Positions 1 through 64,000 of a DNA stretch of 64,000 nt are shown here, in pieces. The notes beneath the pieces were generated by a model, which saw only the letters and a list, made by a program, of their open reading frames with translations, was not told the DNA's origin and did no database searches. Every line of letters starts with the position of its first letter. Within the stretch, counting starts at the first letter, position 1. This DNA is from an uncultured delta proteobacterium. GTDB taxonomy: Bacteria > Desulfobacterota > Syntrophia > Syntrophales > UBA2185. The stretch spans positions 96,001 to 160,000 of the forward strand of contig CAVSPA010000010.1 in the NCBI GenBank assembly GCA_963729715.1. The letters are read 5' to 3'. The position numbers and the translations under genes were made by a program.

Positions 1-382
1 CGAGCCCGGCCGGATCTGACAAATAGGACTTTCCCGCATGAACGGGAACTCTTGTCGGTCGGTTGCAGAATTCGCTGCGGAGTCCGCACATCTTCTGCTG
101 GAAGAACGGGCTTTCCAGGAGACATGACCTGTCAAGAGAATCGATAAATGATTTAATCTCCGACACATAAACTATGCGACCGCCCTGCTGCTTCATCAGC
201 ACGGCCTGAATGTCCATAAGATCGTGAAGCCCGTCGAGGAGTTGCAGGAGGGGGAGTGTATTGAAATCAAGCGCGATGCCGTGATCGGTCAGATGGTAAG
301 GATCATGAAAGGCGATCATCCGCCGACCCTTGATGGTCGTGGCAACGGGTTGAATGTCCCTTCTCAAAATGGGCTTATCCAT
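1..382 (-). CDS. AmmeMemoRadiSam system protein B (MEMO1 family), 5' part, runs off window
   Basis: Manual translation from ATG at 382: MDKPILRRDIQ...LLDG...RPTRVPVHAGKSYLSDPAGL. The R-x-P-x-H-A-G-x-x-Y-x-x-D-P pattern follows an N-terminal extension, as in MEMO-family proteins. Not in the ORF track because it is truncated. Confidence 0.65.
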   Translation of the reverse strand, partial: MDKPILRRDIQPVATTIKGRRMIAFHDPYHLTDHGIALDFNTLPLLQLLDGLHDLMDIQAVLMKQQGGRIVYVSEIKSFIDSLDRSCLLESPFFQQKMCGLRSEFCNRPTRVPVHAGKSYLSDPAGL

Positions 383-597
383 ATGCTCTCCGCTTAGTAG
401 TTCGCTTATATTAGCAATTGTTTAAAAATGCAACGTCAACGTCTAAAGACGGAAAAAATTGCATGCTTCTTGGTGGCAAATTAGCGCCTGATATTCTTGC
501 TGCCAGCCTATCTACGCGTAATTATGACGCATAGATGATGGTACAGTATTTGCTAAGTTTAAAGAGTGTCAGCAATGAGGCCTATAGGGAGGGGTGC

Positions 598-1695
598 ATG
601 ATGGAAAAGAGATTGAGAATTGCCATAAATACCGGGGGAGGCGATGCGCCGGGTCTCAATGCGGTCATTGAAGCCGTTGTCATGGCGGCCTACAACAGAG
701 GCTGGGAAGTATATGGCATCAAGAGCAGCTACGCCGGTCTCCTTAATACTGATGAGATTATCCATCTAACCCCGGAGACAGTAAGCCATATTTCCATCAC
801 GGGCGGGACGATTCTGGGAACGACAAACCGCGGCAATCCTTTCCAGATGCCGGTCACGAACATGGCCGGCGAAGTGGAGATACGCGATGTATCCGATAAA
901 GTTGTCGAGAATTTTAACCGACTGCGTTTCGATTGTCTGATAGCGGTCGGCGGTGACGGCAGCCTGGGAATTGCTCACAGTTTATATAAGAAAGGCATAC
1001 CGGTTGTCGGAGTCCCCAAGACCATAGATAACGATATCTGCGACACTGTCGTGACGTTCGGTTTCGATACGGCCGTAAGCATTGCCACGGAGGCCATAGA
1101 TCGCCTTCATTCCACAGCCAAGTCCCATGAACGGGTCATGGTCGTTGAGGTCATGGGCCGTCATTCGGGCTGGATAGCGCTGAACAGCGGGTTATCCGGT
1201 GCGGCGCATATCATTCTTATTCCGGAGATACCGTTTGATATTGAGAAAATATGCGGTCATGTAATGGAATGCGAAGTCCGCGGCCGACGTTACGCCATCG
1301 TAGTCGTTGCGGAAGGTGCAGTGCCTGTCGGCGGTCACGCTGTTGAAAAAGGAAAGGGGGAAGTTGGCCGCCAGCATGCAGTTCTCGGCGGGGTAGGGGA
1401 GTACTTGGCAAAAGAAATTGCAAAACAGACCGGTAAAGAGACGCGTTCGTTGGTCCTTGGCCATCTGCAGCGCGGCGGCACACCGACAACCTTTGACAGG
1501 CTGATAGCCCTCCGTTTTGGCGCAGCAGCCGTCCGCATCGTCGGTGAGCAGAAGTTCGGGACGATGGTGGCCCTTGATCCGCCTCATATCAAGGCTGTTC
1601 CTCTTGAGAATATTATAGGACGTATAAAAACTGTACCCATAGATAGCGACAAGATCAGCACTGCCCGGGAAATCGGTATCTGCCTTGGTGATTGA
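598..1695 (+). CDS. pfkA: 6-phosphofructokinase
   Basis: Motifs TGGGDAPGLNA, GGTILGT, GGDGS, PKTIDND, EVMGR and LGHLQRGG. Start moved to the ATG after GGAGG. Confidence 0.93.
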   Translation: MMEKRLRIAINTGGGDAPGLNAVIEAVVMAAYNRGWEVYGIKSSYAGLLNTDEIIHLTPETVSHISITGGTILGTTNRGNPFQMPVTNMAGEVEIRDVSDKVVENFNRLRFDCLIAVGGDGSLGIAHSLYKKGIPVVGVPKTIDNDICDTVVTFGFDTAVSIATEAIDRLHSTAKSHERVMVVEVMGRHSGWIALNSGLSGAAHIILIPEIPFDIEKICGHVMECEVRGRRYAIVVVAEGAVPVGGHAVEKGKGEVGRQHAVLGGVGEYLAKEIAKQTGKETRSLVLGHLQRGGTPTTFDRLIALRFGAAAVRIVGEQKFGTMVALDPPHIKAVPLENIIGRIKTVPIDSDKISTAREIGICLGD

Positions 1696-1825
1696 TAGGC
1701 CATACGAATTGACCAAAATAGAAGATCACCCTTGTCCGTCGATATTATTCTCTTGCACAATCTCCCTCATATAAAATATAAATTCTTATTGTCGCATTAA
1801 GTTTGTTTCACTGAAGGAACGTTTA

Positions 1826-2317
1826 ATGGATGGGCAGTCAGGGATATTGCGAGCTAAGATAGGACTTCTTGTCATGGTGCCTTTAATCACGGTATCCATT
1901 AGTCTCGCTGTTCCTTGCCACTCTATGGACGAGAAACCATTTGCACCCTGGGACTTTAATAATACAGCTTCCAGCAGGGAAGAGACACCGCTGCTGGATA
2001 CAGACGCATCAGCTTGCGGAAATTTTCTTATACAGGCAATCAGGTTTTACCAACAGTATATTTCTCCCGTGATCGGGGATCGTTGCCAAATGTACCCATC
2101 GTGTTCATCATATGCTATCGAGGTGATCAAGAAGCATGGATGCCTCATCGGGTCTGTCATGACTTCGGACAGGTTGATTCATGAGGCAAATGAAACGGAT
2201 CATGCCCCTCTCATTGAAATAGATAGGGACTATGGATATTACGATCCTGTCAGCGGCAACGATTTCTGGTGGTATAAAGGTTCGGATGGGATTGCTTCAC
2301 AACCGGGCGGCAGATAG
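1826..2317 (+). CDS. yidD: Membrane protein insertion efficiency factor YidD-domain protein with N-terminal signal
   Basis: IRFYQQYISP...RCQMYPSCSSYA..I.KHG motif. Confidence 0.75.
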   Translation: MDGQSGILRAKIGLLVMVPLITVSISLAVPCHSMDEKPFAPWDFNNTASSREETPLLDTDASACGNFLIQAIRFYQQYISPVIGDRCQMYPSCSSYAIEVIKKHGCLIGSVMTSDRLIHEANETDHAPLIEIDRDYGYYDPVSGNDFWWYKGSDGIASQPGGR

Positions 2318-2350
2318 GGGGCGCATTGCACCTGTTATTTTCTGAAACAC

Positions 2351-3319
2351 TTAAGAGCTTCGGGAAGAAAAGGTCAGCTCTGTTCCCGCCATGTTCAAGA
2401 CAAATTGCGAGGGCATGGCCTTCTCGATTTCGATTACAGATTTCCTTCCCGTGCAATGCGTAGGCACGATGTAAGAAGGATTTATTTTTTTCAACTCCTC
2501 GATTGTCTTTCCTACGATAGGCTCGAAAGCGGGACCTGCAAGGTGAAAGCCGCCCATGATAACATGGACGGGATTAACGCCCGTTACAATCCTCGCATGA
2601 TTGACCGTATTGACGATGCCGGCATGGGCACACCCCGTAAGAACAACCAAACCTTTTCCCTTAAGATTTATAGCGATGCCCGTATCCTCCTCGATGGGAT
2701 CCCATGTCTCTCTGTCTTTATCTGTAAAGAAAGCATTGGGCATGCCTTTTTCAAATTCGGTCTGACGATAAATCTCACCAAGATACAAAACACCGCCGTC
2801 TAAGAGAGTGAGAGGTTCCCTCGTCTCCCTCAGACGGACACCGGTTTTTTCTATTTTCCTTCTTGTTACTTCGGGAAACCGGGCCTTGAAGTCACCACCA
2901 AACTTGAGGTACCGTTTTTGTCTAAAAGCCGCCGGGTGAAGAACCAACCCGACTCCGTCTCTGCCGATCATCTTAACCAGTTTTTCAAAACCGCCGAGGT
3001 GGTCGCTGTGTCCGTGGGATAGGACCATCACTTCTATCGCACCCATGTCAACGCCTAGTACTTTGGCATTTGCGGCTGCGCCGTCCTTGGAAAATCCGAA
3101 ATCAAAGAGGAGAGTTCTGGTTCGACCGGCGGTTGTAGTTCTTACTATGGCAGAAAAGCCATGTTCTGCCCGTATGGAAGTCTTTATCTCCCCATCCATG
3201 AGATAGCGGGCCCGCGAAATAATCGCACTATTGTCGGAGGCTGTGATCTCGATGAAGTTGTCCTGAAGCGTCAGGATCTCGACTTTTTCGACCTCCTTGA
3301 GAATTGATATTTTCTTCAT
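2351..3319 (-). CDS. MBL-fold metallo-hydrolase
   Basis: Motifs AEHGFS, LFDFG, LSHGHSDHLGG, GCAHAG, GGFHL and PTHCTG. Confidence 0.88.
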   Translation of the reverse strand: MKKISILKEVEKVEILTLQDNFIEITASDNSAIISRARYLMDGEIKTSIRAEHGFSAIVRTTTAGRTRTLLFDFGFSKDGAAANAKVLGVDMGAIEVMVLSHGHSDHLGGFEKLVKMIGRDGVGLVLHPAAFRQKRYLKFGGDFKARFPEVTRRKIEKTGVRLRETREPLTLLDGGVLYLGEIYRQTEFEKGMPNAFFTDKDRETWDPIEEDTGIAINLKGKGLVVLTGCAHAGIVNTVNHARIVTGVNPVHVIMGGFHLAGPAFEPIVGKTIEELKKINPSYIVPTHCTGRKSVIEIEKAMPSQFVLNMAGTELTFSSRSS

Positions 3320-3331
3320 TTAGTTTTTCAT

Positions 3332-4534
3332 TTAACCTTTCAGGATGCGCGCACCTATTCTCATCTTGTCAAAGCAGTATGCCTCAAGCCCGGGAACGAT
3401 CATACGGACAGTTGGGATGCCTGTGTCCGGCCTTGTCAGATCTACTGCTATCACACGCTCCAAACCCCTTGCCTGCAGCTTCCCGATTATCGTCCTGACG
3501 TCCTGGAGGATATCTTTGCCGTAGCTCACTTCAATATCCCGAAGGCCCTTGTAATTGTATGCATAGAACCGTGGATCATCGGTTCTTTCCTGCTCACCAA
3601 GATAGGCCGTCACGGGTTCGCACATACCTTCGATACCGAACTTCTGAATGAACAAAGCTCTGGTGGTCACGATCTCGAGAAGGGATCTAATCATGGCGAC
3701 ACGGGGATCAAGGTGGGCGCCGAAACCGTCTACGGGTTTCATTGAAGGATAAACCAGATCACGGGAAAAGGCGGCAATCACCGGAACTCCGATATCTGAG
3801 GCAATGTCTTTGGCGACGATCTCAATATCGGCGTCTGCGAATTTGTCAAAAATGTTGATAATGAACTGGTTGGCAGGTTCATCCTCGATAAAAAGGGCAT
3901 CGTTGTAATTGCCTTCGTACCGTGCGATGCTCCACGCGTCACGCTCGATGAGCTCGGCAAGACCGTGCACAACGGCCTCTTCTATAGTATTGCCTGCTGC
4001 AATGCCGTTCGTATGGGTGTCTATAAGAAAGGCATCGTCGAGATGGTAGGGATGGTAAACCGCGCAGGCAGGGACCAGGGTATCCTCATCCCGCGCCAGA
4101 TCGCATCCCCATGCCCAGTGAATATCCCGATCATGGTCATAATCGCTGATTTTCGAAAGAATCATCTCGCGGGGATCGAGGATGTTGAACTTCTTTTTCA
4201 ACTGGTTATAGCTGCCGTTCACTAGCTTGCTCTTGTACTCGTCTTTGAATTCCGATGAATAGCGTTCGATCGACTCCATAGTCAGCGACACCTGGGCCTG
4301 AATTTGCGATACTCCCTTGCCTGTGTGGCTCGTTTTCGAACTGTCCGGCCTTATGCGATGGCAGATAAAGACCGGAATCCCGATTCTGTCGAGGTCCGAT
4401 GCTTCGCAGAAGCCAATCATGCTGACCAGCTCTTTGATGCTTTGGATGAATTGAAGCGTGGAGTCCGGTGTCTTTGAACGGTGCGTCTCCAGGATGTAAA
4501 CCTTGGGGCACTCTTTTAGTACTATACGTGGCAT
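3332..4534 (-). CDS. YcaO-family protein
   Basis: Motifs LDRIGIPV, GKG..Q.QA.VS..MESIERYS, TNGIAAGNTIEEA..HGL.ELIERDA, GFGAHLDP and PTVRMIVPGLE. Likely start ATG 4534 (MPRIVLK). Confidence 0.88.
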   Translation of the reverse strand: MPRIVLKECPKVYILETHRSKTPDSTLQFIQSIKELVSMIGFCEASDLDRIGIPVFICHRIRPDSSKTSHTGKGVSQIQAQVSLTMESIERYSSEFKDEYKSKLVNGSYNQLKKKFNILDPREMILSKISDYDHDRDIHWAWGCDLARDEDTLVPACAVYHPYHLDDAFLIDTHTNGIAAGNTIEEAVVHGLAELIERDAWSIARYEGNYNDALFIEDEPANQFIINIFDKFADADIEIVAKDIASDIGVPVIAAFSRDLVYPSMKPVDGFGAHLDPRVAMIRSLLEIVTTRALFIQKFGIEGMCEPVTAYLGEQERTDDPRFYAYNYKGLRDIEVSYGKDILQDVRTIIGKLQARGLERVIAVDLTRPDTGIPTVRMIVPGLEAYCFDKMRIGARILKG

Positions 4535-4763
4535 ATTGATACTGAATCCTCTTAATCTTTCCGCTGGAAACGAGCGATGGCGCAATACCCCATACGGGAG
4601 CGTATACATATCAATACGCGTTCTCTTTTTCAATACGAGTTTTTCAAAGCAAGTTTTTGAGAAAGCCGCAACAATGCAAATTTACGGCAGCTATTAAAGA
4701 GGAACATCAGAGAGGCGAATAAGATTCGGGGGATAATTCAATCTGGAGAGGTCTTTTGTTTAT

Positions 4764-4810
4764 CTGGTGGGCCGTATGGGACTTGAACCCACGACCAACG
4801 GATTAAAAGT
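4764..4810 (-). repeat. att core 1: 47-bp copy of the tRNA-Lys 3' portion (outer end of island A)
   Basis: CTGGTGGGCCGTATGGGACTTGAACCCACGACCAACGGATTAAAAGT is identical to 36061-36107 and 22258-22304. Confidence 0.95.
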
Positions 4811-4948
4811 TCCAAGCAACCCAAAAAATACTAAATTATAACCCCTTGATCTAAAGTCTGGTTTCCCGCAAGTATCTAAAAGTAATAAAAAAAGCAATTC
4901 TATCTATTCCACCTAATTCTATATGTTCCCCTTCCATTTCCTGGCTTC

Positions 4949-4966
4949 TATCACAATTTTATCACA
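4949..4966 (+). repeat. Putative integrase arm-type site of island A (left)
   Basis: TATCACAATTTTATCACA matches TATCACAAATTTATCACA at 22183-22200 at 17 of 18 positions. Confidence 0.65.
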
Positions 4967-5023
4967 CCCGCAGCGGAGTTTTAGTCCGATGGTCATTTCC
5001 CTCTACCAGAGATCTCCCGTTCC

Positions 5024-5626
5024 TCACTGATTAAGGCAGGCTCTGATCCTTTGCAATTCCTTTTCATAATCCCTGACAATATCGTTGCTCAATCTTCGCT
5101 GGAGAATTTTCAATATTTCTCCATAAAACCAGATTTTTCTGTCAGCAGGAGCATTGAATTTGTCCCATAGTGAATCACCCTGTTTTTTGTGGGACTCGAT
5201 CATGGCCTGAAGGTTATGTATTTTATCTGCCGCACAAACCATCAACGCCTTCTCGCTGTGACGTTGCAAGCCCTCCAGATACTTTTCTTTCCTATACACC
5301 CATGTCGCCGCGTCATCACTTGCCACATTGGGATCTTTATCTTCGCTCATCTCTCTGACAATATTCGCAACCTCAGTACCAAAATCCTTTTGAAGGTCAC
5401 TATAATAATAACCTGGAACATCTTCCAGGATGTCATGAAGCAATCCGGCTATAACTGTATCTTCATCATCAGTATAAGAACTCAGAATCCAAGCGACTGA
5501 AAAAGGATGACTTATATAGGGCAGGCCTTCATCTGCTTTTCTGACCTGATTCAGATGAAGTCTGCAGGCTATATTAATGGCTTCTCGGAGTCTCTGTGTA
5601 AGCGGTGGGCGTTGGCTAGTTGTCAT
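5024..5626 (-). CDS. HD-domain protein, RelA/SpoT hydrolase-like (Mesh1/small alarmone hydrolase)
   Basis: Motifs H..Q.RK, PYISHP, AGLLHDILED and ADKIHNL. Confidence 0.82.
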   Translation of the reverse strand: MTTSQRPPLTQRLREAINIACRLHLNQVRKADEGLPYISHPFSVAWILSSYTDDEDTVIAGLLHDILEDVPGYYYSDLQKDFGTEVANIVREMSEDKDPNVASDDAATWVYRKEKYLEGLQRHSEKALMVCAADKIHNLQAMIESHKKQGDSLWDKFNAPADRKIWFYGEILKILQRRLSNDIVRDYEKELQRIRACLNQ

Positions 5627-5813
5627 TTGTTTATGTTTTTATGCGACCTGAACCATACTTGACTTTACAGATATTGTCATATCGAGTCATGATTATTGAG
5701 TTCATCTACCAAATATTTCAATGTCGATTCAATGAGAAATAAAGATTATCAATCATGCCTATGGACTAATCTTTTTTCCTTTGAAGGTCTTGCCCTTGGT
5801 TTTCGAGCACTCA

Positions 5814-6377
5814 CTATTGTTTTTTTTCTCCATATTTATTTTGTCGTAGTACGTATACTGCATCCAGGAATAGCTTGGCATCTTTTTCCGACTCCCATCG
5901 AAATACATAATAGCTCATAATATAATCACCATCTCCGTTAGTACTAAAGCCGAAATCGGATGAACCCAACTTTACAGGTATTTTGTAGAGGTTGCCCTCT
6001 TTTATTATTTCCTGACCTATTTGGTCATAGCTCGTCATGATTTTGCCGGGCGCATCCCGCCCCCGAAGTAAAACGAAGGCGACAAAGTCATCTCCATCAA
6101 GGTACACACGTTCGATTGTTTCCAATCCAGCAGCTCTGCGGCTCAGGGCAAGAGCGACTGCATCCCTTGCTTCCTGTACAGTCATCTTTGGCGTGGAATC
6201 AGGACTAATACGATAAACAACATCATCGCTAAAACCAATTTGGGGGATTGCTAAGAGGCAAAGAATAACCAATAAAGTTTTCATTCTTGAGAAGAATGAA
6301 CGGACTAAACGATTTTTGATTTCCAACGATCCAATCTTTGATGAAGTCAAGACTACCGAGTTCCTTCTGCTATTCAT
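5814..6377 (-). CDS. Hypothetical secreted protein (signal peptide begins at ATG 6284)
   Basis: ORF with GGAGG RBS and an internal signal peptide MKTLLVILCLLAIPQIGFS. Confidence 0.6.
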   Translation of the reverse strand: MNSRRNSVVLTSSKIGSLEIKNRLVRSFFSRMKTLLVILCLLAIPQIGFSDDVVYRISPDSTPKMTVQEARDAVALALSRRAAGLETIERVYLDGDDFVAFVLLRGRDAPGKIMTSYDQIGQEIIKEGNLYKIPVKLGSSDFGFSTNGDGDYIMSYYVFRWESEKDAKLFLDAVYVLRQNKYGEKKQ

Positions 6378-6420
6378 ACCTCCTCCTTATAACTGTCTGA
6401 AAACAACTCTTAAATAGAAA

Positions 6421-6592
6421 CAAAAACCCCCGCTCTCTGTCTTGAGACACGGGGTTTCGATAATCACTCCATACTGTCACCCTCGCACAAAGGTTGAAGG
6501 GTTTATGAATCTTAGTCTATTAGTCTATTAGTTTATATATGTGTTTTGATTATCACGATTCAAATTTGAAATCTACGATGAAAATTGAAGAT
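6421..6592 (-). promoter_or_regulatory. Promoter, structured leader and terminator module, copy 1
   Basis: Homologous in inverted orientation to 13615-13773. Contains a TGATAAT -10-like box, a hairpin and the terminator AAACCCCG...CGGGGGTTTTTG. Confidence 0.65.
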
Positions 6593-6999
6593 CAATATTT
6601 CTCCTTTTTTCTCACACCATCTTCTGTAGTTTCTATTTCATTGTAGAAAGTGTATTTTTGAGGAACATGTTTGACCTTTTGATATCGGCCTGTGACCGTC
6701 ACCGAATCACCTCTATATATGGAGAGCGTCCCAGAAGCAAAAACATTCAAAGCATTGTTTGAAGAATCGATTATCATAAAGGTAGTGTATGGGTTGCCTT
6801 TCTTAGAAGTATTAAATTTCAGCGATTGGATCCGCCCTTCCACATGAACCATTTTCCCATCATACTGATCTGGATTACTAACAATCTCGGCAACAGAGGT
6901 TTTGATTACCTGTGCATCTACTATCTTGGGAATGAAGCAAATACATATAAGAGTCAGTATGACGAACAATACAAGTTCATTGCGTCTGCCCGTAATCAT
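6592..6999 (-). CDS. Secreted OB-fold protein
   Basis: Signal peptide and NPDQYDGKMVHVEG...GDSVTVTG pattern. Confidence 0.65.
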   Translation of the reverse strand: MITGRRNELVLFVILTLICICFIPKIVDAQVIKTSVAEIVSNPDQYDGKMVHVEGRIQSLKFNTSKKGNPYTTFMIIDSSNNALNVFASGTLSIYRGDSVTVTGRYQKVKHVPQKYTFYNEIETTEDGVRKKEKY

Positions 7000-7045
7000 T
7001 TTCTCCCTCCTTCAATATCAGTCTTCGTGCTCGCAATTATGGCCT

Positions 7046-7144
7046 TTAATAACGATTAGGGGGGCAGGTCAGCTCATGGGGCAACCAGCATGACTAAAAA
7101 ATGAAACAAGCTTGCCCCGTGTCGGCTGTATGCTTTTGTTGTAC
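7046..7144 (-). other. Degenerate attC-like site
   Basis: Minus strand, just after the stop of 7153..7500: GTACAACAAAAGCATACAGCCGAC-ACGGGGCAA...TTGCCCCATG-AGCTGA...CGTTATT. Confidence 0.4.
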
Positions 7145-7152
7145 CTTCCCTA

Positions 7153-7500
7153 TTACTTTTTATCGTCTCTCGTCGCCTCATCCCACGCCTCATCGTATTC
7201 TTCGTTGCTGTCAATGTCGAAGTTTGGAGGAGTATATTGTTTCAGATATTTTTTATGCCGCTTAATATCATCCTTCAGGAGGACAATCCATGCGATGGTT
7301 ACGAATACTACTAACAACAGTAACACGCATAGTCTGTATAAATTTTCTATTGAAATCATACCGAAAAGATTTGCAATGGCGTCGATATTGGCAAAAGAAA
7401 ATATCATTCCCGCAATTAAACCGACTATGGAGACGATATATGTTCTTGAGTGTTTCGATAAGTGCCTTCGTAGGTGTGGCATGGCATGTAAAATTTTCAC
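7153..7500 (-). CDS. Hypothetical 2-TM membrane protein
   Basis: Two hydrophobic segments and an acidic tail. Confidence 0.55.
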   Translation of the reverse strand: MKILHAMPHLRRHLSKHSRTYIVSIVGLIAGMIFSFANIDAIANLFGMISIENLYRLCVLLLLVVFVTIAWIVLLKDDIKRHKKYLKQYTPPNFDIDSNEEYDEAWDEATRDDKK

Positions 7501-7521
7501 TGGAAAAAATCTAAAGTGTGA

Positions 7522-8139
7522 TTACATCTCTTTATTTGTGAGAGCCATATTCTGTTTACGACCGTTTGTTCTCAGAAAATTTATCAATAAAAAAATCACC
7601 ATGGCTACGATGGCAAAGGGTAGGATATAACGGTATGAATAAGTATAAACAAGTTTCCATTTATCACCCAGATAATACCCCATCGTCACAAATGTCACGG
7701 TCCATAAAAAACCCCCGGCAAAGGCGTATATGGCGAATACCTTGTAAGGCATTACAGCAATTCCTGCAAATACTGCCGTTAAATGTCGAACCCCGGGAAT
7801 AAAATAACCGATGAATATGGCAAACTTTCCATACTTGCTGTACCATTCTTCGGTTTTGTGAAGGTGTTTACGATTAATTCTCAATTTGGCTGAATATTTC
7901 TCTAAGAAAGGATGCCCAAAGCCCCTTCCCAGAAGATATCCAATTGAAATACCGCTTATCGTCCCTGCAAATGCCGCCAATACAGCTTGCGGATAACTGA
8001 GGGTTCCCTTAAAAGCCAAAAATCCGGCTAATGCCATTAGTGTCTCATCAGGTATGGGTAAACCCAGAATGCCGAGTCCCAATGCAGCAAAGATCCCGAG
8101 ATAAGAGTATTTAATAAGAAATGGTAAAATGCATTGCAT
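7522..8139 (-). CDS. DedA family membrane protein
   Basis: GLPIPDET, Y.LGR and FIPGVRH motifs. Confidence 0.9.
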   Translation of the reverse strand: MQCILPFLIKYSYLGIFAALGLGILGLPIPDETLMALAGFLAFKGTLSYPQAVLAAFAGTISGISIGYLLGRGFGHPFLEKYSAKLRINRKHLHKTEEWYSKYGKFAIFIGYFIPGVRHLTAVFAGIAVMPYKVFAIYAFAGGFLWTVTFVTMGYYLGDKWKLVYTYSYRYILPFAIVAMVIFLLINFLRTNGRKQNMALTNKEM

Positions 8140-8883
8140 TTATCGGACACCATTTGATTCGAGTAGACCGGTTTCTCCCGATACCACCAGAGATAATCTG
8201 AATTGATCTTTCTGCTTCCCCAGTTCAAGAGAAACATTGTTGAGGACCTCTGGAAAGTCTTTCAGTATCTTAGCGGATACATGACGATAGGAAGCAGAAA
8301 CTGCTGTCTTTGAGATCATGCCATTTGTACATTTTAACCTGAGGACAAATGCAGATATGGAGAGGGACGCAAGCCCTACCTCCGAGTTTGATACAGAAAT
8401 TCCTGGCGTCATCTTGTCACCGTTAATTGAATAGGTCTGCCGCCCATCCGGGATATTAACTATCATAAAGTTATCATCAAGTGAACTCTGTATCTTCGTT
8501 TCAGGATCATACCCAAGAGTATTCAATTTCTCCAAAACCTTCAGGTTATCCGTGGGTATATATCTCGGGGTAAATATTGCTCGCACATCATCTCCATCAA
8601 ATCTGAAAAACAGTTCTTCGTTCCTTTCCTTTTCAATCCAGTAATTCATATTAAGCTTCTGGATCTCCGGCGGGCATTTTCTCAGATATTGAATTGGTAT
8701 TCCGAGACGATTGGCAATGGACTGCTGCGCTATTGGTCTTAGAGTATGGTAATCTCCAGAGACGGAAACTGTCTCCAGATTATCAAATGAGATGTCTTTA
8801 ACCGGGATCAATTCGTCTGTGTGGTTCTGAGACATCATGTGAACTTGATCCATGACTTTTTTCAGTGATGTCATTGTTGACAT
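8140..8883 (-). CDS. DUF932-domain protein, probably C-terminally truncated
   Basis: VRAIFTPRY and PGISVSNSEVG..SLSI.AFVLRL.CTNGMI motifs. Confidence 0.7.
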   Translation of the reverse strand: MSTMTSLKKVMDQVHMMSQNHTDELIPVKDISFDNLETVSVSGDYHTLRPIAQQSIANRLGIPIQYLRKCPPEIQKLNMNYWIEKERNEELFFRFDGDDVRAIFTPRYIPTDNLKVLEKLNTLGYDPETKIQSSLDDNFMIVNIPDGRQTYSINGDKMTPGISVSNSEVGLASLSISAFVLRLKCTNGMISKTAVSASYRHVSAKILKDFPEVLNNVSLELGKQKDQFRLSLVVSGETGLLESNGVR

Positions 8884-9263
8884 ATGTTAGCCCTCCCTTT
8901 CCTTATAAAATCTTAAATCGGGAGATGCGCCTTTCACCGCCTGACACAATGCTGACGCATTATATTTATCTGCGGCTCCCGCGTTGATAATATGAAATTT
9001 ACTATTTGATGTGATCAGGCTGCCTGAAGCGGCGGTTCTGCTGTATGAGGAGGCATGTGGACTGATTGGCGCTTCTTCTTTTTCATACTCTTTTGAGACT
9101 CTTTCATAATGGCGTTTTTCAATTCGTCTTCGATGAGTTTCATCTATAAGCCTTCGTATCACGATAGGCAAAAAGGTTGAATATTTTTAAGAGCAATGTT
9201 CAAATGGTTTACATGAAAAATTAAGACTTACCCGCCTCATGTTCTGTGACTTCAATAACTCCA

Positions 9264-9380
9264 TTATTGTTTCGTGAATCTTGATAAGACAATTATTCCT
9301 AATAGGACGAGAACAGCAAGGCCTGAAATTACAATTACCGCAATTTGTGTGAGCGCATCCGCTGCACCATACCATGTCAT
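9264..9380 (-). CDS. Small single-TM protein (38 aa)
   Basis: Manual translation MTWYGAADALTQIAVIVISGLAVLVLLGIIVLSRFTKQ. Confidence 0.4.
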   Translation of the reverse strand: MTWYGAADALTQIAVIVISGLAVLVLLGIIVLSRFTKQ

Positions 9381-9769
9381 AAATTGATTATAGTATTGGA
9401 AATATAAATCCCTGAGTATATCAATCACTGACATCATCCTTTAGTAAGAAGGTGTTTCAAAACTGCATCGAAGAATAGAGTAATCATCTTTTTAATTTAT
9501 ATACCAATTATTCGTGCAGCAATCAATTGACAATATCATATAAATAGATACTCTCCTTTCATTGTATGAAAAAACGAACCCGGTTCGTTCTCTAACAATG
9601 TAATGGTAGGGTTGTTATGGAACTGAAACGGACTGAGTTATGATTGGTGCTGTAGATGTAAACTATATAACCTGGAAGTCGGGTAAATGATAACATAGCT
9701 GGTCTGGAAAAACTGGACAGGTGCATAAGTGGTAAAGTTGCTCTATAATGGACCCAAGGAGGAGTGGTT

Positions 9770-10072
9770 ATGAGCAAAAGACCGAGAAGGAATCATGCAC
9801 CGGCGTTCAAGGCGAAGGTGGCGTTGGAGGCCCTGAAGGGCGAGGAGACGCTCATTGAGCTATCCCAGCGGTACCAGGTACATCCGAACCAGATCACGGA
9901 GTGGAAGAAGCAGCTTCTTAAACATGCCCCGGAGATTTTCAGCAAGGACAGGAAGCCCGAACAAGTGCCGAGTGTCAAGGATCTTCACGCCAAGATCGGG
10001 CAGTTATCGATGGAGAACGATTTTTTATCCGTCGCGCTCGGTCGCATCGACGATGCGAGCGCAAAGCGATGA
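9770..10072 (+). CDS. IS3 transposase OrfA (HTH)
   Basis: RRNHAPAFKAKVALEA...VHPNQITEWKKQL. Slippery heptamer T TTT TTA at 10021-10027 gives a -1 shift in frame with orfB. Confidence 0.92.
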   Translation: MSKRPRRNHAPAFKAKVALEALKGEETLIELSQRYQVHPNQITEWKKQLLKHAPEIFSKDRKPEQVPSVKDLHAKIGQLSMENDFLSVALGRIDDASAKR

Positions 10073-10899
10073 TCGACAAGGGAGATAAACTTCCTGTGAC
10101 ACGGCAATGCGATCTTCTGGATTTGAGCAGATCTGGCGTCTACTACACTCCGGTGCCTCTGAGCGCTAAAGACATAGAGCTTATGCGCCAGATCGACGAG
10201 ATCCATTTAGCGTATCCGTTTTACGGAAGCCGGAAGATTCGCGACGAGCTGTGGGCAAGGGGCTATGAAGTTGGTCGTGACAGGGTGCGACGGCTGATGC
10301 GTAGGATGGGCATCGAGGCGCTGTACGTCAAACCGAAACTCTCGGCATCGCATCCTGGGCATGTGAAGTATCCCTACCTTCTCCGCGGCATTGAGATCAC
10401 GCGGGAAAACCATGTGTGGGCCGCCGACATAACTTATATTCCCATGGCAAAGGGATTCTGTTATCTTGTAGCGGTTATGGACTTGGCGAGCCGGATGGTG
10501 CTTTCCTGGCGGCTGTCCAACACACTGGACAGCACATTTTGTGTGGACGCCCTGGAAGAGGCTATCACCAGATACGGTTGCCCGGAGATATTCAACACGG
10601 ACCAGGGCAGCCAGTTCACCGTGGAAGCATTCACGGATATCCTCCGTTCAAATAGCATTTCAATCAGTATGGACGGGAGGGGCCGGTGGATGGACAACAT
10701 TTTTATCGAACGGCTGTGGAAAAGCGTCGAGTATGAGGATATTTATCTGAAAGCGTATGATTCAATCGTGGAGGTTCAAAAAGGACTTGCCACCTATTTC
10801 ACATTCTATAACGAAAAAAGATGGCATCAAAACTTTGACAGGAAGACCCCGGCTATGGTTTACTTCAGCACCCAACTGCAGAAACAGGCTGCAGCATGA
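10069..10899 (+). CDS. IS3 transposase OrfB (DDE integrase core)
   Basis: WAADITYI, FNTDQGSQF and DNIFIERLWKS motifs. Confidence 0.95.
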   Translation: MIDKGDKLPVTRQCDLLDLSRSGVYYTPVPLSAKDIELMRQIDEIHLAYPFYGSRKIRDELWARGYEVGRDRVRRLMRRMGIEALYVKPKLSASHPGHVKYPYLLRGIEITRENHVWAADITYIPMAKGFCYLVAVMDLASRMVLSWRLSNTLDSTFCVDALEEAITRYGCPEIFNTDQGSQFTVEAFTDILRSNSISISMDGRGRWMDNIFIERLWKSVEYEDIYLKAYDSIVEVQKGLATYFTFYNEKRWHQNFDRKTPAMVYFSTQLQKQAAA

Positions 10900-10965
10900 A
10901 CATCAACCCGGAGCAGTTTCCCACTTATAAATCCCTGTCCCCTGTCCTAAGAAACCAGACCACCT

Positions 10966-11231
10966 GTTTACCCCAAAAGAAGAGAGACTTTTTGAGTAAT
11001 ATCAGAGAGGAAACCGATAAGAAACGAAGGGAGCTTTATAATGAAATGGAGAGGGGGAAAATCACCCCTGAGGAATTTGCAGATGCGGTAAACAAATTAC
11101 ATGACGCTCAGTTATTACGGATTGCTGATCAGATACGAAGAGACGACTATATTAAGTTATTTGGTACACCACCGGAAAAGCCTATTCATCTTGCCGATCC
11201 CAAGTTTGCGAGTTTATTCTTTAAAAAATAA
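10966..11231 (+). pseudogene. C-terminal remnant of a gene cut by the IS3 element
   Basis: Protein-like reading frame (KKRDFLSNIREE...LFFKK) starts at the IS right end, and its apparent start lies inside the IS. Confidence 0.45.
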
Positions 11232-11454
11232 AAGATTAATGTCTCCCGAGTAAACTACCACCGACCTTGTCGGTGGCCTTCAAAATGCGGCAAGCCTACG
11301 GACAATGTCCTTCGCCTTGCCTGATAAGGGTTGAAACGGCTATTCTAAAATATTGTTCACCAACATTGTTGGTTCACTTAAGGTGTGGGGCCTCCGCCCC
11401 CACACCCCACCACTGACAATGTCAGTGGTTTTGACAGATAAATAAACTGATTTA

Positions 11455-11907
11455 TTAAGCCTTCAATTCAGACGTACAATGGGGACAGCGGGAAGCTTTT
11501 ATGGAAATGGTCGATAAACAATAGAGACATTCCTTGGTAGTAGGTATGGCCGGTTTCGTTGCCTCTTTTCTTTTCAATGCGTTGATCTGCTTGATGATAA
11601 GAAATACGGCAAATGCAATAATGAGAAAGCTTATGACTGTATTGCAGAACACACCGAGATTCATGGTAACTGCGCCGGCAGCCTTTGCGTCAGAGAGAGT
11701 AGCATAGGGGCCTGCTATCTTCCCTGATTTTATGACCATGAAGATGTTAGAGAAATCAACCCTGCCGAGGAGAAGTCCTATGGGCGGCATGATAATATCA
11801 TCAACCAGAGATTTTACTATTGTTCCAAAAGCAGCGCCGATGATAATGCCGACGGCCATATCGACCACATTACCACGCATTGCAAACTCTTTGAATTCTT
11901 TAAACAT
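11455..11907 (-). CDS. mscL: Large-conductance mechanosensitive channel
   Basis: [27 protein letters not shown] and a C-terminal CxxC...CPHC. Confidence 0.96.
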
Positions 11908-11980
11908 GCCATATTCTCCTTTCTTAGCCATTAGGAGAAATAATCTCCAGGGGCCTTTATGAACGAGATATCTTTCAAAA

Positions 11981-12028
11981 ATAGAAGGCCTCTCACTTAG
12001 ATTTTACAGATATTGAGAGGCCTTCTAT
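11981..12028 (-). terminator. Intrinsic terminator after the OmpA gene
   Basis: 15-bp perfect stem ATAGAAGGCCTCTCA/TGAGAGGCCTTCTAT followed by a T-run on the minus strand. Confidence 0.7.
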
Positions 12029-12051
12029 GTTAAACGATCCAAGAATAGACA

Positions 12052-13218
12052 TTATCTCTCGATAGTATATTCTACAGCGGCTTCAACCCTCCTGTTTTTC
12101 TGTCTTCCTTCCTTGGTTGAATTGCTCGCAATAGGTTTTGAAGATCCAAAACCCTTTGCAGTTAGCCGGGATGGTTCAATGTTGAATTTAGTTACCATGA
12201 TATTTTTTATTGCTTCGGCACGCTTCTGGGAAAGATTAAGATTGTGTTTATTTCCCCCAACATTGTCTGTATGCCCTTCAATAACAATCTTCAGATCTGG
12301 ATATTTCTTCATAACCTCGGCAACACTCTGAATGTCTTTATAATATTTTTGCTTTACAACTGCTTTGCCAAAATCGAACTTGATATCCAGTGTGGCTCGA
12401 CCCTTTTCAAGTATCTTCTGCTCAACCTCAGGTGCTTTCTTCATCTCCTCTACTGGCAGCGGTGGTGGTGGTGGCGGCGGTGCCGGCACCTCGGCTGGCT
12501 TCTGGGTCAGGAATATTCTTTCCACAAAATTGGACATTGCTGAATCGTTTGCAAGGTCGTCACCCTTTACAGAGACTCCGCATTGTCCTGCCTTTACGAT
12601 CTTGTCGAGGGTTTTGGCTCCTTGTTCGTCATCTCCTATCTGGACGGTGTAGATGCATAGATTATCACCATACTGGCTCTTAATGTTCGCTGCTGCCTTC
12701 ACCGGCGCGTCGCCCATATCTACTCCATCCGTGAATATTACAAGCGCACTTTTGCCCTGTAGACCTTTCAGGTCGTTGCCTGCCGCCAAGATTACCACCT
12801 CAAGCGGGCTGTTCCCAAACGGGGTTTTCAATCTCTGTATAACCCCTTCAAGACTATCCGGGTCGTACTTTGTCATTCCATATTCTAATTTTGTGACGTT
12901 AAAATCCGAATAATTCTGACCTAATGTCCTCAGTCCGCCGTTGAGGCTCAAATCTGGAATGTAACTGTTAAATTTGCTGACGAGCGACTTTTCAATTAAA
13001 AACTTCTGCACCCCGCCATAGTTAAACTCCATCGATCCGGTCTTGTCGAAAATAATCTCGAAATTATTTGCGTTCTGAATGTACTGCCCTGATTTCGGCT
13101 TCATGCTTAGGTCACCAGCCTTAATGACAGGACTCGGCTTCTGTGTTGTGGCACACCCTATTAACAATGTGAATACTAAGAATGGAAATAGAATCCTGAA
13201 AATGCTTTTTGGGGACAT
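12052..13218 (-). CDS. OmpA-family lipoprotein with vWA-like domain
   Basis: Lipobox LIGC, DKTGSM and IFTDG vWA motifs, a Pro-rich linker, and IEGHTD...LSQKRA...NRRVE OmpA C-domain. Confidence 0.9.
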   Translation of the reverse strand: MSPKSIFRILFPFLVFTLLIGCATTQKPSPVIKAGDLSMKPKSGQYIQNANNFEIIFDKTGSMEFNYGGVQKFLIEKSLVSKFNSYIPDLSLNGGLRTLGQNYSDFNVTKLEYGMTKYDPDSLEGVIQRLKTPFGNSPLEVVILAAGNDLKGLQGKSALVIFTDGVDMGDAPVKAAANIKSQYGDNLCIYTVQIGDDEQGAKTLDKIVKAGQCGVSVKGDDLANDSAMSNFVERIFLTQKPAEVPAPPPPPPPLPVEEMKKAPEVEQKILEKGRATLDIKFDFGKAVVKQKYYKDIQSVAEVMKKYPDLKIVIEGHTDNVGGNKHNLNLSQKRAEAIKNIMVTKFNIEPSRLTAKGFGSSKPIASNSTKEGRQKNRRVEAAVEYTIER

Positions 13219-13477
13219 GTCTCTTCCTTTCAAAAACTTTTTTTGTGATTGGTCTTGTGCCGTCTGCAACGAATTAGCATTGAATCCGCTTTTATCACGG
13301 ACTGTGGCAGTCTTGAATTAAAAGATGAGATTTCATGAATCATCTCATTTCATAATAGGCAGGGCAGGAAACTGTATATGCGAGTCAGCTACTCAATATT
13401 ATTTTAAAAATAGATTTTAATTCAGGCTGAGTCAAGAAAAAAGTTTGAACTTTCAAGTAAACTTGACATTATATAAA

Positions 13478-13598
13478 TGGCTGATTTTAGTGGTTCAATG
13501 TAAATACAATGATGCTGAATGGATATTGATAACCGGTTGTAATCTTTAGAGGAACAATTTGAGTTGTGGTAGATGGGGATGGTGAGTAGAACTTCCTG
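13478..13598 (+). repeat. 121-bp non-coding direct repeat, copy 1
   Basis: Aligns without gaps to 15118-15238 with 17 mismatches by hand count (about 86% identity). Confidence 0.9.
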
Positions 13599-13614
13599 AA
13601 GTCAACAAACTGCC

Positions 13615-13773
13615 ATCTTTGATTTTCATTGTAGCTTTCAAATTGTAATCATGATAATCAAAGGCGTAATATGTAACATCAGAGATTAAGAGTCATAAAC
13701 CCTTTAACATTGCGTGAGGGTCATATGGACTGATTACCGAAACCCCGTTTCTCAGAAGAGTGCGGGGTTTTTG
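13615..13773 (+). promoter_or_regulatory. Promoter, structured leader and terminator module, copy 2
   Basis: Homologous to the reverse complement of 6421-6592. Confidence 0.65.
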
Positions 13774-13844
13774 CTTGTTAAGGATTATGAGAAATAATTA
13801 TTATGGCATTCACTTTGCTCTAGTAAGCAGAAGAGGTTATAAGA

Positions 13845-14435
13845 ATGAATCAACCGGCTTCGGTACAAGAAACTCCCCTCGTGATTCTGATAGGAAATCG
13901 GAAAGCGATGTCAATCGGTATTTGGATATTAGTATTAATTATTCCGTGGTCTATATTTGGCATAATTCTGCCAGTCTTGACGACGGGAGACTATAACTCA
14001 GTTTGGCCAGCTAGTACGGTAAGTAATGTTAGGAACATTTTAATGTTTTACTTAGCTTGGATCGTCCTTCTATTTGCACCAGTTTTTTTGGTACTAACAC
14101 TGGGCAAAGCGGGAACTTATTATTTTTATAGCGACAGGGCGGAGCTACGCACTTATTGGATAAAAAGAAAATTAATGATTCCATATAATCGCATGCATGT
14201 TATCCGGCGAAGTGGGCGGATACTGATGACTGCGCAGAGTCTCCCCAGTTGGTCACACCCCCTGCTGCGCTTTAAGGAGGAGTATTGGAATAGTCTGTTT
14301 TTTGCAACCATTTTCGATGATCCAAAGATTGCAGGCATGAAAGCAGGTTTAACGCGAACATGGGAAAACCCTGAAGATGGTCCAAAGGTATTAGAGATTC
14401 TGAAGGAAAGAGCTTTTTCATTCATAGAAAAATAG
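13845..14435 (+). CDS. Hypothetical 2-TM membrane protein
   Basis: GAGG RBS, two TM segments followed by a soluble domain. Confidence 0.65.
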   Translation: MNQPASVQETPLVILIGNRKAMSIGIWILVLIIPWSIFGIILPVLTTGDYNSVWPASTVSNVRNILMFYLAWIVLLFAPVFLVLTLGKAGTYYFYSDRAELRTYWIKRKLMIPYNRMHVIRRSGRILMTAQSLPSWSHPLLRFKEEYWNSLFFATIFDDPKIAGMKAGLTRTWENPEDGPKVLEILKERAFSFIEK

Positions 14436-14471
14436 ACATTCGTTTTCCGTCAGAGTGAGGGAGTTGATTGT

Positions 14472-15032
14472 ATGGATACTAAAGATGTTCAAAAGACGAA
14501 CCCATTTGAGAAGCCCTTATTTGTACTGAGATATGTTCCCTGGCGTATCGTTTGGCGTCTCTTTATACCTATTATCCCTATAGGCTTGTCATCATTTTAT
14601 GTCACCTTTGCTATCGGCATTTTTAAATACCCCTCAGACCTGGCTCACCAACTTGGGCGGATCGTAGCTTTCATGATGGTTATAGGCTGCTTATGGGTTA
14701 TCTACGACATGTTGGGTATGGAGGGGGTATATCTATATAAGGACCAGGTGATCAAACGTTACAGGTGGGGAAGAGAGAACAAGGTCATTTTAGGTAGGGC
14801 AAAGTATAATAATACAGCGACCTGGTTCATGGAAATAATCGCAATTTTTGACGAAAGCCGCCCGCTTTTTTTGCGTAGTTTCAAGGATGTTTTTTTTGAC
14901 GGAATGTTGGCAGCACCGAGAGACGTGAAAAAATTCAAGGAGATATTATCCGAGATCGCGCGAACAAAAATTGAAGACCTTGACAGCAACTTCTTTCCGA
15001 CAAAACTGATACAAAAAGAAGATGAGTCATGA
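14472..15032 (+). CDS. Hypothetical 2-TM membrane protein, possibly a distant paralog of 13845..14435
   Basis: Same topology; EKPLFVL versus ETPLVIL near the N-terminus. Confidence 0.6.
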   Translation: MDTKDVQKTNPFEKPLFVLRYVPWRIVWRLFIPIIPIGLSSFYVTFAIGIFKYPSDLAHQLGRIVAFMMVIGCLWVIYDMLGMEGVYLYKDQVIKRYRWGRENKVILGRAKYNNTATWFMEIIAIFDESRPLFLRSFKDVFFDGMLAAPRDVKKFKEILSEIARTKIEDLDSNFFPTKLIQKEDES

Positions 15033-15117
15033 CTAGCGCTGCCCCGTGGCAGGCCTAATAAGGCCGAAGAATCGCGTGCTGTCCCTATTTAACCCAAGCA
15101 AAATGTAGTGTGTATTG

Positions 15118-15238
15118 TGGCTGATTTTCGTGGTTCAATGTAAATACAATGATCCTGGGTGCATGCTGATAACCGGTTGTAATCATTATGGGAGCAATTT
15201 CAGCTATGATAGATGGGGTGGGTGAGTAGAACTTCCTG
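15118..15238 (+). repeat. 121-bp non-coding direct repeat, copy 2
   Basis: See 13478-13598. Confidence 0.9.
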
Positions 15239-15399
15239 TTATGTAGCATCAGACGGTTTTCCAAGACATACTCTGTTTCAACTGATAATCATTGTTTTCT
15301 TTTGAGAAAAAATAACGTGTGCTATAATGATATCCAAATTATCGGGGAAAAAGAACAGCATATATAAATTAGGCGGGCGGTATTTAAAAGGAGAAATAA

Positions 15400-15828
15400 G
15401 TGCGACGGCATTTTGAAAAATCAATATTATTGGGGTTGCTATTTATTTGTTATTTTTCGATGGAAGGTCTCATTGATCGCGTGGCAATGGCAAATGATTA
15501 TACAGGAAAATACACTAGAGAAACGGATAATGAGAGCGCCGATATTGTTATTAATAAAATTAATAATGGAAAGTATCATATTAAAGGCTTTGCGTTATGG
15601 GGCACTAAAAGCACTAATGCGCCGAATATTGGTGAATTAGATTTTACATCAAAAATTAATAAAGGTAGGATTCATTACACTCGCTATAAAGGAACGACGA
15701 ACGGCAAAAAAGAATACTACATACTGAATATTGCATTCAATAAAAGAGGATTGGTCGCAAAAGAAAAGAACTGGGCTGGATTCTTCGGAATGAATGTTCA
15801 ATTTACCGGGACATATATTAAAAAATAA
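15400..15828 (+). CDS. Hypothetical secreted protein (very AT-rich)
   Basis: AGGAG RBS, GTG start, signal peptide. Confidence 0.65.
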   Translation: MRRHFEKSILLGLLFICYFSMEGLIDRVAMANDYTGKYTRETDNESADIVINKINNGKYHIKGFALWGTKSTNAPNIGELDFTSKINKGRIHYTRYKGTTNGKKEYYILNIAFNKRGLVAKEKNWAGFFGMNVQFTGTYIKK

Positions 15829-15884
15829 CACCGCATTTGCGATTTTATACAGACTGTATAAACATTGCTGGGGTAATAAATACT

Positions 15885-16394
15885 ATGGTCAAATCATTCT
15901 ATTTAGCACTTGTTGTAGCTACGTTCTTAGGATTATGCATTCCTTGTATGGCTGGCAGCGACTAGCCTCTAATGGCACTTAGATACGAACAATACCCGGT
16001 AAAGAACATTTTCAAAGGTAAACCTGCCGTGCCGCGATTGGAGGATCCCGATGCAAGAATGTACAGAACAGCGATTCGACGACAAGCGGTATCCGGTCCT
16101 GACTTTGCGGGGGAATACACTATTGTTAAACATGGCTGTGGCGCCTGCTGTCAGGGTTTCTTCATTATAAATGCTCGAACAGGTAAGGTGTATAAACGTC
16201 CGTTTGGCCTATCATGTCACTACAAGGAAGGAGTACCGGGATATGGATTAGTTGGACTCCATTACCGTCTTGACAGTAAGCTCCTTATTGCTAGGGGTGC
16301 GCGGAACGAACAAGGCGGTGGTGAATATTATTATGTGTGGGAAAACGATCATCTAAAGTTGCTAAAGTCACTTGAAGAACCGATTAAGCAATGA
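15885..16394 (+). pseudogene. Secreted protein interrupted by an in-frame TAG at 15963-15965
   Basis: ATG 15885 gives the signal peptide MVKSFYLALVVATFLGLCIPCMAGSD, then TAG, then PL and ORF 15972..16394 in the same frame. Confidence 0.6.
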
Positions 16395-16404
16395 GTCTTA
16401 TTTT

Positions 16405-16468
16405 AGCCCTAACCAGACGTTGGAGCTAATCGGCGATAAAGCAGGTCGCTGGCTCAACTCTATGTGGA
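16405..16468 (+). other. Degenerate attC-like site
   Basis: GCCCTAACCAGACGTTGGAGCT...GGCTCAACTCTATGT, directly after a stop codon. Confidence 0.5.
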
Positions 16469-16500
16469 CCAGACTAAAGAAAAGAAACTGGGAGCAAACT

Positions 16501-16908
16501 GTGACCATTAATGTGAATCCTGTTCGGTTGTTTTACTGTGTTGCGATGGCGTTTGTGCTTTTTCAGCCCGTTGTTGGGCACGCACAATCGAGCCAGACGG
16601 AGAGACAACAGGCTGAGGCAATGCAATTTGGATTGTTATTGGGTGCCTCGGCGATTCAGTATGACCAATGCGTCGCTAGAGGATATATTTCTCCAGGGTC
16701 TCAAAAGGCTGAAGACTTAGCCAGACAGTTCATAAAGACTTCTAAACAAGCAGCACCAAATGAGGAAAAAGAGAATTATGCCAACGTACAAAAAGGATGG
16801 GATCTCGCCAAACAGAAAATCAACGAACAAGGTCCCAAATATTGGGAAGACAACTGTGTAAGAATCAACGAACAGTGGAATAAGTATCTGAAGATGTTAA
16901 AGCAGTAG
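16501..16908 (+). CDS. Hypothetical secreted protein
   Basis: Signal peptide ending VGHA. Start placed downstream of the attC-like site. Confidence 0.6.
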   Translation: MTINVNPVRLFYCVAMAFVLFQPVVGHAQSSQTERQQAEAMQFGLLLGASAIQYDQCVARGYISPGSQKAEDLARQFIKTSKQAAPNEEKENYANVQKGWDLAKQKINEQGPKYWEDNCVRINEQWNKYLKMLKQ

Positions 16909-16982
16909 CAGTCGCCTTTGTGGAAGACGTTGGGAGGTACAGTATCACCAGAGAATGGACAGAATGAAATGCATAATCCACC

Positions 16983-17039
16983 GTCTAACCCTTAATGCAG
17001 ACGACTCGATACATTTGCGGCTGATTTTTGTATTAGCAG
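16983..17039 (+). other. Degenerate attC-like site
   Basis: GTCTAACCCTTAATGCAGACGAC...GCGGCTGATTTTTGTATTAGC; the core GTT appears mutated to ATT. Confidence 0.5.
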
Positions 17040-17224
17040 TTTTCAACCAGTAATTGTTATATTTTATCGCACCTTGGTCTCCAACAGTTGTAGGTGACAG
17101 CTGCATCCCTTCAATAAAGACAAAATTGCCAGCGCCCATTATTCTCCATATCTTTAGCCTGTAGAAGATTCTATTCTCTCCGGAACCCCGAAGACCTCAC
17201 AGACAAAGAATATGGAGGTGCGTC

Positions 17225-18064
17225 ATGACGACACAAGAAGCGATAACCCTGTTCAAATATTATCTTCAAGCAAACCACAAAGAGAGAACCATTGACAGCT
17301 ACAGCCTTCTGCTTGACAGGTTCAATGCGATTCATGGAGAGAGACTACTGGAGGATATCAGTCCCGATGAGATCTTCCATTTTCTGGAAAGTGTGACGCA
17401 GAAGCTGTCTAAATCCACACGGAGGCTCCGGTATGCCCAGATAAAATCCTTTTATAACTTCATCATCGACCGCTGCTCACTGAATATGAGGAATCCCTGC
17501 AACACGACGCTGCTCAGCAAGGCCTTCAGGGCACCGAAACAGTTGCCACGCAAGATCCTCGACAGGGAAACGGTGGAAGAAATGATCTACAACGCGAAAA
17601 GGCAGCGTGACCGGTTGCTACTGGAACTTCAGGCGCGATGTGGATTGAGAATCGGTGAATTGCTGAAGATCAAGGTGTCGGATGTCTCTGACAGAACCAT
17701 CACCCTTAGAGAACCCAAATCAGGCAAGGAGGTAGAAATGGCCTACATGCCGGAGAACGTTTCGAGGAAGCTGGCGGAATACGTCAAGGAGAAGGCCCTT
17801 CAAGGAGAGGATCGGATATTCGCCATCTGCTATTCGACAGCAAGATCCCTTGTCAGAGGGCTGGGAGCCAAGTTGAATGTCCATGTGTCACCCCATGATC
17901 TCCGGAGATACTCAGCCACTTATGCCAGCAGAAACGGTGTTCCCCTGGAAGTAGTATCGAAGGTAATCTTGAGGCACCAGGATTTAAAGACAACGCAGGT
18001 CTACCTCGGGAAGATCACCGATTCCGAAGCGATCCGATGGATGGACATCCTTCACGAAAAATAG
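17225..18064 (+). CDS. Tyrosine recombinase (XerC/D-like integrase)
   Basis: GLRIGE, HDLRR, LRH and TTQVY catalytic residues intact; GGAGG RBS. Confidence 0.92.
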   Translation: MTTQEAITLFKYYLQANHKERTIDSYSLLLDRFNAIHGERLLEDISPDEIFHFLESVTQKLSKSTRRLRYAQIKSFYNFIIDRCSLNMRNPCNTTLLSKAFRAPKQLPRKILDRETVEEMIYNAKRQRDRLLLELQARCGLRIGELLKIKVSDVSDRTITLREPKSGKEVEMAYMPENVSRKLAEYVKEKALQGEDRIFAICYSTARSLVRGLGAKLNVHVSPHDLRRYSATYASRNGVPLEVVSKVILRHQDLKTTQVYLGKITDSEAIRWMDILHEK

Positions 18065-18276
18065 GATCATTCAACATAACCAATTGGAACATGGAGGTCT
18101 TTGGGGTTCATAAATCATGTCCAGATCACCCCTAATGCGTTATCTTATCATCAGAAACTGCGAGTTTCATCCTGATAATATCAACCATTTATTCAGAAAA
18201 ATCTGAATAGTTCAAACGGTATTCAGCGATGCAAAAAACTGTTGACTTGATATTCCTTGGAGGTTATATTCCTTCC

Positions 18277-18642
18277 ATGGCATGGGAAGTTGAATATACT
18301 GATGAATTTGAAGCATGGTGGATTGGTCTGACCGAGGAAGAACAGATCGATATTGATGCGGTTGTCGGTTTATTGGAAGAAAAGGGGCCTCATCTGCCGT
18401 ACCCTTATAGTTCAGATGTCAAAGGAACCAAGTACGGATCAATAAGGGAGTTACGGATTCAGCATAAAGGTAAACCGTATAGAGTCCTTTATGCCTTCGA
18501 TCCTCGCAGAGCGGCAATTCTACTTATTGGCGGCAGAAAGACAGGTGGTACGCGTTGGTATGAAAAATACGTGTCTGTGGCTGAAAGAATCTATGAGGAA
18601 CATTTGAAGTCTTTAAAAGATGAACAAGGGGGCGCATTATGA
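18277..18642 (+). CDS. higB: HigB/RelE-like (Gp49-type) toxin
   Basis: GP.L.YPYS..VKG, ELRIQHKGKPYRVLYAFDPRR.AILL.GG; toxin-first gene order. Confidence 0.88.
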   Translation: MAWEVEYTDEFEAWWIGLTEEEQIDIDAVVGLLEEKGPHLPYPYSSDVKGTKYGSIRELRIQHKGKPYRVLYAFDPRRAAILLIGGRKTGGTRWYEKYVSVAERIYEEHLKSLKDEQGGAL

Positions 18643-18980
18643 GCAAGCCTTACTCTATGCTGAGAGGAAAAATGAAACCCGCAGCACGAAAAGAAGCAGC
18701 GAAGAAGACAAAGGCCTTACTTGATGCAATGCCTTTGCAGGAATTGCGTCATGCCAGGAATTTGAGCCAGGAACAACTTGCACAAACATTGTCTGTCAGG
18801 CAGGCTGCAGTATCAAAGCTTGAAAAGCGGACAGACATGTATATCAGCACATTAAGAAATTTTATCAAGGCCATGGGAGGCGACCTGGAGATCATCGCCA
18901 AATTTCCTGATGGGTCTGTTCAGATCAGTCAATTTGAAGACATTGCTGCGAAGACAGAAAAGAGTAATGTACCGGCGTAA
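18639..18980 (+). CDS. higA: XRE-family HigA-like antitoxin
   Basis: LQELR...SQEQLA..L...QAAVSKLEKRTDMYISTLR; ATGA overlap with the toxin gene. Confidence 0.88.
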   Translation: MSKPYSMLRGKMKPAARKEAAKKTKALLDAMPLQELRHARNLSQEQLAQTLSVRQAAVSKLEKRTDMYISTLRNFIKAMGGDLEIIAKFPDGSVQISQFEDIAAKTEKSNVPA

Positions 18981-19398
18981 CGAGAAACCTTCTCTTCTTC
19001 ACAAACGGATTTGGCATTCCTGATGGACTGAGCATCTCACAAAGCAGTAACCCGAATCATCGGATGGGTTTATTGATAGTCACTTGAAATGTGCAATGGC
19101 TGGTCAGGTCTTTTCTTCGGTTGATAAAATATTGACAACTTCCTCAAGTGTCAGGCAATTTTGACTGGCATACTTTCTTTCAAACGGTAATCCTCATTGA
19201 CTGTTATGAATAAGAAAATATATTGCAACATGTAAAACTTTCTGCTAAGCAGTCTCTGCACCCCACCTGATATCAGAATGAGAACATACTCATTGAAATC
19301 AAGATGGCTGCTTATCTCTCAGGTCTCTACGGAGAAAGAGGCACGCTATTAAGAAAACCAATCCCAAATCGAAAAAGAATGCTGGCCCGCGCATACGG

Positions 19399-21036
19399 GT
19401 GAAAAAAGACACGCCTAAGTCAGTGGAGAGCGGCACTGATATATCTCGCGTTGAAGCGGAAGCGGCGCGTCTGGCCACATTTCCCCAGCTAAACCCCAAT
19501 CCAATCGCCGAACTGGACTTTGCGGGGCAGATCCATTACCTTAACCCCGCTGCCGAGCGATTATTCCCGAATATCAGGCAACGCGGAACAGGGCATCCGT
19601 GGCTGGTAGATTGGGAGTCGTTAGTGCGCAAATTACGTGAAGGCGGGACGAAAGTAATTGTCAGAGAAGTAAGAGTCGGCGCGCGTTGGTGCCAGCAAAC
19701 GTTGCATTTAGTGGAAGAGACCCCGCGCATCCGTATCTACGGAATAGATATTACTGAGCGCAAGCTGGCGGAAGAGGAGCTTAAAAGACTCAACCGGATA
19801 CTCAAGGCTATCAGCGACAGCAGTCAGGCTATGATGCGCAGCACAAATGAAACGGAATTATTGCATGAAGTATGCAGGATCATCGTGGAAGACTGCGGTC
19901 ATGCCATGGTATGGATCGGCTATGCCGAGGATAATGAAGCCAAGACCGTCCGGCCTGTGGCATATGCCGGCTTTGAAGAATGGTATGTCGAAACATTAGA
20001 AATTACCTGGGCGGATACAAAACGTGGCCGCGGCCCCACGGGTACGGCTATCCGTACAGGGAAGCCGAGCGCTTGCACAAATATGCTGACAGACCCACTG
20101 TTCAAGCCATGGCGTGAAGAGGCTACAGAGCGGGGTTATGCATCTTCAATAGTTTTGCCTCTGATGGCTGGCGGCAAGGCCTTCGGCGCGGTAAACATTT
20201 ATTCAAGAGAATCTGATCCATTCTCAGAAGATGAGGTAAAATTACTTACTGAATTAGCCGACGATCTTGCCTATGGAATAATAGTGACCAGGTTCCGCGC
20301 CGAGCGCAAGAAGATGGAGGAAGATCTTAAACACCGCACTTTAGAACTGGAAGCCGTCAACCAGGAACTCGAAAGCTTTAGCTATTCTGTCTCCCACGAC
20401 CTTCGTGCACCTCTCCGCGCCATCGACGGGTATGCGCGCCTGATCCTCAAGAAACAGGGAGATAAGTTTGACCAAGACACCCTCGATAAATTTAACGTGA
20501 TCAGATCAAGCACGCACATGATGGGCCAGCTCATCGACGACCTATTAACCTTCTCCCGCCTGGGGAGGAAACATATATCCCTCACGCAGGTGGAAATGGA
20601 TATCCTTCTGAGAGATGCATGGAAAGAAGTGCAAGCGAGCGACTCGGAGAGGAACATTACGTTTACAGTAAACAGTATCCCGCCGGGCTACGCGGACAGG
20701 GCTCTCATCAAGCAGGTATTGACCAACCTGCTTTCCAACGCTGTTAAATTCACGAAATATAAAGATGCCGCCGAGATCGTTGTGGGGGGCTACGCTGATG
20801 GAAATGAGCACGTGTATTATGTCAGGGATAACGGCGCAGGCTTCGATATGGCCTATTACGATAAACTCTTCGGCGTCTTTCAGAGACTTCACAGCGCGGA
20901 CCAATTTGAAGGCACGGGCGTCGGCCTGGCAACCGTCCAGCGCATCATACACAGGCATGGCGGCAGGGTCTGGGCGGAAGGTAAAGTGAATGAAGGAGCC
21001 ATTTTCCATTTTTCTCTCCCCAAAAGCAGAGAATAG
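19399..21036 (+). CDS. PAS-GAF sensor histidine kinase
   Basis: PAS (NPNPI...YLNPAA), GAF (GRGPTGTAIRTG), H-box SYSVSHDLRAPL, N/G boxes NAVKF, DNGAGF and GTGVGL. Confidence 0.92.
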   Translation: MKKDTPKSVESGTDISRVEAEAARLATFPQLNPNPIAELDFAGQIHYLNPAAERLFPNIRQRGTGHPWLVDWESLVRKLREGGTKVIVREVRVGARWCQQTLHLVEETPRIRIYGIDITERKLAEEELKRLNRILKAISDSSQAMMRSTNETELLHEVCRIIVEDCGHAMVWIGYAEDNEAKTVRPVAYAGFEEWYVETLEITWADTKRGRGPTGTAIRTGKPSACTNMLTDPLFKPWREEATERGYASSIVLPLMAGGKAFGAVNIYSRESDPFSEDEVKLLTELADDLAYGIIVTRFRAERKKMEEDLKHRTLELEAVNQELESFSYSVSHDLRAPLRAIDGYARLILKKQGDKFDQDTLDKFNVIRSSTHMMGQLIDDLLTFSRLGRKHISLTQVEMDILLRDAWKEVQASDSERNITFTVNSIPPGYADRALIKQVLTNLLSNAVKFTKYKDAAEIVVGGYADGNEHVYYVRDNGAGFDMAYYDKLFGVFQRLHSADQFEGTGVGLATVQRIIHRHGGRVWAEGKVNEGAIFHFSLPKSRE

Positions 21037-21281
21037 TATTTGCAGTCGTAAATTAGTAGATTTAGAGGCATTAGGCTTTCTCAAAGAATAATTCTTATAT
21101 TTCCCTCAGAGTTCCTCCGATATCAGATAAGTCAAACACTCCTCACAAATCAGACTTTGAGGCACTTGCGTTAATTTTTCCAAGAGTCTACTATTATGTA
21201 TAAATGATGTAATAGCATTCAAATTCATCCTGATGAAGAAACAAAAGCGTATTACTTTCACAATTCCGAACGAGGTAAAGC

Positions 21282-21719
21282 GTGACTGAAAACGAACCGG
21301 AAATCTTACTTGTAGAGCAGAGCAAATATGACGTGGAGTTTATGCTTAAAGCTCTTGAGAAGTATAATCTGACCGAGAAGGTTAAGGTCTTTCCGGATGG
21401 AGGAGAGGTTCTGGACTATATTTTTGCAACTGGTAAATATTCAGGGTGTGATACTTGCAAGAAACTCAGGGTGATTATACTGGACGTAAAGTTGCCGAAG
21501 GTTGATGGGCTTGAGGTTCTTCAGAGGATCAGGGCCAGCGAGAAGACGAGAATGATTCCCGTAGTCATTTTTTCATCGTCAACGGAAGACCGAGACAGGA
21601 CAGAGGGTTACCGCTTGGGAGTAAACAGCTACGTCATTAAACTCTCCTCTTATGAGAACTTCGTCAATACTGTCGCCGAAATGGGTTCCTACTGGATGTT
21701 GCAGAACATCTCTGCCTGA
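21282..21719 (+). CDS. Single-domain response regulator
   Basis: ILDVKLPKVDGLEVL...IPVVIFSSS...GVNSYVIK. Confidence 0.88.
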   Translation: MTENEPEILLVEQSKYDVEFMLKALEKYNLTEKVKVFPDGGEVLDYIFATGKYSGCDTCKKLRVIILDVKLPKVDGLEVLQRIRASEKTRMIPVVIFSSSTEDRDRTEGYRLGVNSYVIKLSSYENFVNTVAEMGSYWMLQNISA

Positions 21720-21829
21720 TGAAAGCGGATCAAGATGCTTGAGACAAGCCATATTGATGGTGCCTTCCTAATATATCCTCCCCTCAAGTATTAAAGACTT
21801 CGATTTGTAATCGTTGGTATAACCGATGC

Positions 21830-22252
21830 GTGGATACATTGCTGCTTAATGAGACATCCATGGATGTACTAAGGGAGAAGCTAAAGCTTCAGAAAGATGG
21901 CGTTGAACATGTCTTTTACAATCACTTGTTAAGGCCTGTTCAATTTCGGAACCTCATACGCGCATTTGATAAAGCCGTTGAAAAGGCTGGTATAGATGAC
22001 CTGCGCTTCCATGATTTACCACATACTTTTGCTACTCGTCTTGTTCAGGGAGGTGTGGGGATATATGAGGTTCAGAAGCTAGGGAGATGGAAAAGTGTTA
22101 CCATGGTTCAACGATACGCCCACCATTACCCTGAAAGCCTCAGACCGGCAATAGAAGTCATGGATGGCATTAAGAAACCAATTATCACAAATTTATCACA
22201 ATTACAAAAAAATGGGGTTCATAAGCCCCATTTACAACTCGTAACATTTTGA
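21830..22252 (+). pseudogene. C-terminal remnant of the island A tyrosine integrase
   Basis: FHDLPHTFATRL (catalytic HxxR arginine replaced by proline) and MVQRYAH. The N-terminal domains are missing and it abuts att core 2. Confidence 0.85.
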
Positions 22253-22257
22253 TATTG

Positions 22258-22306
22258 CTGGTGGGCCGTATGGGACTTGAACCCACGACCAACGGATTAA
22301 AAGTCC
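22258..22306 (-). repeat. att core 2: 49-bp copy of the tRNA-Lys 3' portion (junction of islands A and B)
   Basis: Identical to 36061-36109. Confidence 0.96.
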
Positions 22307-22435
22307 ATACTGATGAAAATTGAGCACCGATGGGGATTGCAGGAATAGCCTGTGATCCCCATTTTTTTATTTATTTAAATGGTGACTTCTATTTTCATTT
22401 TTGTTGACTTTTGTCGAATAGTTTTTAATGGTAAT

Positions 22436-22454
22436 GGTTACAGATAGCGTTACA
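22436..22454 (+). repeat. Putative integrase arm-type sites of island B (left)
   Basis: GGTTACA-N5-CGTTACA has a 12-bp period, matching CGTTACA-N5-CGTTACA at 35985-36003. Confidence 0.65.
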
Positions 22455-22535
22455 TTCCGGGGATAGGGAGCGGCCCCGAATGGCGGTTTTCCTGGACCGT
22501 TTGACCCGGGCAGACAACAGAGCCGCCCTGATCGT

Positions 22536-23489
22536 TCATTGCTTGCGTCTAAAGGAATATCCTACTTTTTCTCCTATCTCTTTCAGGGACAAACCCTTTT
22601 TTCTCAAACGTTGAAGTCTTCTCTGGGTGCTTTTGATCTTTTGGCCAGCCGGGGTCAATCTCTTAGCCATAAGCGCGAGGGCTTTCTTTTCTGTCAATGC
22701 CCGATTAAGGTCTGTTATCTTATCCAGAAAATCTTCTGATTTCTCGTAGCGCCAGTTGCTCCGCTTTGGAGCGAGCTTGCCCGTATTAATCCAGGCATAA
22801 ACCGTTGTCCTTGGAATTTCATTATTCATTTTATCGGTAAAATACTTGCGATTATAGACCCTGACATGCGCGTCGAATCTCTCCTTCCCGTCGAACGCTT
22901 CTTTTGAATTTTCTCTTGTTTCGTCATTTTGTGCCCGTTCACCCATAGATATAAAGTGCATGAAGGACCGTAAGGCCTTTGCCGTCGGAGGGATTGAAAA
23001 TGTTTGGAGTCGCTCAAGAGTGTTTGTCGGGAAATCGTTGCTCCCGGAGAAAGCGGTCAAAGCTTGATAAAAGACTTCTTTATCTGCAAGGCCGTCATGG
23101 TAGAGATAAAGCGCGGTCTGTAGTGTTATAGATTTTTTGTCTGGACGGCCAGGATCAACGACAAGGAGATTTTGATAAGGCAGTCGACCGGAAAGACTTG
23201 CCTTGAATCTCTTGACACCTTTCTTCCGCGTGTCATGGAATATTGATTCTTTCAACGGGCCTCGATGTATTGCCAAGCGAATGTTTTTCTTGTTGGGAAG
23301 CTGACCCATCAAATAGAAATGATCACCTTCTTCGTATATACGTAACTTACACGGTTTATTGTAAACGCTCGGATATTCTGCTTTCAATTCCTCCTTTCTC
23401 TGAAGGATGTACTTGTTAACTGTAGCCTTAAAGGCCCTCGAGTGCCCCACAATTTGATCTGCAATATACTTAATCCCTGAAATGTCCAT
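22536..23489 (-). CDS. Hypothetical protein with probable C-terminal HTH (candidate regulator)
   Basis: IPRTTVYAWI and KGLSLKEIGEKVGYS HTH-like segments; divergent from the replication operon. Confidence 0.55.
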   Translation of the reverse strand: MDISGIKYIADQIVGHSRAFKATVNKYILQRKEELKAEYPSVYNKPCKLRIYEEGDHFYLMGQLPNKKNIRLAIHRGPLKESIFHDTRKKGVKRFKASLSGRLPYQNLLVVDPGRPDKKSITLQTALYLYHDGLADKEVFYQALTAFSGSNDFPTNTLERLQTFSIPPTAKALRSFMHFISMGERAQNDETRENSKEAFDGKERFDAHVRVYNRKYFTDKMNNEIPRTTVYAWINTGKLAPKRSNWRYEKSEDFLDKITDLNRALTEKKALALMAKRLTPAGQKIKSTQRRLQRLRKKGLSLKEIGEKVGYSFRRKQ

Positions 23490-23559
23490 GAGTCATGCTC
23501 AATGTCGCTTTTGGTAATTAATAGCCTATGAGTAAAAGAAAGGCAAGGAGAAACAAAAT

Positions 23560-23805
23560 ATGGACAAAGAAAGGTATGTTCCGTTGAGAGACTGGAGTCG
23601 CCTGAAGCTTTTTGGTTTTCCATGGCAGAAGTCGTACGTATATAAATTGATTCACCGGAAGGAGTATCCGCAGCTCTTCCTAAAAATAGGCGGTGTTGTA
23701 GTTGTGGATCTGAATGCTTTGGAAAAAATAATTTCGTCTGCATCGTGCTCGACAAGGGAAAATGTGCCTGAGAAGGAGGAGCCGAACACGTGTGGCCTAA
23801 GTTAG
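23560..23805 (+). CDS. Small AlpA/MerR-like DNA-binding protein
   Basis: AGGAG RBS; KSYVYKLIHRKEYP...KIGG..VVD pattern. Confidence 0.5.
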   Translation: MDKERYVPLRDWSRLKLFGFPWQKSYVYKLIHRKEYPQLFLKIGGVVVVDLNALEKIISSASCSTRENVPEKEEPNTCGLS

Positions 23806-24008
23806 TTTTTATTTTCAGCGAAAAGGGGCTCGAGCGATTGCGGATTTTTGGAAAGACGCCCGAGGAGAAGAAAAGAGGTGAGGATTTGATTTCGCGGCTG
23901 GAGATTGGGTTGGTCCTCATCGACTATGAGCTTCGGGGTGAGCTCGATAAACTGCGTGAAATCCTGGGCTCTACAGAGCTTGCTGATGGCGGGCGGCAGA
24001 GGCATTGA
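23790..24008 (+). CDS. Hypothetical protein
   Basis: AGGAGG RBS; in the operon. Confidence 0.5.
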   Translation: MWPKLVFIFSEKGLERLRIFGKTPEEKKRGEDLISRLEIGLVLIDYELRGELDKLREILGSTELADGGRQRH

Positions 24009-24029
24009 TAAGGAAGGGGGAATATTATT

Positions 24030-24266
24030 GTGAGTAGTGTAATTGTTCACGAGGGAGGTTTTGTAGAGGTGGAAATTGACCAGGGCCTGCTTGTCCTAAC
24101 AGAGCAGGAATATAAAAAGGCTCTTAAACGTGGCGAGCCTGTTCTCAGAAACCGACAAAGGACCCCGGTACCATTAAAGAGGGTGCTACTCGATGTTGTT
24201 AAGAAATGTCAAGGTTTAGGGCGCTATGTCATTCCAGCCAACCAAAAAGTTCCGGCGCGAATATAG
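24030..24266 (+). CDS. Hypothetical protein
   Basis: In the operon with an RBS upstream. Confidence 0.45.
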   Translation: MSSVIVHEGGFVEVEIDQGLLVLTEQEYKKALKRGEPVLRNRQRTPVPLKRVLLDVVKKCQGLGRYVIPANQKVPARI

Positions 24267-24420
24267 GCAACTCTTCCGGCAGGACCCGGCCGCAGCGAAT
24301 CTCTTTCTTTTGCTTGCCGAGCTCGCTGATAAGAGGGGCCGGATTGTTACTGATGAGAAGGAGCTCGCCGTCTTGATGGCTGCGCGTTTTGAAGATCCCA
24401 AGGAGTATGCACTGAAATGA
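24226..24420 (+). CDS. Hypothetical protein
   Basis: ATGA overlap with the replication initiator. Confidence 0.5.
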   Translation: MSFQPTKKFRREYRQLFRQDPAAANLFLLLAELADKRGRIVTDEKELAVLMAARFEDPKEYALK

Positions 24421-25202
24421 ACCGGGGTTATATTAAACTGTGGCGCAAGCTGCTCGATGCCGGGTGGCTCAAGAACCATCGTACCTGTGTCTTCTGGATA
24501 TATTGTCTATTAAAGGCATCACATAAAGCATACACGGTGATTGTCGGGACTCAGGCCGTTGATTTACTCCCCGGACAATTCGTCTTTGGACTGAGGAAAG
24601 CCGCTGATGAAACGGGCCTTACCGTCCGGCAAATCCGCACCTGTATTGCATTTCTAATTTCTACGCAAAATATGACAATCAAAACGACAAACAGATTTTC
24701 GATAATTACCATTGTAAATTGGGATATTTATCAACCTGCCAAAATCGAAAACGACACACAGAACGACAAACCATCGACAAGCAAACGGCAACATACAATA
24801 AGTAGAGAAGTTAAAAATAATATATATAGTCAGAATTCTCTCGAGGTCCTTTCCTATCTAAATGAGAAGACTGGTCGTAAATATCGTGATGCTTCCCATA
24901 TAGAAGCTCGTCTCAAGGACGGGGGCACTATTGCAGAATGTAAGCAGATCATCGACGCAAAGCTGACAGACCGTTACTTCATTGATAACCCCAAATATCT
25001 AAATCCCGTTACGCTGTTCCGCAAGTCTCATTGGGATAAGTATGTCAACGAGGGTCCGGTCCCGACAAAGACAGAGGCACCATCACCTCTTACTTGCCCC
25101 CGCTGCGGGCAACGCATCGTGGTCGAGGCTGATTTACGGGAAGGGGGCTGCGTTCATTGCCTTCGCAGATTAGAAAGCGCGAGACCGAGTAGGGGTAACT
25201 GA
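24417..25202 (+). CDS. Phage-type replication initiator (replisome organiser with conserved phage C-terminal domain)
   Basis: GYIKLWRK...GQFV...SIITIVNWDIYQ at the N-terminus; VLSYLNEKTGRKY...KYLNPVTLF at the C-terminus; coupled to dnaB. Confidence 0.8.
   Translation: MNRGYIKLWRKLLDAGWLKNHRTCVFWIYCLLKASHKAYTVIVGTQAVDLLPGQFVFGLRKAADETGLTVRQIRTCIAFLISTQNMTIKTTNRFSIITIVNWDIYQPAKIENDTQNDKPSTSKRQHTISREVKNNIYSQNSLEVLSYLNEKTGRKYRDASHIEARLKDGGTIAECKQIIDAKLTDRYFIDNPKYLNPVTLFRKSHWDKYVNEGPVPTKTEAPSPLTCPRCGQRIVVEADLREGGCVHCLRRLESARPSRGN
24750..24830 (+). other. Putative replication origin (iterons plus AT-rich tract) inside the initiator gene
   Basis: AACGACA, AACGACA, ATCGACA and AACGGCA at 24750, 24762, 24773 and 24784, followed by an AT-rich run. 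Confidence 0.55.
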
Positions 25203-26581
25203 TGACTCGCAATAATAATATATCTCAACATCGTACACCACCCCACAGTCTTGAAGCCGAGCGTGCTGTTCTTGGAGGCATGCTCCTGGATAATAAGGCA
25301 GCCCCTATAGCCTTGACGCACCTGGACGCAGAGGGAAAAGACTTTTATTCAGAAGCGAACCGGACCATCTTTAAGACCGCCCTCAGCCTGATTGAAAAAG
25401 GCTTCTGTGATTCCCTCCTCCTTATCAATGCCCTCAGAGACAGAGGCACGCTCGATAAGGTCGGCGGTGCAAGTTATCTTGCGAGTCTTTATGACGACGC
25501 CATATCAAGCGCGAACATCGAGCATTATGCCCGGATCATCCGAGAGAAGTCTCTTGCTCGGGCCCTGATCGGTGCAGCTCAGTCCATCCTCGAGCTGGCC
25601 TATTCTCCGAATGGAACAGGCGCAGCGGAGTTACTGGAAGAAGCTCAGAGGTCCGTCTTTGAAATTGCCGCATCGGGGAAGAAATCAGATATCCGGAAAG
25701 CGCGAGAAGTAGCGTCAAAGGCTTTTTCTATCATCGAGAAACGGTATCAGCAAGGGGATGAACTGATCGGAATCAGCACGGGCCTGAAAGACCTGGATGA
25801 TATTACCTTGGGTTTGCAGGACTCCGAACTTGTTATTGTCGCGGGAAGGCCAGGCATGGGGAAGACAGCCCTTGCCGTCAATATTGCCGAGCATGCAGCC
25901 CTGGAGGATGTGCCTACCGCGATCTTCTCGCTCGAAATGTCGGCTGAATCTTTGATGCTCCGGATCTTTGCAGGAATGTCCGGGATCGATGCAAGGCAGA
26001 TCAGGCGCGGATTAATCGGGGAAGCCGAGTGGCCGCGTCTTGTGCAGGTTGCAGGTTTGATCGGAATGGCGCCGCTATTCATAGACGACTCTCCCGGGCT
26101 CACCCCCTTAGAACTGAAAGCCAGGGCACGGCGGCTGAAACATGAACACGGAATCGGACTCCTCATTCTTGATTACCTGCAGTTGATGAGAGGTACATCA
26201 AAACGAGAGAGCCGGGAACAGGAGATTGCTGAGATCAGCCGTTCATTGAAAGCTCTGGCCAGGGAATTGGAAATCCCGGTTATAGCCTGCTCTCAGTTGA
26301 ACAGGCAGGTTGAAAACCGATCAGACAGGCGACCAGGGCTTGCAGACCTCAGAGAATCCGGCGCGATTGAGCAGGATGCAGACGTGATCATGTTCTTATA
26401 CAGGGATGAGATTTACAACAAGTCTGAAAACAATCCTGAAAAGGGAGTCGCTGAGATCATCATCGGCAAGCAGAGGAACGGCCCTTCAGGATACAGGACC
26501 AGGGTACAGTTCCAGACGGAGATTCAGAAGTTCCGGGATCTCGCAAGGCAGGAGTCGAAAGAGGACCGGCGATATAGATAA
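25202..26581 (+). CDS. dnaB: Replicative DNA helicase (element-encoded)
   Basis: PPHSLEAERAVLG, GRPGMGKT, FSLEMS, LDYLQLM, SQLNR, DLRESGAIEQDAD and KQRNGP. Confidence 0.96.
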   Translation: MTRNNNISQHRTPPHSLEAERAVLGGMLLDNKAAPIALTHLDAEGKDFYSEANRTIFKTALSLIEKGFCDSLLLINALRDRGTLDKVGGASYLASLYDDAISSANIEHYARIIREKSLARALIGAAQSILELAYSPNGTGAAELLEEAQRSVFEIAASGKKSDIRKAREVASKAFSIIEKRYQQGDELIGISTGLKDLDDITLGLQDSELVIVAGRPGMGKTALAVNIAEHAALEDVPTAIFSLEMSAESLMLRIFAGMSGIDARQIRRGLIGEAEWPRLVQVAGLIGMAPLFIDDSPGLTPLELKARARRLKHEHGIGLLILDYLQLMRGTSKRESREQEIAEISRSLKALARELEIPVIACSQLNRQVENRSDRRPGLADLRESGAIEQDADVIMFLYRDEIYNKSENNPEKGVAEIIIGKQRNGPSGYRTRVQFQTEIQKFRDLARQESKEDRRYR

Positions 26582-26609
26582 GGCGAAAATACCGTTACAC
26601 AGGCGTTAC

Positions 26610-26849
26610 ATGATGAAGGAAACCCGCACCGACAAAGGAACACAGAAGGACGCACGGATTGGTAATCCAATTCCGAAACGCCTCTTTAATCTTAAAGAGG
26701 CTGCTGCATACCTTGGCCGGCCAGTGTCCGGAGTCCGCACCCTGATTTGGAATGGCCGGTTGCAATATATCCAGGAAGGGAAAAAGCAGTATATCGATCT
26801 GAGAGACTTGGATAATTACGTCGATCGCAATAAACAAACGATGATTTAG
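26610..26849 (+). CDS. Excisionase-family HTH protein
   Basis: KRLFNLKEAAAYLG...VRTLIWNGRL...IDLRDLD. Confidence 0.78.
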   Translation: MMKETRTDKGTQKDARIGNPIPKRLFNLKEAAAYLGRPVSGVRTLIWNGRLQYIQEGKKQYIDLRDLDNYVDRNKQTMI

Positions 26850-26864
26850 GAAAGGAGAGACATC

Positions 26865-28046
26865 ATGAGTGGCGTACTTGGTAGCATAGGAAACACATTA
26901 TTCGGCAGCTCGCAGAATGCGCAGCAGACGGGCTCGACAACACCAACGTTTGCATCGCAGGGGCAATCGGATTTATTTAATCAGCTGACACAGCTTCTGA
27001 GCGGCCAGTTGGGACAGGGCGTCCCGACGTATACAGGCCAAACGGGTCAATCAACGGCAGCCGGAACGCAGCCCCTTCAGAATCTGTCTTACGACATGAT
27101 TCAGCAGCTGTTGGGCCAGTATCCGGGCGGCGCTTCGAGCATACCGCAAACCTCCCAGGCGGGCGGCGTCTTGAGCAATATACTCAATACCGGCTTGGCA
27201 TCGAACGTGTCTCAAGCTCCGACCTACGCGCAAGGTGCCGGGACCCTTGATACCCTCCTGCAGAATTGGGACCCCAAATCGGCCACGCAAATGTGGCAGA
27301 GCACGTATGTCAACCCCGCTCTCGACACATGGAAGAAAGACGTGGCGCCGGCGATCAACGAACAGTTCATTGGAATGAATGCCGAGCGTTCACAGGCCGA
27401 CCCTGACGCCCTGGCCAAGTCTCTGGGTACGGTGCAGACGAATCTCCAGGGCCAGCTTGCAAACATTCTTTACAGCGGGCAACAGGCGAATCTACAGCAG
27501 CAGCAGACCGGCGTGAACCAAGCGCTTCAGTATGCAGAACTTCCGCTTTCATTGTCGCAAAATGCGGCTAACCTACAGGCCCAAGGAGTTACTCAGGCAG
27601 GTCAATACGGCACGAACATACTTGACAGTATCATGCAGGAAATCGGAACGGGTCTGTCCGGAGGTTCTACACAATATGGCGTAGCCCAGAATCAGGCCAC
27701 GGCCGGTTATCAGAACTGGCTGTCAGGACAGGGTTACAGCAATCCCTATCTGTCATATCTCCAGCAAGCTTTAGGCAATACCTACGGAGCGCAGCCGATC
27801 GTACAGGGGCCGCAGACGACGCCGGGGCTTCTTTCCTCCATACTCCCAGGGCTGAGTACCGGGCTCGGCTTAGGAATGGGCAGTAACTTGGCTGGCAGCG
27901 GTTCGAGCTTAAGTGCTTTGTTAAATAGCTTAATGGGTAGCAGCGGCGGAAGTTCTCCATTATCTCTATTAACTCCACAGTCCGCACTCACAACTCAAGC
28001 CGGTGGTCCTTTCTCGGTATTATCAGACCTTGCACTTGCACCATAA
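26865..28046 (+). CDS. Gln/Gly/Ser-rich protein, putative phage DNA pilot/ejection protein
   Basis: AGGAG RBS. Starts GVLGSIGNTLFGSS, has Q-rich low complexity, a Gly-rich hydrophobic C-terminus and very few charged residues. Compositional inference only. Confidence 0.5.
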   Translation: MSGVLGSIGNTLFGSSQNAQQTGSTTPTFASQGQSDLFNQLTQLLSGQLGQGVPTYTGQTGQSTAAGTQPLQNLSYDMIQQLLGQYPGGASSIPQTSQAGGVLSNILNTGLASNVSQAPTYAQGAGTLDTLLQNWDPKSATQMWQSTYVNPALDTWKKDVAPAINEQFIGMNAERSQADPDALAKSLGTVQTNLQGQLANILYSGQQANLQQQQTGVNQALQYAELPLSLSQNAANLQAQGVTQAGQYGTNILDSIMQEIGTGLSGGSTQYGVAQNQATAGYQNWLSGQGYSNPYLSYLQQALGNTYGAQPIVQGPQTTPGLLSSILPGLSTGLGLGMGSNLAGSGSSLSALLNSLMGSSGGSSPLSLLTPQSALTTQAGGPFSVLSDLALAP

Positions 28047-28057
28047 GGAGGTAAATC

Positions 28058-29596
28058 ATGGCAATCGTATTTGATAAACCCGCAGTAGTTGACCCCAACA
28101 ATATCGCCGGAATCGGCTCGGCTCTCGGTACGGCTCTTGGGCAGGGCTACGCGCAGCAGACGCAGGCGAATAAGGAACAGGCCGTATTAGACCCAATTCT
28201 TGACCAGGTCGCTTTTGGTGATGACCCCAGAGAGAGGGCAACTTTATTGATGAAAGTGCTATCAAGCCCTGCTTTATCACAGCAATCAAAGGCAAATTTT
28301 ATCTCTGCGGTACACGCACTTCCGACGCCGGAGAAGGAATCCAAAGTTGTCAACTGGTGGGATGAAAATGGTGCTCCGCATACCGAGGTAATTAAAACAT
28401 CCGAGTACAATAAAAGGGCAGTCGAAATAGAGAAGGCTGGTGGTACTTTTGATAAACCAGGGCGGTCTATCTTGTACGACCAGACGACCGGCAAGCCTGT
28501 ATGGCGGGGCCCAGAAACGAAAATGCAGCAGATGTTGGAAGGTCACGAGACTTGGACAGACGAACCGCCTGAGAAGGGAAAGCAATACTTGATCCGTAAT
28601 GATGAGGACCCTAAACGGGTGCAGCAGATTACCTTGAAGTCCGGAGAGGAAATTCCGGAAGGATGGACTGAAGTCTCCGCTGGGAAAAAAGACGAGAAAG
28701 CGCCAGGGACAAAGACTTTCCAAATAGGTGGACAGGAGGTGCCTCATCAATGGGATGCCAAGGCCGGAGTGTGGAAGCCGATCAAGGGCATGGGCGGTCC
28801 GAAGTGGAATCCAAAGGGGGATGACGAGGACAAAAAGGTTAAAAGGTCGGATCTCCAGGCTGTGTACAGCTACGAGAAAAAGGCTTTTGCTGATCCTGAT
28901 AGCTATGAGCTGTCTGAAGAAGAACAGAAAAAGTACGAGGAGAATCCCAAGAAGTATAAAGTTCCCAAAGGAATGCAACTAAAACAGGAAGTGCTCGATC
29001 ACGCAAATGAGCTTCGTGGCGCGGCGAGAATGTCACTGAGGGAAGAAAAAGAAATTCCCTATAAGGAAACGAGCCACTCAACCCTCCTCGGAATCAAAAT
29101 ACCCGGATCGGAAACAACAAAAGATATCTCCGGATACGAATATCCGGAAGCGGGCAAGGAAACGGGTGCGAAGAAAAAAGAAGTTGCTGATGGTGATGTT
29201 GGCAAGCAACTGGAGGGCAAGAAGGCGGGTCATTACCGCGTCAATGGCAAAGAGATCAAATGGGATGGGTCAAAGGTGATTGCCGGTGCTGGGACCGAAG
29301 GCAAAGAAAAGCCCATGGATAAAATGCCTGATGCTGCAAAGAATAAAGACCGCATTATCAGAGACACGTCGACAGGCAAAAAATACAAGAGTGATGGCAC
29401 ACAGTGGAAGGAAGAGCCGGCGAAGTCAAATATCAAAAAAGACGCAAACCATGATCAGGCTGTCAGTTACCTGAAGGGCGCAAAGACCAGGGATGAAGCG
29501 ATAAAAAAGCTTAAAGAATTGAAGAAGCAGGGTTGGACCCGAGAGCAGCTTGAAGGGATCGTACAGGACTCCGGCGCTGAATCGTTAGAAGAATGA
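28058..29596 (+). CDS. Lys/Glu-rich protein, putative phage DNA transfer/ejection protein
   Basis: GGAGG RBS; GIGSALGTALGQGY N-terminus; short Trp-containing beta repeats such as IIRDTSTGKKYKSDGTQW. Inference. Confidence 0.45.
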   Translation: MAIVFDKPAVVDPNNIAGIGSALGTALGQGYAQQTQANKEQAVLDPILDQVAFGDDPRERATLLMKVLSSPALSQQSKANFISAVHALPTPEKESKVVNWWDENGAPHTEVIKTSEYNKRAVEIEKAGGTFDKPGRSILYDQTTGKPVWRGPETKMQQMLEGHETWTDEPPEKGKQYLIRNDEDPKRVQQITLKSGEEIPEGWTEVSAGKKDEKAPGTKTFQIGGQEVPHQWDAKAGVWKPIKGMGGPKWNPKGDDEDKKVKRSDLQAVYSYEKKAFADPDSYELSEEEQKKYEENPKKYKVPKGMQLKQEVLDHANELRGAARMSLREEKEIPYKETSHSTLLGIKIPGSETTKDISGYEYPEAGKETGAKKKEVADGDVGKQLEGKKAGHYRVNGKEIKWDGSKVIAGAGTEGKEKPMDKMPDAAKNKDRIIRDTSTGKKYKSDGTQWKEEPAKSNIKKDANHDQAVSYLKGAKTRDEAIKKLKELKKQGWTREQLEGIVQDSGAESLEE

Positions 29597-30151
29597 AGCT
29601 CACATTGAGGCAAGAAATCTTTTGCAGGGAGTATGTCGTTGATTTCAACGGTAGTCGAGCAGCTGTTGCTGCAGGGTACAGTAAGAAAACCGCGGACCAG
29701 CAGGCATCAAGGTTGTTAAAAAACAGTGGAGTTCAAGGCGCCATCAAAAAAGAGATAGAGAAGCGGTCGAAACGTATTGAGATCACCCAGGACAGAGTTC
29801 TGGAGGAAATTGCCCGCGTTGCTTTCGCCGACCTATCTGATTTTTTGGATGTCGATGAGGCCACGGGGGCCGTCAGAGTGAAAGGATTTGATGAAATGCC
29901 GGTACTGGCAAGCCGTGTCCTTGAATCCATTTCAGAGGATCGGGTTATTCGGGAAGCCGCAGATGGGAAGCAAGTTATTATTCATGACAAGCGTAAAATC
30001 AAGCTGCACGACAAGATGAGAGCCCTTGAGATGTGCGGAACGCCATTTGGGCTTGTTCATGGAAAGGCTTAGGGTGGAAGGCGGGCTTATTCACCTGAGC
30101 ATAAGTCCTGACATTAGGAAGAAAAAGGGATCGGGGTTGTCTAAGAAATGA
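29593..30151 (+). CDS. terS: Terminase small subunit, with an apparent +1 frameshift near 30040
   Basis: LTLRQEIFCREYVVDFNGSRAAVAAGYS..TA..QASRLL and IKLHDKMRALE. The conserved RHLGLF continues in the shifted frame. Confidence 0.88.
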
Positions 30152-30645
30152 ATAACCTGGCCGACGAGGTCCGAGGGGTGATCACCGCGGAAGAATTCTT
30201 TGAGAAATATTTTCAGCAAAAAGCTGCCCTCTTTGATTTGATGGCCAATCACTTGTTTACGCAGTTTGTTGTTATCAACCCGACAGTGAAGAAATCGGAT
30301 GAGCCGTTGCACGATGTTAAGGTAGTGAAGCTGCCTAAATCGTGGGTAGATGACATTAATCTATTTCTGGAAAAGTTCAGCTACAAGGATTTTGTGATCA
30401 ATGGAGAACCTCTGCGGCCTGATTACACTGATTCTTCCTGGCTTCTGAAGGTTGGCCGCATCTGCACCTACCACGCAGAGGCGTACAGAGGGTTCGCGGG
30501 GCATGTCGATTTTGAGCTGGTGATGAAGATGGACGATGCCTCGAGTCGCTTGCTCGGAATCTGTCATGCGCTGGTTGCTTATTTGGCGGCTGCGGGCGAC
30601 GAGGAAGCAGATCTCTTCTTCAGGCCTTCGAGCCTAAGCCATTGA
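30148..30645 (+). CDS. Hypothetical protein
   Basis: ORF starts at an ATGA overlap with the repaired terS. Confidence 0.6.
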   Translation: MNNLADEVRGVITAEEFFEKYFQQKAALFDLMANHLFTQFVVINPTVKKSDEPLHDVKVVKLPKSWVDDINLFLEKFSYKDFVINGEPLRPDYTDSSWLLKVGRICTYHAEAYRGFAGHVDFELVMKMDDASSRLLGICHALVAYLAAAGDEEADLFFRPSSLSH

Positions 30646-30749
30646 GGGAAGAAGAAGGCCTCCGATGACTAAATACCTATGTTTCGTGTTTTATAGCCGT
30701 GTACACGCCGCATATTGAGTTTAGCGGTTCATATGAGGTCATTCTCAGA

Positions 30750-30808
30750 CCCCCTTTTTCACGTTTCCGCTTTTACGACGGCCGTAAAGATGAAAGAGGG
30801 GATTTTTA
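30750..30808. terminator. Hairpin between convergent genes
   Basis: CCCCTTTTTCA...TGAAAGAGGGG followed by ATTTTT. Confidence 0.45.
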
Positions 30809-30819
30809 TGAACTCCTTC

Positions 30820-31389
30820 TTATGATTCCCAAACCCGCTCCCTTTCGGTTATCTGGTGGATGAAGTGCGGACGTTCCCTGAAGACCCTTTCCCGGTCCAC
30901 ATCAGTGATCGAACCCTCTGGAAGCCCGACAAGCTCATGAGACAGATGGTCGTGGACCAGAGGCGAAAGAGTGAATATACCGACCTGGCCGGCATAGCAT
31001 CTCTGTCTGAGCGGCTGCACAAGTGTTATAAGTCCCGCCTGGAGCAATCCCGCAACTACCGCCTGTTCGATTGGAAGCTTGATGGTGTTCCTCTCCTGAA
31101 TGATGAATTCCCTCATCACAAGCTGTTCGTTTAAGTCCAACCGCGCGAGGCGCTCCAGGACGTGCCGCTTGAATACACGCTTACGGCGCCATTCAACGAG
31201 GCGAGGAGTACCCCACCAAATGAACTCGACTGTAAGCATAGCAGAACCGAGTACCACCGCAACGATGCCGAAGGCAACATATTGCTGGCGAAACTCTGGT
31301 ACGAAAAGGAGAATTGTGCCAGCGATCACCATGCAGGCTGACAGCTTGGGCGACTTAAGAACATCTATAATGTTGGCTAACCGTTCCAT
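30820..31389 (-). CDS. Superinfection exclusion B (SieB)-family protein
   Basis: Two N-terminal TM segments, then L..L...E..V.REF.....NT..LP....V.GL...G.I pattern. Confidence 0.65.
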   Translation of the reverse strand: MERLANIIDVLKSPKLSACMVIAGTILLFVPEFRQQYVAFGIVAVVLGSAMLTVEFIWWGTPRLVEWRRKRVFKRHVLERLARLDLNEQLVMREFIIQERNTIKLPIEQAVVAGLLQAGLITLVQPLRQRCYAGQVGIFTLSPLVHDHLSHELVGLPEGSITDVDRERVFRERPHFIHQITERERVWES

Positions 31390-31502
31390 CTACTGAAACC
31401 TTTCTTGCACCGAACGTAGCGCAGCATGGCCATAGATGATGGGTTCGATATAACGTCCTCCATCATAACTAATGATTAACCTGCAACAGTGTCGGTATAA
31501 AA

Positions 31503-31958
31503 TTATACTTCCTTTGAAAGTTCTTCAGATAATTTTTTCTCCCAGAAAAAGTGCCTATATATAGTAGCTCTTATTAAAGAAATTATGATGAAGCATTTAA
31601 GGCAAACAAAAAAGCTTATGATTGGTGATAAATAAATTCTCTTAGAATGATACTCGGGAGAAATGACAACGAGGAAAAATAGAGTAAGTATTATCCAAAG
31701 GATGGAGAGTATTTTAATGGTTTTCCTATAGAAAGGATTACTTTCTTCTTTCCATCTCTGATCAGAAACGGAATTAATCTTATCATCAACTAACCGATAC
31801 TGGTTATCTTCTTCATTTAATAGGAGTTGGCATTTGTCGTCTTTGCAATAGTAGAATTCCTTACCAACGCTTAAACAGTTTTCACAAAGTAATTTACCGC
31901 ATGAATGACAAAAAGAAATGGAATTCTTATCAGGATGATTAGAACATTTTCCTTTCAT
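31503..31958 (-). CDS. B-box-type Zn-finger membrane protein
   Basis: CSNHP...CHSCGKLLCENC...YC...C plus two TM segments. Confidence 0.7.
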   Translation of the reverse strand: MKGKCSNHPDKNSISFCHSCGKLLCENCLSVGKEFYYCKDDKCQLLLNEEDNQYRLVDDKINSVSDQRWKEESNPFYRKTIKILSILWIILTLFFLVVISPEYHSKRIYLSPIISFFVCLKCFIIISLIRATIYRHFFWEKKLSEELSKEV

Positions 31959-31980
31959 CTGTCATACTCCTTTATGAATT

Positions 31981-32349
31981 TCATTGACACTGTCTCTTTT
32001 TGTGCTTGCCTCGATATTGCCGCCCCAAGAGTTTGAGTGCTTTTTCCACTGCTTGGTGTGATTCCCAACAAGCGAGTCCGAATGCAGGCTGCCGCACTTC
32101 TGTCATACGTTCTGCCGATGCCATGAGGTGAGATGAAATATTTCTGGCAAGTTCTTGTCTGTACCACCGCGTAATGGCCCGATGGACAAATCCATCGATA
32201 TCGAGGATGCAGACATCAACAAACTCATGGGCGGCCAGCAGGATTCGATCTGGGATTGGAACCCGTAGATTGCTGAGACGTGCATCGATGAGGGTCATCC
32301 ATTCCCTAACGGCTTGTTCGAACAATGCGTTTTTAGATTCATTATTCAT
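31981..32349 (-). pseudogene. Fragment of a HEPN-like protein
   Basis: ACWESHQAVEKALK resembles the HEPN QAxEKxxK motif. The ORF ends soon afterwards. Confidence 0.45.
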
Positions 32350-32405
32350 GCAGAGTGTCCATGCAGGGTCCGTAGGAAGCCAATCGAAAATGGCACTTCA
32401 AATTG

Positions 32406-32738
32406 TTAGGCGGTATTATTCTTTTCTTTCTTGATCTTGAAGGCAAGAATAGAAGCTACAGCAATCCCGATTGTGACAACATTAATGATTGACCATAACT
32501 TTCTGTTCAGGTGTATCCGAAAAATCGGGTTATAAACCAAAGCCGTGATTCCCAAAACCCACACCCAGCGCTGCTTTTCGTGTTCGTGCGCTTGGAAGGC
32601 GAGGTAGGCGAATATCCCGCAGCAAACCCAGCGTAGCAACATGTAGTAGCCGTAGGGATTGTCCGGGTTCAGCGCCCAGAGTAGCATTAGGCTCGCGATA
32701 ACCTGTGGAATCCAAATTCTTAGAGATGAACTCTCCAT
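32406..32738 (-). CDS. Small membrane protein (DUF6804-like)
   Basis: PYGYY.LLRW and L.YNP...IHL.R..W..I motifs. Confidence 0.65.
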   Translation of the reverse strand: MESSSLRIWIPQVIASLMLLWALNPDNPYGYYMLLRWVCCGIFAYLAFQAHEHEKQRWVWVLGITALVYNPIFRIHLNRKLWSIINVVTIGIAVASILAFKIKKEKNNTA

Positions 32739-32753
32739 AAAAGCTTCTTGTCA

Positions 32754-33341
32754 TTATTTCTCTGCTTGCCCAGCTGGAGCCGGAGCGGGTGCTTCTTGCT
32801 GTCTTTCCTTTGGAAAAACCTCATCAATGATGGACGATCTCTTTCGTTCCCTGCATTCCTCGAAACGTTGAAATATTTCCTCCTCGGTGTCCAGCCGTTT
32901 TTGTCCAAGATACATCCTGTCAATAGTTTTGAGATATTCGATTTCTGATGTCGAGAGATTTATCAACGTGTAATCGATCACAATGGACTCCCCGCCCGAT
33001 TTCCTGTCCTCCCTCCAGTAGGGCCGGAATTTCAACATATGACTCGCTCCGGTTATGTGACCGATTTTTGCGTAATCTTCCGACGTGAGGCCGCTGGCGA
33101 TAAGTTTTTTCTCATCGAGAACATTTGCCAAATTGCTTCTATCTACGATTGGAATGTTGGAATAACGCATTGCCATCTTGATAATATCCTTCTCGGTCTC
33201 TTTGCAGAAATCATGATCCACCCCCTCGCATAGAAGGACAATTGATTTGAGATTCTTGATTCTGCCACAATCGAGCGCCCCCACATCGATGGTCCAAATG
33301 GTCAGTGTCGTGACGGCAATAAGTAGAAATATCTTCTTCAT
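32754..33341 (-). CDS. Secreted protein with CsgG/TolB_N-like segment
   Basis: Signal peptide; IVDRSNLANVLDE....SGL....KIG.ITGA. Confidence 0.55.
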   Translation of the reverse strand: MKKIFLLIAVTTLTIWTIDVGALDCGRIKNLKSIVLLCEGVDHDFCKETEKDIIKMAMRYSNIPIVDRSNLANVLDEKKLIASGLTSEDYAKIGHITGASHMLKFRPYWREDRKSGGESIVIDYTLINLSTSEIEYLKTIDRMYLGQKRLDTEEEIFQRFEECRERKRSSIIDEVFPKERQQEAPAPAPAGQAEK

Positions 33342-33367
33342 GTGACTTCACACTTTCTCGGTCGACG

Positions 33368-33868
33368 TCATTCTTCGGATATCATTTCTTCCGATGCAAG
33401 CTGGATCTTTAATGCCCACTCCCTTATGAGATCCTCGATATTGTTTGGCAGTCGGTCCGGTGGGTCCTGATCCAGATACGGGCTCACCAGGTCCGCCCTC
33501 ACCAGCTCGTCGGCCTGGTTTCTCGGGAGCCCTCTCTCTTCCAGCTTGTACTCCGCGATCTCAGCCCTCTCTGCCACTCGGTCGAGCTCCTTTTCCAGCC
33601 TGTCATCCAGGAACATCCTCCACAAGTCTTTTGGCCCGTTGGCCAGAAGGTACTCCAGATGGTCGCTCCAGTACCGGCTGGCTTTCGGATTGTCCAATAT
33701 CTCTTCTGCTGCCTGTAACACCCTCTCTGTCTCTTTTGTCTTCCGTGGCTTCAACAAGCCCTTGCGCTTCAATCTCTCCAAGAATATCGGAGCCAACTTT
33801 TCCGCTACTCGCTTCGATTGCTGTGCGGTCAATTCCTTCTTCTTCGGCCTCGGGACATCCTTTTTCAT
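33368..33868 (-). CDS. Hypothetical protein (weak TnpV-like resemblance)
   Basis: H..YL....P......L...L...L......A...ADELV pattern, judged by eye. Confidence 0.4.
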   Translation of the reverse strand: MKKDVPRPKKKELTAQQSKRVAEKLAPIFLERLKRKGLLKPRKTKETERVLQAAEEILDNPKASRYWSDHLEYLLANGPKDLWRMFLDDRLEKELDRVAERAEIAEYKLEERGLPRNQADELVRADLVSPYLDQDPPDRLPNNIEDLIREWALKIQLASEEMISEE

Positions 33869-33925
33869 GGGAGCACCCCTTCCGAATGGTAGAAATACTG
33901 TGTAAGGAAACGGTTTGGTTAAAGG

Positions 33926-34087
33926 TTACTTCTTGGATTTCTTATCTTGCCGATCGTATTTCTTGAGAAGGTCCTGGATGGCCTCTTCCAGGAGATCATT
34001 AAGAGGTTTTTCGAGGTCAATAGCGAGTTTTTTAATCTCCTTCTGGAGATCGTTTTCGATTCTTGTTGATAGGTTTTTTCGAGCCAT
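33926..34087 (-). CDS. Ribbon-helix-helix DNA-binding protein (53 aa)
   Basis: Manual translation MARKNLSTRIENDLQKEIKKLAIDLEKPLNDLLEEAIQDLLKKYDRQDKKSKK. Below the ORF-track length cutoff. Confidence 0.8.
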   Translation of the reverse strand: MARKNLSTRIENDLQKEIKKLAIDLEKPLNDLLEEAIQDLLKKYDRQDKKSKK

Positions 34088-34115
34088 GACTGAAGGCTAT
34101 AGAATAATCTTGCAA

Positions 34116-34140
34116 AATGCAACAAGAAATATGTTGCATT
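34116..34140. promoter_or_regulatory. Operator-like inverted repeat in a divergent promoter
   Basis: Perfect inverted repeat AATGCAACA-N7-TGTTGCATT between the RHH gene and the int-side genes. Confidence 0.55.
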
Positions 34141-34322
34141 GTTCATTATATCGTGCTATCTGTATATCATACTTTACAGATGTTCACTCTCCAGACCATA
34201 GACAAATGAATAGTAAGCAAACAGATAAGCCTGAAGATACCCCATGTGGTGACGCATGGGGCGGGTAGTCTATGCCCGGGAGATGTCTTCAGGTTTAATT
34301 TTTTATGAAAGGAGATGAGGAA

Positions 34323-34538
34323 ATGACAAAGGAAAAAACAATTAACAAAAGTGAAGGTGTCGAAGTCGATGCCACGGACAATCTAAATCGTTGTGCGTGG
34401 AAACTCCAGGGAATAGCCGGGTTGTTTTTTGACCAGCAGGACACAGGAAAGACTCTATCTCGAGATGAGGTGAATGGGATTTCATTTCTTCTCGATCAAA
34501 TCGCTGATGATATTCTGGAGAACACAGAAAAACTTTAA
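34323..34538 (+). CDS. Hypothetical protein
   Basis: GAGGA RBS before ATG 34323. Confidence 0.5.
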   Translation: MTKEKTINKSEGVEVDATDNLNRCAWKLQGIAGLFFDQQDTGKTLSRDEVNGISFLLDQIADDILENTEKL

Positions 34539-34571
34539 CTCATCAACCGCGGAAAGGAGAGCAAGAGGACT

Positions 34572-34799
34572 ATGAAAAAAGTGACAAATATTTCTGAAGC
34601 TGTAGCGGAAGCAAAAAGGACAAAAATAGATCATCTTTTGGCTATGACAAGGGAAGTCCTGGAATCTGATAGTCAATTTTCTGAAATTCTGACCACAAAT
34701 ATCTTGTGCTGGAAAGAGACGGTAGATAATGAAAGACGAGTAAGAGCACTTGAGCTTAAAATGGGAATCGTTCCGGCCGCTCGGATTGTAAAAAAGTGA
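34572..34799 (+). CDS. Hypothetical protein
   Basis: GAGGA RBS. Confidence 0.5.
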   Translation: MKKVTNISEAVAEAKRTKIDHLLAMTREVLESDSQFSEILTTNILCWKETVDNERRVRALELKMGIVPAARIVKK

Positions 34800-34920
34800 A
34801 TCTGAATGGGGGCGGCGGGCAAGAACCGAGCGCGTCACGGGTTACGTGGCCGGCACGGAAAAGGACTCCCCTGGTCCCTGCCCGTGGCAGAACTCAGGAA
34901 GAAAGTGAGGGACTTTAATT

Positions 34921-36126
34921 ATGGGAACGATTTATAAGAGAGGCAAGATTTTATGGATCAAGTATCATCGTGCCGGCAAGCCATATTACGAGAGCACTAA
35001 GAGCTCAAAAGAGGCCAACGCAAGACGGCTCCTGAAAAGGCGAGAAGGTGAAATCGCAGACGGTAAATTGCCGGGAATTTATTTTGACAAGATCCTCTAT
35101 GACGAACTTGCCGCGGATCTCCTGAATGACTACGAACTCAACGGCCGGAAAAGTCTCAACCGATTGAAGATCAGCTTGGAGCATCTTGAGAAATCTTTCA
35201 CTGGATATCGCGTCGTGAATATCTCGACGGCCAGGATCAAGGCCTACATCGATCATCGACTTGAAGAGGGCGCGGCTCATGGGACAATTAACAGAGAGCT
35301 CGCCGCTTTGAAAAGAATGATGGTGATAGGCTCCCAGAGTACCCCGCCAAAAGTCAATCGCGTTCCGTTTCTTCCCATGTTGAAAGAGAGTAATGTACGG
35401 AAGGGATTTTTTGAGCATGGGGATTTTATCGCTCTAAGAAATTCCTTGCCGGCATACTTGGCAGGGCTTGTCACGTTTGCCTATAAAACAGGATGGAGGC
35501 TGTCGGAGATAACCGGGTTGACATGGGATCGGGTTGATCTCGATAACGGAATAGTAACCCTGAATCCGGGGGAAACGAAAAACGATCAAGGCCGGACGGT
35601 TTACCTTGATGAAGAATTGCGGAAGACGTTCGTGGCGCTATTGGAAAGCCGGAAGAAAGGCTCCTCTGTTCTGCCCCAGGTATTTTTGAATGAGGACGGA
35701 AAGGATTGCGTGAAGAGATTTGACAAGGCATGGGCCTCGGCATGTATCAAAGCAGGTTTTTGGGCCTGGGGCGAAGATGGAAAGCACAAAATACCCACGA
35801 AGCTCTTTCACGATCTCAGGAGAACGGCTGTCAGGAACATGGTCAGGGCTGGAATACCTGAACGCGTTGCAATGATGATCTCAGGGCATAAAACAAGGTC
35901 AGTCTTTGACCGATACAACATCGTAAGTGATACCGATTTGAAAGAGGCTTCGAACCGTCAAAAGTTGTATCTTGAAAGCCAAACCGTTACAAAAACCGTT
36001 ACAGTCATGGATTTCGAGAGGGGAAAAGGAAACAAAGCAGTACCTAAGCCTGCGGAAATACTGGTGGGCCGTATGGGACTTGAACCCACGACCAACGGAT
36101 TAAAAGTCCGCTGCTCTACCAACTGA
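34921..36126 (+). CDS. int: Phage-type tyrosine integrase of island B
   Basis: TINRELAALKR, TGWRLSE, KN, FHDLRRTAVRNM and SGHKTRSVFDRY. The ORF reads through the att core and tRNA. Confidence 0.95.
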   Translation: MGTIYKRGKILWIKYHRAGKPYYESTKSSKEANARRLLKRREGEIADGKLPGIYFDKILYDELAADLLNDYELNGRKSLNRLKISLEHLEKSFTGYRVVNISTARIKAYIDHRLEEGAAHGTINRELAALKRMMVIGSQSTPPKVNRVPFLPMLKESNVRKGFFEHGDFIALRNSLPAYLAGLVTFAYKTGWRLSEITGLTWDRVDLDNGIVTLNPGETKNDQGRTVYLDEELRKTFVALLESRKKGSSVLPQVFLNEDGKDCVKRFDKAWASACIKAGFWAWGEDGKHKIPTKLFHDLRRTAVRNMVRAGIPERVAMMISGHKTRSVFDRYNIVSDTDLKEASNRQKLYLESQTVTKTVTVMDFERGKGNKAVPKPAEILVGRMGLEPTTNGLKVRCSTN

Positions 36127-36137
36127 GCTAACGGCCC
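36062..36137 (-). tRNA. tRNA-Lys (UUU)
   Basis: GGGCCGTTAGCTCAGTTGGTAGAGCAGCGGACTTTTAATCCGTTGGTCGTGGGTTCAAGTCCCATACGGCCCACCA, a 76-nt cloverleaf with encoded CCA. Confidence 0.98.
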
Positions 36138-36208
36138 CACCCATGATATAATTTTTTAAGCTTGCCCTCTTACTAAGAAGACTCTTGAATTGTCAAGAAA
36201 AAAAGGGG

Positions 36209-37522
<1,314 letters not shown>

Positions 37523-39115
37523 CTACATCTCCAGTTGCGTAACGGAGATGATATTGGGCAGATTGCGGAGTTTATCGAGAACATCCCGATTTACCATCGT
37601 ATCCGTCGTCAGGACTACGAGCGCCTCTCCGTCGATCTGCTCACGGCTCAAGTGGAGTCTCGCAATATTAACATTGTTGCTTCCGAGGCTTGTGCCAAGA
37701 TTGCCGATAACTCCGGGTTTGTCGTAGTTGGATACTACCAGCATATGCCCCTCCGGGATTACCTCGACAGTAAATTTGTTGATCCTGACGATTCTAAGAT
37801 ACTGCCTGCCGAAAATGGTGCCCACCGCATAGCCGGCTTCATGGGCAGTTTTGACCGTCAGCGATATCATACTCGTATAATCCTTTGCCTCGCTGCTTTT
37901 TGACTCGACAACCCTGATGCCGCGTTCCTTGGCGATGAGAGGCGCGTTTATGTAATTAACGCTCTCATTCAGTATAGGCGTCAAAAGCCCCTTGAGCAGG
38001 GAAATGGTTATGGGAGCGACATTGTAATTCAGGATATCTCCGCTGTACTCTACTGTGACCTCGTTGATGCCGCCCTTAACCAATTGCGCCTCGAATGTCC
38101 CCATTTTCTCCGCGAGGTCTAGGTAGGGCTGGATAACAGTCAGCAGTTCGGCGCTTACAGATGGGAAATTAACGGCATTTTTAATTTCTCCTTTTGTGAG
38201 AAAGTTTACTATCTGCTCGGCGATGGCGATGGCCACATTGACCTGGGCTTCGTCAGTCGACGCGCCCAGATGGGGAGTGCAGATTACGTTGCCGAGAGCA
38301 AGGAGCTCTTTATTTTTTGTCGGTTCTTCTTCAAAAACATCGAGGGCGGCGCCGGCAACTTTTCCCGAGGTGAGCGCGTCATAGAGGTCCTTTTCATTTA
38401 TGATACCACCACGCGCGCAATTTATCACATAAACGCCTTTTTTCATCTTGGCGAAAGCCTTAGCATCGATTATGCCCCTCGTCTCCTTTGTCATGGGGGT
38501 ATGGACTGAGATAAAGTCGGACTTCTGCAGCAGTTCATCCAAATTGGCGAGCGTGATCCCCAGCTTTCCGGCCGCCTCCGGTGAGATGAAAGGGTCATAG
38601 GCGACAACATTCATCTTCAGACCCATGGCCCTGTCGGCAACGATGGTGCCGACGCGTCCGATACCGATGATACCGAGGGTTTTATTATATAATTCTGTCC
38701 CCATGAATTTATTTTTTTCCCACTTTCCACCTTTCATGGACGCCGTGGCCTGGGGTATCTTTCTCGCGAGGGAAAACATCATGGCTATGGTATGTTCACC
38801 GGTGGTGATGGTATTGCCTCCGGGGGTATTCATGCAGACGATGCCCCTCTTGCTCGCCGCGGCAATATCCACGTTATCGAGGCCGATTCCCGCCCGCCCG
38901 ATTACAGAGAGCTTCTCCGCGTGGTCGATGATCTCCTTGGTGACCTTCGTAGCGCTCCTGATGGCCAGCCCGTCATAATCCTTGATGATGCCTTTTAGTT
39001 CGTCCGGTGTGAGGTTTGTCATTACATCGACCTCAATGTCCGGTGCGTTCTTGAGTATTTCAATGCCCTCGGCAGCCAGGGTATCGCTTACGAGAACTTT
39101 CTTCATGTTCGTCAT
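37523..39115 (-). CDS. serA: D-3-phosphoglycerate dehydrogenase
   Basis: RAGIGLDNVD, G.GRVG, NCARGG, TPHLGAST and a C-terminal ACT domain. Confidence 0.96.
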   Translation of the reverse strand: MTNMKKVLVSDTLAAEGIEILKNAPDIEVDVMTNLTPDELKGIIKDYDGLAIRSATKVTKEIIDHAEKLSVIGRAGIGLDNVDIAAASKRGIVCMNTPGGNTITTGEHTIAMMFSLARKIPQATASMKGGKWEKNKFMGTELYNKTLGIIGIGRVGTIVADRAMGLKMNVVAYDPFISPEAAGKLGITLANLDELLQKSDFISVHTPMTKETRGIIDAKAFAKMKKGVYVINCARGGIINEKDLYDALTSGKVAGAALDVFEEEPTKNKELLALGNVICTPHLGASTDEAQVNVAIAIAEQIVNFLTKGEIKNAVNFPSVSAELLTVIQPYLDLAEKMGTFEAQLVKGGINEVTVEYSGDILNYNVAPITISLLKGLLTPILNESVNYINAPLIAKERGIRVVESKSSEAKDYTSMISLTVKTAHEAGYAVGTIFGRQYLRIVRINKFTVEVIPEGHMLVVSNYDKPGVIGNLGTSLGSNNVNIARLHLSREQIDGEALVVLTTDTMVNRDVLDKLRNLPNIISVTQLEM

Positions 39116-39159
39116 CCTCCTAAATTAATTAATGAGATATTTTGATGATCCAAATGAAA

Positions 39160-40287
39160 TCACAATTCTTTAATTTTCTGCATATAAACCTTTTCCATTT
39201 CCGTGAGGGCGTATTTAATATCTTCCGATTGGATCGTCGGGCCGCACCAGAAGCGGAACCCCGGCGGGGCATCCCTGTACGAATTTATGTCGTGCGCAAT
39301 ATTCTTCTTGGAGAGTTCGCTGGAAATGCTCTTTAAGAACTTTGCCTGATCGTCCTTGGAGAGCTTGCGGACTTTTTCACCGGTTACGGAGAGGCACACG
39401 GATGTGCTCGATCGCGTGCCTTTTGAAGCCGCAAGGAAATCTATCCAATCATTTCTTCCGGCCCATTCTTCCACGGCCTTAAGGTTTTTCTCGCTCCTCT
39501 CTATGAGACCGGCCAGTCCTATTTCCTTTGCCCAGTTGAGGGCATCGAGGTAGTCTTCTACACAGAGCATGGAAGGAGTATTGATGGTGTCGCCTTCAAA
39601 GATCGCTTTATCGACCTTGCCGCCTTTTTTCATCCGGAACACCTTGGGAAGCGGCCAGGGCGGATCGTAAGTCTCTATGCGCTGTACGGCCCTTGGACTT
39701 AATATGAGCATGCCGTGGGCGGCTTCACCGCCGAGGCATTTCTGCCAGGAGTACGTCAGCACGTCAACTTTTGACCAGTCGATGGTCATGGCAAATACGG
39801 CGCTTGTGGCATCGCAGATGGATAGACCCTCACGATCTTTTGGAATCCAATTCCAGTCGGGGATTCTTACGCCGCTCGTTGTTCCATTTGCAACAAAAAC
39901 GCAATCATTGGACCAGTCGACTGACGTGAGATCCGGTATTTCCCCGTAATCTGCTTTCAGAATAGTGGGGTTCAGTTTCAAATGTTTGGTGATATCCGTC
40001 GCCCAACCTGCAGAAAAACTCTCCCAGACAAGTACCGTAACAGGCCTGGGCCCTAAAAGGGTCCACATGGCTGCTTCAAAAGCGCCCGTGTCCGATGCAG
40101 GCATTATTCCGATAAGGTAATCCTGCGGGATTCCCAGTATCTCCCTGCTTTGGGCTATGGCTTTTACCAATTTTTGCTTTCCGAGGGACGAACGATGGGA
40201 CCTGCCGACCGCTGCGTTCTTGAGGAAATCAAGACTCCAGTGGGGCCTCTTGCTGCAAGGCCCGGAACTAAAATTTGGATTATGCAT
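39160..40287 (-). CDS. serC: Phosphoserine aminotransferase (Methanosarcina type)
   Basis: NFSSGPC, GRSHRS, SDTGAFE, DATSA, SWQK..GGE.AHG and YRDAPPG.R.W.G. Confidence 0.93.
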   Translation of the reverse strand: MHNPNFSSGPCSKRPHWSLDFLKNAAVGRSHRSSLGKQKLVKAIAQSREILGIPQDYLIGIMPASDTGAFEAAMWTLLGPRPVTVLVWESFSAGWATDITKHLKLNPTILKADYGEIPDLTSVDWSNDCVFVANGTTSGVRIPDWNWIPKDREGLSICDATSAVFAMTIDWSKVDVLTYSWQKCLGGEAAHGMLILSPRAVQRIETYDPPWPLPKVFRMKKGGKVDKAIFEGDTINTPSMLCVEDYLDALNWAKEIGLAGLIERSEKNLKAVEEWAGRNDWIDFLAASKGTRSSTSVCLSVTGEKVRKLSKDDQAKFLKSISSELSKKNIAHDINSYRDAPPGFRFWCGPTIQSEDIKYALTEMEKVYMQKIKEL

Positions 40288-40437
40288 ACTTTACTATCTC
40301 CTGATTTTTTTTATAGACATTGAAATATATCAGCATTGAAATGATTACTCAAGATTTTTTGAATTAGTTTCGTATTGACTGCTGGATTAAAAAAACATAT
40401 GTTCATGCTATATTAGAGCATTAATAGGGTTATTTGA

Positions 40438-41796
40438 TTGAAAAAGATTAAAACTGCCTTTTTTTGTCAGAACTGTGGCCACCAGTCACTAAAATGGCTG
40501 GGCAAGTGTCCCTCGTGCGAGGAATGGAACCGATTTGCCGAGGAAGAAATAAGGGCCATTGACCCCGCGGGTCCCGCGGGCATAGAGTTCAACGAATCCC
40601 CCTTGCCCATTGATGAAATCGTTGCCGATGAAAAAGAAAGGATGACTACGGGAATTGCGGAAATGGACAGGGTTCTCGGCGGCGGTATCGTAAACGGATC
40701 GGTTACTCTCGTCGGTGGCGACCCCGGCATCGGCAAATCGACGCTGCTTCTCCAGGTGGTCCACAATCTCGCGGAAAAGGATTTGAAGATCCTTTACATC
40801 TCCGGTGAGGAATCGGCAAAGCAGATAAAGCTCCGGGGCAAAAGGATCGGGGCCTCATCAAAAAACCTTTTCGTCCTGGTTGAGATTGACCTCGATAACA
40901 TTGTCAAACATATAAAGGAGATATCGCCTAGGGCTGTGGTAATTGATTCCATTCAAACCATGTATTCACCGGTCCTCACGTCCGCGCCGGGAAGCGTCGG
41001 GCAGGTCAGGGAGTCATCAGCACGTCTCATTCTCCTTGCAAAAAAGACAGGCATTCCCGTCTTTCTTGTCGGGCATGTGACCAAGGACGGCTCCATAGCA
41101 GGCCCGAAGGTGCTGGAACATATGGTGGATACGGTACTCTATTTCGAAGGTGACTCGAGTCATGCATATCGTATCATCAGGGCCATAAAGAACAGATTCG
41201 GGCCGACCAATGAAATCGGTGTTTTTGAAATGAGCAGCAACGGTTTAAATGAAGTTGCGAACCCCTCGGCATTTTTCCTGACGGAACGGCCGGAAGGGGC
41301 GCCGGGTTCCGTGGTTGTGCCGAGCATTGAAGGCACCAGGCCGATCCTTATAGAGATCCAATCCCTCGTCAATCCGACCAGCTTCGGTATGCCGCGCAGG
41401 ACGGCCATCGGGGTGGACCATAATCGGGTGGCCTTGCTTGCCGCTGTTATGGATAAGATGTGCGGATTCCGTCTCAGTGGACATGATATTTTTATCAATG
41501 TGGCAGGCGGCATGAAGGTGGACGAGCCGGCGGTTGACATGGGAATTGTTGCATCCATGGCCTCCAGTTTTCTCGACAAACCTATCGATAAAGGCACGGT
41601 GGTATTTGGTGAGGTGGGTCTTGCAGGTGAGGTGAGGGGGATCTCGCAAATGGATGTCAGGATCAAGGAGTCGGCCCGCATGGGATTTGTGCGCTGCATC
41701 ATGCCTCAGACCTCCTCCCGAAACGTATCCGCAGAGAAAAAGATGGAGTGTATCAGGGTCAACAGTCTGAAAAAACTTCTGGAGTGTCTCTTCTGA
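40438..41796 (+). CDS. radA: DNA repair protein RadA/Sms
   Basis: C4 Zn finger, GDPGIGKST and KNRFG. Confidence 0.97.
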   Translation: MKKIKTAFFCQNCGHQSLKWLGKCPSCEEWNRFAEEEIRAIDPAGPAGIEFNESPLPIDEIVADEKERMTTGIAEMDRVLGGGIVNGSVTLVGGDPGIGKSTLLLQVVHNLAEKDLKILYISGEESAKQIKLRGKRIGASSKNLFVLVEIDLDNIVKHIKEISPRAVVIDSIQTMYSPVLTSAPGSVGQVRESSARLILLAKKTGIPVFLVGHVTKDGSIAGPKVLEHMVDTVLYFEGDSSHAYRIIRAIKNRFGPTNEIGVFEMSSNGLNEVANPSAFFLTERPEGAPGSVVVPSIEGTRPILIEIQSLVNPTSFGMPRRTAIGVDHNRVALLAAVMDKMCGFRLSGHDIFINVAGGMKVDEPAVDMGIVASMASSFLDKPIDKGTVVFGEVGLAGEVRGISQMDVRIKESARMGFVRCIMPQTSSRNVSAEKKMECIRVNSLKKLLECLF

Positions 41797-41798
41797 TT

Positions 41799-42503
41799 AT
41801 GCCGAAAAAAATTCTTATTGTTGATGATGAAAAAGACATCGTGGATCTGATCAGTTACAATCTTGAGAAGGAAGGGTTTGCGGCTCTTAAGGCCTACGAC
41901 GGGGAAAGCGCCCTCAAACTGGTTAAGGCGAAAAGACCGGATCTGGTCATCCTCGATCTCATGCTTCCGGGCATGAGAGGATTAGAGGTATGCAAATTTA
42001 TCCGAAAGAATCCCGAAATAGAAACGCTGCCGATCATCATGCTCACGGCCAAAGGTGATCAGGTAGATAAGATACTGGGCTTGGAGATGGGCGCAGACGA
42101 TTACATTACCAAGCCTTTCAATGTGAGGGAACTGATCGCCAGGATTCATGCGGTTCTGCGAAGGGCGGAAGGGCGTGCCGATGCGGTCAAGAAGGAACAG
42201 TTCGCATACAAGGGACTCCGGTTTGATTACAGCTCATATGATGTTACCGTTGACGGGGGAAAGGTCGATCTTGGCCCAACAGAAGTGAAACTATTGCGAT
42301 TCCTCACCCAGCATCCCGGCAGGGTTTACACGAGGGATCAGCTTCTGGACTATGTCTGGGGCGATGAGACTTTCGTTGAGCCCCGTACCGTGGATGTTCA
42401 TATCAGCCGTCTGCGGATGGCGATAGAAAAAGATAAGGATAAGCCGCAGTATGTCCTCACAGTCAGGGGGATCGGGTATAAATTTGCAGATACGAAAGCG
42501 TGA
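41799..42503 (+). CDS. OmpR/PhoB-family response regulator
   Basis: Receiver domain plus winged helix (RTVDVHISRLR, TVRGIGY); no adjacent kinase. Confidence 0.92.
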   Translation: MPKKILIVDDEKDIVDLISYNLEKEGFAALKAYDGESALKLVKAKRPDLVILDLMLPGMRGLEVCKFIRKNPEIETLPIIMLTAKGDQVDKILGLEMGADDYITKPFNVRELIARIHAVLRRAEGRADAVKKEQFAYKGLRFDYSSYDVTVDGGKVDLGPTEVKLLRFLTQHPGRVYTRDQLLDYVWGDETFVEPRTVDVHISRLRMAIEKDKDKPQYVLTVRGIGYKFADTKA

Positions 42504-42591
42504 TATAAAAGATAAGTTGGCGACCGTGACCGGAGAGCTAAGATTTACCGATACACATGAATGAATTTGAGATAATAAAAAGGAGCAAAAT

Positions 42592-43080
42592 ATGCATAAA
42601 CCGATGCGCCTATTGATTTCATTTTCTGTTATTTTCTTGCTTGCCGGTGCGTCAATAATTTGTGCTCAGGATCAACAGAAATCATTAGATGACGATTTTC
42701 TTCACCAACTCTTTCTTTCCGCTAAGAATGGAACAACGGATAAAGAGACCTTGGTAAAAATGATAAACAGTCTGGCAAAGGAAAATTTTGATCAGCAGTA
42801 CAAAGGGGACGTCAAAAACATAGAGTTGGAGGGCATCTACGAGCTCGCTAAAAACTGTTATGTCACCTGTCATACCGCGCAGTTGAGGAGCGGGGAGGAG
42901 GTTTTTCTATTTCATGCCCACATATTTGGCAAACTTGAAAATAGTGATATCCAGATACATGGCCGCGGAAAAGAGGATATGGCGGAGTTTGGAAAATTCA
43001 TGATGATGAGCGAGAGCGGGAAAATAAAATTTATCAGATACTTCTTCAAAACTTATGCAAAGATTGAATTACCTTCGTAA
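42592..43080 (+). CDS. Hypothetical secreted protein
   Basis: AGGAG RBS, signal peptide, one CxxCH-like segment (CYVTCH). Confidence 0.6.
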   Translation: MHKPMRLLISFSVIFLLAGASIICAQDQQKSLDDDFLHQLFLSAKNGTTDKETLVKMINSLAKENFDQQYKGDVKNIELEGIYELAKNCYVTCHTAQLRSGEEVFLFHAHIFGKLENSDIQIHGRGKEDMAEFGKFMMMSESGKIKFIRYFFKTYAKIELPS

Positions 43081-43113
43081 GAAAGGTAGGTTCTAAATTG
43101 CCCCGTCGGCAAT

Positions 43114-43632
43114 TCACGTAAAATAAAAATTAAAATCTCCCTGACATACATCCCTATCAAGCATCAGACATCTTAGCACCTGGGGTGCGAGACCGTACTC
43201 GAGTCCCAGGCTGTCAAACCAGCATTGAAGCCTGTAGATAACCCCACATTCATATTGATCAATGGCCCCTATTCTTTTTATTCCTTTGTATGCGAAGCAG
43301 TTACCCGGCTCAAATTCCCAGTGGAGCATATTTTTCCTTGCGAAAGACATGGTGATATTCATAAAAGCGGGTATAAATAAATAGGAGACGGGAATAAAGA
43401 AGTCTTTGAATTCCTGAAAATTCTCAATCTGTTTCTCCATGCCGAGGGTCTTTTTAATTCTGTCGATCTCTAGCGGTGCTAATGATCTAATGGCGGCTTT
43501 ATTCAGCTCATTCGCCTTTTCTATGCCGAAGTTCTTTAAGCAGTGATAGAACCACATACCGTCATGGGTCATCCAGCATCGGTTCAAAAGGTCGACGATT
43601 TCTTCTTCCTGCGGTTTACGCAACAAACTCAT
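43114..43632 (-). CDS. DUF6125-like protein
   Basis: W..HDG.WF......G...A..LN..A pattern and conserved cysteines. Confidence 0.6.
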   Translation of the reverse strand: MSLLRKPQEEEIVDLLNRCWMTHDGMWFYHCLKNFGIEKANELNKAAIRSLAPLEIDRIKKTLGMEKQIENFQEFKDFFIPVSYLFIPAFMNITMSFARKNMLHWEFEPGNCFAYKGIKRIGAIDQYECGVIYRLQCWFDSLGLEYGLAPQVLRCLMLDRDVCQGDFNFYFT

Positions 43633-43693
43633 GGGCGTATCCTTTCGTCACGCGTTCCCGTTACCATTCTTGCATAAGGACGGTTCAAGTAAC

Positions 43694-44143
43694 TCATAAT
43701 CTTCTCAACTGAAAGTTACCGTGGACAATGCAGCAGACGTTTCCCTGCTCATCCTTCAGTTCGAAATCGAGAGGCCAGTCCGCCTTCCCCGCTTCATCGG
43801 CGATTTTCCTGACGCCGTGGACCTGCTCAGGAGTCAAAGATGCCTCAACTGTGATGTCCGTTGTGGCCGGTTTCTTGAAGGCAATCGTCATTTCCTTCAA
43901 GAGAATATAATATTTCTTATAGTCGAAAGAGGCGAAGAAGAGGATCCCGCCCGCAAAATCCGCGAGCGAAAAGAGGGACCCGGCATATACGGTACCGACG
44001 TGGTTCACGTTCGGCTCTTTCGGCAGCATTATTCTTACCGACCGCTTCTCAAGATCGAGGATGCGCATTCCCATTATTTCGACTATCTTGATTGTCTTTT
44101 CGAGATAGCCGACAAGGTCCTTATACTCATCGCTGATTGCCAT
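43694..44143 (-). CDS. Hotdog-fold thioesterase (YiiD C-terminal/PaaI-like)
   Basis: N.NHVGTVYAGSLFSLAD and I.FKKPA. Confidence 0.85.
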   Translation of the reverse strand: MAISDEYKDLVGYLEKTIKIVEIMGMRILDLEKRSVRIMLPKEPNVNHVGTVYAGSLFSLADFAGGILFFASFDYKKYYILLKEMTIAFKKPATTDITVEASLTPEQVHGVRKIADEAGKADWPLDFELKDEQGNVCCIVHGNFQLRRL

Positions 44144-44529
44144 CTGGCAATCCTCCTAATATGATTTTATATTCTCGCACAGAAAGAACAAGTGTCATGC
44201 GGACCTGGCATGTTACCAATAATCAAGAATTAACCGCCATTAATTGCCGCAGCCGACTGTGCAATGTTATGTATCATTAGTTGCAAGGGAAATCTACAGT
44301 GATGTGGCAAGAATATATCAAGCGCTTACGGGAAGGGATGCTGTTAGTGGTTACACCTCCTACTTATCATTTGTGTTAATCATGAAGAGTAGTATGATTT
44401 TTGGAGAGAAAAGGCAGGAGAACGTGATTTCACCGGGGTCGTTGAACCCTTCTTGTAGTGTGTTCCCTGTCTCCCTGAACCCAAGAAGTCCTCAATCATA
44501 AGGTTTAAATTGAATTGAGTATTACCATG

Positions 44530-45183
44530 TCAAATCTTCAAAGCAAGGCTGACGACCATTTTTGCACTCTCAAGGAAACCGGCAAAGCTTGAGTCGATGC
44601 ACAGGTGAAAATTACGTGGGTCCGTCCAATCGACGCCTGCCATGTGCCGGATGTACTTGGTCCTGCTCTGATCTGAATCTTTGACTTTATTGCGTGCTTC
44701 CCGGATATCGGTAATATTCTGCATCTGCATGACTCGTTTAACCCGAAATTCCCTGGGAGCGTGGATAAATACACGAATCACGTTAGGCCGCTCTCTCAGT
44801 GCATAGAAGCCGCCACGCCCTATGATGACGGCGTTATATTGATCAGCAATTCCTTCGATGATCTTACACTCCAGGGTGAACAGATCCCTCCTGTAGACAG
44901 GTTGTCTCATCGGTTGTAAAGTTCCCCCTGGGGGTGTTACGTATGATAATCCTTTGATAATTGTTTCGATAAGGCCTGGCGATTTTTCACCAACGTCTTC
45001 CAGCACCCTCACATCTGTTTCAAAATGTTCTGCAGCTTGTCTCAATATCTCTCGGTCAAAATATTTGAAGCCGAGCTCTTTCGCCGCCAGATGACCTATA
45101 TACGCACCGCCGCTTCCTATCTGTCTTGATATGGTTATAGTAATATGTCGTTCTTCACTCATGCGACCCTCCGGTTCATCCAT
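44530..45183 (-). CDS. Cytidylate kinase-like family protein
   Basis: ITISRQ.GSGG, VIIGRGG and D..R..Y...W.DP..FHLCIDS. Confidence 0.88.
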   Translation of the reverse strand: MDEPEGRMSEERHITITISRQIGSGGAYIGHLAAKELGFKYFDREILRQAAEHFETDVRVLEDVGEKSPGLIETIIKGLSYVTPPGGTLQPMRQPVYRRDLFTLECKIIEGIADQYNAVIIGRGGFYALRERPNVIRVFIHAPREFRVKRVMQMQNITDIREARNKVKDSDQSRTKYIRHMAGVDWTDPRNFHLCIDSSFAGFLESAKMVVSLALKI

Positions 45184-45355
45184 CTCTCTTTAAACCTCTG
45201 GCTGGCTCATGACCAGTATCTTCTTTAATTTATTTCTTCGCGTTCTATTCATCAAGAAGAATCTGAACGGTGGTGATTTTGACTTGAAAGAGATTACTTT
45301 TACCGAACTCCTCGGATTGTTTAGTACAATAAGGAGTGCTTGCTGAAAACACCTC

Positions 45356-46465
45356 CTATCTCAACGAAGGTTGTGGGATGCCGTATTTAGTGAAGACAAT
45401 CTGCCAGATTTGATTGTTTCTTGCACGGAATGCGCCTGCACAGGACAGCAAATAATAATCCCACATGCGCTTGAATTTCTCGTCGTATCTCTTTTTCAAC
45501 ATGGTCCATGCCTTCTGAAAGTTCGCGTGCCAGGCCATGAGTGTTTTCTCATAGTGAGGTCCTAAGTTATGCAGATCTTCCGTAACGAACAGACCCTCGA
45601 CGGCCTTGCTGATCTGAGAAATGCTGGGCAACATGCCATTGGGAAATATGTATTTGTTGATCCAGGGGTCGCATCTTATCTGGGATTCGTTACCGCCTAT
45701 GGTATGCAGAAGGAAAATCCCAGTATCTTTGAGACAACGGTGGACAGTCTTCATGAAGATTCTGTAGTTTTTATGGCCGACGTGTTCAAACATTCCGACG
45801 GAGACGATCTTATCGAATGAACCATGGACATCGCGGTAATCGCAGTGGAGGATCTGCACAGGCAAGTCTTTGCAGAATTTCCTGGCATAGCTGATCTGCT
45901 TTTCGGATATATTGATGGCCGTCACCTTGCAGTAGTAATGTTCGGCCATGTACTTTGCAAATCCTCCCCAGCCACAGCCGATATCTAGGACACTATCATC
46001 TTTGCTGAGACCAATCTTCCTACAGATCATGTCCATTTTTTTGAGCTGTGCTTCGTTTAAGTATTCCGTTCCATCAAAATATGCACAGCTGTACTGGTTG
46101 TAAGGGTCGAGAAATGACATAAACAGTTCGTTGTCGAGATCATAATGCCATTCTGCAACAACACGGGAGCGTATTTTCGATTGCATATTGAAAAGCATAG
46201 CTGATAGGACAGGCATGAGGAATTTAAAGCTGTCTTTGATTTTTTTTTCCAACCCGGACGTCAAAATCTTACAAATAAATTCATCGAGTTGCCGGCAGTC
46301 CCACCATCCCTCCATGTATGATTCACCGAGACCTAAACTTTTGTCCCGCAGGAGCCGTGGGAAAGTACGTTCATCTCTTACGTGCATATCCCATGGACTG
46401 TTGCCATTGATGGTAATGCCTGTCGTAGCAAACATTTCTTCAAGCACAGATCTCTGTCTGAACAT
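45356..46465 (-). CDS. cfa: Cyclopropane-fatty-acyl-phospholipid synthase
   Basis: LGLGESYM.GWW, HYDL.N, LDIGCGWG, SVGMFEHVG and WI.KYIFP.G. Confidence 0.95.
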   Translation of the reverse strand: MFRQRSVLEEMFATTGITINGNSPWDMHVRDERTFPRLLRDKSLGLGESYMEGWWDCRQLDEFICKILTSGLEKKIKDSFKFLMPVLSAMLFNMQSKIRSRVVAEWHYDLDNELFMSFLDPYNQYSCAYFDGTEYLNEAQLKKMDMICRKIGLSKDDSVLDIGCGWGGFAKYMAEHYYCKVTAINISEKQISYARKFCKDLPVQILHCDYRDVHGSFDKIVSVGMFEHVGHKNYRIFMKTVHRCLKDTGIFLLHTIGGNESQIRCDPWINKYIFPNGMLPSISQISKAVEGLFVTEDLHNLGPHYEKTLMAWHANFQKAWTMLKKRYDEKFKRMWDYYLLSCAGAFRARNNQIWQIVFTKYGIPQPSLR

Positions 46466-46542
46466 AGCACACCTCCTGCTCGATTCTTATGGTTTGCGCC
46501 TGCTCATCATTTATTTACAAGGCCCGATTTAGCGGCCCTACC

Positions 46543-46884
46543 TTAGTGTTCAATGAATTCTTTCAGGGCGACCGCGTTATTAAGCTCCGTCGCCTTGGCG
46601 GAAAAGAGGAGGGTGAGCGTGCGCTTTTTAGATTCCTGACGGAGCTGATCGATGATCCCCATTTTATCTTTGAGTTCTATCTTGTAGCGTTTCTTGAACT
46701 CGCCCCACTTTGCCGGATCATGGGAGTACCATTTTCTGAGCTCAGTGCTTGGCGCCATGTCCCTGAGCCAGTCGTCGACGGCGGCATCTTCTTTCTTGAT
46801 TCCTCTGGGCCAGAGGCGATCTACGAGGATGCGCTTGCCATCACCTGGAGATGCCTGATCGTAAACCTTTTTTACCTTTAGCAT
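46543..46884 (-). CDS. DUF488 (YeaO) family protein
   Basis: DG.RILVDRLWPRG.KKE and APSTELRKW..H. Confidence 0.92.
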   Translation of the reverse strand: MLKVKKVYDQASPGDGKRILVDRLWPRGIKKEDAAVDDWLRDMAPSTELRKWYSHDPAKWGEFKKRYKIELKDKMGIIDQLRQESKKRTLTLLFSAKATELNNAVALKEFIEH

Positions 46885-46976
46885 AGTCCATCTCTCAAAG
46901 CGAACATTCTCCCGGCCGTTTCTTTAAGGTTGTCAAGACAGGATGCACTTGGCGGACGCGCCGGCTAATTTACCCA

Positions 46977-47561
46977 TCAGCGACGGACAATCCTCTCTCG
47001 AATGATCCGCTCGATGCTCGGGAATGTCTTCCGCGCCGCCTCCGGGACAGGTAACCATTCGAATGTGCCGGGTTTGCCTTTATAGTAGTCGAACGGCGAG
47101 GCCCCGGGACCGATGGGCCTGCCTACGATAATCCTGCCCACCATCCCCGCCTCTTCATGAGGTATGCAGTAGTAATCGTATACGCCTTCCGCAGTGAGAG
47201 TGACCTCGAAGTGATTCCCGGGATTCACCAGATAACCGGAGTTCCACGGAACGGCATCTTCGGGGATTCTCAGAGAGTGATTGTCGTTCCGTGGATGGTA
47301 TGCAATCGCAGTGTGGACATTCTCAGCCGCAACCCAGCGGACCGTTTGCCCAGGATCGATATAGATTCCGATGGGGTCAAACCAGACATCTCCGCCTGTT
47401 TGGTCGCTACGCATCCGGATTGTTGCGACACCGGCGGCGCTCGCCGTGCGGCAATACTCATATCCATTCAGACCTGTCAGAACCACCCGCATTATATCCT
47501 GCATGATGATGCCGCCGAGGACTGCCCCGCCCGTCTTAATAAAATTCCGACGTGTATGCAT
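46977..47561 (-). CDS. Tat-exported cupredoxin (plastocyanin/azurin family)
   Basis: TRRNFIK Tat motif; His and YYCIPHEEAGM type-1 copper ligands. Confidence 0.85.
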   Translation of the reverse strand: MHTRRNFIKTGGAVLGGIIMQDIMRVVLTGLNGYEYCRTASAAGVATIRMRSDQTGGDVWFDPIGIYIDPGQTVRWVAAENVHTAIAYHPRNDNHSLRIPEDAVPWNSGYLVNPGNHFEVTLTAEGVYDYYCIPHEEAGMVGRIIVGRPIGPGASPFDYYKGKPGTFEWLPVPEAARKTFPSIERIIRERIVRR

Positions 47562-47574
47562 GATGCCTCTTGGT

Positions 47575-48027
47575 TTACTTCATCCCTGCCGCTTTTTCCG
47601 GCGAGACATACCACAGGATGACGTGGTAATGCGGATCGGGAACTCCCGGATGTCCGGCGTTGTAGTGCATATCCACATGATCCACTTTCATCTGGGCTAC
47701 CTTAAGGTTTTTGAACTCCTTGTGTTCGTTTATGTCCTTGAGGGGAATCATATAGACGCTGCTCACGAGCTGACCCTTGCGGTCATACGCGAGAAATGGG
47801 CCTGCCGGCAGCGTTGCCGGATCCACATAAAGAGTTCCCAGGCCGGGGATGAAGTCCGGGAGGGCGACCAGAGAGCTCACCTTCTTGTAATTGCCGCCGG
47901 GGGGCGCCATTTTTGACATCTGCTTTTCCGCGCAGATACCTTCGATCGTTGCAGCGAAGATCATGATACCGATCGCCAGAACACACAATACCAAGAGACG
48001 CGATTTACCCTGTAAATGTTTCATCAC
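47575..48027 (-). CDS. Hypothetical secreted His-containing protein
   Basis: Signal peptide; DHVD.HYN.GHPG...PHYH. Confidence 0.7.
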   Translation of the reverse strand: MMKHLQGKSRLLVLCVLAIGIMIFAATIEGICAEKQMSKMAPPGGNYKKVSSLVALPDFIPGLGTLYVDPATLPAGPFLAYDRKGQLVSSVYMIPLKDINEHKEFKNLKVAQMKVDHVDMHYNAGHPGVPDPHYHVILWYVSPEKAAGMK

Positions 48028-48423
48028 CTTATTTCTCCTCCGAAATTTTGTTCAATAATGTTCAGTGAAGATTTCAACATTATTGTATGTGAAAAAAATC
48101 TATATGGCTATAGTCAACAATTCAATTGTCAACAATTCAATCAGGCAATCCCTTATTTACTGTTTCGAATTGTCTGAGCAATAAAAGACTGTCTAAGAAT
48201 TTTTGAAGCAACAAATCAGTCTATGCCTGATTGCAAATTAATTTTTGATGAAGCATCTTTTAAGGAGGCGCACTCGTATGCATAAAATAGTGTTTGCGCC
48301 AGAGGGTGAAACCCCGGTGTCAATGGCGAAATCCTCTTTATCAGGAACATTTATGGTTTTTAAATCTCTAAGCTCATAATCGGGTGGGTCGACACAATAA
48401 ATCTAAGTTACAAGGAGGAGAGT

Positions 48424-48918
48424 ATGAGAAAAACAGCGATATGGATTATGGTAGTTGCAACAGCGCTTGCGATGAATATAATGTTTGCGCAGGCATCTCT
48501 GGCTCAGGGTGAAAAAGGGCAGGCGGCTGGGTCCGAATCCTCAGTTGGCCCATGGACTTTCTATATTCCGCCGCAGCTCGATACGGCGTTGACGGGAAAT
48601 GAAGCCATTGTGGTTGAATCCGGCAAGGTGAAGAAAGTTGGAAATATGCCGGGCATTAAAGATGGCCTGCAGATGGCATTCGTGACGGATCAGGGTAACA
48701 GTTATGTTGTCTATATGGGGCCTAAGTGGTTCATAAACAATCAGAAGCTGAAATTCGCGCCTGGCGATAAGGTTGAAGTAAGGGGTAAGAAGGTTGGCAG
48801 CGCTATTATTGCCACGGAAATAAGCAAGGGCGAGTGGACCATGAAGTTTCGTAATGAAGAAGACGGCATGCCAACCTGGGAATGCTGCTTCCCTCGCGAG
48901 GTGAAGAAATTGCAGTAG
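48424..48918 (+). CDS. Secreted OB-fold protein
   Basis: Signal peptide; V..GP.W.......F..GD.VEV.G...IA.EI.KG...R...G.P.W. Confidence 0.7.
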   Translation: MRKTAIWIMVVATALAMNIMFAQASLAQGEKGQAAGSESSVGPWTFYIPPQLDTALTGNEAIVVESGKVKKVGNMPGIKDGLQMAFVTDQGNSYVVYMGPKWFINNQKLKFAPGDKVEVRGKKVGSAIIATEISKGEWTMKFRNEEDGMPTWECCFPREVKKLQ

Positions 48919-49062
48919 AGGACGGGCGACCCACGACGACCCACCCAATTCTTGAGCCGTCTCTTGACTTGACAGGATCTGACTTGCATCCATCCCTCTT
49001 TTATACGGGGCACTGAATATTAGAAGATCTGACCTAGGGCTCGCGGAAACGCGTCACTTCTC

Positions 49063-49728
49063 TCATTGAATGAGTTTCTTGAGTTCCTTTTCGTCCAGAC
49101 GGAACTCCTTCGCCAGATGCTCGACCGTGGCGCCGGTCTGTTCCATTACTTCCAATATATATTCTTTTAGGCTTGTCTGTTTTTCGCAGTCATTAAAATA
49201 ATTCTTGAGCACAATAGCAAGCCCTTCGGATGGTATCGTATATCCTTTTTTTGTCGCCTCCCTTTCGCCTATGTCTTCCGGGATGCCAATAACCACAATT
49301 CTCTCATCAACGACGCTATAACGAATGCTATGGACCATAAGGCAGCTGCTGAAGCGGACCTCGGCTCCCGCTTTCGTGTATTGAACGCCGATCTGCAGGC
49401 GGTCCGGGAACTTCGGCAGAAGGTATTTGACGCTCACCCCTTTCCTCGTCATGTCATCGATAGCATCCGCAATATGCCTGGTCATCTGCATATCGTCAGC
49501 GGAAGGGGGCGTGCCGGTAATGCATCCGATTATCTCCTGCTTCGCATCAAGCATGGCGTTCATGATGGAGAAGAAGTATTCCTGACGCGTGAGGACTCTT
49601 GTAGCCCTCCCGACTTCCTTGAGCAGGGCGTCTCTTCGTTTTCCCTCGTGAATCCCATAAATCAGAAGTATGATGGTGGCGACAAGCAACACAGACTCAA
49701 GCAACAGCAGCCCGAATTCGAGAGTCAT
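49063..49728 (-). CDS. Hypothetical protein (N-terminal TM, TrmB/PLD-like fold possible)
   Basis: Last gene of the fdh operon; GV.VKYL and VVD.R.V.IG patterns. Confidence 0.55.
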   Translation of the reverse strand: MTLEFGLLLLESVLLVATIILLIYGIHEGKRRDALLKEVGRATRVLTRQEYFFSIMNAMLDAKQEIIGCITGTPPSADDMQMTRHIADAIDDMTRKGVSVKYLLPKFPDRLQIGVQYTKAGAEVRFSSCLMVHSIRYSVVDERIVVIGIPEDIGEREATKKGYTIPSEGLAIVLKNYFNDCEKQTSLKEYILEVMEQTGATVEHLAKEFRLDEKELKKLIQ

Positions 49729-49730
49729 GA

Positions 49731-50711
49731 TCAGGCCTCCGCCTTTTCGCCTTTCTCATGTATCTTTTCTTCATACCAGAGGTCGCTGTGTTGCTGTGCC
49801 CAGGCGGCATCCACATAACCCGTCCACATGCCTTCAAAAGCGCCCTCGACTCCCAGGGTTCCCATATAAATATGTCCGAAGGAAGCGGTGACGAACAGAA
49901 CGGCCGCCATTGCATGGATCGTGTGAGATACTTGCATGGTGAAGCGGGTCTGCCCCCAGATGGGGAAGTCCAGCAGAACGCCGGTTACACCGACGGCGAT
50001 CCCCAAAATGAATATGAGCCAGAACCAGCCCTTTTCGCCGCCATTGATCTTTCCCGTATGCGGCCGCGGTCCGCTGCCGAGCATGCCTCCCATGCTCTTG
50101 AACCATTCGAGATCCATCTTTCTGGGGATGTTGTAGCGCACCCAGAAAATGAATTCCAAGAAGATACCGATAAGAAGCAGAGGTCCGCAATAATTGTGGA
50201 GCACCTTTGACGCCGAAAGATATGCCGAATCGGCCCAATGGCCAAAAACCGGTATCAGCGCGATCCGCCCCAGAAGAAGGCTGAGTCCCGTGATGGCCAT
50301 GATGATGAAAAGCACTGCCGTATACCAGTGGAGAATCCGCTCCCATGGCTGGTAACGCTCAATCTGTACCCCTGACCGCGGTTTCTCCAATTTGTCAGGA
50401 CCGACACGCATGTAGAACAGGCTCATGATCACCAACGCGACGGCGATGATCCACTGGGAGAATGGCATGAGGAAGCCGTTGCGAAACTCGCGCCAGTTCT
50501 CTCCACTGTTGACAATCAAGATCTTATGGCCGGCGGTTGAGACCTTCGTGAAGCCCGGCAAACCTTCCCTGAGCACGCGCCAGAAGTTGGCCCGCGGATT
50601 GCTGACATCGGCGCCCACGGCCTGCCAGTAAAAAATTCCGGTCATCAGGAAAATAAGCAGCGTGCCCAGAGCAAATAAGCTGACGGTCCGTTTTACGGTT
50701 CGCGTTGCCAT
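49731..50711 (-). CDS. Formate dehydrogenase cytochrome b (gamma) subunit
   Basis: ERILHW..A..F...A.TGL, HN..G, K.NGGEK.WFW and H..HIYMG...EGA. Confidence 0.92.
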   Translation of the reverse strand: MATRTVKRTVSLFALGTLLIFLMTGIFYWQAVGADVSNPRANFWRVLREGLPGFTKVSTAGHKILIVNSGENWREFRNGFLMPFSQWIIAVALVIMSLFYMRVGPDKLEKPRSGVQIERYQPWERILHWYTAVLFIIMAITGLSLLLGRIALIPVFGHWADSAYLSASKVLHNYCGPLLLIGIFLEFIFWVRYNIPRKMDLEWFKSMGGMLGSGPRPHTGKINGGEKGWFWLIFILGIAVGVTGVLLDFPIWGQTRFTMQVSHTIHAMAAVLFVTASFGHIYMGTLGVEGAFEGMWTGYVDAAWAQQHSDLWYEEKIHEKGEKAEA

Positions 50712-50725
50712 AATTCCTCCTATTT

Positions 50726-50914
50726 TCAGCGATCGGTTTGCACCAGCTTAAGGCGATCGATCAACTCCTGCTGATTCTTTAATGCCAGCAGGGGATCCTT
50801 CGCGCCCTTATATACGCCGGGTTCATGCATTGTTATTTTTCGGGACTCGGAAGAACAGCCGGCAAGCCCCGCAAGAAAGGCAAACGCTGCCAACACAAAC
50901 AATATGCGTTTCAT
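50726..50914 (-). CDS. Small lipoprotein of the fdh operon
   Basis: Lipobox LAGC; G.YKG..D. Confidence 0.75.
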   Translation of the reverse strand: MKRILFVLAAFAFLAGLAGCSSESRKITMHEPGVYKGAKDPLLALKNQQELIDRLKLVQTDR

Positions 50915-51519
50915 GGCTTCTTCTCCTTCTCGGATTTAAAATTGTAAGCCGTATTCCATCCCCAGGTATCGGGCCTGCTGCCCCGTTTGACCACGCGTTG
51001 GATATAGATATCGGAAACGACATCGCCGTCTCCGCCTAAGAGTGCCTTGGTAGCGCACATCTCCGCGCACAAGGGCAGTTTGCCTTCGGCGATCCGGTTC
51101 CGCCCGTACAGTTTGTACTCTTCGACAGACCCATCCGGCAGAGGCCCGCCGGCGCAGAAGGTGCACTTGTCCATCTTCCCCCGGGCGGCGAAAGAGTTCT
51201 CTTCCGGGAACTGCGGTGCGCCGAAAGGACAGGCGTAGAAGCAATAGCCGCAGCCGATGCATAGGTCCTTGTCGTGGAGCACGATGCCCTCAGGAGTAAA
51301 ATAAAAGCAATCGACGGGACAGACGGCCGCGCACGGCGCATCCGTACAGTGCATGCAGGCCACGGAAATGGACTTCTCACCGGACACGCCGTCATTCATC
51401 GTTACCACGTGCCTGCGGTTTATGCCCCAGGGGACATCGTGTTCATTATTACATGCCGTCACGCAGGCATTGCAATCAATGCACCGTTCTGCATCACAGA
51501 GAAATTTCATCCTTGCCAT
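50911..51519 (-). CDS. Formate dehydrogenase Fe-S (beta) subunit
   Basis: MARMKFLCDAERCI.C..C..AC and four Fe-S cysteine motifs; GGAGG RBS before 51519. Confidence 0.95.
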   Translation of the reverse strand: MARMKFLCDAERCIDCNACVTACNNEHDVPWGINRRHVVTMNDGVSGEKSISVACMHCTDAPCAAVCPVDCFYFTPEGIVLHDKDLCIGCGYCFYACPFGAPQFPEENSFAARGKMDKCTFCAGGPLPDGSVEEYKLYGRNRIAEGKLPLCAEMCATKALLGGDGDVVSDIYIQRVVKRGSRPDTWGWNTAYNFKSEKEKKP

Positions 51520-51533
51520 GATTCGCCTCCTTC

Positions 51534-54446
51534 TTATGCCGGTGTGATCCGGCAGAGCGTTGCTTTCGTTTCCTGCATCTGGGTCACAGAATCGTATCCA
51601 TAGGTGGTGGCTGTGTTGCATGCTTCACCCCGGACATAGGGCGCCGTCCCTTCGGGGTAGCGGTCATAGAGATCCTTGCCCTGGAACCAGCCGCCGAAAT
51701 GGAATGGCGTGAAGACTGTGCCGGGCCCCACCCTTTTGGTGACCAAGGCCCGCACCTTGATCTTACCCCCTTCGGCACCCTCCAGCCAGATATACTGACC
51801 ATCGAAGATGCCTGCATCTGCCGCGTCTTTCGGGTTTACTTCCGCAAACATCTCCGGCCGCAGTTTGGCCAGCCACGGGTCAGAGCGTTCCTCCTCGCCG
51901 CCGCCTTCGTATTCAACCAGGCGGCCGCTCGTGAAAATCAGAGGATATTGTGAGCTGTGGTTTACCGACTGAATCGATTGGTAGCGGGTGGGCAGCCGCC
52001 AGTATGCCTTACGGTCCGGATAGGTCGGATATTTTTTCACCAAATCAAATCTGGGCGTGTACAGAGGCTCGCGATGGAGGGGAACGGGATCGGGATATGT
52101 CCAGACGTTGCAGCGGGCTCTACCGTTGCCAAAAGGGGCGCACCCGTGTTTGATGACCACCCGCTGGATGCCGCCGGAGAGATCCGTTTTCCAGCTCTTC
52201 CCTTCCGCCGCCTTCTTCTCGTCAGTGGTCAGTTCATCCCACCAGCCGAGCGTCTTCAGAATGTCAGAGGTAAATTCCGGATAGCCTGTCTTGATGTCCG
52301 AACCTTTTGCATAAATGCCGTCCGCAGCCAGCAGACTTACGCCGTTGTGATCGGCACCCCATGCGGCCCTGAAGACCAAGCCGCCCTCTGCCACAGGTTT
52401 GCTTGGGTCGTACAATATGGGCGTACCCGGATGCTTCATCTCCGGCTTACCCCAGCAGGGCCACGGCAGACCGTAATAATCGCCATTGCAGGGACCGCCC
52501 TCGGCCCTTAGGGTAAGAGTATTGAAGGTGCCGCGGTGTTTTGCGTGCAGCTTGAGGCGCTCGGGGCTCTGGCCCGTATAGCCGATCGTCCAAGCGCCGC
52601 GGTTGATTTCACGCAGGACGTCTTCGATCAACGGCTCGTCATTCGTGACTTTGATGTTTTTGAACATCTCCTTTTCGAAGCCCAGCTTCTTTGCCAACTT
52701 GCATAAGATGGTGTGGTCCGGCAGGGATTCATAGAGCGGTTCGATGATCTTCTCGCGCCACTGCAGGGCACGGTTCGATGCAGTGGCCGAGCCATAGGTC
52801 TCATACTGTGTGCACGTGGGAAGCAGATAGGTATCATTCTTCCTGTCGCTCATTACGGCCATGTGCGTAGGATGGGGATCGGAGATAACGACCATATCAA
52901 GCTTTTCGAGAGCCTGTTTCATATGCACGCCGCGCGTCTGGCTGTTACAGGCATGGCCCTGGAAGAAGACGGCCCGGATATTGTCCTTCTGTGAAATGTT
53001 TTTTTTGTCCTCCATCACACCGTCGATCCAGCGTGAAACGGGGATGCCGGGCATGTTCATGGTGTACTGCATGTTGCCGCCCCCGGCATCGTACTGCCGG
53101 CTCATATCAAAGCGGGATTTAATCCATTCGTAATCGACACCCCAGACTCCGGCCCAGTGTTTCCAGGAGCCCTCGGCAAGGCCATAGTAGCAGGAAAGGG
53201 TGTGGCAATTGGGTCCGACGTCGGTTGCTCCCTGGACGTTGTCATGGCCGCGGAAGATATTGGCGCCGCCACCTGATATACCGATGTTCCCGAGGGCAAG
53301 CTGCAAGATGCAGAACAGCCGCACTGTATGACTGGCTATGTGATGCTGGGTAACGCCCATACACCAGACGATAGTGCTCGGCCGGTTTTTCGCCATGGTC
53401 TTAGCGATCTCATATACCTTGTCCTTAGGAATGCCGGAGACGTTTTCAACCTCTTCGGGCGGCCATTTTTCCACTTCCTTCCGGATGTCGTCCATGGCAT
53501 AAACCCGCCGGGCGATATAGTCCTTGTCTTCCCAGCCGTTCTTGAAGACGTGCCAGAGCAGACCGTAAATGAACGGGATATCAGTACCGGACCGGATTCT
53601 CGCGTAAATGTCTGCGTGGGCCGCAGTGCGGGTGAAGCGGGGGTCCACGACGATCATCTTCGATCCGCCCTCTTTAGCTCGGAGAATTTGCAGCATGGCA
53701 ACCGGGTGGGCCTCGGCCGCATTGCTGCCAAGGAACAGCATGGCCTTGCTGTTTCGCATGTCGTTGTAGGAATTCGTCATGGCGCCGTAGCCCCAGGTGT
53801 TTGCCACACCGTCCACGGTGGTGGAATGGCAGATGCGCGCCTGGTTGTCCACATTGTTTGTGCCCCAGAGGGCGGCGAATTTCCCCTGCAGATAGGCTCC
53901 CTCGTTGCTTGCCTTGGAGGACCCGCAGAAGAAGAGCGCATCCGGTCCGGACTCCTGCCGGATCTTCAAGAGGCGGTCGCCGATCTCACCTATCGCCTGA
54001 TCCCAGGAGAGGCGCGTCCAGGCGCCGTTTACCAGTTTCATGGGATACTTCACGCGCCTGTGGCCGAAACCGTGGCTTCGGGCCGCAGCTCCTTTTGCAC
54101 AGTGGCCGCCGAGGTTGAAAGGTGACTCGTAATCCGGCTCCTGCCCGACCCAGATCCCATTCTGCAGCTCGGCGATGATGCCGCATCCGACGGAGCAATG
54201 GGTGCAGATCGTCCGCCGGTATTCCGTTTGCAGGTCAGGCCTCGGGAAATTTCTCTTTTCCTCCGTCGTGGCTTGACGCATGCATGATAACGGCAGCAGA
54301 CCAATCAGGGCGCCGCTTCCCAGCGCTGCGCCGCTTATTTTCATAAACGTCCTACGGTCAATGTATTTGGGAGTGGCAGGTTCAGAGGATGTCCTTCGCA
54401 GCCATTTTTTATTGAATTGTCTCATGCGTGCATACCTCCATAACAT
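51534..54446 (-). CDS. Formate dehydrogenase alpha subunit (Mo/W-bis-PGD, Cys type, Tat)
   Basis: DRRTFMK Tat motif, CTHCSVGC...C, QARICHSTT, RGHDNVQG and SGRLVEYEGGG. Confidence 0.95.
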   Translation of the reverse strand: MLWRYARMRQFNKKWLRRTSSEPATPKYIDRRTFMKISGAALGSGALIGLLPLSCMRQATTEEKRNFPRPDLQTEYRRTICTHCSVGCGIIAELQNGIWVGQEPDYESPFNLGGHCAKGAAARSHGFGHRRVKYPMKLVNGAWTRLSWDQAIGEIGDRLLKIRQESGPDALFFCGSSKASNEGAYLQGKFAALWGTNNVDNQARICHSTTVDGVANTWGYGAMTNSYNDMRNSKAMLFLGSNAAEAHPVAMLQILRAKEGGSKMIVVDPRFTRTAAHADIYARIRSGTDIPFIYGLLWHVFKNGWEDKDYIARRVYAMDDIRKEVEKWPPEEVENVSGIPKDKVYEIAKTMAKNRPSTIVWCMGVTQHHIASHTVRLFCILQLALGNIGISGGGANIFRGHDNVQGATDVGPNCHTLSCYYGLAEGSWKHWAGVWGVDYEWIKSRFDMSRQYDAGGGNMQYTMNMPGIPVSRWIDGVMEDKKNISQKDNIRAVFFQGHACNSQTRGVHMKQALEKLDMVVISDPHPTHMAVMSDRKNDTYLLPTCTQYETYGSATASNRALQWREKIIEPLYESLPDHTILCKLAKKLGFEKEMFKNIKVTNDEPLIEDVLREINRGAWTIGYTGQSPERLKLHAKHRGTFNTLTLRAEGGPCNGDYYGLPWPCWGKPEMKHPGTPILYDPSKPVAEGGLVFRAAWGADHNGVSLLAADGIYAKGSDIKTGYPEFTSDILKTLGWWDELTTDEKKAAEGKSWKTDLSGGIQRVVIKHGCAPFGNGRARCNVWTYPDPVPLHREPLYTPRFDLVKKYPTYPDRKAYWRLPTRYQSIQSVNHSSQYPLIFTSGRLVEYEGGGEEERSDPWLAKLRPEMFAEVNPKDAADAGIFDGQYIWLEGAEGGKIKVRALVTKRVGPGTVFTPFHFGGWFQGKDLYDRYPEGTAPYVRGEACNTATTYGYDSVTQMQETKATLCRITPA

Positions 54447-54458
54447 TCTGTCGGTCCG

Positions 54459-54653
54459 TTACATCCTTGCCGTCTCATAATATTTTCTTATATGATCCGT
54501 TAATCGATAACCTTTGCCTGGTTCTTCCTGCGGCAGGGGCTGTTTTGTCTTTGCTGTCGTTGGCCTGAGACGGCCAAGCAAAGCGGCAAGTCCGCTTGCG
54601 ATTGCCGCGCTCTTGATAAATTTCCGCCGGTCGCACGTAGTTTCCATTTTCAT
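54459..54653 (-). CDS. Small Tat-signal protein of the FDH region
   Basis: DRRKFIK and GYRLTDHIRKYYETAR. Confidence 0.85.
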   Translation of the reverse strand: MKMETTCDRRKFIKSAAIASGLAALLGRLRPTTAKTKQPLPQEEPGKGYRLTDHIRKYYETARM

Positions 54654-55309
54654 CTTCTTTTCCTCCTTCGTTTATGGGGTGTTGAGCCTTTAGCACTGCA
54701 TTTCAAGTATTCTCTTTCGGATTCGAGAAAACAGCTGCCGAGTGAGCCGACCGCGCGGTAAAATCCGGCGCTCTTTGCGGACTCCAAGTCCTTGAAGAAG
54801 GCCGTCATCCACGATGCTATATGCTGCCTGAAGAATTCCGCCTGCGTTTCGTAGGGCACATTATTCTGCTTCTCGGAGATGAGCGCCATTATTTCGCAGA
54901 GCGCACCGGCATGATCTTCCGAATCATGGTTGTCCGCCTGCCGTACGATGCCCAGACGAAACAAGTCGGACCGCAAGGATGCCAATGGCAGGGACTGAAT
55001 CATTCTTTCCCTGTACCACGATGCGTATGGAATGACCTCGCCGCATCCCATGCCTACGAAGAGCCTGTTATATTCATTTCCCACAACGTCGGGCTGATAG
55101 TCGCGGCTGGCGAGGCGCAGCGCGCCGAGGGCTTTGTGCACCGTTTGGGAGATGTCCTCATCCCATTCCAGGTGTCGCAACACATTCAGATGTTCTCCCG
55201 AGGGTGGACTTACCAGAAGCGCAGCCAGTGTAACGTAAATGTCTGTGCGGATGTTTGCGTGCGAGACGAACCATCCTGACGCATCCGCGTTCATCATTAC
55301 CGATTCCAT
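54650..55309 (-). CDS. TorD/DmsD-family molybdoenzyme chaperone
   Basis: EY..LF.G.G...PYASWY and EDH...LCE.M. Confidence 0.9.
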   Translation of the reverse strand: MESVMMNADASGWFVSHANIRTDIYVTLAALLVSPPSGEHLNVLRHLEWDEDISQTVHKALGALRLASRDYQPDVVGNEYNRLFVGMGCGEVIPYASWYRERMIQSLPLASLRSDLFRLGIVRQADNHDSEDHAGALCEIMALISEKQNNVPYETQAEFFRQHIASWMTAFFKDLESAKSAGFYRAVGSLGSCFLESEREYLKCSAKGSTPHKRRRKRR

Positions 55310-57210
55310 GATTTCATATCCTCAGACATAAGGGCATCACGGGTGCGGCAGACGCGGCACATCTGCAACCGGCGCAATTGCCGTTCGTTCGCATACATCC
55401 AGTGGCCCTTGAGTCTTTCTTGCATGCGGTTTACCATGCCCTTCGAAGCGAAAGGGGAATCGCATTTGATACAACGGAACGCATCTGCCTCATGCAGCAC
55501 TATCCGCACCTCAGGCACTTCGGGGTCGCACAGCATCCTTGTCTGTAGTTGAATCGCGTGCTCAGGGCATGTTTCCTCGCACAATCCGCATTGATGGCAG
55601 CATGATTCGAGAAACAGAAGCCGCGGCAGATTGCCGCCTGCGGTTAGCGCCCCTGAAGGACAGGCGGTTGCACACGCCATGCACAACGTACAGGCGTTGT
55701 GGTCTACGGCCACGGCGCCGAACGGAGAGCCCGCCGGCAGTATGAGCCACGGTCGTCTGGCGCCGGATTCGTCATAAAGATGCTGCACTGCTAGGCGGAC
55801 GCGCTCTCGCCTGTGGTGCACATAAGAAGCTGCCAATGGCTGCATCGGAAAATTGCGAAATTGCACATCAGGAAAGTCCGTCCTTAATACGTCCTTCATA
55901 TAATCATCATCCTCTTGAGGAATGACGACAAACCTGACCTTGCTTTCAGGCAGGTCGAGCCCTTTCAGTATAGCGCGGGCCAATTGCGCCTGCCATGCCA
56001 CGGCCTCCCTGATCTTGGGCGGGTTCTGCTCTTCGCAGGCAATCACAACCTTGTGGGCGCCATAAGAGAGGGCAGCGAGGATTACATCCAGTCCTATGTA
56101 GCCGATTTCGTCCACCTCGAAAGTGACCACGCTGTCATTCTGCATGTTGCGCTCCGCGTTTTGCGAGTCAGAGATAACTAGGGTGTGGGGGAAAATAGAG
56201 TTTGCCTTGCGGTTCTCAAGGGAGCGCTGCAAGGTATCGAGAAGTTCCACCTGAGAAGGGTGCACCATACGAATCGCGTCCGCAGGGCAGACCAAGGCGC
56301 AGCCGCCGCATCCCTGACATAGGTAATGATTGACGGAAATTTCCCGCCCATCCGTCTGGATCGCACCAAGGGGACAAACCTCCGTGCACCGGCGACAGTT
56401 GCGCGTGCGCGACAGTCCATGAAGACAGCGGCTTTTCTGAAAGATCATAAATTGCGGTTTTTCAAATCGGCCTCGCATCTCCGGAAGCTCAGCCAGTACT
56501 TCATTGAGATCCTCTGGATTCTGCCCGGGCACGTAGTATCCCATAGGCAGACTATCTCCCGAAAAAGACGGAGTGGGCTGAAGATCAAGGACAAGGTCAA
56601 ATCCTTCCGTCAGATACGTTTGATCCCCCTTAGCGGTCACCGTTGCGGAAAAACCGCCGAATGCTCCGGTAATCGAAATGCGATCTGCCTCGAGAAGCGC
56701 GGGTCGACTGAGCCTGGGGAAAGATGCATCTTTCGACGTCTTTTCCGTCACCACCAGGGTGCAGGTCAAGAGTTGATCAGTGAGTATTTTGCCGCAGGCG
56801 ACGGCACGATCGGCATCCGTATCGATGATCAACGTTCGCCCTTGGGATACCACTGTCAAAGGTGGCAAGTGTTCGACAGGCTCAGGCTCATCGCTTTCTA
56901 TCTCTATTTGTTTTCCATTCGAAGTCACCGCCTCATCTACAGAAGAGTCAATGCAGCCCTCCTCGCGCAGGCGGCCCATCTGATGGCGCATGTCTGCGGT
57001 AATAATGCCGTCGAGTGGCTCGAAGAATCGGTAGTTTCCGGAACAGTCGTTCAGATCGTCGGTGCGGTTGAACTCTGCGGAATGGAAGTCTATTGTTGCG
57101 CCATTAGCAGCACGATAAACGGAAGGCGCTGACACCCCGGTCATTTCGGTTGTGGAGCAGAGGTCAGAATTTTCCGATGGTATGCTTGCCGATTCCTTTT
57201 CCTTTTTCAT
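55297..57210 (-). CDS. Multi-4Fe-4S protein associated with FDH
   Basis: Several CxxCxxCxxxCP motifs; DLVLDL and PFG.V.V...CTLC.AC. Confidence 0.88.
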   Translation of the reverse strand: MKKEKESASIPSENSDLCSTTEMTGVSAPSVYRAANGATIDFHSAEFNRTDDLNDCSGNYRFFEPLDGIITADMRHQMGRLREEGCIDSSVDEAVTSNGKQIEIESDEPEPVEHLPPLTVVSQGRTLIIDTDADRAVACGKILTDQLLTCTLVVTEKTSKDASFPRLSRPALLEADRISITGAFGGFSATVTAKGDQTYLTEGFDLVLDLQPTPSFSGDSLPMGYYVPGQNPEDLNEVLAELPEMRGRFEKPQFMIFQKSRCLHGLSRTRNCRRCTEVCPLGAIQTDGREISVNHYLCQGCGGCALVCPADAIRMVHPSQVELLDTLQRSLENRKANSIFPHTLVISDSQNAERNMQNDSVVTFEVDEIGYIGLDVILAALSYGAHKVVIACEEQNPPKIREAVAWQAQLARAILKGLDLPESKVRFVVIPQEDDDYMKDVLRTDFPDVQFRNFPMQPLAASYVHHRRERVRLAVQHLYDESGARRPWLILPAGSPFGAVAVDHNACTLCMACATACPSGALTAGGNLPRLLFLESCCHQCGLCEETCPEHAIQLQTRMLCDPEVPEVRIVLHEADAFRCIKCDSPFASKGMVNRMQERLKGHWMYANERQLRRLQMCRVCRTRDALMSEDMKSWNR

Positions 57211-57582
57211 AAGATGATCCTTAGCAGGGGAATTTGATTTATTCTATTACTGTAAATGATCATCCACTCAGCGATGTCTCAGTATTTAATAGAAACCAAT
57301 CGGACATTTCTTGTCTACGCTAACGGTTCTTATACGGGCAGTCTATAAGGGTGTGGTAGATTTATGTTGGGGGGGAAATCTTATTTATTGCTCATCCTAT
57401 GGATGAACGAAAGCAGCAAGATGACGATAAGATATATAGCGTATGGGGATTAAATTTCATCTTTACAGGAACAATCTGTTTTGGGAAAAAAGAAAAGCGT
57501 GAAGAAAGAAAATTATTCGAGAATATTAAACTTTGAGCAAGTAATGTCAATCCCAGGCGGATAAAACTCTCCGGTCATTCTT

Positions 57583-59418
57583 TCAGAAAAAATCTTTCTT
57601 CATATCTACTGTTATGCCGTTGCTTGCCAGGAGAGTTTTGGCGAGACCCTCGATTTTTGGAAGTTCGTATTGGAAGAAATAGCGGAAGGTATAAAGCTTT
57701 CCCTGATAGAAATTCATCTCCGTCCCGGTGGGATTCATCCGCAAGGCCTTGTGGATGGCAAGGGCCTGGAGGAGCCACTGCCAGCCTATGGTTATGATGC
57801 CGAAGAATTCCAGATAAAGTGTTGAGTCTGCCAAGAAGAGATCCACCTTTCCCTGCATGGCAAGGCTGATCAGATGCGCCGTGACCGTCTTTAGTTTGTC
57901 GGCGGCTTCTTCGAGTTCCCGGGTGTAAGACTGCAACGGCGGCTCTTCTTTGGCGATGGCTATGGTCCTTTCGATCTCTTGGATAAGCAGCATGGCCGCC
58001 TCTCCGTTCTTCATGGGCACCTTGCGGCCAAGGAGGTCGAGGGCTTGAATGCCTGTGGTTCCCTCGTGGATGGGATGGATGCGCGCATCACGATAGAGTT
58101 GTTCAATGGGAAACTCATCACAGTAGCCGTATCCGCCGAGACATTGCAAGGCGTGGCTCACGGCGAGGATTCCCATCTCCGCAGGATAGCTCTTGGCCAC
58201 AGGCGTGAGAATTTCGAGGAGGAGGTTGTATTTCTCTTTTTCCTTTCCTTCCAGGACCTTCTCGAGATCGAGATATTTGCCGCATTGCATGAGGAGTGAA
58301 AGGGAGCCTTCCACGACGGCGCGCTGGAAGAGAAGCATCCGCTTCACGTCAGGGTGCTTGATGATAGGAACTTGAGGTGACAGGGGATCCTTGGCCGTAG
58401 GCGGCCGTCCCTGAGGTCGCTCCCGGGTATATTCCAGTGCCGCATAATAGGCGGCGGACGCAATGCCGGCGGCTGCGATCCCCACGGCGATACGCGCCTC
58501 GTTCATCAACTGGAACATGTGGGATAGTCCCCGGTTCGGCTGTCCAACAAGATAGCCCCTACAGTCACCGTTCTCGCCGAAGCTCAATTGAGTAATTGGC
58601 GCCCCGCGGTAGCCCATTTTGTGGTAGATGCCCGTCACGTGGACATCGTTAGAGATGAGTCCGCGATTATCATCGGGTCGCATCTTAGGGACGACAAATA
58701 GAGAAATGCCCCTGACGCCGGGAGGAGCACCTGCAATCCTCGCCAGAAGGAGATGTACGACGTTTTGCACACCGTCATGATCCCCTGTGGAGATAAATAT
58801 TTTCTGTCCCCTTATCCGGTAGTATCCATGGTCACTGGGTTCAGCGAGGGTCGTTATATCAGATAAGGAACTTCCCGCATGTGGCTCGGTGAGGGCCATG
58901 GTCCCCTGCCAGTCGCCGGCGTACATCTTCGGGATATAGGCATTGATCAGTTCTTCAGTGCCAAAGGAATATATGAGATGGGCGGCGCCGTCGGTGAGGT
59001 AGGGATAGACGCTCCCTGCATAATTCGCTGCGGAGAAAATGAACATGGGGACGAATCCCAAAATCACCGGAAGCTGCTGCCCGCCCAATTCTTGAGGGGC
59101 CGTAGCGGATATCCAGCCGCCTGCGCCGCAAATCTGCATAATCTCTTTCACCTGCGGATGAACCCTCACCTGGCCATCGACGAATTCCGGCTGGTTCTTG
59201 TCCATTTCCCGCAAGCTGGGTTTGAAGAGATCCCTCCCCAGTTTCAGGGCTGTTTCAAGGATCATGTCGAAGGCCTCCCGGCTATGATCGGCATAGCGGG
59301 GATATTTGAGGAGGGAGGTTGCATCGAAAACCTCGTAGAGCAAAAATCTGATATTTCTTTCACTAACGAATTTATCAGCCAAGATTTCCTCCTTTGACGT
59401 TCGTGAGAGAGATGACAA
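57583..59418 (-). CDS. Acyl-CoA dehydrogenase
   Basis: GTMALTEPHAGS, G.KIFIS.G, MF..MNEAR, GGYGY and IHEGTTGIQA.DL. Confidence 0.95.
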   Translation of the reverse strand: MSSLSRTSKEEILADKFVSERNIRFLLYEVFDATSLLKYPRYADHSREAFDMILETALKLGRDLFKPSLREMDKNQPEFVDGQVRVHPQVKEIMQICGAGGWISATAPQELGGQQLPVILGFVPMFIFSAANYAGSVYPYLTDGAAHLIYSFGTEELINAYIPKMYAGDWQGTMALTEPHAGSSLSDITTLAEPSDHGYYRIRGQKIFISTGDHDGVQNVVHLLLARIAGAPPGVRGISLFVVPKMRPDDNRGLISNDVHVTGIYHKMGYRGAPITQLSFGENGDCRGYLVGQPNRGLSHMFQLMNEARIAVGIAAAGIASAAYYAALEYTRERPQGRPPTAKDPLSPQVPIIKHPDVKRMLLFQRAVVEGSLSLLMQCGKYLDLEKVLEGKEKEKYNLLLEILTPVAKSYPAEMGILAVSHALQCLGGYGYCDEFPIEQLYRDARIHPIHEGTTGIQALDLLGRKVPMKNGEAAMLLIQEIERTIAIAKEEPPLQSYTRELEEAADKLKTVTAHLISLAMQGKVDLFLADSTLYLEFFGIITIGWQWLLQALAIHKALRMNPTGTEMNFYQGKLYTFRYFFQYELPKIEGLAKTLLASNGITVDMKKDFF

Positions 59419-59450
59419 ATTCTGATTTGCCGCACAAGTTCTATTTCTTA

Positions 59451-60548
59451 TTAGGGGCTCTTTTTTTCTATTCTGCCGTCGATGATCAGGTCGTCGCCAA
59501 GCCTTCGGACTTTTCTGTATGCTATTCTGAGCGATTCATTTATGCTCTTGATGCAAAGATCGCCGATCGCCTCAAGCCCTTTCCCTACGATCTTGGGAGC
59601 AATAATTATGACCACTCTATCAACCAGTTGTTCCGCCAATATGGATGTGATGATGGCCGCTCCTCCTTCAACGAGGACAGATGAGATATTCCTCTTTCCC
59701 AGTTCCATAAGAAGTCTCATCAGATCAACACGGCGATCCTTATTGGTGTCAACTGCGAGCACTTCAATCCCGAGATCCGCAAGCCGGGCGCGTTTCTCAC
59801 GGTCCGCATTATGGGTGGTTGCGACTATAGTCCAGGCCTTGTCCTGGTCCTTCAGAATTCGTGCATCAGGAGATATACGCAAATGGGAGTCGACAATGAT
59901 CCGGAGTGGGTTTCTCCCTCTGACGAGACGGACAGTCAGTTCCGGATCATCCTTCGACAAGGTGCCTGAACCAACGAGGACAGCATCATGATGACTCCTC
60001 AATGCATGAGCAAACTTGAGTGACTGCTCGGAGCTGATCCACCGGGAATGTCCCGAGGCCGTGGCAATCCTTCCATCGATGCTCTGGGCAAACTTGAGGG
60101 TTACGAAGGGAATTCCCGTCCGCATGAATTTTAAAAACCGTTCATTGAATTCCTTGCAAGCTTCTTCCAGGATGCCCACCGTCGTCTTTATACCGTGACG
60201 TTTGAGGGCTTCGATGCCTTTGCCTGCAACTGCGGGATTGGGATCAGGGGTGCCGATGACTACTCTTGCGGGTTTAGCGGCAATAACGCTGTCTATGCAG
60301 GGAGGTGTTTTCCCGTAATGAGTACAAGGTTCGAGGTTAATATAGATGGTCGCGCCCTTTATGGGTTCGCTGGCGTGGCTAATGGCATTGATTTCGGCGT
60401 GGTTGCCGCCGAATTTCTGATGATACCCCTCTCCGATAATCCGGCCCCTCCTTACAATAACGGCGCCGACCATGGGGTTGGGACTCACCCATGCCTCTCC
60501 TCTGCGGGCAAGCCTGAGGGCCCGTTTCATGTAGAATTCATCAGTCAT
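59451..60548 (-). CDS. ribD: Riboflavin biosynthesis deaminase/reductase
   Basis: PNPMVG, HAE, LEPC.H.GKTPPC, S.DG.IA and LVEGG. Confidence 0.96.
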   Translation of the reverse strand: MTDEFYMKRALRLARRGEAWVSPNPMVGAVIVRRGRIIGEGYHQKFGGNHAEINAISHASEPIKGATIYINLEPCTHYGKTPPCIDSVIAAKPARVVIGTPDPNPAVAGKGIEALKRHGIKTTVGILEEACKEFNERFLKFMRTGIPFVTLKFAQSIDGRIATASGHSRWISSEQSLKFAHALRSHHDAVLVGSGTLSKDDPELTVRLVRGRNPLRIIVDSHLRISPDARILKDQDKAWTIVATTHNADREKRARLADLGIEVLAVDTNKDRRVDLMRLLMELGKRNISSVLVEGGAAIITSILAEQLVDRVVIIIAPKIVGKGLEAIGDLCIKSINESLRIAYRKVRRLGDDLIIDGRIEKKSP

Positions 60549-60768
60549 GATGCGTCTTCCTCCCGGTGTCTGATGCATCTTATACCACGGCTGTTATGGA
60601 TGTAAAGGGTGAATAACAAAAGAATGTTTCTGTTGTTGAGTGTGCTTTAATGTGATATAGGAAAGCGCAATTATCGGTCTTGAGATTGACTCCGGGTCAA
60701 TCCGGTATTCTTGGGTTTGCACTGAGGACAAGGGTGACGCCCGTCCTCGCAAAAAAGGAGAAGAAATT

Positions 60769-61497
60769 ATGAAGGGTGTTGTTTTAGCGGGCGGTTTAGG
60801 CAGCCGCATGTATCCACTCACGAAGGTTACTAATAAACATCTCCTTCCGGTTTATAATGAACCCATGATTTATTATCCTATAAAGATACTCGTGAATGCA
60901 GGTATTGATGATATCATGATTGTCACGGGCGGAAACAATGCCGGCGAATTTCTGAAACTCCTGGGAAACGGGGCGGACTTCGGCCTCAGGCATCTCAATT
61001 ATACATATCAGGAGGGAGAGGGGGGAATAGCCGCCGCCCTGAGCCTTGCAGAGTTTTTTGCCGATGAAGGGAAAATCGCTGTCGTCTTGGGGGATAATAT
61101 CATTGAGAAGAATGTCAGAAAAGCAGTTGAATCTTTTAAGAAACAGAAAGACGGGGCCCGCATTATGCTGAAAGAGGTGTCTGACCCCAAAAGGTTCGGC
61201 GTACCCGTCTTCGATGGAAAACGTATTATACGTGTTGAAGAAAAACCCGCCGCGCCGAAATCTCAGTATGCTGTCATTGGCATTTATATGTATGACAGGA
61301 GAGTGTTTGATTTCATCAAGACCTTGAAGCCGTCAGAGAGAGGAGAACTGGAGATTACGGACGTCAATAATTTCTATATTAACGAAGGAAAAATGGAGTG
61401 GGACATTCTTGATGGCTGGTGGAGCGATGCGGGGACATTTGAATCCCTGCAATATGCCGGTAATATGGTTGCGAAAACGGGAGCAAATAAAATGTGA
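60769..61497 (+). CDS. rfbA: Glucose-1-phosphate thymidylyltransferase-like nucleotidyltransferase
   Basis: LAGG.GSR..P.T...NKHLLPVY, LGDN, RGELEITD and W.DAGT. Confidence 0.88.
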   Translation: MKGVVLAGGLGSRMYPLTKVTNKHLLPVYNEPMIYYPIKILVNAGIDDIMIVTGGNNAGEFLKLLGNGADFGLRHLNYTYQEGEGGIAAALSLAEFFADEGKIAVVLGDNIIEKNVRKAVESFKKQKDGARIMLKEVSDPKRFGVPVFDGKRIIRVEEKPAAPKSQYAVIGIYMYDRRVFDFIKTLKPSERGELEITDVNNFYINEGKMEWDILDGWWSDAGTFESLQYAGNMVAKTGANKM

Positions 61498-61964
61498 GGA
61501 CATCGAATATGATCGAAGGTGTCATGGTAAAAAAGCTGAAGGTCATACCTGATGAGCGGGGCAGATTAATGGAGATCCTGCGCGTAGATGATGAGATGTT
61601 TAAAAAATTCGGCCAGGTGTATATGACGACCGCCTACCCGGGAGTTGTAAAGGGATGGCATTATCATAAGAAGCAGTATGATAATATGGCCGTTGTAAAA
61701 GGCATGATGAAAATTGTTCTTTACGACGGCAGACTGGATTCTTCGACATATGGTGAGATAAACGAGTTCTTTGCGGGCGAACATGATTCTGTTCTGATAC
61801 ATATCCCCCCTTTCGTTTATCACGGATTTAAATGCATTTCCGAGGAAGAGGCCGTGGTGGTCAATACGCCCACAGAGGCATACGATTATAGGGAGCCTGA
61901 TGAGTTCAGGATGCATCCCCATGATAATGATATTCCTTATGAGTGGGACCGGAAAGACGGCTGA
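61494..61964 (+). CDS. rfbC: dTDP-4-dehydrorhamnose 3,5-epimerase family protein
   Basis: DERG.L.E, GVVKGWHYH and IPP...HGF. Confidence 0.88.
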   Translation: MRTSNMIEGVMVKKLKVIPDERGRLMEILRVDDEMFKKFGQVYMTTAYPGVVKGWHYHKKQYDNMAVVKGMMKIVLYDGRLDSSTYGEINEFFAGEHDSVLIHIPPFVYHGFKCISEEEAVVVNTPTEAYDYREPDEFRMHPHDNDIPYEWDRKDG

Positions 61965-62087
61965 TGCATATAATCGGTAAACCGTTCAAAGAATCATTAG
62001 ATGATTATTATTGCAGGAATGGAAACGGCCGAAAGGGATGCGGCGTGTTCTTGCGAAAGCTAAGCGAGAGGCATTGACAAGGTTCAT

Positions 62088-62849
62088 ATGGGCGCATTTC
62101 TGTATATCTTTCTTGCGTGCTTGGGCGCAGCCATTGGGAGCTTCCTCAATGTCTTGATCTTCCGGATTCCTGAAGGGCAGTCTATCGTTCTTCCATCTTC
62201 CCACTGCCAGAAATGCGGTCATGCCATAAGGGTTTACGATAATATTCCCATCATCAGCTATCTTATCCTGCGGGGGAAATGCAGGGACTGCCGTGAGAAG
62301 ATCTCTTTGCAATATCCCGTTGTGGAAGCGATTACCGCAGTAATGTCAGTCCTGATATTCGTGAAATTCGGTCTGAGTTTCAAATACCTCTCTTCCTTCA
62401 TCTTCACCTGCGCATTGATCGTCATCACATTCATTGACCTCCGTCACCAGATAATCCCCGATGTAATCAGTCTGCCGGGAATACCTGTCTTTTTTTTGCT
62501 TGCAGTTTTTTTTATGAATGTCACGATTTGGGAGGCTCTCCTTGGCATTCTGATCGGCGGCGGGTGTCTTTTTGCCATTGCTTTCACATATGAAGTCATT
62601 ACTAAACGAGAGGGCATGGGGGGAGGGGATATCAAGCTGCTTGCCATGCTTGGCGCTTTCTTGGGGTGGAAGTCTCTGTTTTTCGTTCTGTTTGCGAGCT
62701 CCATGCTTGGTGCTGTTGTCGGTATATCGGCTATGATTATGAAGGGGCAGGACATGAAATACGCCTTGCCTTTCGGTCCGTTCCTGTCCATAGCCGCCGT
62801 TGCCTACCTCTTTGTGGGCGAGGACGTGACAAGGTTTATCTTCTTTTGA
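62088..62849 (+). CDS. pilD: Type IV prepilin peptidase
   Basis: GSFLNV.I.R.P, S.C..C, DNIPI.SY..L.GKCR.C, MG.GD.KL and PFGPFL. Confidence 0.95.
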   Translation: MGAFLYIFLACLGAAIGSFLNVLIFRIPEGQSIVLPSSHCQKCGHAIRVYDNIPIISYLILRGKCRDCREKISLQYPVVEAITAVMSVLIFVKFGLSFKYLSSFIFTCALIVITFIDLRHQIIPDVISLPGIPVFFLLAVFFMNVTIWEALLGILIGGGCLFAIAFTYEVITKREGMGGGDIKLLAMLGAFLGWKSLFFVLFASSMLGAVVGISAMIMKGQDMKYALPFGPFLSIAAVAYLFVGEDVTRFIFF

Positions 62850-62910
62850 CACTGACGGTTTTATCAAAATTTCTTGACTTCGAAGTAGTATAAATATACC
62901 GTGCTAAACA

Positions 62911-63075
62911 CTGGGAAAGCGCAGGGAGAGGAGATCGAATGGCGTGACTGCTGTGGCTGACTCGTAACCTGCATGGTTTGGCTTTTGAATCCTGTTATGC
63001 AAATGAGAGGTTGGCCATATGGCCAACTTTTTTAGTATGGATGATAACGGTTTCTTGACCCCTGCGATTCTCCGG
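62911..63075 (+). ncRNA. Candidate 6S-like RNA or structured argS leader
   Basis: Upstream promoter TTGACT-N17-TACCGT. Long rod structure: GCAGGG/CCCTGC, AGGAGATCG/CGGTTTCTT, central bubble, TGGCTGAC/GTTGGCCA and TGCAT/ATGCA. Confidence 0.5.
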
Positions 63076-63117
63076 GTTGGAGAGATCTTTGGATGTTCGG
63101 TAAAGGTGTGTGGCTGA

Positions 63118-64000
63118 ATGAAGCGCAGATTGCAAACACTACTGGGACAAGCCGTAAGGGCCTGTATCGAGAAAAAGTTAATAGAGGCAGAGGCTGTCCC
63201 CTATATTGAAATCGATATGCCGAAGGATGCCGGTCACGGCGACTATGCCTCCAATGTGGCGATGGTACTGGCGTCCCGTGCGAAGGGCAAAATGCCGCCC
63301 CGCCGGATTGCAGAGATTATCTCAAAGAATATCGGCAGCGGCGATGATGTACTGGCAAAAGTCGAGATCGCAGGCCCCGGTTTTATGAACTTCTTTATAC
63401 GGGAGGACGTATGGTCTACCCTGCTTTACGATGTCGATAAACTTGGTGATCGTTATGGTGCCTCAGATTCCGGCAAAGGGAAGAAAATACATTTAGAGTT
63501 CGTCAGCGCCAATCCCACCGGGCCTCTCCATATAGGACATGCGAGGGGCGCAGTTGTCGGCGACGTCATTGCGAACATCATTGAGGCATCAGGATATTCG
63601 GTTTTTTGTGAGTACTACATTAATGATACGGGCAACCAGATGAACAACCTGGGGAAGTCCGTTCTCTCTCGCTATCTCGATCTTCTCGGCGGGAATGTAG
63701 AGTTTCCTGAAGGCTGCTATCAGGGTGACTACATCAAAGATTTAGCCAAAGAAATTATTTCAAGGGAGGGTGACCGTTATTGCTACATAAGTCAGGAAGA
63801 GAGCATCCTCATTTTTACCGATTATGCCGCGCGTGAAATATTAAAGGGCATAAAGGACGATTTAAAGGCCTTCGGCGTGGTTTTTGATAATTACTTCAGC
63901 GAGAAGGATCTTTACAAGGGTGATGGAGTGGCAAAGCTGCTTGCCGCTCTTGAGAAGAGCAAATTCGTTTACAACGATGGGGAAACGGTCTGGTTCAGGA
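63118..64000 (+). CDS. argS: Arginine--tRNA ligase (5' part, runs off window)
   Basis: Manual translation from ATG 63118: HGDYASNVAM, AGPGF.NF, EFVSANPTGPLHIGHARGA and EYYIND.G.Q. Confidence 0.96.
   Translation, partial: MKRRLQTLLGQAVRACIEKKLIEAEAVPYIEIDMPKDAGHGDYASNVAMVLASRAKGKMPPRRIAEIISKNIGSGDDVLAKVEIAGPGFMNFFIREDVWSTLLYDVDKLGDRYGASDSGKGKKIHLEFVSANPTGPLHIGHARGAVVGDVIANIIEASGYSVFCEYYINDTGNQMNNLGKSVLSRYLDLLGGNVEFPEGCYQGDYIKDLAKEIISREGDRYCYISQEESILIFTDYAAREILKGIKDDLKAFGVVFDNYFSEKDLYKGDGVAKLLAALEKSKFVYNDGETVWFR

Follow-up and report, generated by a model that had tools for sequence, protein, structure and literature searches.

How does an island with no recognisable capsid gene, lodged in a tRNA gene, come to carry two genes that resemble the DNA ejection genes of podophages? 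The window, the whole 64,000-nucleotide stretch of DNA analysed here, belongs to an assembly (G000) of an uncultured delta proteobacterium of the Syntrophales, and a sequence-only reading of it had proposed a PICI-like satellite that supplies its own internal virion proteins.

Borders and gene content of the island

The island is bounded by an identical pair of 49-bp repeats, spaced 13,803 apart, that form the 3' end of a tRNA-Lys(TTT) gene (36062–36137, minus strand). A third copy with one mismatch lies at 4764–4812, and the whole assembly holds these three copies and no more. Between the repeats we find the following features.

22258–22306, plus: left att copy, 49 bp (3' end of tRNA-Lys), identical to 36061–36109
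22536–23489, minus: leftward ORF, 317 aa, with a C-terminal HTH (HTH_17, E 1e-4, below cut-off); likely regulator
23560–23805, plus: 81-aa ORF in the AlpA/Cox position, placed by position; no Pfam or PHROG match
23790–24420, plus: three small ORFs (72, 78 and 64 aa), the 78-aa and 64-aa ones common to capsid-less elements of relatives
24417–25202, plus: replication initiator (rep), 261 aa; phrog_2514 6e-28, phrog_428 9e-21
25202–26581, plus: DnaB helicase, 459 aa; PF03796 7e-101
26610–26849, plus: xis-like HTH, 79 aa; HTH_17 8e-8
26865–28046, plus: orf1, 393 aa; likely first ejection protein (P22 gp7/T7 gp14 position)
28058–29596, plus: orf2, 512 aa, mosaic; likely second ejection protein (P22 gp20/T7 gp15 position)
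29593–30072, plus: terS, overlapping the orf2 stop; PF03592 6e-36
30148–30645, plus: 165-aa ORF after terS; without a match in Pfam, PHROG or PADLOC, or a useful one among PDB sequences
30820–31389, minus: SieB-family membrane protein, cargo; PF14163 4e-13
31503–33868, minus: cargo block of a B-box membrane protein, a short HEPN-like ORF, DUF6804, a CsgG-like protein and a 166-aa ORF (Pfam)
33926–34087, minus: ribbon-helix-helix (Arc-like) regulator; phrog_3180 6e-12
34921–36126, plus: tyrosine integrase, 401 aa, running through the right att copy into the tRNA; PF00589 9e-22
36061–36109, plus: right att copy inside tRNA-Lys(TTT)

The att repeats and the Pfam and PHROG matches bear out the 13.8-kb att-bounded element that had been described, with int, rep, dnaB, a xis-like HTH gene, orf1, orf2, terS, SieB and cargo. 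The accompanying claim that TerL, portal, capsid, tail and lysis genes are not recognisable stood as well: none of the 23 element ORFs scanned matched these families, and tblastn searches with 2,261 phage-locus ORFs as queries found no remnant of other virion genes in either island. Rfam matched the tRNA alone over the element, promoter and terminator counts equal those in shuffled sequence, and PADLOC found no defence family in the 13 element proteins tested.

The rep/64-aa backbone has its nearest kin in capsid-less elements. The 64-aa ORF is 54–56% identical to counterparts in three loci (L089, L094 and L103), the 78-aa ORF is 51% and 45% identical to those of L009 and L118, and the integrase is 78% identical to one at the same site in another genome, G004. 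Homologs of the xis-like gene adjoin integrases in most relatives retrieved; this anchor is present in 34 of 339 genomes, and most of the 20 retrieved hold xis-int pairs without the element's backbone. No iterons were found in rep. An AlpA could not be demonstrated in the element, since the 81-aa candidate matches nothing in Pfam, PHROG or a BLAST comparison with the AlpA of a related locus (L122); a 70-bp gap separates the divergent 317-aa ORF from the main operon. In the cargo, the 166-aa ORF is 60% identical to its counterpart in L009. Low-depth contigs carry indels at 23133 and 33732, which we do not read as assembly errors, at 33732 because the 166-aa ORF aligns in a single frame across that position with its G004 homolog.

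The small terminase assignment holds at the level of the family, but in the assembly the gene carries a +1 frameshift near 30039, such that the conserved C-terminal motif is lost from the product and continues in another frame; one independent contig (from X1) lacks the extra base.

orf1 and orf2 and the ejection operon of podophages

orf1 and orf2 lie between xis and terS in the rightward replication-packaging operon, with spacings of 15, 11 and -4 nt from xis through terS and clear ribosome-binding sites upstream of both. Neither matches a named family in Pfam or PHROG, and no sequence similarity to the actual P22 or T7 proteins emerged. The closest homologs are instead genes of podophages. 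orf1 is 58% identical to a gene of the temperate podophage G339, and orf2 matches the next gene of that phage at 26% across 422 columns and at 65% across the final 46 aa, its N-terminal part being 35–37% identical to proteins from two other loci (L025 and L026). The closest homologs of the two genes are adjacent, and lie within podophage head-tail modules, in all eight loci retrieved (four viral and four metagenomic, L018 and L025 apparently being one phage). The G339 order runs terS, TerL, P22 portal, capsid, adaptor and nozzle, followed further on by the orf1 homolog, the orf2 homolog and a 3,994-aa protein with an SLT domain. The pair is thus flanked by a tail nozzle and a transglycosylase-bearing protein, the positions of P22 gp7 and gp20, and the series has the small-medium-large form described for ejection operons (PMC8954989).

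Family searches across the relatives of orf1 point the same way. The DNA ejection family phrog_4287 was matched by 23 of 137 orf1-family members, and in seven of eight members that were re-scanned this match (E 4e-7 to 5e-3) came without tail-fibre matches. Tail-fibre PHROG matches of orf1 relatives, which arise from a C-terminal stretch (about residues 285–369 of P0014), were set aside. The predicted structure of Orf1 built from 137 sequences is all-helical (pLDDT 70, pTM 0.41; a model from eight sequences reached pLDDT 37). In comparisons with this fold, a 102-residue chain of the T7 tail complex (7EY7, range 38–139), which corresponds to the solved part of gp14, ranked second of 48,161 (Z 8.3, rmsd 4.1, 101 residues aligned), tied with unrelated helical chains. 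Foldseek found no PDB match at E<=0.001, a viral structure library returned a single unnamed match at TM 0.21, and PDB sequence searches with orf1, orf2 and the 165-aa ORF were empty or at chance level. In an atlas comparison the clusters nearest to orf1 are unnamed tailed-phage proteins (0.95–0.96), with the P22_gp7 cluster at 0.91, a lead only; orf2 stayed below 0.9. Compared with three phage homologs, orf1 has a dN of 0.38–0.48 and a dS of 1.5–1.9, values that do not isolate selection within the element because they also cover the lineage of the phage and because dS approaches saturation.

Homology and gene position together make it likely that orf1 and orf2 are podophage internal virion (ejection) genes. 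The proposal that the island supplies its own internal virion proteins is supported to this extent, but only for two of the three ejection genes; the third is absent from the element.

Related elements, a proposed cycle and its alternatives

Capsid-less elements with an integrase, replication genes and ejection-type genes of two other families are present in four other Syntrophia genomes. The G008 element (14.4 kb, 46-bp att, same tRNA) carries rep, a helicase, terS, int and a 637-aa protein (phrog_770 7e-10), an ejection gene of the third type only. That of G186 combines a 601-aa protein (phrog_26400 2e-7) and a 428-aa protein with primase, helicase and terS. G004, at the same site, reads rep-dnaB-xis-terS-like-TerL followed by ORFs of 178 and 251 aa, with the first ejection gene only, and G272 has int, AlpA, rep, dnaB, a tail-collar fibre and two genes in ejection position. 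A fifth, G191, is a candidate only, with a 364-aa ORF that has no family match. Across these elements, no fewer than three ejection families occupy the same slot. The search for a second element with the exact rep-dnaB-xis-orf1-orf2-terS order, which had been suggested, returned one of 301 class genomes, namely this one. Over the same 301 an orf1 profile found its own copy alone, none of 155 pattern matches to orf1 in genome contigs was confirmed, alignment of orf2 gave 0 of 111 in viral contigs, and a search of GenBank phages gave no match.

On balance we lean toward a model in which the island, as a PICI-like podophage satellite, loads the first two ejection proteins from its own genes and obtains the rest from a helper. 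Helper infection or induction would switch on the rightward operon, Int and Xis would excise the island, Rep and DnaB would replicate it, and TerS, where intact, would guide the large terminase of the helper to the satellite's DNA. The helper podophage would contribute that terminase along with the capsid, portal, tail and third ejection protein. The satellite's own Orf1 and Orf2 would be taken up into procapsids, and once the particle had adsorbed they would build those stretches of the DNA conduit that lie in the outer membrane and the periplasm. In return the satellite would probably gain a delivery device under its own control, with enough copies for its own particles and with escape from exclusion or interference that targets the helper's proteins. 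Several of these steps have parallels in the accessible text of published work: P22 takes foreign ejection proteins into its virions, the ejection proteins determine sensitivity to SieA (PMC10883804), and PLEs place their own tail parts in helper virions (PMC12987554). P22 particles with a foreign gp20 but without the gp16 that belongs with it are non-infectious (PMC10883804, Table 4), and a two-of-three set would therefore work only where Orf2 is compatible with the third protein of the helper.

The same P22 result, obtained with foreign gp20 alone, raises an alternative that we consider unlikely, namely that Orf1 and Orf2 of a PICI-like satellite act mainly as decoys, a mismatched gp20-like protein in helper procapsids yielding non-infectious particles and protecting the host population. 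Assembly interference genes are frequent in satellites, as far as the accessible text of PMC11364771 goes, and the partial ejection sets of G004 and G008 would suit such a role. Yet satellite particles would be poisoned too, unless loading were selective, the tail fibre of G272 and the TerL of G004 look like use rather than sabotage, and both Orf2 termini are conserved with phage homologs, as expected for a working partner.

It is in our view quite unlikely that the island represents a podophage prophage in decay or a mosaic formed by chance, its ejection genes leftovers or recent passengers with no role in spread. Such a history would accord with the terS frameshift and with the uniqueness of the exact gene set. 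The CsgG-like ORF, 55–58% identical to a gene adjoining the repressor of G339, is a second gene in common with that phage and implies repeated entry of DNA from phages of that group. Nor was a co-resident podovirus prophage, which the sequence-only reading had advised looking for, found in the source assembly, where 38 TerL, portal and capsid queries gave no match, and neither did the P22 portal or the G339 capsid. Weak TerL-profile matches there fall in host ORFs that resemble helicases or PhoH. Evidence of excision is likewise absent, the four contig sets yielding no attP junction and being too shallow to count either way. Against decay, the att pair is perfect, the integrase is intact, and neither the terS-TerL-portal-capsid-tail-ejection order of a podophage prophage nor remnants of its virion genes are present. 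In the element terS follows orf2, opposite to the phage order and unlike a deleted prophage, and belongs to a different family from the G339 terS; one contig preserves it without the extra base. The kinship of the backbone with capsid-less elements, and the recurrence of ejection families in one slot, also count against decay. Highly improbable is that the island moves by ordinary TerS-type piracy while orf1 and orf2, active in the integrated island together with SieB, bar related podophages from entering (superinfection exclusion), as the SieB and membrane/CsgG-like cargo and the predicted membrane-inserting type of Orf1, by analogy with gp14, might suggest, since the two genes sit in the rightward operon and not in the opposite-strand cargo block and the literature searched offered no precedent.

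The satellite model lends itself to a broader and more tentative proposal, that podophages may have their own class of satellites: capsid-less islands whose slot after the replication genes repeatedly captures ejection proteins, and occasionally a tail fibre or TerL, with chimeric particles as the outcome. How these particles enter, how sensitive they are to exclusion and perhaps which hosts they reach would be decided by the satellite rather than the helper.

Implications and comparison with known satellites

Satellite classes are defined by the virion parts they steal, and chimeric tails were demonstrated only recently, in PLEs. If the model is correct, piracy extends to the internal conduit through which short-tailed phages deliver DNA, a structure that governs entry and the evasion of exclusion systems such as SieA, and many elements classed as defective prophages or low-confidence PICIs would form a working class. 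It would also extend satellites to syntrophic anaerobes; the literature searched contained nothing relevant on Syntrophales prophages or satellites.

The capsid-less PICI-like layout that had been proposed is supported. Like the PICIs of SatelliteFinder (PMC10085698, in its accessible text), the island is an att-bounded chromosomal element that combines an integrase with a replication module, a terS, here frameshifted in the assembly, and accessory cargo, and without tail, holin, portal or connector genes. It differs in that the replication module is Rep and DnaB rather than a primase, that AlpA, MerR or Stl is represented only by the divergent ORF with weak HTH_17 and the unmatched 81-aa ORF, and that no capsid morphogenesis gene was matched among the 23 ORFs, the 165-aa ORF being without family; according to the same source this gene is frequently missing from PICIs outside E. 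coli. At 13.8 kb the element exceeds the PICI median of 9.5 kb, and it has two likely virion proteins whereas PICIs, as described there, typically lack other structural genes. cf-PICIs also supply virion proteins, but these are capsid, portal and terminase, with tails taken from the helper (PMC10085698); no capsid, portal, TerL or head connector gene is among the island's ORFs.

The PLE satellites of Vibrio cholerae likewise bring their own parts of the DNA path and borrow the rest (PMC12987554). We claim no sequence relation: the PLE parts are a tape measure, a chaperone and a baseplate hub, demonstrated in the virions of a contractile-tailed lytic phage, whereas those of the island are predicted from genes alone and correspond to internal ejection proteins of temperate podophages. 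The ejection operons of P22 (gp7-gp20-gp16) and T7 (gp14-gp15-gp16) resemble the donor phages in their small, medium and large series past the tail genes, and their first protein is, like Orf1, helical and Gly-rich (PMC8954989 and PMC10883804, in the parts available); they comprise three genes, the island the first two.

The closest parallel is EcCIMP1, a PICI that phage Kapi1 mobilises in E. coli MP1 (PMC11773190, in the portion available). It is a published precedent for a design that the sequence-only reading had not recognised among described families, the sole cultured example, and the only relevant result of literature searches for satellites with ejection proteins, which covered few subscription journals. 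For EcCIMP1, excision and transfer have been demonstrated, whereas the island is known from sequence; that portion of the paper gives EcCIMP1 AlpA and a primase and no identifiable terminase, where the island has terS, Rep and DnaB and a candidate ORF only in the AlpA position. Both are capsid-less and integrated in tRNA genes, and in both the genes past the replication module resemble those for DNA transfer proteins, a putative role in EcCIMP1, where they are common to the satellite and its helper.

Boundaries and gene content of the island

The element is real: 13,803 bp are enclosed by identical 49-bp repeats, at window positions 22258 and 36061, that correspond to the 3′ end of tRNA-Lys(TTT), bearing out the att-bounded element proposed in the sequence-only reading. 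The flanking host genes are conserved (10 same-genus genomes). A third copy of the repeat, differing at one base, lies at 4764 and delimits a second island unrelated to this one; we found no further copies elsewhere in the 3.76-Mb assembly. The genes most relevant here are:

26610..26849 (+), xis-like HTH gene
26865..28046 (+), orf1, 393 aa
28058..29596 (+), orf2, 512 aa
29593..30072 (+), terS
34921..36126 (+), integrase

Among the 23 ORFs scanned against Pfam and PHROGs, matches were to an integrase, Rep, DnaB, the xis-like HTH protein, TerS, SieB, an Arc-like RHH protein and small cargo; as had been claimed, none was to a capsid, portal, TerL, tail or lysis family. AlpA could not be demonstrated in the element. 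The only unassigned ORFs long enough to encode a capsid, portal or TerL are orf1, orf2 and a 317-aa HTH-bearing ORF.

The terS frame in the window loses at residue 150 a G-R/K-H/E-L-G motif that continues in nine other TerS proteins. The missing motif is present in another frame, and a 219-base contig from sequencing run X1, at depth 4.3 and identical in all other respects, is one base shorter at 30039; the source of the frameshift is thus either misassembly or a recent sequence change. X1 is possibly related to the source sample and a single low-depth contig is thin evidence on the frame; homology agrees with it. Pieces of the element and its flanks, 99-100% identical, are found in four sequencing runs from two studies, with no excision junction among these contigs, whose depth is too low to tell.

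The integrase frame (34921-36126) runs through att into the tRNA. At the other end, the corresponding frame (22258-22330), which crosses the left att, has an equal number of codons to its stop and differs in the last five residues, so excision would exchange the integrase C-terminus. The second island (17.5 kb, 4764-22258) lies in tandem at the same tRNA-Lys and encodes an HD-domain protein, a DUF932-like ORF, MscL, an OmpA-domain protein, a XerD-like integrase, a Gp49/HTH toxin-antitoxin-like pair, a histidine kinase and response regulator, an integrase fragment (21830-22252) and an ORF pair that is presumably IS3-like; no virion genes were found in it.

Phage relatives of Orf1 and Orf2

Neither orf1 nor orf2 directly matched any named family. 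Homologs of orf1 numbered 7 in a word-indexed search and 1,817 cluster representatives by profile (E ≤ 0.001), and all retrieved loci were phage head-tail modules (4/4 viral and 4/4 metagenome contigs), two of the eight (L018 and L025) appearing to be one phage. The best such phage, G339 (56.6 kb, 82% complete), encodes an integrase, repressor, Rep, TerL, P22-type portal, capsid, adaptor and 600-aa virion protein, followed by an orf1 homolog (58%), an orf2 homolog and a 3,994-aa protein (L053 5503-17487) with an SLT transglycosylase and then methylase and SNF2 helicase domains, which we take to be DarB-like. These three genes correspond to the ejection operon of P22 and T7, in which a small, a medium and a large gene follow one another and of which the final member in T7 has a transglycosylase fold (PMC8954989).

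The family phrog_4287, "DNA ejection protein", was matched by 23 of 137 orf1-family members and was the sole match in 7 of 8 re-scanned relatives, mostly over much of their length, at E-values (4e-7 to 5e-3) that Gly/Gln-rich composition may inflate. The structure of orf1 predicted from 137 sequences is all helical, which argues against the capsid, portal or TerL fold that, on the sequence-only reading, a hypothetical might conceal. A T7 tail-complex chain covering the gp14 residue range ranked second of 48,161 in a structure search, tied with unrelated helices; as a candidate structural counterpart of Orf1 it is a lead only. Orf2 and the G339 protein match at their two termini (26% across 422 columns, 65% across the final 46 residues) with inserted modules between them, a mosaic build like that described for phage gp20 (PMC10883804).

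The CsgG-like cargo gene (32754-33341) has 55-58% identity to the gene directly after the G339 repressor (L055 2971-3543), and is a second gene common to the element and the G339 phage group. In the donor podophages a conserved 441-aa protein, presumably an ATP-grasp-like enzyme, is encoded in the virion module just ahead of the ejection genes (L017 7411-8736; L025 8062-9390).

Related elements in Syntrophia

Of 301 class genomes, only the source genome contains the orf1 family, and our screen was therefore based on the backbone. A search of 339 genomes placed TerS (PF03592) at 41 sites in 37 of them, and all 40 outside the source assembly were retrieved. A PHROG TerL adjoins terS in 13 of these, and a TerL-like then a portal-like ORF in 2 more; in 11 of the remaining 25, a primase or helicase gene lies immediately upstream and no TerL was detected, with less than 2 kb of contig left in 4. 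Recognised ejection-type genes are present in two of the 11 (G008, G186) and a candidate in a third (G191). The ejection module is thus optional, with no recognised ejection gene in the other eight. Two further elements (G004, G272) came from other searches.

Related elements in other Syntrophia genomes
G008: 14.4 kb between 46-bp att repeats at the same tRNA-Lys; Rep, helicase, terS, int; 637-aa protein (phrog_770 DNA transfer protein, 7e-10)
G186: primase, helicase, terS, 601-aa homolog (phrog_26400, 2e-7), 428-aa partner; cut by contig end
G191: 11.6 kb, same tRNA, 51-bp att; unassigned Gly-rich ORF of 364 aa located between primase and terS
G004: same tRNA-Lys site; rep-dnaB-xis (70% to the window's), terS-like gene, TerL (phrog_2, 2e-16; 59% to TerL of phage G340), 178-aa and 251-aa genes
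G272: beside tRNA-Val; int, AlpA, rep, dnaB, tail-collar fibre, first two second-family genes; cut by contig end

In a second podophage family (21 viral loci), homologs of the 178-aa and 251-aa genes are flanked by the virion genes on one side and by the medium and giant genes on the other. None of the scanned ORFs of these five elements matched a capsid or portal family, in a scan that omitted a few short or overlapping ORFs in elements of which three are cut by contig ends. By sequence comparison, one slot is occupied by three putative ejection families in five elements, the window's included, plus one candidate (G191).

Cargo of the G004 sister element (L009 8624-16906) looks defensive: a PD-T4-9-like protein with a SecB-like partner, a 929-aa NACHT protein and a methylase-Mrr fusion. 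TerS-only PICI-like elements, with primase or DnaB, terS and no TerL seen, are common in the class (L089, L096, L098, L113, L117, L083, L094), and two carry a related ~1,000-aa cargo protein on the opposite strand. At a tRNA-Ala of G216, L115 (293-10046) encodes an integrase, a PmgG-like head morphogenesis protein (phrog_1114, 1e-54) and an Ala/Gly-rich protein of 879 aa whose C-terminal part is lysozyme-like before the contig stops at terS; this may be a satellite of long-tailed phages that encodes a tape-measure-like protein of its own.

Satellite or remnant, and known systems

That the element is a satellite of some kind is quite probable. What the data show directly are its anatomy, homologies and gene order and the recurrence of the design in relatives; its life cycle is inferred. 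We envision a scenario in which helper infection leads to excision and replication of the island, TerS would redirect packaging to island DNA, and Orf1 and Orf2 would be loaded into helper particles beside the helper's giant third protein, for which the conserved Orf2 C-terminus would be a natural contact. This full scheme we favor by a modest degree. In P22, virions accept quite foreign ejection proteins; foreign gp7 alone is functional, foreign gp20 or gp16 alone yields dead particles, and changes in gp16 and gp20 evade SieA exclusion (PMC10883804). Orf1 and Orf2 could instead serve a satellite as decoys, which we consider unlikely.

It is also rather unlikely that the element is a remnant or its ejection genes passengers. 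In G339, terS belongs to a different family and stands before TerL, a long way upstream of the ejection genes, whereas the element's terS follows orf2 with a 4-base overlap, and simple deletion from a prophage does not account for this layout. Spacing is tight (15 bases from xis to orf1, 11 from orf1 to orf2), with a ribosome-binding site ahead of each. When 2,261 ORFs taken from 30 loci of phages or prophages were compared with the two islands by tblastn, the only matches were rep, dnaB, a 64-aa ORF, orf1, orf2, terS, int and two cargo genes (the CsgG-like and the 166-aa one), and no fragment of any other virion gene turned up. Against three phage homologs orf1 has dN of 0.38-0.48 and dS of 1.5-1.9, indicating that the gene is intact and conserved; because the comparison spans phage history, these values do not demonstrate selection within the island. 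Resident exclusion by Orf1 and Orf2 is very improbable. The co-resident podovirus prophage sought as helper did not materialize: none of 38 queries (16 TerL, 10 portal, 12 capsid) matched the assembly.

The element is not a cf-PICI. With an integrase, a replication module and a terS gene, frameshifted in this assembly, it resembles pac-type PICIs as outlined in PMC10085698. The claim that its design is foreign to described satellite families holds in part: we found no paper on satellites with ejection proteins as a class, in literature mostly outside subscription journals and without supplements, and there is one near precedent. The precedent is EcCIMP1, an experimentally tested PICI that phage Kapi1 mobilises; its genes 017-019 are similar to DNA transfer and DUF2824 proteins that the helper also encodes, and it is without a terminase (PMC11773190), whereas the element has terS. 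By adding putative virion parts of its own, the element also resembles the PLE satellites, which place their own tape measure and baseplate hub in virions (PMC12987554).
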